A stretch of DNA of 39,490 bases from Chloroflexota bacterium (GTDB lineage Bacteria; Chloroflexota; Dehalococcoidia; DSTF01; RBG-16-68-14), in assembly GCA_022570885.1 (NCBI GenBank), contig JACZYW010000002.1, positions 1 through 39,490 on the forward strand, read 5' to 3'. This document shows positions 1 through 39,490 of the stretch, piece by piece; position 1 is the stretch's first letter; each line of letters begins with the position of its first letter. The notes under the pieces were generated by a model. That model saw nothing but the letters and a program-made list of their open reading frames with translations, made no database searches and had not been told where the DNA came from. The position numbers were made by a program, and so were the translations under genes.

Positions 1-628
1 GGCGGGGCAGCGTACCCCACTCGATCACCGCGACAGGCGTGGCCGCGTCGCGTCCACCGGCGATCAGCCGCTCGACGATCTGCGGCAGCCGGCCGACGCC
101 CATATACAGCACGAGCGTATCGACGGCGGTGGCCAGCTTCGCCCAGTCTACGTCCTGTTCGTCTTTCGTCGGGTCCTCGTGGCCGGTGACGAAGGCGACG
201 GAGGAGGCGACGCCGCGCTGGGTGATCGGGATGCCCGCGTAGGCAGAGGCGGCGATGGCGGCCGTGACGCCCGGCACGACGGTGAAGGGGACGCCGGCTG
301 CGGCCAGCACTTCGGCCTCCTCCCCGCCGCGACCGAAGACGAACGGGTCGCCGCCCTTGAGACGCACCACTCGCCTACCATCGCGACCGCGGGCCACCAA
401 CAGCGTGTTGATTTCTTCCTGGGACATGGTGTGCTGCTCCGCCGATTTGCCGACGAAGATCCGCTCCGCCTGCGACGGCGCGAGCTCCAGCAGTCGCGGG
501 TGCGCCAGCCGGTCGTAGACGACGACGTCCGCCCCGGCGAGCGCCTCGACGGCGGCGACGGTGATCAGGCCCGGATCGCCCGGCCCCGCGCCGACGAGGA
601 AGACGTGGCCGCGCTGTTGCTCGCTCAT
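1..628 (-). CDS. cobA: uroporphyrinogen-III C-methyltransferase (SUMT), first ~209 codons; 3' end runs off the left edge
   Basis: Absent from the ORF track because there is no stop in the window. The reverse complement from ATG at 628-626 reads MSEQQRGHVFLVGAGPGDPGLITVAAVEAL..., the typical SUMT/CysG-C GAGPGDPxLxT start. Same strand as hemA-hemC and downstream of them. Confidence 0.85.
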   Translation of the reverse strand, partial: MSEQQRGHVFLVGAGPGDPGLITVAAVEALAGADVVVYDRLAHPRLLELAPSQAERIFVGKSAEQHTMSQEEINTLLVARGRDGRRVVRLKGGDPFVFGRGGEEAEVLAAAGVPFTVVPGVTAAIAASAYAGIPITQRGVASSVAFVTGHEDPTKDEQDVDWAKLATAVDTLVLYMGVGRLPQIVERLIAGGRDAATPVAVIEWGTLPR

Positions 629-684
629 CGAACGCTTATCGTGCGCTGCTTTATCATCTGTTGGACGGGATTCAGCTATCACTT

Positions 685-802
685 GTGGGACAGGCTTCAG
701 CCTGTCTACCCTCTCGCCTTTTTTCGCTTGGCCGGGCCGACCTAAAGGTCGGCCCCTACGAACTTGGTGCCACCTCGTAGGGACAGACCTTTAGGTCTGT
801 CC
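685..802. repeat. cluster of three perfect GC-rich stem-loops in the hemC-cobA gap
   Basis: GACAGGC-ttca-GCCTGTC (689-706), GGGCCGACC-taaa-GGTCGGCCC (734-755) and GGACAGACC-ttta-GGTCTGTCC (781-802). 685-706 is the reverse complement of the 22-mer at 11860-11881. Confidence 0.8.
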
Positions 803-915
803 GCTGAGCACTCATTACTTCACCTCACCGTCTCCACTTCTTCGGTGTGAAGCACGCAGCCGCCCCCCTACGACGTGGTACGAACGGCCGGCGTGGGAAT
901 CTGTCCTTTCGGCCG

Positions 916-1860
916 TCATCTCGTCTCCGCCTCCACGAACGCCGACGCGCCCTGCGCGAGCAGCCGCTCGGCGAGCTGGATACCGATCGATTCGGCCTCC
1001 TCGGCCGGGCCGCTCGCCTCCGCCCGGAAGGCGCTGCCGCCCTCTGCGTCCGAGATGAAGCCGCGCACCCGCAGCGTGTCTCCCTCGATCTCCGCCAGCG
1101 CGCCGAAGGGCAGCCGGCAGCCGCCGCCCAGCCGCGCGAGGAACGCCCGCTCCGATTCGCAAGCGAGACGGCTCTCGCGGTGGTCGATCGCGGCGAGTAG
1201 CTCGATCAGCTCAGCGTCGCCGGCGCGGGCATCGCCAGCGCGGACTTGAACAGCAATCGCGCCCTGGCCGACGGCCGAGAGCATGCGGTCGGGCGCGAGC
1301 AGCTCGGCGGCGCGGTCGAGGAGGCCGAGCCGTCCCAGGCCGGCGGCGGCCAGCAGCACCGCGTCCACTTCACCCTCGTCCACTTTGCGAATTCGCGTTT
1401 CCACGTTGCCACGGATGTCCACCGGCTCCAGGTCCGCGCGCAGGGCGCGAAGCTGGACGGCGCGGCGAGCGCTGCCCGTGCCGACGCGCGCGCCTTCGGG
1501 AAGCGTCGCGATGGTGGCCCCGCCACGGGAGACGAGGGCGTCGCGGGGATCGGCGCGCTGGGGGATAGCGGCCACGGTTAGGCCGGAGGCAAGATCGGCC
1601 GGCATGTCTTTCAGGCTATGCACCGCCAGGTCCACTTCGCCGCGCAGCAGGGCCGCCTCCAGCTCTTTGACGAAGACGCCCTGCCCCCCGATGCTCGACA
1701 GCGATACCTGCGACCGCTCGTCGCCTTCGGTGCGCACCTCGCGCACCTCGAATTGCAGCTCGGGGTGGTGCTCGCGCAGCGCCTCGATGACGAGCTCTGT
1801 CTGACGCAGAGCGAGCCGGCTGCCGCGAGTGCCGACGGTGAAGGCGCGCCGAGCGGCCAC
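916..1860 (-). CDS. hemC: hydroxymethylbilane synthase (porphobilinogen deaminase)
   Basis: ORF 916..1962 reads ...FTVGTRGSRLALRQTELV...VHSLKDMP...GNVETR..., a HemC-like sequence. I trimmed the start to the in-frame GTG at 1860 (VAARRAFTVGTRGS), directly after the hemA stop (1862-1864). The longer N-terminus overlaps hemA and is not protein-like. Confidence 0.9.
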   Translation of the reverse strand: MAARRAFTVGTRGSRLALRQTELVIEALREHHPELQFEVREVRTEGDERSQVSLSSIGGQGVFVKELEAALLRGEVDLAVHSLKDMPADLASGLTVAAIPQRADPRDALVSRGGATIATLPEGARVGTGSARRAVQLRALRADLEPVDIRGNVETRIRKVDEGEVDAVLLAAAGLGRLGLLDRAAELLAPDRMLSAVGQGAIAVQVRAGDARAGDAELIELLAAIDHRESRLACESERAFLARLGGGCRLPFGALAEIEGDTLRVRGFISDAEGGSAFRAEASGPAEEAESIGIQLAERLLAQGASAFVEAETR

Positions 1861-1861
1861 C

Positions 1862-3157
1862 TTAGGCCTCGAGTCCGGTTTCCCCGGGAGGAATGTCCGT
1901 CTGGGCCTTCTCTTCCGCCGGGAGCTCATCATCCAGACTGAAGAGCTCGCGAACGGCGCCAACGTAGCGTTCGCCGTCGGCCCCCCGGAGGCGAGTGATC
2001 GGATCGTGTAGCAGCTTCTTGACCAGGGCGTTCGTCATCGCCTCCACCCGCTCCTGCTGCTGCGGGGTGAGGTCCTTCAGGCGTTTGAACGTGCGGGCCA
2101 CCTCCGTCCGCCGTGTTTCCTCGGCGCTGGCGAGGAGCGCGGTCACCGTCGGCACCACGCCACGGGCGCGCAGCCATTCGCCGAAGCGTACGAGCTCTTC
2201 GTCGACGATGCGCTCGACGTTCGCGACCTCCCGCCGGCGAGCGTTCATGTTCTGCTCGATCAGCGCCTGGAGGTCATCGATGTCGTACAGATGAACGCCC
2301 GGCAGCTCGCGCACCGCCGGATCGACGTCACGGGGCACGGCGATATCGATGAGGAGCAGCTCGCGGCCGTTGCGGCCACGCATCGCCCCGACGACATCGT
2401 TCTTGCTGATGAGGAAGTCAGGCGCAGCGCTGGAGCTGATGACGATGTCCGAATCCGCCATCGCCTGCTCCAACTCCTTGAAGGGCACGGCCTTGCCGTC
2501 CAGATCGGCTGCCAGCTCGCGAGCGCGGCTGGCCGTGCGATTCGTGACCAGCAATTTCGAGGCGCCGCTCTGGGCCAGGCTGCGGGCGGCCAGCTTGCCG
2601 GCCTCGCCCGCGCTCACCACCAGCACGGAGCGGTTCGAGAGGTCACCCAGCGTGCGGCGGGCGAGCGCCACCGCTGTCGAGCTGATCGAGACGGCGTGGC
2701 GGCCGATGTGGGTCTGGCTGCGCGCCCGCCGGCCGCTGCGGATCGCGCCGTGGAAGAGGCGAGAGAGGACGGCGTTGTGGGTACCGGCGGCCGTCGCGGC
2801 GGAGAAGGCAGCGCGCACCTGCCCCAGGATCTCCGACTCTCCCAGCACCATCGACTCGATCCCCGCGGCCACCCGATAGAGATGGCGCGTCGCCTCGTCG
2901 CCGGTGCTGTGGTAGAAGGCGTCGTCCGGAGCATCGACGTCGCCCTTCAGCTCGCGCAGCAGCGCGATGACGGATTTCGCTGTGACCGTGTGTGGGACGG
3001 CCAGATAGACCTCGGTCCGGTTGCAGGTGGATAGCACCGCAACCGCGCCGCCGAAGCGCGGCAGCGCGTCCGGCAGCTCTTCCGACGAGAACGCGAAGCG
3101 CTCGCGCACGGCGACCGGCGCTGTTTTGTGGCTGATGCCGACGAGGATGATCTCCAT
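1862..3157 (-). CDS. hemA: glutamyl-tRNA reductase
   Basis: 431 aa. MEIILVGISHKTAPVAVRERFAF..., the LSTCNRTEVY catalytic-Cys motif, and a Rossmann segment VLVVSAGEAGKLAA. Confidence 0.95.
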   Translation of the reverse strand: MEIILVGISHKTAPVAVRERFAFSSEELPDALPRFGGAVAVLSTCNRTEVYLAVPHTVTAKSVIALLRELKGDVDAPDDAFYHSTGDEATRHLYRVAAGIESMVLGESEILGQVRAAFSAATAAGTHNAVLSRLFHGAIRSGRRARSQTHIGRHAVSISSTAVALARRTLGDLSNRSVLVVSAGEAGKLAARSLAQSGASKLLVTNRTASRARELAADLDGKAVPFKELEQAMADSDIVISSSAAPDFLISKNDVVGAMRGRNGRELLLIDIAVPRDVDPAVRELPGVHLYDIDDLQALIEQNMNARRREVANVERIVDEELVRFGEWLRARGVVPTVTALLASAEETRRTEVARTFKRLKDLTPQQQERVEAMTNALVKKLLHDPITRLRGADGERYVGAVRELFSLDDELPAEEKAQTDIPPGETGLEA

Positions 3158-3203
3158 CAGTCACCGTCGGGCTGAAGCCCGGCCTGCAGAAGCTCTACAG
3201 CCA

Positions 3204-3875
3204 CTACGCCCCTGCTTCACTCGCTACACCGACCAGCTCTTCGACAAGCTCGCCGGCGCCGAGCGCCTTCAGCAGCCGCGTCTTTGCCTGGCGATACTTG
3301 CGCTGGGCCAGCAACACTCGCAGCTCTTCGTCGATCGCTTCCTGCCAGACCTCCTGGTCCGGTGTGATGCCGCGCGAATGCAGGTCGCGCCGCACCTCCG
3401 CGAGCAGATCGGCCAGGGCCGGCATCTCTTCGGTTAGGTACGCCTCCAGCTCCTCGCGCAGGCGGCGAGCGAGCGCTGGGCTCGTCCCGCCGGTAGACGC
3501 AGCAATGGTAATCGAACCGCGACGGATCACCGCGGGCAGGATGAAGTCACAGTTGATCGGATCGTCCGATGCGTTCACCCAGACGCCGTGGCTTCGCCCC
3601 TCAGCGAAGACCTGGGCGTTGACGGCGCCGTCGTCCGTCGCCACCATGCACATCTCATAGTCCTTGATATCGCTCTCCGCGTACTCGCGCTGTTGGCAGT
3701 CGATCTCCCCGGCGGCCAGCAATCGCTGCAGCTCCTTAGTCAACGTTGGGGCGATGACGGTGACGCTGGCGCCGGCGGCAAGCAACCCCTCTATTTTGCG
3801 TTGAGCTATCCTGCCGCCACCGACGACCAGGCAGCGTCGATCTTTGAGCTCGAGAAAGATAGGATAGTACGCCAT
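3204..3875 (-). CDS. precorrin-2 dehydrogenase / sirohydrochlorin ferrochelatase (SirC/Met8/CysG-N family)
   Basis: 223 aa. MAYYPIFLELKDRRCLVVGGGRIAQRKIEGLLAAGASVTVIAP is the characteristic N-terminal Rossmann fold of siroheme synthase N-domain proteins. Sits in the hem operon. Confidence 0.85.
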   Translation of the reverse strand: MAYYPIFLELKDRRCLVVGGGRIAQRKIEGLLAAGASVTVIAPTLTKELQRLLAAGEIDCQQREYAESDIKDYEMCMVATDDGAVNAQVFAEGRSHGVWVNASDDPINCDFILPAVIRRGSITIAASTGGTSPALARRLREELEAYLTEEMPALADLLAEVRRDLHSRGITPDQEVWQEAIDEELRVLLAQRKYRQAKTRLLKALGAGELVEELVGVASEAGA

Positions 3876-4555
3876 TAGCCACGCTCCTCCGGCACGGCCG
3901 CCGTTGCCTTATCGCCAATCGAGCTTTCATACGCCTCCGTCAGGCCGACCAGCACTTGATCGGCAATGGTAGTGACCTGCTCATACGCGGTGAGGGCCTC
4001 GGCGGCGGAGAGGTCTTGGCGCTGGCTGGCTTGTTTGGTCGCGTCGTCCAGGCTGCGCCGGAAGAAGATGAACGCCTCTACCGCTTGGGTTAGCGGAAAG
4101 CCAGCGGCGGCCAGCTCGCGGCCGTACTCATGGCCAAGGGCGCGGGCATCTTTCAACAGCGAGGCGCGGCGCGTACGCCGCCCCAGATATTCCGCCGCCA
4201 GCGTGGCCAGCCGCCGGCCCAGCGGGCGCAGCCGCTCCCGAATCGAGTCGTCCACCGTCGCGTACCAGGAGGACTCCTGCGCGGGACGGCGGTGGAGCTG
4301 TCGTCGAACGCGGGTGATCGCCAGCTCGCCCAACTCCTGGTAGCGCTGGCCATTGTGGCCGCGGCCGGCGAGAAGCTCCTGCAGGTCGGACTCGGCGAAA
4401 CGGCGATGGCCGCCGGGGGTGCGGAAAGCGTGCACGTGGCCGCCGTCCGCCCAGCGGCGTAGCGTCGATTCGTCGACGCCCAGCATGCGGCAGGCCTGGC
4501 CCAGGGTGAACCAGCGAACTTCAGGTGAGGGTGGTTGAGGGGTGCGCGAAGCCAT
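3875..4555 (-). CDS. MerR-superfamily / excisionase-type HTH DNA-binding protein with an uncharacterised helical C-terminal domain
   Basis: 226 aa. The N-terminal FTLGQACRMLGVDESTLRRWADGGHVHAFRTPGGHRRF is an HTH_17/MerR-like motif. Its TAA stop (3875-3877) overlaps the ATG of the sirC-like gene by 1 nt (TAATG). Confidence 0.7.
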   Translation of the reverse strand: MASRTPQPPSPEVRWFTLGQACRMLGVDESTLRRWADGGHVHAFRTPGGHRRFAESDLQELLAGRGHNGQRYQELGELAITRVRRQLHRRPAQESSWYATVDDSIRERLRPLGRRLATLAAEYLGRRTRRASLLKDARALGHEYGRELAAAGFPLTQAVEAFIFFRRSLDDATKQASQRQDLSAAEALTAYEQVTTIADQVLVGLTEAYESSIGDKATAAVPEERG

Positions 4556-4604
4556 AAATCTACCTAAATCTAAGTAATTATAACAGACTGTTGGCGTTAG
4601 CTAG

Positions 4605-4633
4605 ATTTTATTGGACGTGGAAGTTTGTGTCAA
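4605..4633 (-). promoter_or_regulatory. sigma70-type promoter for the HTH-hem operon
   Basis: On the minus strand: TTGACA (4633-4628), a 17-nt spacer, then TAAAAT (4610-4605), inside a locally AT-rich stretch 4556-4680. A second TATAAT lies at 4582-4577. Confidence 0.6.
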
Positions 4634-4726
4634 TAGGCTGTACTCGTCCAGTACATTAGTGACACTCTACTAACCCTTCCCGGCATGAGCGAGCTCGCGC
4701 AGGTACTGGTGCGGGGTGCGGTAGCC

Positions 4727-4756
4727 GAGGGCTTCGGCGTGAGCTCAGCCGAACGG
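4727..4756. repeat. 30-nt hairpin-forming intergenic repeat, copy 1
   Basis: GAGGGCTTCGGCGTGAGCTCAGCCGAACGG. Copy 2 at 15958-15987 differs at 2 positions. Contains the TTCGGC...GCCGAA stem. Confidence 0.8.
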
Positions 4757-4783
4757 CTGAACCCCGTCCAGCGGCGGAATGGC

Positions 4784-5575
4784 TCACGCCAGCCCGACGA
4801 GCGTGTCGAGGCCGCGCACGAGCTCCCGGCGGTTCATCACCTCTCGCGTGGCGAGGAGGACGCCCGGCATGAACGATTCGCGGCCGATGGAATCGTGGCG
4901 GATGGAGAGCGTCTGGCCCCGGCCGCCGAAGATCACCTCCTGGTGCGCGACCAGGCCGGGCAGCCGCACGCTGTGGATGGTGACGCCTTCGACATCGCCA
5001 CCGCGGGTGCCGGGCACCGTCTCGTTCTCCGGCACGTTGCGATCGAACGGCTTGCCGCGAGCGGCCAACATCAGGCGGGCGGTGGTGAGAGCGGTGCCGG
5101 AAGGCGCGTCGACTTTCCCATCGTGGTGCAGTTCGATGATCTCGACGGCATCGAAGAAGCGGGCCGCCACCTTCGCCGCGTGCATCAGCAAGATCGCGCC
5201 GATGGCGTAGTTGGCGGTCACCACAGCGCCCACCTCGCGCTCGCGGCAGCGCGCCTCCAGTTCGTCGAGCCAGCTATCGGGCAGCCCGGTGGTGCCGATC
5301 ACCAGCCGCACGCCTCGCTCCAGCGCTGCGTCCGCCACGAGCGGCGTCCAGCCGGCGTTGGTGAAGTCGACCACGACGTCCGGTTTCGTGCGCTCCAACA
5401 GCGACGGCACGTCGGCGCTCATCGGCACGACGCCGCCGCCCGGCAGCGCGAACTCATCCTCAGACGAGAACTTCTCGAGGACGCCGACGGGCTCCATGTC
5501 CGGCTCGCCGCTGACGGCGGCCAGCACCTCGCGGCCCATGTTGCCCGTTCCGCTGACGACGACACGAATAGTCAT
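4784..5575 (-). CDS. dapB: 4-hydroxy-tetrahydrodipicolinate reductase
   Basis: ORF 4784..5647. I chose the internal ATG at 5575 (MTIRVVVSGTGNMGREV, an NAD-binding start). The signature ELHHDGKVDAPSGTA is present. Confidence 0.9.
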   Translation of the reverse strand: MTIRVVVSGTGNMGREVLAAVSGEPDMEPVGVLEKFSSEDEFALPGGGVVPMSADVPSLLERTKPDVVVDFTNAGWTPLVADAALERGVRLVIGTTGLPDSWLDELEARCREREVGAVVTANYAIGAILLMHAAKVAARFFDAVEIIELHHDGKVDAPSGTALTTARLMLAARGKPFDRNVPENETVPGTRGGDVEGVTIHSVRLPGLVAHQEVIFGGRGQTLSIRHDSIGRESFMPGVLLATREVMNRRELVRGLDTLVGLA

Positions 5576-5612
5576 ACTCGCGCTCAGGGTACACCCTCTG
5601 GGAGGAGAACAG

Positions 5613-5643
5613 AAGACGCCCCCAACAATGTTGGGGGCGTCTT
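5613..5643 (-). terminator. strong hairpin between the pnp stop and the dapB start (possible terminator or attenuator)
   Basis: AAGACGCCCCCAAC-aat-GTTGGGGGCGTCTT, a 14-bp perfect stem. On the minus strand it is followed by TCTGTTCTCC, which is only partly U-rich. Confidence 0.45.
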
Positions 5644-5662
5644 TCACGCTATCGCTGTTGGC

Positions 5663-8101
5663 CTATCGGCGGAACGGCCCCGAGCCCAGGTTGGGGCCGG
5701 GCCGATCCGAGAGCGGCCGCGGGGGGCCTCGCCTGCTACCGCCACCACCAGGGCCTCTGCCGCCACCAGGGCCGCCTCGACCGCCACCAGGGCCGCCTCG
5801 ACCGCCACCAGGGCCGCCTCTACCGCCGCCAGGGCCACCTCTGCCACCGCCAGGGCCGCCTCTGCCGCCACCGGGGCCGCCTCTACCGCCGCCGGGGCCG
5901 CCTCGACCGGGCGGGCCCGAACGCCCTTCCCGCGGCGGACGGTCGTCAGAGCGCGGCCGATCAGGGGAGTCGCCGCGGTCGCTCGGTGGACGTCCCGCAG
6001 GGGCGCCTACTGCGTCTGGCGGTGGGCCATCTTCGCCGGCCATGGCGGCGCGACGGGAGAGGTTGATCCTCCCCATCGCGTCGATCTCGATCACCTTCAC
6101 TTCGATTTCGTCGCCCAGCGACACCACGTCCTCGACCGTCGGCACGTGGTAGTCGGCCAGTTCGCCGATACGGACCAGGCCGTCCTTGCCGCCCGGAATC
6201 TCGACGAACGCGCCGAAGTCCATGATGCGCGTGACTCTGCCGGTGTAGGTCTCGCCTACTTCGATATCCTTCGTCAGCCCTTCGATGATGGCGACGGCCT
6301 TCTGCGCCATCTCCGCGTCGGCAGAGCCCACGTAGACAGTACCGTCGTCTTCCACATCGACGCTGCACTTCGTCTCCTCGATGATCGAGCGGATGACCCG
6401 GCCGCCGGGGCCGATGACGGTGCCGATCTTCTCGACGGGGATCTGGATCCTGATCAGCCGTGGCGCCCACTGGGAGAGCTCATCGCGCGGTGCGGAGATC
6501 GTCTCGGTGATCTTGTCCAGAATGAAGAGCCGCGCCACTTTCGCCTGCTCCAGCGCCTTCTCCATGATCTCCACGGTGATGCCTTTAACCTTGATATCCA
6601 TCTGAAGAGCGGTAATGCCCTCGGCGGTACCGGCTACCTTGAAGTCCATGTCGCCTAAGGAGTCCTCATAGCCGGCGATGTCCGTGAGGATCGTGTAGGC
6701 ATCGCCCTCGCCCTTTATCAGCCCCATCGCGATGCCGGCCACCGGCGCCTTGATCGGCACGCCGGCGTCCATCAGCGAGAGCGTGCTGCCGCAGACGCTC
6801 GCCATCGAGGTGCTGCCGTTGCTGGAGAGCACCTCCGAGACGAGACGGATCGTGTAGGCGAACTCCTCTTCGCTGGGAAGCACCGCTTCTAGCGCGCGCT
6901 CCACCAGCGCCCCGTGTCCGACCTCGCGGCGGCCCGGCCCCCGCATCGGCCGCGTCTCGCCCACGGAGAAGGACGGGAAGTTGTAATGGTGGAGGAATCG
7001 CTTCTTCTCCTGAGGCGCGAGGTTATCGAGCCGTTGCTGGTCGCCGGTAGAGCCCAGCGTGGCGATGCTCAACACCTGGGTCTCGCCGCGAGTGAAGAGA
7101 CCGGAGGCGTGCGCGCGCGGCACGATGCCCACGCTGCAGGAGATCGGGCGGATCTCCGTCGGATCGCGGCCGTCCGGCCGGGCGCCGCGCTCCAAGATCG
7201 CCCCGCGCACCGTCTCTTTCACCACCTGGCTCAGCGCCTCGACGATCTCCTTTTCGTCGAACTGCTCGCCGAGGCGATCCACCAGCTCCTGCCGGCGCGC
7301 CCTCATCGCCGCGCTGCGCTCGTCTGCAGCGCTGACGAGTTCGTCCAGCTTGCCCTCTAGCGCGGACTGCACGGCATCCTTCACTTCCGGGCGAAGCGTC
7401 GCTGTCTCGAACTCGAGCTTCGGCTTGCCAACTTTGGCGATCAGCTCATCCTGGAGGTCCAGGACATCGCCGTTCACCCCCTGGCCGAACTCGATCGCCT
7501 CCAGCACGATGCTCTCCGGCACCTCGAGGGCGCCGGCTTCGACCATCATCACGGCGTCGCGCGTGCCTGCGACGATGAGGTCCAGCCCACTCTCTTCGAG
7601 CTGGGAATACGTCGGGTTAATGAGAAACTCGCCGTCGATGTAGCCGATGCGCACCGAGCTGATCGGCCCGGCGAACGGTATCTCCGATATCGAGAGCGCG
7701 GCGGAAGCGCCGATGGTGCCGAGCACATCGGGCACCTGCTCCCTGTCGACGGAGAGGACAGTGATGATCACCTGGACGTCGTTGCGAAAACCTTTGGGGA
7801 AGAGCGGGCGGATCGGCCGGTCGGTGAGGCGACAGGCCAGGATCGCATCGGTGCTCGGCCGCCCTTCGCGACGGAAAAAGCTGCCGGGGATCTTGCCGGC
7901 AGCGTACATGCGCTCTTCAAAGTCTACCGTGAGCGGGAACCAATCGATCCCCTCTCGTGGCTTGTCGCTCACACAGGCGGTCGCCAGCAGCATGATGTCT
8001 CCGTAGCGAACGGTGACTGCGCCGCCGGCCAATCCGGCCAGCTCTCCTACTTCCAACGTGAGCGGTAACGCTCCAATCGTGCGTTCAAATCGTTCCACCA
8101 T
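5663..8101 (-). CDS. pnp: polyribonucleotide nucleotidyltransferase (PNPase) with a ~128-aa Gly/Arg/Pro-rich C-terminal extension
   Basis: 812 aa. Two RNase PH-like cores ([33 protein letters not shown]), a KH domain ([14 protein letters not shown]) and an S1 domain ([20 protein letters not shown]), then a tail containing 7x GGPGGGR. Confidence 0.97.
5739..5906. repeat. 21-bp in-frame tandem repeat: 7 clean units plus 1 degenerate unit
   Basis: Units of ccgccaccagggccgcctcga start at 5760, 5781, 5802, 5823, 5844, 5865 and 5886, with a degenerate unit at 5739. They encode the GGPGGGR heptads of the PNPase tail on the minus strand. Confidence 0.95.
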
Positions 8102-8227
8102 ACGGTGTACCTAGCCTCCTATGAGATGAGTTGTGCTACAGGCTCCCGTTCTCCAGCGAGAACTCAGGCGGCCTGCAGTCTTTGGTTGTTTCTCTTCGTG
8201 TTCTTCGTGGCCCGGTGTGGGCTTCGG

Positions 8228-8256
8228 CGCCGATTCGGCGGGCGCGGATTCGCGCC
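8228..8256 (-). promoter_or_regulatory. tandem GC hairpins in the rpsO-pnp intergenic leader
   Basis: CGCC-gattc-GGCG (8228-8240) and GGCGCG-gatt-CGCGCC (8241-8256), within the 209-nt gap. An AGGAGG RBS precedes the pnp ATG. Confidence 0.4.
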
Positions 8257-8310
8257 GGTAGTGTGGTGTGTACTCCCCTCTTCCTTCCTACCGATATGAA
8301 GAGGCCCCCG

Positions 8311-8577
8311 TTACTTGCGGAGGCCTAGCTTGCTGAGGACGGCTCGATAGCGCGGCAAATCCGTCCTGCTCAGATACGCCAGTTGCCGGCGACGCTGCCC
8401 TACCAACTTGAGGAGTCCGCGCTGAGAATGGTAGTCATGCTTGTGTACGCGCATGTGCGCCGTCAACTCGGTGATCCGCTGGGTGAGGAGTGCAACCTGT
8501 AGCTCCGAGGAGCCGGTATCCCCTTCGTGTAGGGCGTGCTCCTGGATAATGGTCGCTTTTTGTTCCTTCGTTAGCAT
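8311..8577 (-). CDS. rpsO: 30S ribosomal protein S15
   Basis: 88 aa. ...[39 protein letters not shown]..., a canonical S15 sequence, directly upstream of pnp. Confidence 0.97.
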
Positions 8578-8701
8578 ATACTTTTGTTGCCACCTGTACC
8601 TATGCTATGCTCGTTCAGCTTCGCCTCAGTCTAGCACGCGACGAATTATAGACGCAACCGCCTCTCCCACGCGAACGTTCTCGGCAAGGAGGCCGCCGTC
8701 C

Positions 8702-9559
8702 ATGAGCCGCGTCGGCATCGTCACCGACAGTACCGCTTGCATCCCAGCGGAGCTAGCGGCCGAGCGCCGGATCGAAGTAGTTCCCCTCCACCTGGCCTTC
8801 GGCGAGCGGATCTACCTGGATGGCATGTCCTCTGACACCGCCGAATTTTACGAAACGCTTCGCACGACCCGCCAGGCGCCCACCACCGCCGCGCCGCCGC
8901 CCGGCGTCTATGCCGAAGCGATCCTGCGGGCGGGCAAGGACGCCGATGCCGTGCTCTGTCTCACGGTCTCTCGCCAGTTCAGCGCCATGTACGAAGCTGC
9001 CGTCCAGGGCGCCGCGCTCGTCAGCGAACAGGAGCCGAGCCTCGACGTGCGCGTGCTCGATTCCGGCGCCGCCGCCATGGCCCAGGGCTTCGTCGTGCTG
9101 GAGGCGGCGCGCGCGGCCGCAGAAGGCGCCGCTATCGAACAGCTGATCGCGCGGGCGGAGACGCTGATGCCGCGGGTGCAGCTCCTCGTCGCCCTCGACA
9201 CGCTGGCGTACTTGGCGCACAGCGGGCGGGTACCGCGTCTCATCATCTGGGCCGCCTCGCCGCTGCGGATCAAGCCCATCGTCCAGTTCCAGAAGGGCAA
9301 GTACCGCCCTATCGCCATCGTGCGCACCATGCGAGGCGGGGTAGAGCGACTGCTCCAGGCGCTAACGCGGCGGACAGAGGGAGGCGTCCTGCACGTCTGC
9401 GTGCACCACACGAACGTTCCCCAGGAAGCGGAGGCGCTGGCGGAGCGAGTTCGCGACACGCTCCAGCCGAAGGAGCTGCTGATCGCGGAGTTCAACCAGG
9501 TGATGGGCGTGCACACCGGCCCCGGCCTGCTCGGTTTCGCCTTCTACACGGAGCCCTAG
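8702..9559 (+). CDS. DegV family fatty-acid-binding protein
   Basis: ORF 8441..9559 trimmed to the ATG at 8702, preceded by AAGGAGG. MSRVGIVTDSTACIPAELAAERRIEVVPLHLAFGE... is a typical DegV N-terminus. Confidence 0.9.
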   Translation: MSRVGIVTDSTACIPAELAAERRIEVVPLHLAFGERIYLDGMSSDTAEFYETLRTTRQAPTTAAPPPGVYAEAILRAGKDADAVLCLTVSRQFSAMYEAAVQGAALVSEQEPSLDVRVLDSGAAAMAQGFVVLEAARAAAEGAAIEQLIARAETLMPRVQLLVALDTLAYLAHSGRVPRLIIWAASPLRIKPIVQFQKGKYRPIAIVRTMRGGVERLLQALTRRTEGGVLHVCVHHTNVPQEAEALAERVRDTLQPKELLIAEFNQVMGVHTGPGLLGFAFYTEP

Positions 9560-9623
9560 CGACGGTCGAATCGCCCTCTGCGCCCTGGCTCAACACCTCC
9601 GTTCTATCCTATACTGGCAGCGC

Positions 9624-10229
9624 ATGATCGTTACCCAACCCACGGTGCGCCGCGACGATGTAGCGCGAATTCTGGCTGAAGTCAACGCCGACGGCCCACA
9701 ACGGCAACGGCCGGCGCTCGTCGTGCTGGTTGGGCTGCCCGCGAGCGGCAAGAGTCGCGTCGCCGGCGAACTCCGAGAGCGCACCGGCGCAGCCGTCCTC
9801 GAGAGCGACGCGCTTCGCCGCCTCCTCTTTCCGCAGCGCACGTACTCGGCCGGGGAGAGCCAGCAGCTCTTCGCCGCCATCCACGCCGCCATCGACGAGC
9901 TGCTATCGGAGGGCGCGACGGTGGTGCTGGACGCGACGAATCTCGCTGAGGAAGAGCGGACGCCTTTGCGCGACATGGCCGCGCGATGGGATGCCAGGCT
10001 CGTCTTCGTGCGAGTCACCGCGCCCGATTCGCTGATCCGGCGCCGCCTGGCGAACCGCAGCGTCGACGACGTCGACGGCTCCGAGGCGGACGTCCGCGTG
10101 TACGAGCGCATGCGCTCGCGGATAGAGAAGCTACCGCAGCCGCATCATATCGTCGATACTTCCCAGGAGATCGGGCCGGTGCTGGCGGTCATCGCGAAGG
10201 AGTTAGGCGCGAAGGAGAGAGCATCGTGA
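9624..10229 (+). CDS. P-loop kinase-like ATP-binding protein (AAA_33 / zeta-toxin-like fold)
   Basis: 201 aa. Walker A VLVGLPASGKS, then VVLDATNL as a Walker B-like strand. A TATACT box ends 8 nt before the ATG. Confidence 0.7.
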   Translation: MIVTQPTVRRDDVARILAEVNADGPQRQRPALVVLVGLPASGKSRVAGELRERTGAAVLESDALRRLLFPQRTYSAGESQQLFAAIHAAIDELLSEGATVVLDATNLAEEERTPLRDMAARWDARLVFVRVTAPDSLIRRRLANRSVDDVDGSEADVRVYERMRSRIEKLPQPHHIVDTSQEIGPVLAVIAKELGAKERAS

Positions 10230-10948
10230 GCAGAGAAAAGCGAAGATCATCACTCGGCTCCAGCAGGCGCACGCCGGTTAAGGCGAGCGCTGGCGGTGGC
10301 CGCAACGTCCCCTGGACGCCGATCGTGGTCGTCCTCGGCCTCGCCGCTGTCGTCGGGCTCGTCGGTTTCCTCATCTGGCAGGTATCCCAACCGGCGGGAG
10401 AGGGCTCCGGCATCGCTGCCGAAGCTGACGACGATCCCAACCTGCCGGGAGAGTGGGTGGACCTCCCCTCGATCTACGGCGACCCCTATAGCGCCACCGC
10501 CTCACACGTGAGCCGAGACGTCGATTACGCAGCAGACCAGGGCGAGCTACCTCCGGTCGGCGGCCCCCACTGGGGCACCGGCGCCTGCGTGACCGATGAG
10601 GACGGTAATCCCGCCCCGACCGCCTTCTGCGGACCTGCGCCCTGGGGCATCTACCGGGAAGCCTGGGAGCCGGAGACGGTAGTCCACAACATGGAGCACG
10701 GCGGCCTGGTCCTCTGGTACAACACCACCGATCAGGCTATCATCAACGAACTTGAGGACATTATCAGAGGCCGTCTAGATCGAGGAGATCTGCTCGTGAT
10801 GCTGCCGCTCCCCGATATGGAAGAAGAGACGATCGCCCTCACCGGCTGGTCGCGCCGCGATAAATTCCCGGTGAGCGAATACACCGAGGATCGGGTGAAC
10901 GAGTTCATCAACAAGCACGAGCGGCGCTTCAACCCGGAGAACCAGTAG
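10226..10948 (+). CDS. membrane-anchored DUF3105-like protein
   Basis: ORF 9986..10948 trimmed to GTG 10226, which overlaps the kinase stop as GTGA. It has a basic N-terminus, one TM segment (WTPIVVVLGLAAVVGLVGFLIW) and a HNMEHGGLVLWYN motif that I associate with DUF3105. Confidence 0.65.
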   Translation: MSREKRRSSLGSSRRTPVKASAGGGRNVPWTPIVVVLGLAAVVGLVGFLIWQVSQPAGEGSGIAAEADDDPNLPGEWVDLPSIYGDPYSATASHVSRDVDYAADQGELPPVGGPHWGTGACVTDEDGNPAPTAFCGPAPWGIYREAWEPETVVHNMEHGGLVLWYNTTDQAIINELEDIIRGRLDRGDLLVMLPLPDMEEETIALTGWSRRDKFPVSEYTEDRVNEFINKHERRFNPENQ

Positions 10949-10955
10949 AGAGCGG

Positions 10956-11798
10956 CTACGACTCCGGCAGCGCCCCGGCCAACCGTCGCACGGCAGGATA
11001 GGCCCAGCGCTGAAGCGCCAGCGCCGCCAGCAGCCCCAACGGGACCACCGCCAGGCCCGCGATCCCATCCAGGATGTAGTGGTTCGCCGTGAAGATGATC
11101 GCGGCGAACTGGCCGATGGGCATGAACACGGCCAGCGTTCGTAGCCACAGGTTTCGCGTCGCCCAGAAGAGCACGCCGCCCACCAGCACGGCCCAGCCGA
11201 CGTGGAGGCTGGGCACCGCCGCATACGGGTTCACGAACGGCTGCATCGACTGCGCTTGGTAGCTGAGATTGCTGTGCACATTCAACGTATCGACGAAGCT
11301 GAAGCCGTACTCCGGCGGCAGCAGGCGCGGCGGCATCACCGGGTACAGCTGGTAGACGACGAGCGCGATCGCCCCCGACGCCAGCACGGCATCGCGCGCC
11401 ACGGTGTACTGGTGTCGATGCGAGAAGTAGAGCCAGAGCCCGACCACGACGATCAGCGGGAAGTCCAGCCAGAAATAGATCGCGTTGAAGAGCTGGATCA
11501 GCGCGCCGTAGTCGAGGATCGCCTCGTTCAGCCACGGTTCCCAGAAGAAGCCGAGCGAGCGCTCCAGGTCGATAATGCCGGCGGCGTTGCCCAGCGCCTC
11601 GTCGCGCCGGTCCACCACGCTGCCACGCACCAGGAAATAGAGGAGGAACGCCAGCGCCACCAGGCCGATCTCCAACGCGTCGCGGAAGATGCGACGCCGG
11701 CTCACGGCCTCGATCAGCCTGCGGGACGCAACACCGATTTCTACCGCCAAGACAGCCCTCCGGCGCTCTTTGCGTTTTTCCTCACCGCAGCGTATCAT
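10956..11798 (-). CDS. PAP2-superfamily membrane phosphatase or phosphotransferase
   Basis: 280 aa, polytopic. PAP2 C2/C3-like motifs PSLHVGWA and ANHYILDGIAG. The start codon is uncertain. Confidence 0.75.
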   Translation of the reverse strand: MIRCGEEKRKERRRAVLAVEIGVASRRLIEAVSRRRIFRDALEIGLVALAFLLYFLVRGSVVDRRDEALGNAAGIIDLERSLGFFWEPWLNEAILDYGALIQLFNAIYFWLDFPLIVVVGLWLYFSHRHQYTVARDAVLASGAIALVVYQLYPVMPPRLLPPEYGFSFVDTLNVHSNLSYQAQSMQPFVNPYAAVPSLHVGWAVLVGGVLFWATRNLWLRTLAVFMPIGQFAAIIFTANHYILDGIAGLAVVPLGLLAALALQRWAYPAVRRLAGALPES

Positions 11799-11823
11799 GC
11801 CCTTACTTCTCAGGGGCAGTAAC

Positions 11824-12005
11824 CGTAGGCCGGGCGAGGTCGGACGCTAGCCCGACGATGACAGGCTGAAGCCTGTCCCACGGTATGGGATTCTAGGCCG
11901 GGCCTTTGCCCGACGATGACAGGCTGAAGCCTGCCCCACAGTAAGGGAGTAGGTCGGGCTTTAACCCGACGCACCGCCGGCCGTAGGTCGGGCCTTCAGC
12001 CCGAC
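11824..12005. repeat. dense array of intergenic hairpin repeats upstream of pepA
   Basis: GACAGGCTGAAGCCTGTCCCAC occurs at 11860-11881 and, with 1 mismatch, at 11918-11939. TAGG(C/T)CGGGC-loop-GCCCGAC hairpins occur at 11894-11914, 11950-11970 and 11984-12005. Confidence 0.85.
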
Positions 12006-12021
12006 AATCGAGAGGAGCGCT

Positions 12022-13668
12022 ATGGAGATCCGTGTTGAGCAGGGCGATATCGCCCGATACCCAGCCGACGCCATCGTCGTCAACCTGTTCGACGGCGTCA
12101 GGAAGCCCGGCGGCGGCACCGGCGCCGTCGATAGCGCGCTGGACGGCGCAATCTCGCGGGTGATCCGCGACGGCGACTGCCGGGGCAAGGAGAACGAGTT
12201 CACCCTGATCCACTCGCTGGGCAAGATCCCGTCGCCGCGAGTGCTGGTGGCGGGGCTGGGCAAGGCAGAGAGCTTCACGCTGGACAAGGTGCGAACCGTC
12301 GCCGCCGGCGCCGCTCGCTATCTACGGGGTCGTCGCTGCAAGACGATCGCCACGATCACCCACGGCGCGGGCATCGCCGGCCTCGATCCGGAAGCGTGCG
12401 CCCAGGCCATCGTCGAGGGCACCCTCCTCGGCCTCTACACCTTCAACCGCCACAAGAAGCCGAAGCCGGACGAGACCGAGGTGCGCGAGCTGGTGCTCGT
12501 CGAGTTCGACCCGTCTCGAATCGATGCGCTGCGCCGCGGCGTCGAGCGGGGCGTGGCGCTGGCCGAGGCGGCCAACTTCGCCCGCGATCTGTCGAACGAG
12601 CCCGGCAACCACCTCACGCCGACCGATCTGGCCGAGCGGGCCCGCGCGCTGGCGGAGGAGACCGGGCTGGAGTGCACGGTGTACGACCAGCCGTGGATGG
12701 AAGAACAGGGGATGGGCGCGCTCCTCGGCGTGGCGAAGGGGAGCCATCAGCCGCCCAAGTTCATCGTCCTGCGCTATCGAGGCAGGCAGTCGCTCGCGAT
12801 CAGGAAGCTGCTGCGAGAGTTGAAGCAGGCGCGAGCCGAGGACAAGCAAGCAGAGGCGAAGAAGATCCGCGAAGAGCTACGTACGGAGCACGGTTACTAC
12901 ATCTCTCGCCAACCTGCGAAGCCCACCCACCTGGTGCTGGTGGGCAAGGGGATCACGTTCGACACCGGCGGCATCTCGATTAAGCCGGCGGCGGGCATGG
13001 AAGAGATGAAGGGCGATATGTCCGGCGGCGCCGCCGTCATCGCCGCGATGGGCGCGATCGCCCGGCTGAAGCCGGCGATCAACGTCACCGCCATCGTTCC
13101 CGCCACGGAGAACATGCCCGGCGGCAGCGCCACCAAGCCCGGCGACGTGCTGCGGACGATGAGCGGCAAGACGATCGAGGTGATCAACACCGACGCCGAA
13201 GGCCGCCTGATCCTCGCCGACGGCCTCGCCTACGCCCGCAAGCTGCGCCCCACGTTCATCGTCGATGTCGCCACGCTCACCGGCGCGATCTCCATCGCGC
13301 TGGGCAACGTGGCGATGGGGGCGATGACCAACCACGAGCCGCTGTACGCTCGCATCCAGCGAGCCGCCGGTGTCGCCGGTGAGAAGGTGTGGCAGCTCCC
13401 GATGTTCGACGAGTACAAAGAGCAGATCAAGAGCCAGGTGGCCGACATGAAGAACGTCGGCGGGCGGGGCGCCGGCTCGATCACCGCCGCCTTCTTGCTG
13501 AAGGAGTTCGTCGGGGACACGCCCTGGGTGCATATCGACATGGCCGGCGTCGATTTCTACAGCCAGGAGAAGGGCATCACCGTGAAGGGCGCCAGCGGCA
13601 TCCCCGTGCGCACCCTCGTCCACCTGGCGCTGGACCTGGCGAGCGACCCGCTGGAGAATACTGTATAA
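12022..13668 (+). CDS. pepA: leucyl aminopeptidase (M17) with a ~45-aa charged insertion
   Basis: 548 aa. VGKGITFDTGGISIKP and NTDAEGRLILAD are M17 signatures. GAGGAG precedes the ATG. Confidence 0.93.
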   Translation: MEIRVEQGDIARYPADAIVVNLFDGVRKPGGGTGAVDSALDGAISRVIRDGDCRGKENEFTLIHSLGKIPSPRVLVAGLGKAESFTLDKVRTVAAGAARYLRGRRCKTIATITHGAGIAGLDPEACAQAIVEGTLLGLYTFNRHKKPKPDETEVRELVLVEFDPSRIDALRRGVERGVALAEAANFARDLSNEPGNHLTPTDLAERARALAEETGLECTVYDQPWMEEQGMGALLGVAKGSHQPPKFIVLRYRGRQSLAIRKLLRELKQARAEDKQAEAKKIREELRTEHGYYISRQPAKPTHLVLVGKGITFDTGGISIKPAAGMEEMKGDMSGGAAVIAAMGAIARLKPAINVTAIVPATENMPGGSATKPGDVLRTMSGKTIEVINTDAEGRLILADGLAYARKLRPTFIVDVATLTGAISIALGNVAMGAMTNHEPLYARIQRAAGVAGEKVWQLPMFDEYKEQIKSQVADMKNVGGRGAGSITAAFLLKEFVGDTPWVHIDMAGVDFYSQEKGITVKGASGIPVRTLVHLALDLASDPLENTV

Positions 13669-13698
13669 TACGAGCCCTGCCAGAGTGCCATGTGGCTG

Positions 13699-14049
13699 TT
13701 AGCCATCACTGGCACGTTCTTCATCATGCCAATGATATAGAGTAGGGAACCGCCTCATCGACTCAAGTAGATGATCCAACTCATCCGAAGTCATGAGGCT
13801 GATTGGTTTGAGCTGTACCCTCATGAGCCGCTCAACCTCCTCTAACGGAAGCTGCTGGCTAAATGCACGGACGTTGCCAGGAATGAGCAAGGGGGCATTG
13901 GATGGCAGAAGGCGAGCTTTCTCAAGTATCTGCACCGTTTTCTGGCGAGGGTTTTTTGTCTCGCCGCTCAGTACACGCTCCAATGTCGACCGGTGCACAT
14001 TGTTTTCGCGTGCCAGTTGGCTAATGTTGACGGAGAGACTACGCGGCAT
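13699..14049 (-). CDS. XRE/Cro-like HTH transcriptional regulator (low-GC island)
   Basis: ORF 13699..14058. I prefer ATG 14049, which has AAAGGA 11 nt upstream; TTG 14058 is the alternative. NISQLARENNVHRSTLERVLSGE is a helix-turn-helix pattern. Local GC is clearly lower than in the flanks. Confidence 0.6.
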   Translation of the reverse strand: MPRSLSVNISQLARENNVHRSTLERVLSGETKNPRQKTVQILEKARLLPSNAPLLIPGNVRAFSQQLPLEEVERLMRVQLKPISLMTSDELDHLLESMRRFPTLYHWHDEERASDG

Positions 14050-14084
14050 ATGTCGCAAAGTCCTTTGCTACAATATGGACTCCT

Positions 14085-14113
14085 AAAATAGGGCAACTCA
14101 GAAAGAAGTGCAA
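14085..14113 (-). promoter_or_regulatory. promoter of the island HTH gene
   Basis: On the minus strand: TTGCAC (14113-14108), a 17-nt spacer, then TATTTT (14090-14085). The motif TTGCTACAA (14065-14073) lies in the predicted 5' UTR. Confidence 0.55.
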
Positions 14114-14135
14114 GCTTGATTAGACGAATAAGCTC

Positions 14136-14163
14136 TTGACTATTTGCTGCAATGTTGTAGCAT
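14136..14163 (+). promoter_or_regulatory. promoter of the small-ORF/Dcd-like unit, overlapped by inverted repeats
   Basis: TTGACT (14136-14141), a 16-nt spacer, then TAGCAT (14158-14163). The inverted repeat TGTAGCAT (14156-14163) / ATGCTACA (14179-14186) covers the -10 box. A second inverted repeat is TTGCTGC (14144-14150) / GCAGCAA (14168-14174). Confidence 0.5.
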
Positions 14164-14224
14164 ATACGCAGCAAACAAATGCTACACGTGGATAGCAATC
14201 TTGCGAGAGGAGTTAGAGATTCTA

Positions 14225-14530
14225 ATGGGAGAAAAGACTAGAGCTCCAGCTGGACGAGTCCCCTTGGAGTGCGTGATTTTCCCGGGTATGTTCTCCACTG
14301 AGCGCCGGGTTGAGCTAAGAATCGGAGACAAGGAATATGTCACGTACGCTGACGAGGAGTTTCTCACCATTAGCGATGAGCCCAGTGAAGGCGGGGGCAA
14401 AAAAGGTATGGTATGGGTTAAGGTCAGGCGTGATTTGCCTGACGCATATGTCGTTGCGCTTCCTGAAGAGACCCTATCCGCAGGAGAATTGATTACTGTC
14501 CCGAAAAACGCGGTGCAAGAAGTCGTATAG
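14225..14530 (+). CDS. hypothetical 101-aa protein (no family recognised)
   Basis: ORF 14144..14530 trimmed to ATG 14225, with GAGAGGAG 12 nt upstream. MGEKTRAPAGRVPLECVIFPGMFSTERRVELRIGDKEY...SDEPSEGGGKKG...VWVKVRRDLPDAYVVALPEE...LITVPKNAVQEVV. Low GC, same strand as the Dcd-like gene. Confidence 0.5.
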   Translation: MGEKTRAPAGRVPLECVIFPGMFSTERRVELRIGDKEYVTYADEEFLTISDEPSEGGGKKGMVWVKVRRDLPDAYVVALPEETLSAGELITVPKNAVQEVV

Positions 14531-14605
14531 GTTGTTCACCAGGGCACCCTGCCCTGATTACAACCAGGGATAGACCACGTGCCTGCCTTCATACATATGG
14601 TTTAG

Positions 14606-15220
14606 GTGAATAAACGCCACATCAGAAGGAACGCCTCTTTGATTCTTGCTCACGATGACATACTGAAGGATCTCAAGGCCGGTGATCTGATCATCGGAAG
14701 GCCTGGCGAGCAACAATTCGAGGAAGATCAGATCCGCGAATCGTCTATCGATCTCCCTATCGGGAGTGAGTTTTTTCGGTGGAGAAGGCATGACGAGATA
14801 GAGCGAGATCCGGGACTCAGCACTGAGGCAAGTCGCATCGGGTTGAGTCTCCCACCTAAACAGCTGGCCGAAGAGCTGCAGCGATTGCAGAGCGTTTTCA
14901 CAGAGCGATCACAAATTGGGCCTGACGGAACATTCAGGTTGCAGCCGGGTGATTTCGTTCTAACTCAGGTTGGACAGTTCATTCAGTTGCCAGATTACTT
15001 GGCAGCACGAGTAGAAGGCAGGACCAGATTTGCCAGAGCGGGGCTGGAAGTCCACAGCACAGCGCCTACCATACGTGTAGGCTGGGGAGGCCACATCACA
15101 CTTGAGTTGAAGAATGTTGGGCCGTTAGTTTTCCTCCTGAGTCCTGGCGACAGAATCTGCCAGCTGATACTGGAGCGCGTCCTCACGCCACCTGCTGTTA
15201 AGCTGGAGTCTCAGTACTAA
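14606..15220 (+). CDS. dCTP deaminase (Dcd)/dUTPase-fold protein with a shortened C-terminus
   Basis: 204 aa from GTG 14606, or 193 aa from TTG 14639, which has GAAGGA 9 nt upstream. From memory, E. coli Dcd motifs are matched as follows: SIDLPIG (SVDLRLG), LQPGDFVL (LHPGELAL), GRTRFARAGLEVH (GRSSLARLGLMVH), and GWGGHITLELKN (GWSGCIVLEFYN, with the catalytic Glu codon at 15104-15106). Confidence 0.8.
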   Translation: MNKRHIRRNASLILAHDDILKDLKAGDLIIGRPGEQQFEEDQIRESSIDLPIGSEFFRWRRHDEIERDPGLSTEASRIGLSLPPKQLAEELQRLQSVFTERSQIGPDGTFRLQPGDFVLTQVGQFIQLPDYLAARVEGRTRFARAGLEVHSTAPTIRVGWGGHITLELKNVGPLVFLLSPGDRICQLILERVLTPPAVKLESQY

Positions 15221-15275
15221 CGTACTCTCTATTGGGAACTGTTCCGGCGGGGCCGATCGACGATTCATAAGGCCC

Positions 15276-15929
15276 ATGCCCCCTACTCTGCGCCGCCGCA
15301 AGCTCCCCTACGACGCCACAACGGCCCGCGACCACCTGCGCCGCGCCGACAGCACCATGCGCGGCATCGTCGAGCGGGTGGGGCCGCTCGCGCTGGAGCT
15401 GCGCGGCAGCCCCTACCAGTCGCTCGTGCGCGCGCTGCTCTACCAGCAGCTCGCAGGCGCGGCGGCCTCCGCGATCGAGCGTCGCTTCCTCGCCCTGTTC
15501 GGCGACCGCGTGCCGGAGCCCGAGGAGCTGCTCGCGACGGCTCCCGAAGCGCTGCGCTCGGCCGGCATCTCGCGACAGAAGACCGGCTATCTCTACAGCC
15601 TGGCCGAGCACGCGTCGGCGGGGCTGCTGGAGGCCGGAGCGCTGCGCCGAGCGTCGGACGACGAGGCGATCGAGATCGTGACGCAGATCAAGGGCGTGGG
15701 CCGCTGGACGGCGGACATGCTGCTGATGTTCTGCCTCGGCCGGCCCGACGTGCTGCCGGTCGGCGACCTAGGCGTGCAGCGGATCATGGCCGAGGCGTAT
15801 CGCCTCGACTCGCGGCCCGACGCGGACGCGATGCTCCGGATCGCGGAGCCGTGGCGGCCGTATCGCAGCGCCGGCGCCTGGTACCTCTGGCGCTACGGCG
15901 ACGTGATCACGCAGGAGAACACGCTGTAG
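15276..15929 (+). CDS. HhH-GPD DNA glycosylase (DNA-3-methyladenine glycosylase II-like)
   Basis: 217 aa. Helix-hairpin-helix IKGVGRWTADMLLMF followed by PVGDLGVQ, carrying the catalytic Asp. GC returns to the genomic level. Confidence 0.85.
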   Translation: MPPTLRRRKLPYDATTARDHLRRADSTMRGIVERVGPLALELRGSPYQSLVRALLYQQLAGAAASAIERRFLALFGDRVPEPEELLATAPEALRSAGISRQKTGYLYSLAEHASAGLLEAGALRRASDDEAIEIVTQIKGVGRWTADMLLMFCLGRPDVLPVGDLGVQRIMAEAYRLDSRPDADAMLRIAEPWRPYRSAGAWYLWRYGDVITQENTL

Positions 15930-15957
15930 ACGCAGACCGCCCTCTCCCTCCGAGGGT

Positions 15958-15987
15958 GAGGGCTTCGGCGTGAAATCAGCCGAACGG
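15958..15987. repeat. 30-nt hairpin repeat, copy 2
   Basis: GAGGGCTTCGGCGTGAAATCAGCCGAACGG, compared with copy 1 at 4727-4756. Confidence 0.8.
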
Positions 15988-16046
15988 GTGACGCTAGTCG
16001 GGGTGAGGGCTACACCCAGCGCCTCCGCGCGTACCAATCTACGCTG

Positions 16047-16096
16047 GTAGGGGCGACCATCCGGTCGCCCTGGGCGGGCAGCCGCCCGCCCCTACG
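16047..16096. repeat. 50-nt double-hairpin element, copy 1
   Basis: GTAGGGGCGACCATCCGGTCGCCCTGGGCGGGCAGCCGCCCGCCCCTACG, identical to 16746-16795. It has an outer GTAGG/CCTAC stem enclosing the hairpins GGGCGACC-atcc-GGTCGCCC and GGGCGGGC-agcc-GCCCGCCC. Confidence 0.95.
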
Positions 16097-16186
16097 TTAC
16101 GCCCGCCTCCGCGCGTATCAGGCCGCGCCGCCGAGAGCGAGACCGTGCCCGCCGCGATGCGCATAGGGCGACTACTGAGGTGGGAG

Positions 16187-16555
16187 CTATCGCACGAATC
16201 GGCTGGGGATGCGGAAGGCGCCCAGCAGCGCCAGGAGGGTCATGCAGGAGACCGAGTACGCTGAGAGCACACTCGTGAGGGCGATCGGCCGTTCGCGGGC
16301 GTAGTCCACGAGGCCGAGCTGGACGAAATCGGCGATCTGTTCTCTCAGCTCGTCCCAGCCCAGCGAGATGAGTAGCACCGCCGCCACATCGAGCACGAGG
16401 ATGGCAAACGTGAGCGTCAGGCTGGCGACGACGAGCTCCAGCGTGGGCGCCGTCGTCGTCGCGGACGGCGTGTAGTAGCGGTTGACGTAGTAGTTGATCA
16501 GCCCAGGGACGACGAACAGGCCGAGGACGAATGCCGACGTGATGAAGAAATCCAC
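16187..16555 (-). CDS. small hydrophobic membrane protein (~122 aa), unknown function
   Basis: ORF 16187..16585 trimmed to GTG 16555, which has AAGGAGG 6 nt upstream. It has several TM-like segments (FFITSAFVLGLFVVPGLI, LVVASLTLTFAILVLDVAAVLLI, VLSAYSVSCMTLLALLGAF). Confidence 0.55.
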   Translation of the reverse strand: MDFFITSAFVLGLFVVPGLINYYVNRYYTPSATTTAPTLELVVASLTLTFAILVLDVAAVLLISLGWDELREQIADFVQLGLVDYARERPIALTSVLSAYSVSCMTLLALLGAFRIPSRFVR

Positions 16556-16745
16556 AGCCGACCTCCTTGCCGGGCTCGCCTCCACCCGAGGCGCGCGCTG
16601 GCTGGCCGGATTGTAGCACGGCTGGGGCGCGCGCGGCGGCCTCGGTCACGGAGAGGAGCGTCCCAACTTGGGGCGCTCCTCGGTTAGATTACTTCGCGCC
16701 TGGAACTATCTCACCCAGCGCCGCCTTGTGTACCAGGCCGCGCTT

Positions 16746-16795
16746 GTAGGGGCGACCATCCGGTCGCCCTGGGCGGGCAGCCGCCCGCCCCTACG
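16746..16795. repeat. 50-nt double-hairpin element, copy 2
   Basis: Identical over 50 nt to 16047-16096, in the same orientation. Confidence 0.95.
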
Positions 16796-16862
16796 CGCGT
16801 ACCACCGGTCGCCGCCGAGCGCAAGAACACCCCGCCAATGAGCCCCTCGGTCTGGGAAGCGC

Positions 16863-17045
16863 CTAGCTCTTGGCCGTCTTCGCCCGAAGCCAGTACGCCC
16901 GCGAGGTCACCGTGGGGAAGCTGCGACGCTTGTTGCAGCGCTTGCAGACGCCACGGCTCATCGAACCGTTGGGCTGATTGAGGATCCAGTGATGCACGCA
17001 GCGTGCCTTCGCTGGCGCAGGCTGTCGTCCTGACATCTGTACCAT
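16863..17045 (-). CDS. small Cys/His-rich (zinc-ribbon-like) protein, 60 aa
   Basis: MVQMSGRQPAPAKARCVHHWILNQPNGSMSRGVCKRCNKRRSF..., showing a C-x-HH...C-x2-C spacing. GGGGTGG lies just upstream of the ATG. Whether it is really coding is unproven. Confidence 0.45.
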   Translation of the reverse strand: MVQMSGRQPAPAKARCVHHWILNQPNGSMSRGVCKRCNKRRSFPTVTSRAYWLRAKTAKS

Positions 17046-17210
17046 CCACCCCTACCACGCGATTTTGTGCGTGGGCACCGAGAATACCACGAATTCGCCC
17101 ATTCGTAAAGAGTCAACTAACTCAACGAATTGGCATGGCGCGAACAATGACGTGCCGGCGCCAGTGTGCTTCAGTCCTTTCGATAGTGGGTCAGTTTGTC
17201 CTATTGCACC

Positions 17211-17274
17211 TCGTAGCCGAGCCCTTCCTGGCTCAGCGGCGAGGCTAGAAAGCCCCGCCTACGGAGAAGCGCAC
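17211..17274. repeat. ~64-nt intergenic repeat, copy 1
   Basis: TCGTAGCCGAGCCCTTCCTGGCTCAGCGGCGAGGCTAGAAAGCCCCGCCTACGGAGAAGCGCAC, compared with 29969-30034 (same order and orientation, a few substitutions and small indels). Confidence 0.8.
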
Positions 17275-17360
17275 GGCTCATGTTGCATTGATGCGCCCCG
17301 CGTTTCGACCTCTCTCCGCCCGTGTGCTACAGTCGAGCGTAGGGAGTCCCCACTGCTCGT

Positions 17361-18593
17361 ATGCTCAAGCTGGAACCGTGGCGCAAGAACCTCTACGCCA
17401 TCGCCCTCTCGCAGTTCATCGGCCTCGCCGGGGCAAACCTGGTCTTTCCCTTCATACCCTTCTACGTCCAGGACCTGGGCATTACTGACAAAGGGCAGAT
17501 CGCGCTCTGGTCGGGGCTGCTGGGCACGGCCACCGGCGCCACGCTCTTCATCTTCTCGCCGATCTGGGGCACCCTAGCCGACCGCTACGGACGCAAGCCG
17601 CTGCTGCTGCGCGCCTATCTGGGCGCAACGTTGATGATGACGCTCCAGGGGTTCGCCCAGAACGTCTGGCAGCTCGCGGCGATGCGGGCGATCCAGGGCG
17701 CGTTCAGCGGCACGATCCCGGCGGCGACGGCGCTGATCGCGGCGGGGACGCCCCGCGGGCGCGTTGCCTACGCGTTGGGGCTGCTGCAGATGGCGCTCTT
17801 CACGTCGCAGTTCATCGGGCCGCTCATCGGCGGCGTCCTGGCCGCGACCATCGGCATCCGGCCCACGTTCTTCGCCGTAGGCGGCCTCTTCGTGCTCGCG
17901 TTCTTTCTCGTGCTGTTCGTCGTGGAAGAGCGCTTCGAGCCGCCGACAGCGGAGGAGCGGGGCAGCTTCATCGGCAACTTCCGAACCGTCTTCGCTCGAC
18001 GGCCGCTGATCATCATCATCGGCTTCGCGTTTCTCATCAACACGGGGCCGCCGTTCATGCGGCCCATCATCCCTCTGGTGATGGAATCGTTCGATTCGGC
18101 GACCAGCGCCGAGGTGCTCTCGGGCGTCGTCTTCGCCGCGATGGCGATCACCAGCGCGGGCGCCGCGTTCGTCTCGAGCCGCATCTCCGATCGTGTGGGG
18201 TATCGCAACGCGCTGGCGCTGACGACGGTGGGCGCGGGCGCGGCCTACCTGCTGGTAGCGGCGGCGACCAACGTGCCCAGCTTTATCCTGCTGATCGCCC
18301 TCGTCGGCCTGTTCAGCGGCGCGATGATGCCCATCGTCAACGCCCTGATCAACTCGTGGGCGCCGCCGGGCCGCGAGGCCTCGGCGTTCGGGCTATCGGG
18401 GAGCGCCCTGGCGCTCGCCTTCGCCGTCGCCCCGCTCAGCGGCGGCGTGGTGGTAGCGGCGGCCGGCGTCTCCACCAGCTTCCTCGTCATCGGGACGTTC
18501 ACGCTGGTCGTCGGCGTGGCCGTGCTCGCGTTGGTGCGCGAGGCGGACGAGGCGCCGCGACCGGCCGAAGAGCCGCGCGAGCCGCAGGCGTAG
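17361..18593 (+). CDS. MFS transporter
   Basis: 410 aa, about 12 hydrophobic segments, MFS motif A GTLADRYGRKPLLL. Confidence 0.9.
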   Translation: MLKLEPWRKNLYAIALSQFIGLAGANLVFPFIPFYVQDLGITDKGQIALWSGLLGTATGATLFIFSPIWGTLADRYGRKPLLLRAYLGATLMMTLQGFAQNVWQLAAMRAIQGAFSGTIPAATALIAAGTPRGRVAYALGLLQMALFTSQFIGPLIGGVLAATIGIRPTFFAVGGLFVLAFFLVLFVVEERFEPPTAEERGSFIGNFRTVFARRPLIIIIGFAFLINTGPPFMRPIIPLVMESFDSATSAEVLSGVVFAAMAITSAGAAFVSSRISDRVGYRNALALTTVGAGAAYLLVAAATNVPSFILLIALVGLFSGAMMPIVNALINSWAPPGREASAFGLSGSALALAFAVAPLSGGVVVAAAGVSTSFLVIGTFTLVVGVAVLALVREADEAPRPAEEPREPQA

Positions 18594-18594
18594 C

Positions 18595-19788
18595 CTACGC
18601 CCGCTCCTGGAGCAGCGTCGCGACGCGGTCCAGCACGCGCTGCGCCACCTCGTACTTGGGCAGCAGCGGCAGCGCCTCCTCCGCGCCGGAGGCGTCGATG
18701 AGCGTCACCTGGTTCGTATCGACGGCGAAGCCAGAGCCCGGCGCGGTGATGTCGTTCGCGACGATCAGGTCGAGCCGCTTCTTGGTCAGCTTGGCCCGGG
18801 CGTTGGCGATGAGGTCGTTCGTCTCGGCGGCGAAGCCCACCTTCACGATCGGCCCCTCGATCTCCAGAAAGAAGTCCTGCGTCCGCTCCAGCTTCAGCGA
18901 TATCGATCCGTCGCCTTTCTTGATCTTCTGGGTCGCGCGCTCGGCGGGCCGGAAGTCCGAGACCGCCGCCGCCATGATCACGGCGTGCGCCCCCTGGCAG
19001 GCCGCCAGCACAGCCTCGCGCATCTCGGCGACCGTCTCGACCGAGACGAGGCCGACGCCATACGGCGTGGGGAGCGTGGCGACGGTGGAGACGAGCGTCA
19101 CCGCGGCCCCGCGATCGCGCGCCGCCTCGGCTAAGGCGTAGCCCATCTTGCCGCTGGAGTAGTTGGTGATGACTCGCACCGGATCGATCGGCTCACGAGT
19201 GCCGCCGGCGCTGACGACGATCCGGCGGCCCGCCAGGTCGCCCCGCCGCCCCAGCGCTTGCTTTAGCGCGCCCACCAGCGTCTCCGTCTCGACCAGCCGG
19301 CCCAGCCCCATGCGGCCGCTGGCCAACCGCCCTTCCGCCGGCCCAACGATCTCGTATCCTCGGCCGCGCAATGTTTCCAGGTTCGCCTGGGTGGCAGCAT
19401 GCTCGAACATCTGGTGATCCATCGCCGGCGCGATGAGGACCGGCGCCTCGGTCGCGAGCACGGTCAGGCTGACCATGTCGTCGGCCAGCCCGTGGGCCAG
19501 CTTCGCGATGGTGTTGGCGCTGGCCGGCGCGACGATGACCGCAGCGGCCCGCCGGGCGATCTCGACGTGCTCCTCCGCCAGCTCCGTGCTCGGGTCGAAC
19601 ATGTCGATGAAGACCGGCCGGCCGGTGAGGCTGCGCATGGTAAGCGGCGTGACGAAGCGAGTCGCGGCCTCCGTCATGATCACGTCGACGCGGGCGCCGG
19701 CCTGCGTGAGCTTGCTAGCAAGATCCGCCGCCTTGTAGGAGGCGATGCTGCCGGTGACGCCCAGGGCGATGTGTTGGTCGTGGAGCAC
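18595..19788 (-). CDS. coaBC: bifunctional phosphopantothenoylcysteine decarboxylase / phosphopantothenate-cysteine ligase
   Basis: 397 aa. [18 protein letters not shown] (flavoprotein N-domain) and [17 protein letters not shown] (CoaB domain). Confidence 0.95.
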
Positions 19789-19792
19789 CGGC

Positions 19793-20563
19793 TTACCCTC
19801 GATTCGCCTCGTAGATAATGCGCACGCCGTGCAGCGTCAGGTCGGGATCGACCACGTCGAACACCTTCGTCTCACGCGCGATCAGCTCCGCCCAGCCGCC
19901 CGTGCCGACGACTTTGGCGTTACCGCCCAACTCATCTTTGAATCTGGCCACCATCCCCTCGATCAGGCCCACGTAGCCGAAGTACAGCCCTGACTGGACC
20001 GCGTCGACGGTATTCTTGCCGATCGCATTCGGCGGCCGGCTCAGCTCCACGGGGTAGAGCTTCGCCGCCCGCTCGTACAGCGCCTCCGCGGCGATGCCGA
20101 TGCCGGGCGCGATAGCACCGCCCAGGTAGTCACCTTCCGCGGAGATGGCATCGAAGACGAGCCCTGTACCGAGGTCGACGATGATGAGCGGCGGCGGGCC
20201 GTAACGCTGCGTCGCGGCTACGACGTCGGCGATCCGATCCGCGCCGACGTCGCGCGGGCTGTCGTACATGATGCGCACGCCGGTGCGAGTCCCCGCGCCG
20301 ATCACCAACGGCTTCACGTCTAAATGCTGTTTGCAGAACGTCTCGAACACGGGAATCAGGTCGGGCACGACACTCACCAGCGCGGCGGCGCTGATATCGC
20401 TGGCGCCCACTCCCTCCACGTTCAGCAACCCCAGGAGCAGCACCGCATACTCATCCGCCAGCCGCTGGTGATCGGTAGCGATGCGCCACGTAGCCCGCAA
20501 TCGCTCTTCCTCAAACAGGCCAATCGTAATCGTCGTATTTCCCACATCAACGGCTAACAGCAT
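19793..20563 (-). CDS. coaX: type III pantothenate kinase
   Basis: 256 aa. MLLAVDVGNTTITIGLF and DVGADRIADVVAA are typical of CoaX. Confidence 0.93.
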   Translation of the reverse strand: MLLAVDVGNTTITIGLFEEERLRATWRIATDHQRLADEYAVLLLGLLNVEGVGASDISAAALVSVVPDLIPVFETFCKQHLDVKPLVIGAGTRTGVRIMYDSPRDVGADRIADVVAATQRYGPPPLIIVDLGTGLVFDAISAEGDYLGGAIAPGIGIAAEALYERAAKLYPVELSRPPNAIGKNTVDAVQSGLYFGYVGLIEGMVARFKDELGGNAKVVGTGGWAELIARETKVFDVVDPDLTLHGVRIIYEANRG

Positions 20564-21060
20564 GTTAGACCTGTGGATTCGTCGGCGGAATGGTGATCGG
20601 GATACACATCGTCAAGCCAAGCCACTCGCTTCGTAAGTCTAGGCGAGTGAAGCATCTCCCTCCTCACGCGAACGTTCCTAAGCGCGGCTCATTATAGGCG
20701 TCCCTCCGCCGCCCCTGCAACTTTCACTCTGTGGCTTAGGAAAGGGGTGCAAATTCTTGCACGAGTCGTCATAAAAGACTTGATCCCACCCCCATACCTC
20801 GTGCTATGCTCACCATCGCCTGGGGTCGTTCTCCCCAAACCCAACGGAGCGGGTCTCCCGGTGCGGCTCGCCGCCGCCAGCCCGAACGAGTGCGTTCACC
20901 GTCCGGGCAGAAGGCACCAGCGATAAGATCGCACCGACTGGCGCCAGGCAGTTCTAGTGACTCAGCGCAGATTCATGCTAGCTTGGCTGGACGCCAGGTA
21001 TGGGAGGTGCTATCTCTCAACCAGGCCTGGGCGAGCATAGCCAAAAAGGAGGAGTCCGCC

Positions 21061-22380
21061 TTGCCCGACCGTTCACCAAAAGCGCTCTGGGAGACCGCCC
21101 TCGGTCAGCTAGAGCTCCAGGTCACCCGCCCCAACTTCGAGACCTGGCTTCGTGAAACGGTTGGCTTGCGCATCGAACATAATCGCTTCGTAGTCGGGGC
21201 GCCTTCTGACTTCGCCGTCGTCTGGCTGGAGTCGCGATTGAATCCGTTGATCAACCGCACCGTCTCGCAACTGCTCGGCGAATCGCTCCCCGTCTCCTTC
21301 GAGGTACTCGGCGCCCAGCCCGTCGCGCCCGCGGCCAGCAGCAGCCCCGCAGCCCCGTCTCCCGCCGGGCCGCCACCTCCTGACCTGAATCCCCGGCTGA
21401 CCTTCGGCACCTTCGCTGTTGTCGAAAGCAACCGGCTCGCCTACCGCGCCGCGCGCAAGGTCGCTACAGGCGAGAAGAATGGCTACAACCCACTGGTCCT
21501 CTGCGGGCCGCCCGGCCTGGGGAAGACCCACCTTCTGCACGCCATCGCGCACGAAGCAGCGGACAGCGGCAAGCACGTTGTTCTCCTCACTTGCAAGGAG
21601 TTCGCCGAACGCTACGCTACGACCGTCCGCGAAGGACATCGACACGAATTCCTCGACACGTATCGCCGCGTCGACGTACTGCTACTCGACGATCTTCAGT
21701 TTCTTACCACGCGGCCGGGCTCGCAGGAACAGTTCTTCCACATCTTCAACGACCTCTACTCGAACGATCGCCTTCTCGTCCTTACCAGCGCTGCGCCGCC
21801 ACAGGCGCTCGATGGTCTATCTCTACACCTTAGCTCTCGCCTCCAGGCCGGCCTTACGGTGACAGTACAGCTCCCCCCACATGAAGAGCGTTTGGAGATT
21901 CTGCTCGCAAAGGTAGCGGATCTCAAGAACGCCCCGCCTGAGCCAATCCTACGGCTTATCGCTCGGCAAGACTGCCAGCATATCCGCGAGATGGAAGGCG
22001 CCCTTAACCGTGTTGTCGCGTATGCCGACCTAACTGGAAAGCCCTATACCATCGAGCTAGCAAAGCAAGCATTGACGCCTCTCCACGAATCTTCATCCCG
22101 CCCAGAGCCGGACGAAATTCTTAAAGCCGTCTGCAAACACTTCCATCTCCCGCTCAGTCAAATCACCGGCCCTTCTCGCGCCCGTGACATCACCTACGCT
22201 CGCCACATCGCGATGTATCTCCTGCGGCACTCCTCTCAGCGCCCGCTCGCAGAGATCGGCAAACTTCTCGGCAACCGCGATCACTCCACAGTCCTCAGCG
22301 GCTGCCGTCGCATCACGCGCGAGCTAACATCTCTACCCCAAACACACACAGATATCCAACAGCTCGAAGCTGCCCTTTAG
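21061..22380 (+). CDS. dnaA: chromosomal replication initiator protein DnaA
   Basis: ORF 20806..22380 trimmed to the in-frame TTG 21061, preceded by AAAAAGGAGG plus 8 nt. Walker A GPPGLGKTHLLHAI, DVLLLDDLQFL, and the C-terminal DNA-binding ARHIAMYLLRH...DHSTVLSG. Confidence 0.95.
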   Translation: MPDRSPKALWETALGQLELQVTRPNFETWLRETVGLRIEHNRFVVGAPSDFAVVWLESRLNPLINRTVSQLLGESLPVSFEVLGAQPVAPAASSSPAAPSPAGPPPPDLNPRLTFGTFAVVESNRLAYRAARKVATGEKNGYNPLVLCGPPGLGKTHLLHAIAHEAADSGKHVVLLTCKEFAERYATTVREGHRHEFLDTYRRVDVLLLDDLQFLTTRPGSQEQFFHIFNDLYSNDRLLVLTSAAPPQALDGLSLHLSSRLQAGLTVTVQLPPHEERLEILLAKVADLKNAPPEPILRLIARQDCQHIREMEGALNRVVAYADLTGKPYTIELAKQALTPLHESSSRPEPDEILKAVCKHFHLPLSQITGPSRARDITYARHIAMYLLRHSSQRPLAEIGKLLGNRDHSTVLSGCRRITRELTSLPQTHTDIQQLEAAL

Positions 22381-22462
22381 CCCAATCCAGCCACGAGCTC
22401 CACTCAAACCACTTTCCCCAATTCACACAGGCTTACTAGTAGTAATAAGGTAATCTCTTATT

Positions 22463-23719
22463 ATGCTGACTGAAGTAACAGTAATCTTTACGGGCGGTCA
22501 CGGCGGTTCTGGGAAAGTTAGCTTTCGCCGTGAGCGTTACGTGCCGCGTGGTGGGCCGGACGGCGGCGATGGCGGCGATGGCGGAAGCGTCGTATTGGTT
22601 GCGGATGAATCTACTCGAATGTTGGATGACCTGCGACGCCAACCGGAGCTTCGAGCGGAAGCGGGCCAGGACGGGGGCGAGGCGAAGCGACACGGGAAGA
22701 ATGGCCAAGACGAAGTAATTCAGGTCCCGGTTGGGACGTTAATCTGGCTCGAAGAGGAGCAGATCGCAGATTTAGCTCGCCAGGGAATGAGCATCATGGT
22801 GGCGAAAGGCGGAAAAGGCGGTCGCGGAAACGCGCGGTTCGCAAGATCAACGCGGCAGGCTCCGCGTATTGCGGAGCGAGGTCTAGCCGGCGAGAGCAGA
22901 CAGTTTCGGCTGGAGCTACGGCTGATCGCCGATGCCGGCTTAGTTGGCCTACCAAACGCCGGCAAATCGACGCTGCTGCGCGCAGTATCGCAAGCGCAGC
23001 CGGCGATCGGAGCGTACCCATTTACCACACTCGAGCCGTATCTAGGAATCGTCGAGGTGGGCTACGAGACGTTTGTGATGGCCGATATTCCCGGGCTGAT
23101 CGAGGGCGCGCACGAGGGTACAGGCCTGGGTATCGACTTCCTACAGCACATTCGCCGCACGCGAGTGCTCGTTCATGTTGTCGACGGTGGAGCAGTCGAT
23201 CCAGTCGCCGACATCGATATCGTCCGAAAGGAAGTTGCCGCGTTCGGACAAGGCGTAGCGGAGAAGCCGTGGATTGTGGCGCTAAACAAGCTCGATCTGC
23301 CAGCGGCGAAAGAACAAGAGAAGAAAATAACAAGCATGCTGGAGCAACGCGATATCGAGGTGTATAGCATCTCAGCAACCAACAGCGAGGGGACGGCACA
23401 GCTCGCGGAGCGGCTGTTGCAATTGATCCGGGCAGAGCAGGCGCGAGCCGCAGCGCAGACGGTGGTGGAGCCACCAACGCTTCGACCGGAACCGCAGGTT
23501 CGGAAGTTTAGGATCGTGCGGCTGAAGCGCGGCTTCGCGGTACGCGGAACAGCGGCGAGCGAGATCGTCGAAATGCTCGGCCTCGAGTCGGAGGAAGCGC
23601 GGCTCGAAGTGATGCGCCGGTTGCGTAGGATAGGCGTCGTGTCCGCGCTGGTGAAGGCGGGGATAGAGCCCGGCGACCGCGTGCGGATCGGCGGAGAGGA
23701 GATGGAGTGGCCGGCATAA
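22463..23719 (+). CDS. obg: GTPase Obg/CgtA
   Basis: 418 aa. GGPDGGDGGDGGSV (Obg fold); G1 GLPNAGKST, G3 DIPGLIEGA, G4 NKLD. Confidence 0.95.
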   Translation: MLTEVTVIFTGGHGGSGKVSFRRERYVPRGGPDGGDGGDGGSVVLVADESTRMLDDLRRQPELRAEAGQDGGEAKRHGKNGQDEVIQVPVGTLIWLEEEQIADLARQGMSIMVAKGGKGGRGNARFARSTRQAPRIAERGLAGESRQFRLELRLIADAGLVGLPNAGKSTLLRAVSQAQPAIGAYPFTTLEPYLGIVEVGYETFVMADIPGLIEGAHEGTGLGIDFLQHIRRTRVLVHVVDGGAVDPVADIDIVRKEVAAFGQGVAEKPWIVALNKLDLPAAKEQEKKITSMLEQRDIEVYSISATNSEGTAQLAERLLQLIRAEQARAAAQTVVEPPTLRPEPQVRKFRIVRLKRGFAVRGTAASEIVEMLGLESEEARLEVMRRLRRIGVVSALVKAGIEPGDRVRIGGEEMEWPA

Positions 23720-24315
23720 GGCTGGGCGTCCTAGGTGGCACGTTCGACCCGGTGCACATCGGCCACCTGGCGCTAGCAGAGCAGGCGCTCGAGCAGTTGG
23801 AGTTGGAGCGAGTGCTCTGGGTGCCCAGCGGCGATCCTTGGCGCAAGGCGGACCGGGCGGTGACGCCCGCGGAGCACCGCGCCGCGATGGTGCGGCTGGC
23901 GATCGAAGGACACGCGTCGTACGAACTGAGCCTGTTGGAGATCGAGCGCTCAGGGCCATCCTATAGCATCGAGACGCTGGCTGAACTCCTGCGCGTTGAG
24001 CCAGACCGCGAGCTGTTCCTCTTGCTGGGGCTGGACGCGCTGGAGGATCTGCCGAACTGGCGTGAGCCTGCGCGGCTCATCGAGCTGGCGACGCTGGCCG
24101 TGGCGGCTCGCGGCGGCAGGCAGCCCGCGCCCGATGAGCTTGACCGGCTGGTGCCCGGCTTAGGCGGGCGCGTCGTCTGGCTGGAGATGCCACACATCGA
24201 TGTCAGCGCGACGGAGCTGCGCAGGCTGGCGGCGGAAGGAGCGGATCTGCGCGACCGCACACCAGCCTCGGTGGAGGCGTATATCCGCGAACATCGGCTC
24301 TATCGTCGAGACTAG
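23707..24315 (+). CDS. nadD: nicotinate-nucleotide adenylyltransferase
   Basis: 202 aa. GVLGGTFDPVHIGHL motif. Overlaps the obg 3' end by 13 nt. Confidence 0.93.
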   Translation: MAGIRLGVLGGTFDPVHIGHLALAEQALEQLELERVLWVPSGDPWRKADRAVTPAEHRAAMVRLAIEGHASYELSLLEIERSGPSYSIETLAELLRVEPDRELFLLLGLDALEDLPNWREPARLIELATLAVAARGGRQPAPDELDRLVPGLGGRVVWLEMPHIDVSATELRRLAAEGADLRDRTPASVEAYIREHRLYRRD

Positions 24316-24455
24316 CTGCTCGCGGGCTTCACGACGCTGACGTAACCTGCCGCGGCGGTTCGCTTGCCCGCTATCCGGCAGGTGGTATCCTGGGACGTGC
24401 GCGGGGGAGAACAGCAGAACAAAGGAGGCCCAAGCTGCGTCAGGTCGGCTTAATC

Positions 24456-25193
24456 TTGGTGGCCGCGATGCTGGTGGCGACGCTGATCAGCGTCGCGTTT
24501 GGCGCCGATCAACCGCCGTCGCCGGGGGTGGTCGTCGAGTGGCTTCGCGGCGACGGTTCGGATGAGCCCGCGACGCCGACGCCTGAGATCGATCTCCAGC
24601 CGACATCGCTGCCGGAGTTGGCCGAGGGCAATGGGTTTAGCTACCCGATCGTAGGCGCTTGCCTGCCGGAATCGAATCTCCTCTTGCCGGGCGCCCCGCG
24701 AGCGTACCGGCAGGGTGTTCATGAAGGGATCGACTTCTACGACGTGGATAGCTGCGTGTTCGTCGGTAGCGATACGGAGGTGCTGGCGGCCAAGGCCGGC
24801 ACGGTGATCCGTGCAGACCACGAGTATGAGGAGTTGACGGCTGAGACGGCGGCGGAGATCACCGCTGAGATCGAGGAGTCCGGCAGCGTCAGCGACGCCA
24901 TGCTCGATCTGTTGCGCGGCCGCCAGGTGTGGATCGATCACGGCGATGGCATGGTGACCCGCTACGCGCATCTGGATGGCGTCGCCGGCGACATCGAGGT
25001 TGGGTCGCAGATCGAGCAGGGACAGCTAATCGCCTACGTCGGTGAGTCCGGCTCGATCGACGCGATCGACGCGCCGGGGAGCGAGGTCCACCTCCACTTC
25101 GAGATCCGCGTCGGCGAGGGCTACCTGGGCGAAGGGCTGGAGGCTGCCGCCGTGCGCCAGCTCTACCAACAGGCGTTCTCGCCCTCACGATAA
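24456..25193 (+). CDS. M23 family metallopeptidase (LytM-type), N-terminal membrane anchor
   Basis: 245 aa. HEGIDF, HGDGMVTRYAHL and EVHLHFEIR are M23 metal-binding motifs. Confidence 0.85.
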   Translation: MVAAMLVATLISVAFGADQPPSPGVVVEWLRGDGSDEPATPTPEIDLQPTSLPELAEGNGFSYPIVGACLPESNLLLPGAPRAYRQGVHEGIDFYDVDSCVFVGSDTEVLAAKAGTVIRADHEYEELTAETAAEITAEIEESGSVSDAMLDLLRGRQVWIDHGDGMVTRYAHLDGVAGDIEVGSQIEQGQLIAYVGESGSIDAIDAPGSEVHLHFEIRVGEGYLGEGLEAAAVRQLYQQAFSPSR

Positions 25194-25195
25194 CG

Positions 25196-25870
25196 ATGGC
25201 TCAGCAGATCGATGCGCCAGCGGAGGAGCAACCAGAGGGGCCGCGCCGTCGCGGGCTCGGCGGGTCAGGTGGCGTGCGTTCCGTCATCGTCTCGTTCGCC
25301 ATCCTGGCCATCATCGTGGGCGGACTCTGGTACTGGGAACGGCGCGCCGATATCGCGATCGATGACAGCGGCTACGGCGTGGTCGAGCTGCCTGCGGCGA
25401 AAAACATCACCGGACGAAAGCCCGTCGCCGAGGTTGGCCGGGCAGCCCCTGACTTCCTGCTGGAGACGCCACAAGGCGGCACACTGCGCCTGAGCGATCT
25501 CCAGGGGCAACCGGTGCTGCTCAACTTCTGGGCCACCTGGTGCCCGCCCTGTCGCGAGGAGATGCCGGAGCTGGTCGCGGCCTATAAGCGCTATCGAGCT
25601 CAGGGGCTGGTCATCGTCGCCGTCAACTTGCAGGAAGCCGATGAGAAAGTGCTGGAGTTTGCCCTGGAGTTCGGCTTGGCCTTCCCGCTCGTTATCGACC
25701 GCAGCAGCCAGGTGGGCGAAGTCTGGCGCTTAGGCGGGCCCGTGCGGGGCATCCCGACCAGCTACTTCATCGACGCGAGCGGCGTCATCCGTTCGCGCTA
25801 CTTCGGGCCAATGCCGGAAGAGGCGATCGAAGAGGGGCTGGCGCTGATCCTGCCGGAAGGTGGCGGCTGA
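25196..25870 (+). CDS. resA: TlpA/ResA-type thiol:disulfide oxidoreductase, membrane-anchored
   Basis: 224 aa. NFWATWCPPCREEMPEL (CxxC). Its stop overlaps the resB ATG (TGATG at 25868-25872). Confidence 0.8.
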   Translation: MAQQIDAPAEEQPEGPRRRGLGGSGGVRSVIVSFAILAIIVGGLWYWERRADIAIDDSGYGVVELPAAKNITGRKPVAEVGRAAPDFLLETPQGGTLRLSDLQGQPVLLNFWATWCPPCREEMPELVAAYKRYRAQGLVIVAVNLQEADEKVLEFALEFGLAFPLVIDRSSQVGEVWRLGGPVRGIPTSYFIDASGVIRSRYFGPMPEEAIEEGLALILPEGGG

Positions 25871-27552
25871 TGGCGGGCGCGGAGACGGCGCAGGACTGGT
25901 CGAAGCTAGCCCGCGGCCTGGAGCGGCTGTCGCCGGTCTGGCGGCTGCTCTCCTCGGGGGGCTTCGCGCTGGCGCTGATCGGGTTCCTGGCGCTGGCCGG
26001 GCTGCTCTCCATCATGCTCCCCCAAGTCCCCGCGCCCATTCGAGACAGCCCGGCCGCGGTGGAGGCCTGGGTGGAGTTTCAGCGCGGGAAGTTCGGGCCG
26101 CTGGCGGAGCCGATGCACCGGCTGGGGCTCTTCAGCGTATTCTCGGCGCGCTGGTTCCTGGGCACGCTCGTGATGCTCGCGGTCTCGGTCTCGATCTACA
26201 CGGCCAGCCGGCTGCCCTATATTTGGCGCAACGTCACCAGCCCGCAAGAGCAGGTGCCGGACGCCTTCTTCGATCGGGCCGCGAACCGCGCCACCTTCGC
26301 CACAGCGGAGCCGATCGCGGGCGTGGACACCGCGTCGCGGCTGGCGGCGGTGCTGCGACGGCGGCGCTTCTCGGTGCGGAGCTTCCGCGCGGAGGGCGCG
26401 ACGTACCTGTTCGCCGATCGCTTCGCCTGGGCGCAGTTGGGCAGCTTCGCCAGCCACCTGGCGATCATCCTGTTCCTGGCCGGAGGTCTCATCTCCCAAC
26501 TGGGCGGCTATACCAACGCCCTGTTCATCGCCGAGGGCACGACCAACCCCATCTTCGCCGTGAGCCACCCGAAGCAGATGCAGGTAGAGGTGATCGACGC
26601 AGTAGGCGAGTTCGACGAGGCTGGGTTGCCGGTCGATTACCGCACGGAGCTGGTGATCTATCAGGGCGGCCGGGAAGTAGAGCGAGGCGTGGTCACGGTG
26701 AACAAACCGCTCTCCTACGGCGGCTATCGCTTCCATCAAGCCGCCTACTTCGGCGAGGGCGCTGACCTGCGCGTGCTCGACGCCGCGACCGGCAACACCG
26801 TCTATCGGGAGGTGCTGCCGCTGCAAGAGTTAGTCCCCGCGCCGATGATCACGATCCGCGATCGCCAGGGAGCCGTGCTGCTGGACGATGTCATCGTGCC
26901 GACCGACTTCATCGCGGAGGCGAGCGGCACGCTCATCACCGTGCCGGAGGATGGCCGTCAGTTCTGGGTGGGGGTGAAGCAGGATGAGGACGAGGCTTGG
27001 ACCCTCGCCGTGTTCGGCCGCGACGAGCCGGAGGTGAGCTTCGTGCTGGCCGCCGGCGAGTCGCGGCAGGCGGGTGGCCTGGAGTTCACGTTCGTCGAGA
27101 CGACGGGCCTGCCGTCGATCACGACGCCCGGCATCCCCGGCGATAACCCGCAGTCGGTGGTGATCATGTCGGAGACGCCGGAAGGCACGGCGTACCTGAC
27201 CGTGCTCGGAGCGGTGGACGGTCGCGCTCTGACGCTGTACCCTAATCAATCAGTGCAGATCGGCGATAAGGAGTATCGTTTCGAGGGACGCCGGGAGTTC
27301 GCCGGCATCGAGGTGCGGCGCGATCCCGGCGCGACGCTTATCTGGGTGGCGGCTGGCCTGCTGTTAGCAGGGTTGCTCGTCACCTTTTACGTGCCGCGTC
27401 TTCGCCTCTGGGCGCGGGTGCGGCCGCAAGAGACGGTGATCGCCGGACTGGCCGAACGCGGAGGCGCCTTCCAATCCGAGGCGAAACGGCTCGCGCGGGA
27501 GTTAGGTGTGCAAACGGTTGAAAACGAGCAGGAGGTAGACAAGGATGGATAG
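25870..27552 (+). CDS. resB: cytochrome c biogenesis protein ResB/Ccs1 (System II)
   Basis: 560 aa. N-terminal TM pair (FALALIGFLALAGLLSIMLPQ; FSARWFLGTLVMLAVSVSIYT), a large soluble domain, and a C-terminal TM. Typical ResB architecture and size. Confidence 0.85.
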   Translation: MAGAETAQDWSKLARGLERLSPVWRLLSSGGFALALIGFLALAGLLSIMLPQVPAPIRDSPAAVEAWVEFQRGKFGPLAEPMHRLGLFSVFSARWFLGTLVMLAVSVSIYTASRLPYIWRNVTSPQEQVPDAFFDRAANRATFATAEPIAGVDTASRLAAVLRRRRFSVRSFRAEGATYLFADRFAWAQLGSFASHLAIILFLAGGLISQLGGYTNALFIAEGTTNPIFAVSHPKQMQVEVIDAVGEFDEAGLPVDYRTELVIYQGGREVERGVVTVNKPLSYGGYRFHQAAYFGEGADLRVLDAATGNTVYREVLPLQELVPAPMITIRDRQGAVLLDDVIVPTDFIAEASGTLITVPEDGRQFWVGVKQDEDEAWTLAVFGRDEPEVSFVLAAGESRQAGGLEFTFVETTGLPSITTPGIPGDNPQSVVIMSETPEGTAYLTVLGAVDGRALTLYPNQSVQIGDKEYRFEGRREFAGIEVRRDPGATLIWVAAGLLLAGLLVTFYVPRLRLWARVRPQETVIAGLAERGGAFQSEAKRLARELGVQTVENEQEVDKDG

Positions 27553-28429
27553 TGCGCTCGCGCTGCTCGCCATCGAGATCGGCATCGATCCAGTGATCCG
27601 CGAGTTCAGCGGCCTGGTGCTCACCTGGCATGGCATCTTCACCGCCTTGGGCATCGCTGCCGGCGTCTTCGTGGCGGTGATCGTGGGCCGCCGCCTGGGC
27701 TTCCTTGAGGACGACGTTTACAGCGTGGCGCTGATCGCCATTCCCACCGGCATCATCGGCGCTCGCGCCCTCTACGTGCTCGAACGCTGGAGCAGGTTCA
27801 GCAGCGATCCGTTGGACATCCTCCGGCTCAACGAAGGCGGCATCTCCATCTACGGCGCTATCTTGGGCGGCGTTGCAGGGGGTCTCGCGTACGTCTGGTT
27901 GCGCAAGCTGCCCATTCGGCGAGCGCTGGACGTGATGCCGTTTGGCGCTCTGGTGGGGATGGCCGTCGGCCGCATCGGCGACCTCATCAACGGCGAGCAC
28001 TTCGCCGAGACGACGGGGCTGCCCTGGGGCGTACGGTATACCCATCTCGAAAGCCCCAGCGTTGTGGCCCATCCGCTGGATGAGTGCGTGCGAGGGCTGG
28101 GCGTATCGGTGGGGGAGCTCTGCGCGCAGCACCCGGTCGTCGTCTATGAACTCATCGGCGATTTGTTGATCTTCGGGCTGCTGTTCGTCGTCCTGCGCTT
28201 CGCGAGGCGAGACGGTGTCACCTTCTTCAGCTTCCTCCTGCTGTATTCGCTGATGCGCTTCGGCGTCAGTGAGCTCCGGCTCGATAGCCGCGAGATCATC
28301 CTGGGGCTGAGCACGCCGCAGGTAACGGCGCTCTTCCTCATCCCGATCGCGCTGGCGGGGCTGCTCTACACCTGGCGACAGCCTATCGCCGAAGCGCCAA
28401 CGCCCGCCGCTGCCGCTCCGAGCACGTGA
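27545..28429 (+). CDS. lgt: prolipoprotein diacylglyceryl transferase
   Basis: 294 aa. GGISIYGAILGG and GRIGDLINGEHF match Lgt signatures. No CcsA WWD motif. Overlaps resB by 8 nt. Confidence 0.85.
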   Translation: MDSALALLAIEIGIDPVIREFSGLVLTWHGIFTALGIAAGVFVAVIVGRRLGFLEDDVYSVALIAIPTGIIGARALYVLERWSRFSSDPLDILRLNEGGISIYGAILGGVAGGLAYVWLRKLPIRRALDVMPFGALVGMAVGRIGDLINGEHFAETTGLPWGVRYTHLESPSVVAHPLDECVRGLGVSVGELCAQHPVVVYELIGDLLIFGLLFVVLRFARRDGVTFFSFLLLYSLMRFGVSELRLDSREIILGLSTPQVTALFLIPIALAGLLYTWRQPIAEAPTPAAAAPST

Positions 28430-28920
28430 CCATGCTGAGCGCGGGCGAACGGGCACCCGATTTCGACCTGGCTGACTTGGCCGGGCAGCAGCATCGATTG
28501 GAGGATGCGCTTCAGCGCGGCCCGGCGCTGGCCGTCTTCTGGAAGTCGGGCTGCAATACCTGCGACCTGACCTTCCCCTACCTCCAGCGCCTCGCCCAGG
28601 CGTACCCGGAGGGCCGCTGGCAACTGCTGGCGATCTCTCAGGATGATGCCCAGGCGAGCGAGGAGTTCGCCCGTCAGTACGGCCTCACGTTTCCGATCCT
28701 GATCGAAGGCGAGGGCTGGCCCGTCTCGCAGCAGTATGACCCGGAGGCGACGCCGACGCTCTACCTGATCGAGCCTGACGGCGTCATTTCGATGACCAGC
28801 GTTGGGTTTCACAAACAGGAGCTAAACGAGATCTCGCGCCGCATCGCCGAGCGGCTGGGGGAGCCGCCGCAGGTCATCGCGGAAGAGGACGATGGCAACC
28901 CGCCGTTCAGGCCGGGCTGA
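28426..28920 (+). CDS. thioredoxin-fold redoxin (AhpC/TSA-TlpA-like), cytoplasmic type
   Basis: 164 aa. ERAPDFDL...LAVFWKSGCNTC (CxxC). GTG 28426 overlaps the lgt stop; ATG 28432 is an alternative start. Confidence 0.75.
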   Translation: MTMLSAGERAPDFDLADLAGQQHRLEDALQRGPALAVFWKSGCNTCDLTFPYLQRLAQAYPEGRWQLLAISQDDAQASEEFARQYGLTFPILIEGEGWPVSQQYDPEATPTLYLIEPDGVISMTSVGFHKQELNEISRRIAERLGEPPQVIAEEDDGNPPFRPG

Positions 28921-28936
28921 GGGTCCAAGCATCGCC

Positions 28937-28956
28937 GGTAGGCCGGTCGGCCTACC
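28937..28956. terminator. hairpin between convergent genes (possible bidirectional terminator)
   Basis: GGTAGGCC-ggtc-GGCCTACC, a perfect 8-bp stem in the 47-nt gap between the redoxin gene and the 3D-domain gene. No clear U-tract. Confidence 0.4.
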
Positions 28957-28967
28957 CTGACTACTGG

Positions 28968-29888
28968 CTACTCGACGATGATAATGTCGCCGCGGGTGCT
29001 GCCGAAGGCCGTCTGCCAGGCCCAGCCATCGGCGGCGTCGTAGAACCAGATGTCTACCCAGGTAGCATTGGGCACGCCCCGGTCCAGGCAGACGTACGTG
29101 CGTCCTGTCGGGTCGTTGGCGATCTGGAAGCGGGTACCGAACGAGAGGTTGTAGCTGCAGGCGGCGGCGCCCGCGAAGACCTGCTGGCCGTTGGCCATGG
29201 CCCCGCAGAAGCCGTTGCCGATGCAGGCGTAGAACGTCACCAGGGTGTTGGGGATGCGAGTGCCGGGGGCGAGCGACGATATGTGGCGCAGCACCGCTGT
29301 GTGCTGGTGCGTCCCAGCGAGCGACGCCTTCAAGGCATCGATCTGTTGCTTCGTGGCGATAGCGTCGTTCAGCGCCGGGAACGTTAGCTGCACGGCCATC
29401 ACCCCCAGGTAGTCCGCCAGGCTCGCCTGGCGGGCGCCTTCGACGAACTGCGCGGTCTCCAGCGCTGTCGAGTCGATTAGATAGCCCGCTCGCTCGAGAA
29501 ATGGGAGCTCCGCCAGGAACGTGGCGGCGCCCAAGTCCTCGATCCGGGTGGCCGCGGTGCCGGTTACGCCGGCGGAGCTCCGCATGGCCGGCGGAGCGGC
29601 CGGGCTCTCCGGCTGGAACGCGGCCCAGACAGGCAGCGCCGTCGTTGCCAAGATCACCAGCACGGCGAACAGGCCGGCGATGACGATATGGCGATTGAAC
29701 TGTTGCCATACTCGCGCCGCCCACTCCGGCTGTGGCGTCAGGGGTTGCGGCCGGGGAGTGAACTGGGGCGGAGCGATGAGCCGGGGGAGCGTCTGCTGGC
29801 GCAGATACGTCAACGCGCCGGCAGTGGTGCCGGACGAAAGCGCATAGGCGCGCGGGCTCTGGGAACGTTGCGAATCAGAAAACAGCAA
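28968..29888 (-). CDS. membrane-anchored 3D-domain (MltA/RlpA-like double-psi barrel) cell-wall protein
   Basis: 306 aa from TTG 29888. One TM (IVIAGLFAVLVILATTAL). C-terminal ACSYNLSFGTRFQI...YVCLDRG...WVDIWFYD resembles 3D domains. Confidence 0.7.
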   Translation of the reverse strand: MLFSDSQRSQSPRAYALSSGTTAGALTYLRQQTLPRLIAPPQFTPRPQPLTPQPEWAARVWQQFNRHIVIAGLFAVLVILATTALPVWAAFQPESPAAPPAMRSSAGVTGTAATRIEDLGAATFLAELPFLERAGYLIDSTALETAQFVEGARQASLADYLGVMAVQLTFPALNDAIATKQQIDALKASLAGTHQHTAVLRHISSLAPGTRIPNTLVTFYACIGNGFCGAMANGQQVFAGAAACSYNLSFGTRFQIANDPTGRTYVCLDRGVPNATWVDIWFYDAADGWAWQTAFGSTRGDIIIVE

Positions 29889-29905
29889 GGGAACTACCTT
29901 GACGA

Positions 29906-29933
29906 ATTATAGGGAACCGGCCAGTACGATCAA
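29906..29933 (-). promoter_or_regulatory. near-consensus promoter of the 3D-domain gene
   Basis: On the minus strand: TTGATC (29933-29928), a 16-nt spacer, then TATAAT (29911-29906), 17 nt upstream of the TTG start, with AAGG between them. Confidence 0.6.
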
Positions 29934-29968
29934 GGCCGGGGGGAGGCTCCGGTTGCAACTCTTGGATT

Positions 29969-30034
29969 TCGTAGCCGAGCCTGGAAGGGCTCGGCGGCGG
30001 CGAGGCTAGAAGGCCTCGCCTTCGGAGAAGCACA
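29969..30034. repeat. ~64-nt intergenic repeat, copy 2
   Basis: TCGTAGCCGAGCCTGGAAGGGCTCGGCGGCGGCGAGGCTAGAAGGCCTCGCCTTCGGAGAAGCACA, compared with 17211-17274. Contains the hairpins GCCGAGCC-tggaa-GGGCTCGGC and GCGAGGC-tagaa-GGCCTCGCC. Confidence 0.8.
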
Positions 30035-30068
30035 CAGTGTATGCAAACTGAAGCACTACCCAAGGCAG

Positions 30069-30087
30069 GCCTGTCCCACGGTATGGG
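30069..30087. repeat. partial copy of the GCCTGTCCCACGGTATGGG repeat
   Basis: A 19-nt identity with 11871-11889. Confidence 0.75.
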
Positions 30088-30130
30088 GTGCTAGGTCAGG
30101 CCGTTAGCACGACATAGCGGGGCCTAACGC

Positions 30131-30820
30131 TCAGTTGTTGGGCGGGCTGGAGACGCTGGCGTTTATTGTGCTCTGGACGATGATGAGCATCTCGTCGTAC
30201 TCCATCCCGCGAGCGATGGTATCTCGGACGATGCCGTTGCGGTCGATGAAGTAGCTCTGAGGCATGCCGCTGCCCCGCTGGTATTCGCGGAATACGCTCT
30301 CGCGCGCATCAAGCAGCCAATAGAAGTTGGGTAGATCCTCTCGGAAATTTCGACTGCGGGTCCAGCCGGTCGCTATGCCCTTCGATTCACCCCGGTTGAG
30401 GGCGAGGACTACCACGTCGTCCGGAAACTGCTCGGCGACCTGCTGGATGAAAGGCATTTCGCGCTCGCAGGGGCCACACCAGGAGGCCCAGAAGTTGATG
30501 AAGACGACCTTGCCCTGGAACTGGTCGAGCCGTACCGCCTGGCGTTCGTAGTCAGGCAGCAGGAAATTCGGCGCGGGACGGCCGGTTCGCGCCTTGGCGT
30601 TCGGCTCGCCGTCGATAATGCCGGCGCGCACCTCCTCGCCGTTCTCGTCGATCGCGGTCAAGCCGCCGCCAAGCGGGTCGGCGACGAACCAGAAGGCGAG
30701 CGCCGCCACGGCGAGCGCCGCCGTGATGCCCAGCCGGCGTCCCAACTTCGGATGCCGCCGGATGAAGCCGGCGATGGGCGATTCTGGTTCTTTGACGCGT
30801 TTGCGTTTTTTCTTAGACAT
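30131..30820 (-). CDS. TlpA-family thiol:disulfide oxidoreductase, membrane-anchored
   Basis: ORF 30131..30931 trimmed to ATG 30820 (MSKKKRKRVKEP..., then the TM ITAALAVAALAFWFV). NFWASWCGPCEREMPF (CxxC). Confidence 0.85.
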   Translation of the reverse strand: MSKKKRKRVKEPESPIAGFIRRHPKLGRRLGITAALAVAALAFWFVADPLGGGLTAIDENGEEVRAGIIDGEPNAKARTGRPAPNFLLPDYERQAVRLDQFQGKVVFINFWASWCGPCEREMPFIQQVAEQFPDDVVVLALNRGESKGIATGWTRSRNFREDLPNFYWLLDARESVFREYQRGSGMPQSYFIDRNGIVRDTIARGMEYDEMLIIVQSTINASVSSPPNN

Positions 30821-30958
30821 AGCTGTAATCCGTTCGGCGAGGTATATCGGACGGTAGCGTAGATACGAGCCGCCCGCTGTGACAGCGATTACATTGGGCG
30901 CTTCTGCATCGAGGCTTCGTCTATGCGACAATAGTGCCGGCGGGGCAAGGAGGGCGCG

Positions 30959-31867
30959 ATGATCTTAGTGACCGGCGGTACCGGCTTTGCGGGAGCGGCG
31001 ACGGTGCGAGAGCTGGCGCGGCGCGGCAAGTCCGTGGCCGTGCTCAGCCGCGACGCATCGAAGGTGGCCGCGCGCTTCCCCGGCCTGACGGTGGAGGCGC
31101 GCCAGGGCGACGTGCGCGACTCGGAGAGCCTGCGAGCGGCATTCGAGGGCATCGAGACCGTGATCAACTGCGTGCAGTTCCCCAACAGCCCGATCGAGAA
31201 CAAAGGCAAAGGCTGGACCTTCGAGCAGATCGATTACCAGGGCACGGTGCGGCAGGTGGAGGCGGCGAAGGCGGCCGGCGTTCAGCGCTTCATCTACCTG
31301 AGCGGCGTCGGCGCCGCCGCCGATGCCGAGAAGCATTGGTTCGTCTTCAAGTGGCAGGCAGAGGAGGCGGTGCGGGCCAGCGGCATTGCCCACGTCATCT
31401 TCCGGCCTAGCTGGCTGTACGGCCCGGACGATGTGGCGCTCAACCGCTTCCTCGGCTTCGCCCGCTGGCTCCCGTTCGTCCCGACGTTCGGGAACGGCAA
31501 GCAGTTGATGCAGCCGCTCTTCGTCGACGACTTGGGCCGCCTCCTCGCCGACGCCGTCGAGCGCGACGATGCCATCGGCCACACGTTCGAGGTCGGCGGG
31601 CCCGAACGGCTATCGATGGACGAAGTGGTCCGCACGGCGCTGGAGGTGACCGGCCGCCGCCGCTTTATCCTCCACCAGCCGGCCGCGTTCGGAAAGCTGC
31701 TGGCGACGTTCCTCCAGCGCTTGCCCGGGCCGCCCCTCACGCCCGACGCCATCGATTTCATCACCCACGAGGCGGTGGCGGACAACTCGGCCCTGGAGCG
31801 CGTCTTCGCGCCGAAGCTGACGCCGCTGCGGGAGGGGCTGGCGACGTACCTGGGGGCCGGGAAGTAG
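30959..31867 (+). CDS. NAD(P)H-binding atypical SDR (NmrA/NDUFA9-like epimerase fold)
   Basis: 302 aa. MILVTGGTGFAGAATVRELARRG. AAGGAGG lies 5 nt upstream of the ATG. Confidence 0.85.
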   Translation: MILVTGGTGFAGAATVRELARRGKSVAVLSRDASKVAARFPGLTVEARQGDVRDSESLRAAFEGIETVINCVQFPNSPIENKGKGWTFEQIDYQGTVRQVEAAKAAGVQRFIYLSGVGAAADAEKHWFVFKWQAEEAVRASGIAHVIFRPSWLYGPDDVALNRFLGFARWLPFVPTFGNGKQLMQPLFVDDLGRLLADAVERDDAIGHTFEVGGPERLSMDEVVRTALEVTGRRRFILHQPAAFGKLLATFLQRLPGPPLTPDAIDFITHEAVADNSALERVFAPKLTPLREGLATYLGAGK

Positions 31868-31886
31868 AGCGCGAGCCAGCCTGGCG

Positions 31887-32537
31887 CTATCTCCGTCGTA
31901 CGCTCAACGCCATTCCGGTTGGCAAGAACGACGTCAGCAGCCGCTCGTCGTCCAGGATACGCAAGCGATACGCTGCGGCTTGGTCGAGGCCGGGGATGTT
32001 CGGGTCGTGCTGGCCGAGGAAGAGGTTGGAAGTGATCAGCAGGCCGCCCGGTCGAAGCAGCCGGAGAAAATGATCGAGATCGGCCAGGTACTCGTCGGGG
32101 TCGCCGTCGGAAAAGACGAGATCGTATGGACCGGTCAGCCCGGGCAGCACCTCTGCGCCGCGTCCTTGGTGAACGGTGATGCGGTCTGCGTACCCTTCCT
32201 GCTCGAAGTGCCGCCGAGCGAACTCTCCGTGACTCCGGTCTTTTTCGATAGTTTCCACTAGGCCATCGGGCGACGAGCCGAACGCCAGCCAAAGGGCGCT
32301 GTATCCGAGGCCGCAGCCGACCTCCAGGATGCGCTTGCTGTCTACCACCGCGGCCAGCGTCCCGAGCGTAGGCCCGCTGCTCGTGGGATAGACGGTACAA
32401 TCCGGCCCGTGGCGCAGGCGATGTTCCTCGGAGGCGCGATAAATGTGCGCGAATCGGTCGCGCGCTTGCGTCTGCTCGACGATCCAGGCGGCGACGGCTT
32501 TCGGGTTATCGGGTTCGCCCGGCGGGAGCGGCATCAC
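31887..32537 (-). CDS. class I SAM-dependent O-methyltransferase (family 3-like)
   Basis: 216 aa. ILEVGCGLGYSALWLA (motif I), DLVFSDGD, LLRPGGLLI. Confidence 0.8.
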   Translation of the reverse strand: MMPLPPGEPDNPKAVAAWIVEQTQARDRFAHIYRASEEHRLRHGPDCTVYPTSSGPTLGTLAAVVDSKRILEVGCGLGYSALWLAFGSSPDGLVETIEKDRSHGEFARRHFEQEGYADRITVHQGRGAEVLPGLTGPYDLVFSDGDPDEYLADLDHFLRLLRPGGLLITSNLFLGQHDPNIPGLDQAAAYRLRILDDERLLTSFLPTGMALSVRRR

Positions 32538-32546
32538 ATCCCTTCG

Positions 32547-33329
32547 CTAGCTCTCCTCGCCCGTGTACTGGAGGGCGGATTTCCCTTCGATGATGGTGCG
32601 TCGCCAGCCTGGGGGCGCTTTGCCCATGAGGAAGGAGACGCGCGGAATGGGTGGCAGGAGGAACGGGCGCAGATGCGCCGGCTCTACCCAATCGAACCCG
32701 CTCTCGTAGGCGAGCGCGCGCAGCTCGCTGAAGCCGCGCAGCCGCACCAGCGGTACCTCTCGCGATAGCAGGTAGTGGTTCCAGCGGTCGAGGAGTTTCG
32801 AGTTCGTCGGCGCGAACTCCCAGGCCAGGAAGAGGCCGCCCGGCTTTAGGACGCGCCGCGCCTCTCGCAGGCAGGCGCGCAGCTCGTCGTCGGTGAGGTA
32901 TTTGAAGACGTGGCTGGAGAGGAGCAGATCGCAGATGTCGTTGGCGAACGGCAACGCTGTCGCCACTCCCTGGGCGAGGCGGATGGTCGGGCCGCCCTCC
33001 CGCGCCATGTCCTGCTGCGCCAGCGAGAGCATGCGCGCGGAGGCGTCGATGCCGATCGGCGGCTGCTCGAGCCGGGCGCGTTCGGCTAGTATGCGGATGA
33101 CGCCGGCCCGGCCGCAGCCGATGTCCAGCACCCGCCACTCTGGGCGGATGCGCAACTCCTCGGGCAGGGTGAACGCTGCGGTGTTCACCAGGATCTGGCC
33201 GGGGACGCTCATGGCGAAGCGCATGGCGGCGGCCAGCGGCCCGCGCTTGTCTAGCCAGCGGTCGTAGCCGCGGCCGGTGCGATGTGGAGGCGAAGGTTCC
33301 ATCAGTTCCATAGTATACGTCAGCCGCAC
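32547..33329 (-). CDS. class I SAM-dependent methyltransferase (UbiE/type 11-like)
   Basis: 260 aa. VLDIGCGRAGVIRILA (motif I), LKPGGLFLAWEF. Confidence 0.8.
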   Translation of the reverse strand: MRLTYTMELMEPSPPHRTGRGYDRWLDKRGPLAAAMRFAMSVPGQILVNTAAFTLPEELRIRPEWRVLDIGCGRAGVIRILAERARLEQPPIGIDASARMLSLAQQDMAREGGPTIRLAQGVATALPFANDICDLLLSSHVFKYLTDDELRACLREARRVLKPGGLFLAWEFAPTNSKLLDRWNHYLLSREVPLVRLRGFSELRALAYESGFDWVEPAHLRPFLLPPIPRVSFLMGKAPPGWRRTIIEGKSALQYTGEES

Positions 33330-33454
33330 GCGAGCGCCCTGCTCGACGCCACGGCGATGCGCTCCAGTCTAGCGCATCGGCGAAAAGGCTTGTCCGCCGT
33401 GTCTGCCACGGCTAGACTGGTGCCGTTGTCAGCGACAGCGAGGAGGAACCGGCC

Positions 33455-34558
33455 ATGGCCATCGATCAAGTGACCTGGCGACGCACTCGAAAGACGGGCC
33501 TCACCGGGCACGATCCAGCTAAAGCCTTCCAGGGCTATACCTTGTACACGCCCATGGCAGGCGATGGCACGGTCTACCTGATCGACATGGAAGGCGAGGA
33601 GGTGCATCGCTGGCAGATGTCGACGCCCCCCGGACTGTACGGCTATCTCCTGCCGAACGGTAATCTGTTCTACCTGGGAAAGACGCCGGCGGAACCGGGC
33701 GCGTACTTCCCCGTTTGGCCGATCTTTAAGGGCGGCGTGATGTCGGAGGTGGATTGGCACGGCAACGTCGTGTGGGAACACCGAGACCCAGCGCATCACC
33801 ATGACGCCAGGCGGACCGAAGGGGGCGGGGCCATCTACCTGACGCTGGAGCTCGTCCCGCCGGAGGTGCAGGCGAACGTGCAGGGCGGACTGCCGGGCTC
33901 GGAGCACGAGGGCCGCATGTGGGCCGACCGCATCGTCGAGGTCGACGCGGAAGGGCGCACGATCTGGGAGTGGCACGCCTGGGAGCATCTGGAGCCCGAG
34001 ACGGACGTCATCACCCCAACTGATCTACGACATGAATGGTCTCACGGCAACACCGTTGCGCCGCTGCCGGGCGGCGACGTGCTGGTGAGCTTTCGCAACA
34101 TCTCGACTGTCGCCCGCATCGACCGGGCGACTGGGAAGTTTGTCTGGAAGCTGGGCTGGGACGTGTTGGCCCAGCAGCACCATCCCACCCTGCTGCCCAA
34201 CGGCAACGTGCTGATCTTCAATAACGGGACGCGCCGGCGGGCGAATCCGCTGACCTTCTCCAGCGTCATCGAGGTGGAACCTGAATCGGGCACAGTCGTC
34301 TGGGAGTACTGGGACCAGTCCGCCCGGTTTAGCTTCTTGAGCAGCTATATCTCGGGCGCCCAGCGCTTGCCTAACGGCAATACGCTCGTGTGCGAGGGCC
34401 AGTCGGGAAGGCTCTTCGAGGTAACGACGGAGCGAGAGATCGTCTGGGAGTACATCAGCCCGCATTTCTTCGAGGCGCCGGTCTTCGGCATGAGCAACAT
34501 GATATTCCGGGCCTTCCGTTACGGGCCGGAGCATTTCCCAGAGCTTTCGCGAGGTTGA
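33455..34558 (+). CDS. arylsulfotransferase (ASST)-family-like beta-propeller protein
   Basis: 367 aa. Repeated LPNGN motifs and W-rich blades (LLPNGNLFYLGK, LLPNGNVLIFNNG, RLPNGNTLVCEG), as I recall for ASST-type propellers. GAGGAGG RBS. Confidence 0.65.
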   Translation: MAIDQVTWRRTRKTGLTGHDPAKAFQGYTLYTPMAGDGTVYLIDMEGEEVHRWQMSTPPGLYGYLLPNGNLFYLGKTPAEPGAYFPVWPIFKGGVMSEVDWHGNVVWEHRDPAHHHDARRTEGGGAIYLTLELVPPEVQANVQGGLPGSEHEGRMWADRIVEVDAEGRTIWEWHAWEHLEPETDVITPTDLRHEWSHGNTVAPLPGGDVLVSFRNISTVARIDRATGKFVWKLGWDVLAQQHHPTLLPNGNVLIFNNGTRRRANPLTFSSVIEVEPESGTVVWEYWDQSARFSFLSSYISGAQRLPNGNTLVCEGQSGRLFEVTTEREIVWEYISPHFFEAPVFGMSNMIFRAFRYGPEHFPELSRG

Positions 34559-34574
34559 TGGAGTAGTTGTTCGG

Positions 34575-36545
34575 CTACACGTCCAGGTTGCGTACCTGGG
34601 CGGCGTGAGCCTGGATGAACTTCTTGCGCGGCGCTACCTCTTCGCCCATGAGGCTGGAGAAGACGATGTCCGCCTCGATGGCGTTCTCGATACCCACTTG
34701 CAGCAGGGTGCGGCGTTCAGGATCCAGCGTGGTGTCCCAGAGCTGCTCCGGATTCATCTCGCCTAGACCTTTGTAGCGCTGAATGGTGAGTTTCTTGCCG
34801 TCCTTCCGCTTTTGGTAGCTCTCCAACTCTTTGTCGCTGTAGAGCCAGGCGTGCTCTTTGCCCGAATGCACCCGATAGAGCGGCGGCTGGGCGATATAGA
34901 GGTAGCCCGCGTCGATCAGCTCACGGTAGTAGCGGAAGAAGAAGGTGAGGAGCAATGTGCGGATGTGCGAGCCGTCGACATCGGCGTCGGTCATGATGAT
35001 GACGCGATGGTAGCGGAGCTTGCCCAGGTCCATCTGCTCGCCGAAGCCGGTACCGAGTGCGGTGATGAGCGCTCGCAGCTCTTCGTGGGCGAGCATCTTC
35101 TCCAGCCGCGCCTTTTCGATGTTGAGGATCTTGCCCTTGAGCGGCAGGATCGCCTGGAAGCGCCGGTCACGGCCCTCCTTGGCGGAGCCGCCGGCTGACG
35201 GCCCCTCGACGATGTAGAGCTCGCAGTTCTTCGGGTCACGGTCGGAGCAGTCGGCCAGCTTGCCGGGGAGGTTGGTGCCGTCGAGCAGCCCTTTGCGCGT
35301 GACCAGGTCCCGCGCCTTGCGAGCGGCGTCGCGGGCGCGGGAGGTCATGATGCACTTTTCGATGATGCTGCGGCTTTCGGAGGGGTGCTCCGCCAGGTAG
35401 ACGCTCAGCTCCTCACCCACGACGGACTCCACCTGTCCCTTGATCTCCGGGTTGCCCAGGCGGGTCTTCGTCTGGCCTTCGAACTGAGGCTCGGCCAGCT
35501 TGACGCTGATCACCGCCACCAGCCCTTCTCGCACATCCTCGCCCGTGAGGTTGGGGTCGCTGTCTTTGAGGATCTTCTGTTTGCGAGCCTGTTCGTTCAG
35601 GACGCGGGTCAGGGCGGAGCGGAAGCCGGTGAGGTGGCTGCCACCGTCGATGGTGTTGATGCAATTAGCGAACGAATATGTGCCCTCCGAAAAGCCTGTG
35701 TTGTACTGAATGGCGCACTCGACGACGGTGTCGTCCGTCTCCTTCTCGATGTAGATCGGGCGGGGGTGCACGACTTCGCGGTCTTTGTTGAGGTGGCGGA
35801 CGAAGCTGGAGACGCCGCCTTCGAAGCAGAAGTTAACCTCGCGGTCATTGCGCTCGTCGACGAGCTGGATCCAGACACCTTTGGTCAGGTACGCCGCTTC
35901 GCGGAAGTGCTGGACCAGCGTTTGATAGTCATAGTTGAGCGACTCGAAGACCTTAGCATCAGGCAGAAAGCAGACGATCGTGCCGGTCTCGCTGAGTGCC
36001 TGGCCGTTCTGGTAGGGGTAGAGCGACTCCTTCACGGTGCGCACGGGCGTTGTCGCGTGGCCTCGCTCGTACTCCTGCCGGTGAATTTTGCCGCCGCGGT
36101 GCACCTCCACCCACATCTCCTGAGAGAGGGCGTTGACGACGGAGGCGCCAACGCCGTGCAACCCGCCCGAGACTTTGTACACCTGCCCGCCGAACTTACC
36201 GCCGGCGTGGAGGTAGGTCATCACCGTCTCCAGCGCTGACTTGCCGGTACGAGGGTGCTTATCGATGGGGATGCCGCGGCCGTTGTCGCGCACGTATACG
36301 TGACCGTCCGCCTGGATCGTGATCCAGATGTGGTCGCAGAAGTTGGCCATCGCCTCATCGATTGCGTTGTCGACGATTTCGAAGATGAGGTGGTGAAGGC
36401 CGCGTTCGTCCGTGCTGCCGATGTACATGCCGGGACGGCGGCGGACGGCCTCCAGCCCTTCGAGGACCTGGATATCGCTGGCGGTGTAGTCGCTGGCGCC
36501 TGATTTAGGCTTAGCTGCGCGCTGTTTCGTCTGCTGTCGAGCCAA
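34575..36545 (-). CDS. gyrB: DNA gyrase subunit B
   Basis: 656 aa from TTG 36545. [40 protein letters not shown] (Toprim), [23 protein letters not shown]. Confidence 0.97.
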
Positions 36546-36740
36546 GTTGCTCCTCGTCTATCGCGCGCTGAGCGGTTGCCGCCTGCGCGCTGGTCATGAT
36601 CCGCATGTCGTGCTTGCGAGCATCCCCGAAGATCCTGTGCTGTGGGGTGGAGATGGCGGAGACGTATCCATTCCGAAGCTCAGTCTAAGTGTAGCACAGA
36701 TACGAGTCTGAGTGTACACGCGGGCGGGGCGACAACAGAA

Positions 36741-36775
36741 CATCGGGTCAGGCCCATCCTTGGCCCGACCCGATG
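36741..36775 (-). terminator. hairpin downstream of the FN3-like gene (possible terminator, or a member of the GTCGGGC hairpin family)
   Basis: CATCGGGTCAGGCC-catcctt-GGCCCGACCCGATG, a 14-bp stem with one mismatch. The minus strand continues TTCTGTTGTCG. Confidence 0.4.
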
Positions 36776-36920
36776 TGACATGACCCGCGAGTGATGCTGG
36801 TGGCGGGGGGTAGAACGCGGGCCCTGCCGCCGTTGGCCCTTCTAGTGTGCCGTGTACGAGTGGCGGCCTCCATAGGCAATTCCCCTATTTGCAGTACCGC
36901 AGAGCATCGATATTCAGCGC

Positions 36921-37484
36921 CTAGCCGCGCTGGCGCAACCGTTGACGCCTTTTGCTGACCGATATGCTCCCGGCCCCAACGAGTACTAGCGCCAGGCCGA
37001 CCCCAGCGACGGCCAGCAGCCAACGGTTGACGGTCGGATGATCCACTGGGCCGCTGCCGCTGTCCGGCAAGAAAGGAAAGGGAAATCGATCGCAGATGGG
37101 CCCAAGGATATCGGCGCCTTCGCTGGGTGACGACTCGCCGGCAGCATTGAACGCGACTACGGTGAACGTAGTGCCGTCACAGGCCTCGTTTATGTTTACC
37201 GCTGGACGGAGCGCGGATGTCGTATCGGCGGGCAAGGTGGCGACTATTTCAGGCGCTCCTCCGCCGACGGTCTTGTAGATGCGGAAGCCGTCTTCGTTAT
37301 CCGAGTTGTCATCCCAGACGAGGCCCTTCCCCCCAAAATCTAAGTTGGTCGGGGCGGCGGGAGGCTGAAGGACGGGCGGTGTCGCGGTGGGGGGCTGCTG
37401 CGCATACACGGAGGCATACACGCCTCCGCCGATCAGCGCCGCGACCGCTAACAGAAACGGAGAGACGTACGCCAGCCTCCGCAT
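36921..37484 (-). CDS. secreted FN3-like protein with a C-terminal LPXTG-like (LPDSG) sorting signal
   Basis: 187 aa. Signal peptide MRRLAYVSPFLLAVAALIGGGVYASVYA. FN3-like PAAPTNLDF...LVWDDNSDNEDGFRIY...VVAFNAAGESSPS. LPDSG is encoded at 37070-37056, followed by the TM LLAVAGVGLALVLVGAGSI and the basic tail KRRQRLRQRG. Confidence 0.65.
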   Translation of the reverse strand: MRRLAYVSPFLLAVAALIGGGVYASVYAQQPPTATPPVLQPPAAPTNLDFGGKGLVWDDNSDNEDGFRIYKTVGGGAPEIVATLPADTTSALRPAVNINEACDGTTFTVVAFNAAGESSPSEGADILGPICDRFPFPFLPDSGSGPVDHPTVNRWLLAVAGVGLALVLVGAGSISVSKRRQRLRQRG

Positions 37485-37493
37485 AGCGCACCA

Positions 37494-37522
37494 ACTCTAG
37501 GCTTGAGCAGCCCCTTTGTCAA
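37494..37522 (-). promoter_or_regulatory. consensus-like promoter giving a (near-)leaderless mRNA for the FN3-like gene
   Basis: On the minus strand: TTGACA (37522-37517), a 17-nt spacer, then TAGAGT (37499-37494). Only 9 nt separate the -10 box from the ATG at 37484, and there is no RBS. Confidence 0.6.
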
Positions 37523-37617
37523 GTAGTTATCGCCAACAAGCCAGAATTGATCGGTGAAATCGGTAGCAGACAAACACACGTCTGTATTCGCACTGAACTC
37601 GGCCTGGTACTGACGGC

Positions 37618-38181
37618 CTAACTCTTAGGTAGACTCTCGCGCCTGCGCAGGTAGAGCAGGAGCGCCGCCAGCGTCTTCGCGTCCTCGATCTCGCCCGTTA
37701 CCATCATGCGCAAGGCATCCTCGAGGGGCGTGGGTACCAGCTCGATCGCCTCTTCGTCTCCCTGCAGCCGGCTCTCCGTCAGGTCGCTGGCGAGGAAGAT
37801 GTGCTGGTACTCGGTGCAATAGCCCGGCGCGAGAAAAAAGCCACCCAGCCGCTCCAGCCGGCCCGGTCGATAGCCGGCCTCCTCCTGGAGCTCTCGCGCC
37901 GCGCAGACCTCGGGCGGCTCGTCGGAGTCCAGCGTGCCCGCGGGCAGCTCCAGCAGCGGCCGGGCCGCGGGGTGGCGATACTGCCGCACCAGCAGCAGCC
38001 GGTCTTCTCGGTCGAAGGCGACGATGGTGACACCGCCCGGGTGCTCCAGCACCTCGGCGGTGCGCTCGCGGCCTCCGGCGTAGCGAAGCGTGTCCGCTCG
38101 CAGCGTGAGCCAGCCGTCGTGGATGCGATGGCTGGCGACGGTGGCGGGGACCGCTATCGGCTGCTCGTGGGGCGCGGTCAC
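37618..38181 (-). CDS. NUDIX hydrolase (ADP-ribose pyrophosphatase-like)
   Basis: 187 aa. Nudix box GTLDSDEPPEVCAARELQEEAGY. Overlaps the nadK stop by 4 nt. Confidence 0.88.
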   Translation of the reverse strand: MTAPHEQPIAVPATVASHRIHDGWLTLRADTLRYAGGRERTAEVLEHPGGVTIVAFDREDRLLLVRQYRHPAARPLLELPAGTLDSDEPPEVCAARELQEEAGYRPGRLERLGGFFLAPGYCTEYQHIFLASDLTESRLQGDEEAIELVPTPLEDALRMMVTGEIEDAKTLAALLLYLRRRESLPKS

Positions 38182-39071
38182 GCCGGCGTCTCTTCGCTTG
38201 CGATAGAGCCGGCAGAAGGCGGCGCGGCGTCTCGGCCACCATCGCGCAGCCAGTTGAGGCGATACGCGAGACGTTCGTAGAAGCGCGTGGGCGGTTCGAG
38301 GCGGAGGAAGCGGGCGCGATGGGGGCTCTGTGCTATCTGTACCGTCTCTCCCGCCGCCAGATCCAGGTCTCGCTCGCCGTCGACGCTGAAGGTGGCCTGC
38401 TGGCTGTCTGCGAGCTGCACTTCGATGATGGCCGAAGAGGGCAGGATCACCGAATTGCGAGACGCGAGATGGGGCGCCAAGGGCGTGAGCAAGATATCGC
38501 CCGACTCGGGCGGCAGGATAGGCCCGCCCGCGGAGAGGGAGTACGCGGTGCTGCCGGTAGCCGTCGCGACGATCACGCCGTCGGCCCGATAGTCAGCGAG
38601 CGGCTGGCCATCGACGCGCACCGACAGCTGCACGGTGCGGCCCAGCGTCGCCCGGCCGATGACGATGTCGTTGAGAGCATCGTGGCGGGCCTGCGCTGCG
38701 CCTCCGGATTTCGGCGCGGAGACCTGGGCGTGCAGCATGGCGCGCTCCTCGATCCGGCCGGCGCCGGAGAGGATCTCCGGCAGCCGCTCCAGCGCTGTCG
38801 CGGCGTCCAGCTCCGTGAGAAAACCGAGACGGCCCAGGTTCACCCCCAGCAGCAGCGTCTGATGGGGGACGACGGCGCGCGCCGCCCGCAGGATGGTGCC
38901 ATCGCCGCCGACGCAGAGCAACAGGTCTGTGCCGGGTACGTGACGGCGCATCGCCTCTTCGTCCCAGGCCGAGGCGATCCACGTCTCGTCGACGCTGCCG
39001 GCCGCGGCGATCAGCTCCTCCGCCACGCGACGGCCCAGCTTAGGATGATAGCAGCAGCCGATCTTCTTCAT
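38178..39071 (-). CDS. nadK: NAD kinase
   Basis: 297 aa. LLCVGGDGTILRAAR (GGDG motif) and ADGVIVATATGSTAYSLSAGGPI. Confidence 0.92.
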   Translation of the reverse strand: MKKIGCCYHPKLGRRVAEELIAAAGSVDETWIASAWDEEAMRRHVPGTDLLLCVGGDGTILRAARAVVPHQTLLLGVNLGRLGFLTELDAATALERLPEILSGAGRIEERAMLHAQVSAPKSGGAAQARHDALNDIVIGRATLGRTVQLSVRVDGQPLADYRADGVIVATATGSTAYSLSAGGPILPPESGDILLTPLAPHLASRNSVILPSSAIIEVQLADSQQATFSVDGERDLDLAAGETVQIAQSPHRARFLRLEPPTRFYERLAYRLNWLRDGGRDAAPPSAGSIASEETPA

Positions 39072-39490
39072 CGCGGCGCTCTCCAGAGGACGAAGAACTC
39101 GCTGTTGCCGGCAGGCCCGCGCAATGGAGAGGTCGTGAGTCCGCCGAAGCGCAGCCCCTCGCCGGCGGCCCAGGCGACGACCCGTCCGAGCACCGTCGCG
39201 TGCACCAGCGGGTCTCTCACCACACCGCCTCGTTCCACCTCGCTGCGTCGCGCCTGGAACTGCGGCTTGACCAGCGCGACGATCAGGCCCTCGGGCGCCA
39301 GCAGCCGCAGCACGGCCGGCATCACCTTCTCCAGCCCGATGAAGGAGACGTCGATTGTAGCGAGCGTCGGCGCATCGGCCTCGCCGGGCAGCGCGGTCAG
39401 ATCGCGGATGTTCGTCCGCTCTATCACGGCCACGCGCGGGTCCTGGCGCAGCCGGTAAGCGAGCTGGCCGTAGCCGCTATCGACGGCGTA
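39068..39490 (-). CDS. tlyA: TlyA-family rRNA (cytidine-2'-O)-methyltransferase, C-terminal part; 5' end beyond the right edge
   Basis: The frame stays open to the window edge: ...YAVDSGYGQLAYRLRQDPRVAVIERTNIRDL...VALVKPQFQA...NSEFFVLW matches the TlyA FtsJ-like domain. The track ORF 39068..39433 is only its in-window tail. Confidence 0.85.
   Translation of the reverse strand, partial: YAVDSGYGQLAYRLRQDPRVAVIERTNIRDLTALPGEADAPTLATIDVSFIGLEKVMPAVLRLLAPEGLIVALVKPQFQARRSEVERGGVVRDPLVHATVLGRVVAWAAGEGLRFGGLTTSPLRGPAGNSEFFVLWRAPR

Follow-up and report, generated by a model that had tools for sequence, protein, structure and literature searches.

A conserved small gene paired with a Dcd-like gene that has lost the superfamily aspartate: a candidate nucleotide-pool toxin or defence module

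Does a short low-GC island, located ~6 kb from dnaA in the core chromosome of an uncultivated Dehalococcoidia bacterium, encode a toxin or defence module that acts on the nucleotide pool, or simply a metabolic dCTP deaminase? The island contains a divergent helix-turn-helix (HTH) gene, a conserved operator/promoter, a 101-aa ORF and a gene of the Dcd fold. Its G+C content (positions 13669-15240 of the window, by which we mean the whole stretch of 39,490 nt that was analysed) is 0.513, compared with a mean of 0.658 (sd 0.026, minimum 0.576) in all other 1572-nt windows (z = -5.5). In 200-nt steps, G+C is 0.635 at 13500-13699, 0.43-0.45 in the intergenic region 14000-14299, 0.49-0.575 across the island genes, and again 0.67-0.74 from 15200 on. 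GC3 values of the three island genes (0.57, 0.53 and 0.56) agree with this picture when set against those of pepA (0.90) and the HhH-GPD gene (0.94). A sequence-only reading of the window had pointed to the low G+C and to sharp borders at 13669 and about 15240; the sliding-window analysis upholds both, with abrupt changes at each end, and the island is compositionally foreign.

The flanking genes are high-GC core genes and lie outside the module. On the left is pepA (12022-13668, forward strand), which encodes an M17 leucyl aminopeptidase and has 80 Dehalococcoidia/Chloroflexota orthologues; on the right is a HhH-GPD DNA glycosylase-family gene (15276-15929, forward strand). The surroundings of the island in the window are housekeeping genes near oriC, with no defence island. 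The foreign composition supports the suspected horizontal acquisition, but not as a recent, strain-specific event, which is ruled out by relatives that carry the island in the same pepA-proximal slot although their pepA is just 63% identical. This slot has been held over a long divergence (pepA 63-99% identical). In L008, with a pepA 73% identical to that of the window, an unrelated 256-aa gene occupies the slot, and the HhH-GPD gene still adjoins pepA. The same neighbours in relatives had been named in advance as an argument against a toxin or defence module. This argument applies in part, because several relatives share the pepA-proximal slot, and such stability is also compatible with a useful metabolic gene.

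The HTH (XRE-like) regulator gene is located on the reverse strand (13699-14049; G+C 0.52, GC3 0.57). It encodes 116 aa from its ATG, in an ORF that is open as far as a TTG at 14058. The protein consists of an N-terminal HTH at residues ~7-50 and an uncharacterised C-terminal half. It matches Pfam HTH_3 below the gathering cut-off (E = 0.0028, 18.1 bits, cut-off 23) and PHROG 925, "HTH DNA binding protein" (E = 1e-5); the HTH domain is weakly predicted but probably real. Orthologues are present in L001, L007 and L089, and dN/dS against L001 is 0.145.

Between the divergent genes lies a regulatory region (14050-14224) with promoter, operator-like repeats and ribosome binding site. The small-ORF/dcd operon has a sigma-70-like promoter (-35 TTGACT at 14136-14141, -10 TAGCAT at 14158-14163), and AGGAG (14208-14212) precedes the small ORF. 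An inverted repeat, TGTAGCAT (14156-14163) / ATGCTACA (14179-14186), overlaps this promoter, and a third copy of the repeat, TGCTACA (14066-14072), is found beside the start of the HTH gene. The TGTAGCA motif is present in 8 copies in the window, where ~1.5 would be expected, and 3 of the 8 fall within 121 nt. The operator/promoter core is invariant across four diverged loci (the window, L001, L007 and L089), which is compatible with a repressor role of the HTH protein, and we infer that this protein represses the small-ORF/dcd promoter. The operator-like repeats noted from the letters alone are confirmed, as is the placement of the module under a conserved operator and promoter between divergent genes.

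The small ORF (14225-14530, forward strand, ATG at 14225) encodes 101 aa. Its dN/dS of 0.10-0.13 identifies it as a real gene under selection, as had been assumed. Across clades, members of the family range from 80 to 130 aa and share the motif C-x-V-x-x-G-M-F-S-x-E-R ... L-P-x-E-T-x-x-x-G-x-x-I-x-V-P. The protein is predicted to be all-beta, with 7 strands in two small barrel-like halves, in a model of moderate confidence (pLDDT 74). Searches of Pfam, PHROG, NCBIfam and PADLOC returned no family match, and Foldseek no structural neighbour at E < 1e-3; no antitoxin or DNA-binding fold was recognisable.

The downstream gene (14639-15220, forward strand) encodes a 193-aa protein of the Dcd fold (trimeric dUTPase superfamily). 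We place its start at the TTG at 14639; the alternative GTG at 14606 is discounted, as it does not lie in frame in the relative L001. Non-ATG starts are common for this gene (window, L001, L094, L096, L097, L099). In Pfam the protein matches only the DCD and dUTPase families (PF22769, E = 2e-30, 106.2 bits, cut-off 27), it passes the cut-off of TIGR02274 by a small margin (100.6 versus 92.8 bits), and it also matches PHROG 1663. The gene is under purifying selection (dN/dS 0.09).

The catalytic motifs had been described as intact, which holds for the deamination residues but not for the whole active site. Glu156 (E. coli E138), Arg133 (R115) and His139 (H121) are retained and are invariant in 17/17 aligned sequences, in a register confirmed against 1xs1 and 2qxx. 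Gln175 (Mtb Q148) is also retained, and this Gln is invariant across the paired clades. In the phosphate/catalytic loop, which reads GRTRFAR in the window type, Thr129 and Arg130 replace Ser111 and Ser112; the other two paired clades have G-R-S-T-L-A-R, compared with the canonical G-R/K-S-S-L-A/G-R. Arg146 occupies the position of the superfamily Asp (E. coli D128 / Mtb D119), which is Arg, His or Met across the three paired clades. This Asp has been described as conserved throughout the dUTPase/Dcd superfamily and as essential for hydrolysis of dUTP, with Arg126 as its salt-bridge partner in monofunctional enzymes (PMC3360063). All characterised dUTPases and Dcds use it to bind the sugar 3'-OH, and the bifunctional enzymes also to hydrolyse dUTP. 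Position 126 decides between the two classes, Arg marking monofunctional and an aromatic residue bifunctional enzymes (PMC3360063). The window enzyme has Thr144 at this position, a residue seen in neither characterised class. With the Asp absent and Thr at the aromatic position, dUTP hydrolysis is not expected. The C-terminus is altered too. The canonical arm extends ~30 residues beyond the core, includes Y-x-x-Q-x-G and closes over the nucleotide. The full arm is missing in the paired clades: the window-type chain ends at the equivalent of E. coli Y179, and the other clades end 4-5 residues past Y-x-x-Q. Loss of the 3'-OH-binding Asp together with the shortened arm could abolish or alter dCTP binding, and the substrate may therefore not be dCTP.

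The suspected link between the two genes was borne out by their recurrence. Small ORF and Dcd-like gene are adjacent in 10/11 independent contexts, across three Dcd-like clades that are only ~35% identical. The small gene is directly followed by the Dcd-like gene in the window lineage, L006/L088, L093, L094, L096, L097/98 and L099/100, and a search from the enzyme side showed a small-family gene just upstream in L101 and five rhizobial megaplasmids. In L092 and L090/91 the small gene has no intact enzyme beside it, and in L090/91 only a deletion remnant of the enzyme is left. An Asp-less enzyme without the small gene was not seen among the contexts examined. This asymmetry, with the small gene sometimes alone and the Asp-less enzyme never, is what would be expected of a toxin and its controller. 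The identities of the two proteins co-vary (r = 0.91, Mantel p = 2e-4), and both genes are under purifying selection (dN/dS 0.09-0.13).

The pair also moves as a unit. Sliding identity to L001 is 57-88% in a cassette at 14185-15275 and 90-98% in its flanks, and the cassette comprises exactly the small ORF and dcd, leaving the HTH gene and operator outside. In the cassette, dS against L001 is 1.01 and 1.43, compared with 0.13 for pepA, 0.12 for the HhH-GPD gene and 0.25 for the HTH gene. The pair alone was swapped between close relatives, and the functional unit consists of the small ORF and the functionally linked Dcd-like gene. The three-gene module originally proposed does not hold up: the HTH gene is outside the swapped cassette and is not found beside the pair in L102, L097, L099 or the rhizobial copies, and is a lineage-specific accessory. 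The rhizobial copies, which PGAP names "dcd", are plasmid-borne and lie beside an IS110-like remnant and an integrase. The family is rare: 5.8 billion proteins yielded tens of clusters, and none of 185,579 GTDB species representatives carries the window-type signature. Our literature search found no paper describing this previously undescribed, horizontally exchanged gene pair.

The spacer between the two genes (14531-14638, forward strand) has no Rfam match. The 7-bp-stem hairpin seen earlier (14540-14556, with an outer stem 14531-14535/14560-14564) is present but specific to the window, and is not kept in L001, L007 or L089. A leader of ~45 nt (~14592-14638), with a GAAGG Shine-Dalgarno sequence and a CCUUC anti-SD partner, is common to the window, L001 and L007. 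We regard the spacer as lying outside the core module, because the two genes are 108-162 nt apart in the window lineage, whereas in six other clades they overlap by 4-14 nt or are separated by 7-28 nt.

Distant copies of the pair sit in recognisable defence or toxin-antitoxin neighbourhoods, a check that the sequence-only reading had proposed. In L093, CapH (8e-12) and CapP (2e-45) genes are directly upstream in the same operon. In L099/L100, a type IIG restriction-modification enzyme (2e-94) is upstream and DitA, of the Aditi system, is downstream. A type III REase-like helicase and a HicB-like gene are near the small gene in L090/91; a DUF433/DUF5615 toxin-antitoxin pair adjoins the module in L096; and a PDC-S12 candidate is near the pair in L102. 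L092 (CPR) has a small-family gene beside an HTH-deoxynucleoside-kinase fusion. No defence genes surround the pair in L094, L097 or L101, and PADLOC matched no copy of either protein. The tally of neighbourhoods rests on few, short contigs. CapH and CapP regulate immune operons (10.1101/2022.04.27.489752; 10.64898/2026.05.16.725639). The association is not immunity-specific, because CapH/CapP-like pairs also control mobile elements and DNA-damage regulons.

Based on sequence comparison, we tentatively favor a repressor-controlled toxin or defence module that would convert dCTP to dUTP, with the small protein as controlling partner, a reading that we consider plausible although still somewhat short of probable. 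Retention of the deamination residues together with loss of the Asp suggests that the enzyme is monofunctional and deaminates dCTP or a closely similar cytosine nucleotide. Such an enzyme would drain dCTP and make dUTP that it could not itself detoxify. The small protein, apparently co-translated, co-diverging and never missing beside an intact enzyme, would be a direct protein partner, most likely as an inhibitor or antitoxin-like controller and less likely as a subunit required for activity. In this Dehalococcoidia lineage, the divergent HTH repressor would additionally control the operon by binding the TGTAGCAT/ATGCTACA operator over the -10 element, and the weak TTG start and the anti-SD stem may further restrict enzyme synthesis. 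If the operon were de-repressed or the partner lost, collapse of the dCTP pool and uracil-loaded DNA would follow and would halt DNA replication of the cell and of an infecting phage. The outcome would parallel that of the zinc-dependent dCTP deaminases and AvcID, on a different fold.

A more far-reaching proposal, which we put forward as possible yet doubtful, is that the pair is a new anti-phage system of the abortive-infection type on the trimeric dUTPase/Dcd fold. The Asp-less deaminase, unable to hydrolyse the dUTP that it makes, would deprive DNA synthesis of dCTP and poison it with uracil. The all-beta partner would keep the enzyme inactive until infection or DNA damage removes this partner or lifts repression of the operon, by way of CapH/CapP in some hosts and of the dedicated HTH repressor here. 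In a further variant, the altered sugar pocket may redirect the enzyme towards modified dCTPs specific to phages or towards a signalling nucleotide that contains cytosine.

The pair might instead be an accessory or replacement metabolic enzyme, a two-subunit dCTP deaminase that supplies dUTP/dUMP for thymidylate synthesis. The small protein would then be a structural or allosteric subunit, which for example replaces the missing C-terminal lid or mediates feedback, the HTH protein would adjust expression to the demand for pyrimidines, and the low G+C would reflect an old acquisition fixed beside pepA. Passage of the curated NCBIfam cut-off, the "dcd" label of the rhizobial copies, the conserved deamination residues, strong purifying selection, the stable position beside pepA, the housekeeping neighbourhood in the window and the nucleotide-salvage link in L092 all fit this explanation. 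Against it stand the patchy and rare distribution, the absence of the window-type signature from GTDB representatives, the other gene in the L008 slot, and a cassette whose synonymous sites have diverged ten times as far as those of its flanks in close relatives, an uncommon pattern for a housekeeping gene. Rhizobia, whose copies are on plasmids next to IS and integrase genes, have chromosomal pyrimidine pathways. One copy has decayed (L090/91), the enzyme no longer has the conserved Asp, defence or toxin-antitoxin genes adjoin several copies, and no copy is near thyA, thyX or dut, whereas the canonical Streptomyces plasmid dcd adjoins thyX. We consider the metabolic role rather unlikely.

Slightly less likely still, and improbable in our view, is the same module with other chemistry. 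The change of Asp to Arg or His and the shortened C-terminus may have retargeted the enzyme (to CTP, dCDP/dCMP, 5-methyl- or 5-hydroxymethyl-dCTP or a cytosine-containing signalling nucleotide) or turned it into a nucleotide sensor without catalytic activity, for which the small protein would serve as effector or adaptor, in defence, counter-defence or mobile-element maintenance. The replaced residue is the reader of the sugar 3'-OH, position 126 carries the unusual Thr, and the window type alters both phosphate-loop serines and ends before Y-x-x-Q. Variation of the Asp position by clade (Arg/His/Met) suggests that the canonical contact is dispensable. But the invariance of the catalytic Glu and of the pyrimidine pocket (H-x-T-A, Gln) speaks for continued deamination of cytosine, and there is no positive indication of any other ligand. 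Also retained is the aromatic residue (W/F/Y) that follows the motif and excludes ribose in dUTPases. A prophage or integrated-element remnant, in which an immunity repressor and a phage nucleotide-metabolism gene no longer form one functional unit, would account for the low G+C, the XRE-like repressor with divergent promoter and the PHROG 925 and 1663 matches. This alternative, raised in the sequence-only reading, fared badly and is highly improbable: no IMG/VR viral contig carries the subfamily or the wider paired clade, the small protein matches no phage record, the island borders show no integrase, tRNA or att-like repeat, and all three genes are under purifying selection in an arrangement conserved over deep divergence.

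Depletion of nucleotide pools is an established immune strategy from bacteria to humans. To our knowledge, all known defence enzymes that deaminate deoxycytidine nucleotides have the zinc cytidine-deaminase fold. If the proposed toxin or defence module is real, a second, unrelated fold with a protein partner of unknown fold would represent convergent evolution of nucleotide depletion, and the defence and toxin-antitoxin repertoire would gain a new effector/controller pair. For enzymology, a natural, widely conserved Dcd lineage without the superfamily Asp offers a direct test of the necessity of this residue. The label "dcd: dCTP deaminase" given by annotation pipelines is probably an over-annotation, which would affect metabolic reconstructions. 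Cultured Sinorhizobium and Mesorhizobium strains carry the module, which makes it accessible to experiment.

Among known systems, canonical Dcd (E. coli 1xs1, EC 3.5.4.13) and bifunctional dCTP deaminase-dUTPase (M. tuberculosis 2qxx/2qlp, M. jannaschii 1ogh, EC 3.5.4.30) share fold and length class with the window enzyme (profile E-values 1e-34 to 1e-36). Common features are the N-terminal S-S-I-D-L strand, the G-R/K-S/T-x-x-A-R loop, the H-x-T-A strand, the catalytic Glu of L-E-x-x-N and the Q of C-Q-L-I. The paired enzymes differ in the shortened C-terminal arm and by having Arg, His or Met in place of the Asp of I-D-P-G-W/F (D128/D119), and the window enzyme has Thr where position 126 is Arg in monofunctional and aromatic in bifunctional Dcd. 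Bifunctional enzymes need Ser102, Asp119 and Gln148 (Mtb) and the aromatic residue; of these, the window enzyme has only the Gln (Gln175), with Ser replaced by Thr, Asp by Arg146 and the aromatic residue by Thr. Unlike canonical dcd, the paired gene always follows a small partner gene, is never adjacent to thy or dut genes, and is mobile, patchy in occurrence and low in G+C.

The defensive dCTP deaminase of Tal et al. is a single 576-aa protein that combines a zinc-dependent cytidine-deaminase domain with an N-terminal kinase-like domain (10.1101/2021.04.26.441389), in agreement with the sequence-only reading. The likeness lies in the proposed depletion of dCTP by deamination, which would block phage DNA synthesis, and in the location of several copies among defence genes. 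The pair differs by its trimeric-dUTPase fold, without zinc motif or kinase domain, and by its separate small protein partner. AvcD has a zinc-dependent fold. In AvcID, a type III toxin-antitoxin defence system, this deoxycytidylate deaminase is a toxin checked by an upstream-encoded antitoxin and activated on antitoxin loss; the antitoxin AvcI is a small RNA (PMC10511110). By comparison, the candidate controller of our pair is a conserved 80-130-aa protein, for which neutralisation of the enzyme is a candidate role, and the enzyme has a different fold. CapH/CapP immune operons resemble the L093 locus, where the pair is in an operon downstream of capH- and capP-like genes, and the divergent HTH gene and operator of the window hold an analogous position, but the window lacks a CapP-like peptidase, and the capH model gives no match to its HTH protein. 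With type II toxin-antitoxin systems, the pair shares the layout of a small upstream and a larger downstream gene in one operon, close together or overlapping in six clades.

The small ORF and the Dcd-like gene of the island form a conserved and co-diverging gene pair that is under purifying selection and horizontally exchanged, inside an island of foreign composition. The island (13669-15240) has a G+C content of 0.513, the lowest of any stretch in the 39.5-kb window. Windows of the same length elsewhere had 0.658 ± 0.026, with a minimum of 0.576, placing the island at z = -5.5. In 200-nt steps, the G+C content fell from 0.635 to 0.43-0.45 between the genes, was 0.49-0.575 within them, and reached 0.67-0.74 beyond 15200. 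GC3 was 0.57, 0.53 and 0.56 in the three island genes, compared with 0.90 in pepA on the left and 0.94 in the HhH-GPD glycosylase-family gene on the right. The compositionally distinct low-GC island suggested by the sequence-only reading was thereby confirmed. The gene layout proposed there also held overall, but the extent of the HTH gene and the starts of the other two genes had to be corrected. The HTH gene occupies 13699-14049 on the minus strand (116 aa counted from the ATG), the small ORF starts at 14225 on the plus strand, and the Dcd-like gene, also on the plus strand, starts with a TTG at 14639 and encodes 193 aa. A GTG start at 14606 was ruled out for the latter gene, because this codon is out of frame in L001, a related contig with the same three genes, despite near-identity of the surrounding 45 nt.

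The island is set in the core chromosome, with hemA, dapB, pnp and pepA on one side and HhH-GPD, an MFS transporter gene, coaBC and coaX on the other; dnaA lies ~6 kb away, where the GC skew changes sign. The DnaA-like gene (20806-22380, plus strand) carries, as judged by eye, the AAA+ motifs GLGKTHLL and DDLQFL and a C-terminal DnaA-type DNA-binding region. The cumulative skew minimum and the sign change fall exactly at this gene, the GC content drops to 0.57-0.61 around it (~20.5-23.7 kb), and it is followed by an Obg-like GTPase gene and a nadD-like gene, with gyrB at 34575-36545 on the minus strand. Taken together, these features suggest that the window probably spans the chromosomal replication origin. 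The M17 aminopeptidase PepA has a charged insertion of ~45 residues, …RQSLAIRKLLRELKQARAEDKQAEAKKIREELRTEHGYYISRQPAKP…, at residues ~253-300, between its N-terminal and catalytic domains. The insertion is missing from the 500-aa orthologue in L008, a host-lineage contig without the three island genes, and Pfam reports the catalytic domain as two separate segments, with a faint CysS_C match at the insertion.

The source of the window is an uncultivated member of the Dehalococcoidia (Chloroflexota). The best reference pepA was 73% identical to that of the window, and nearly all of the 80 pepA relatives retrieved came from Chloroflexota/Dehalococcoidia MAGs. The relatives from the host lineage were all short metagenomic contigs. 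The HTH gene, small ORF and Dcd-like gene (the trio) were found between pepA and HhH-GPD in the near-identical contigs L002-L005, and in the same slot in L001 (pepA 94% identical), in L007 (short, more diverged flank fragments, pepA 71% over 31 aa) and, with one extra gene, in L089 (pepA 63%). The identical slot in the last three rules out a recent strain-specific insertion. At every host-lineage locus, the trio had ~50-55% GC, compared with 66-71% in the flanks. In L008, pepA (73%) and HhH-GPD (71%) are still neighbours, and the slot is filled by an unrelated 256-aa gene on the opposite strand, which by eye looks like an alpha/beta-hydrolase gene. The HhH-GPD gene was excluded from the module by its high GC, by its 94% identity (78-80% for the adjacent pair), and by its retention beside pepA in L008, which lacks the trio. 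At the island borders, we found no tRNA, integrase, or att-like or flanking direct repeats. The region past HhH-GPD is a second variable spot beside the island. In L001, a PIN-domain gene and a small upstream ORF (4539-5045, minus strand), possibly a VapBC-like pair, lie downstream of HhH-GPD; the matching spot of the window (16000-16700) instead holds a 132-aa ORF resembling a membrane protein.

Comparison of the window with L001 gave dS values of 0.13 for pepA, 0.12 for HhH-GPD and 0.25 for the HTH gene, but 1.01 for the small ORF and 1.43 for the Dcd-like gene. Sliding identity placed breakpoints at ~14185 and ~15275, with 90-98% identity outside and 57-88% inside, so that the exchanged cassette comprises exactly the small ORF and the Dcd-like gene and leaves the HTH gene and the operator outside. 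The dN/dS ratios of the two cassette genes were 0.11 and 0.09, respectively, indicating strong purifying selection. As dN/dS was ~0.1 and dS ten times that of the flanks, rapid protein evolution was ruled out as the source of the low identity to L001. The cassette has been swapped for a much older allele, by homologous replacement or through long-lived polymorphism, which sets its history apart from that of ordinary housekeeping genes.

Among 1.84 billion representatives, a profile search identified 44 relatives of the small protein, nearly all standalone and 90-130 aa long. Reference genomes scanned with the window-type signature yielded no relatives. From the small-protein side, seven distinct distant neighbourhoods were obtained. 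In four of these (L093, L094, L097/98, L099/100), a PF22769 gene of 194-195 aa follows directly 3', with a 4-nt overlap or a 7-nt gap, and in a fifth (L096) the same arrangement is broken by the contig end. In L090/91 (4001-4590), the small gene continues directly into what is left of a Dcd-like gene, its C-terminal half (residues ~97-192); this is a deletion remnant that preserves the small gene but not the enzyme. The seventh, L092, is from a CPR bacterium and has two small-family paralogs and no enzyme. This locus (Candidatus Curtissbacteria MFAV01000045.1, region 2708-5201, paralogs at 4001-4390 and 4800-5201) is the only context with the small protein but no Dcd-like gene nearby. A divergent gene for a 275-aa fusion of an XRE-type HTH and a deoxynucleoside kinase domain (PF01712) adjoins the paralogs and links the small-protein family to nucleotide salvage.

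The pairing was also recovered from the enzyme side. In a clade of 35% identity, on a 1.19-Mb contig (L101), the overlapping upstream gene of 107 aa was assigned to the small family by profile comparison (hhalign probability 96%, E = 5e-9). On five Sinorhizobium/Mesorhizobium megaplasmids, an annotated 'dcd' is preceded by a 79-aa small-family gene (probability 88%, E = 3e-6), which is present on exactly those five plasmids. Across ten loci, pairwise identities of small protein and enzyme rise and fall together (r = 0.91, Mantel p = 2e-4). Not every copy is accompanied by the HTH gene: a disrupted IS110-like gene lies upstream of the rhizobial pair, and the genes around other copies are unrelated. 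The earlier view of the trio as a unit therefore stands for the pair, which recurs from both search sides, but not for the lineage-specific HTH gene.

The operator and promoter next to this lineage-specific gene are conserved. The divergent spacer of 175 nt contains a sigma-70-like promoter (TTGACT, 16 nt, TAGCAT), the -10 element of which lies within the inverted repeat TGTAGCAT (14156-14163) / ATGCTACA (14179-14186). A third TGCTACA copy (14066-14072) adjoins the HTH gene start. Neither the -35 element nor either half-site differs among the window, L001, L007 and L089, where the coding sequences have diverged to 55-80%. Three of the eight TGTAGCA copies in the window fall inside this 121-nt stretch, with ~1.5 expected for the whole window. 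Because of the embedded repeat, the conserved half-sites and this clustering, the spacer looks like an autoregulated repressor/operator pair with putative repressor binding. The 7-bp hairpin noticed earlier at 14540-14556 is present, but it is not kept in diverged relatives and has no T-tract, ruling it out as a conserved terminator or attenuator. A CCUUC/GAAGG stem, able to sequester the Shine-Dalgarno sequence before the TTG start, is conserved in the window and L001. A leader of ~45 nt directly before the TTG, in which this stem can form, is near-identical in the window (14592-14638), L001 (~3150-3196) and L007 (~1063-1109), in contrast to only 69-79% protein identity of the coding regions at these loci, and may be a translational control element. 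There was no Rfam match in the spacer, the leader or elsewhere.

The Dcd-like enzyme scored 100.6 bits, just above the NCBIfam curated threshold of 92.8, and aligned end to end with the structures from M. tuberculosis, E. coli and M. jannaschii. Across three paired clades, Glu156 (E. coli E138), Arg133 (R115), His139 (H121), the T-A strand and Gln175 (Mtb Q148) are invariant. The canonical motif T-A-x-(R/F/W)-I-D-P-G-(W/F) is replaced by T-A-P-T-(I/V)-(R/H/M)-A-(G/T)-(W/F/Y); the alignment from the invariant His to the invariant Glu is ungapped. The Asp of I-D-P-G (E. coli D128) is reported to be conserved across the dUTPase/Dcd superfamily, where its roles are to coordinate the catalytic water in dUTP hydrolysis and to contact the 3'-OH, and position 126 is Arg in monofunctional and aromatic in bifunctional enzymes (PMC3360063). 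The paired enzyme is thus a Dcd-fold protein that lacks this Asp, and its position-126 equivalent is Thr. In the window type, G-R/K-S-S-L-A/G-R has also become G-R-T-R-F-A-R, and the chain stops at the Tyr that corresponds to E. coli Y179; in the other two clades it stops a few residues past Y-x-x-Q. The catalytic motifs, previously read as intact, are so with respect to Glu, Arg, His and Gln, but the superfamily Asp is lost and the C-terminus is short. We infer from this alignment that deamination may be retained, dUTP hydrolysis lost, and sugar or phosphate recognition altered to some degree.

Canonical plasmid-borne Dcds from the same search (Streptomyces, beside thyX; Azospirillum) keep I-D-P-G-W/F and a long C-terminus; the 'dcd' matches on the Azospirillum chromid and the Streptomyces plasmid were rejected as members of the paired clade since they are canonical enzymes. 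RefSeq labels the gene on the Sinorhizobium garamanticum megaplasmid (L102, NZ_CP120375.1, 170648-171478) and on the four other rhizobial megaplasmids as 'dcd: dCTP deaminase' with the GO term deoxyribonucleotide metabolism. As the Asp is missing, this is probably an over-annotation. The cultured rhizobial strains make the module experimentally accessible.

The small protein belongs to no family in Pfam, NCBIfam, PHROG or PADLOC, and ten distant members had no Pfam match. Two AlphaFold2 models of moderate confidence (pLDDT 74), built from 9 and 28 sequences, both predict a seven-strand all-beta fold. Three Foldseek searches (PDB, BFVD) gave a best E of 0.06 and at most a vague SH3/OB-like resemblance. 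A C-x-V-x-x-G-M-F-S-x-E-R strand-turn and an L-P-x-E-T...G-x-x-I-x-V-P C-terminal element are invariant.

PADLOC models recognised neither pair protein in any clade. Their matches lay among the neighbours of distant copies, with defence or toxin-antitoxin (TA) genes or candidates at L093, L099/L100, L090/91, L102 and L096. At L099/L100, a type IIG restriction-modification enzyme (2e-94) lies upstream and DitA, which we take to be a gene of the Aditi defence system, lies downstream as two split ORFs. L096 has a DUF433/DUF5615 neighbour pair, presumably a toxin-antitoxin pair. Genes for a type III REase-like helicase and a HicB-like protein lie beside the L090/91 copy, and one for a PDC-S12 candidate-defence protein beside the L102 copy. 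At L093, PADLOC identified capH (8e-12) and full-length capP (2e-45) directly 5' of the pair operon. CapH and CapP have been described as DNA-damage-responsive regulators of many immune operons (10.1101/2022.04.27.489752; 10.64898/2026.05.16.725639), and their relatives also control mobile elements. The neighbourhoods of L094, L097 and L101 were uninformative, and that of the window is housekeeping. Adjacency to defence or TA genes is repeated, not universal, over a handful of loci. In L101, the pair borders a ~6-kb stretch of lower GC (~5200-11200; 0.51-0.58 compared with 0.60-0.67), which is rich in small genes lacking annotation, includes an HNH endonuclease gene and may be a mobile or defence islet.

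Our preferred reading, held with somewhat less than even confidence, is that the Dcd-fold enzyme would deaminate dCTP or a close relative and leave dUTP unhydrolysed, that the small protein would bind and control it, and that the unrestrained enzyme would be toxic and usable in defence or addiction. The main rival, a two-subunit accessory metabolic dCTP deaminase, would account for the stable chromosomal position and the HMM score, but it sits poorly with the cassette replacement, the plasmid and IS context, the decay at L090/91, the lack of thymidylate genes nearby and the loss of the Asp, and we consider it rather unlikely. Slightly less probable again is a retargeted substrate or a sensor role. 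With two signature sets, no viral contig carrying the pair was found in IMG/VR, and no phage record with the small protein in INPHARED. A phage origin was set aside on these grounds, and a prophage remnant appears very improbable.

The toxic, small-protein-controlled deaminase that we favour would resemble the dCTP deaminase of Tal et al. and AvcID in its proposed outcome. However, the pair has neither the zinc deaminase fold and kinase domain of the former nor the zinc deaminase fold and RNA antitoxin of the latter. By fold and HMM score the enzyme belongs to the Dcd superfamily, but it departs from characterised Dcd and DCD-DUT enzymes in three features, the Asp, position 126 and the C-terminal arm. 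Literature searches on defence and TA systems, COG0717 in defence islands, and PF22769 returned neither a Dcd-fold enzyme in defence or TA nor such a pairing.
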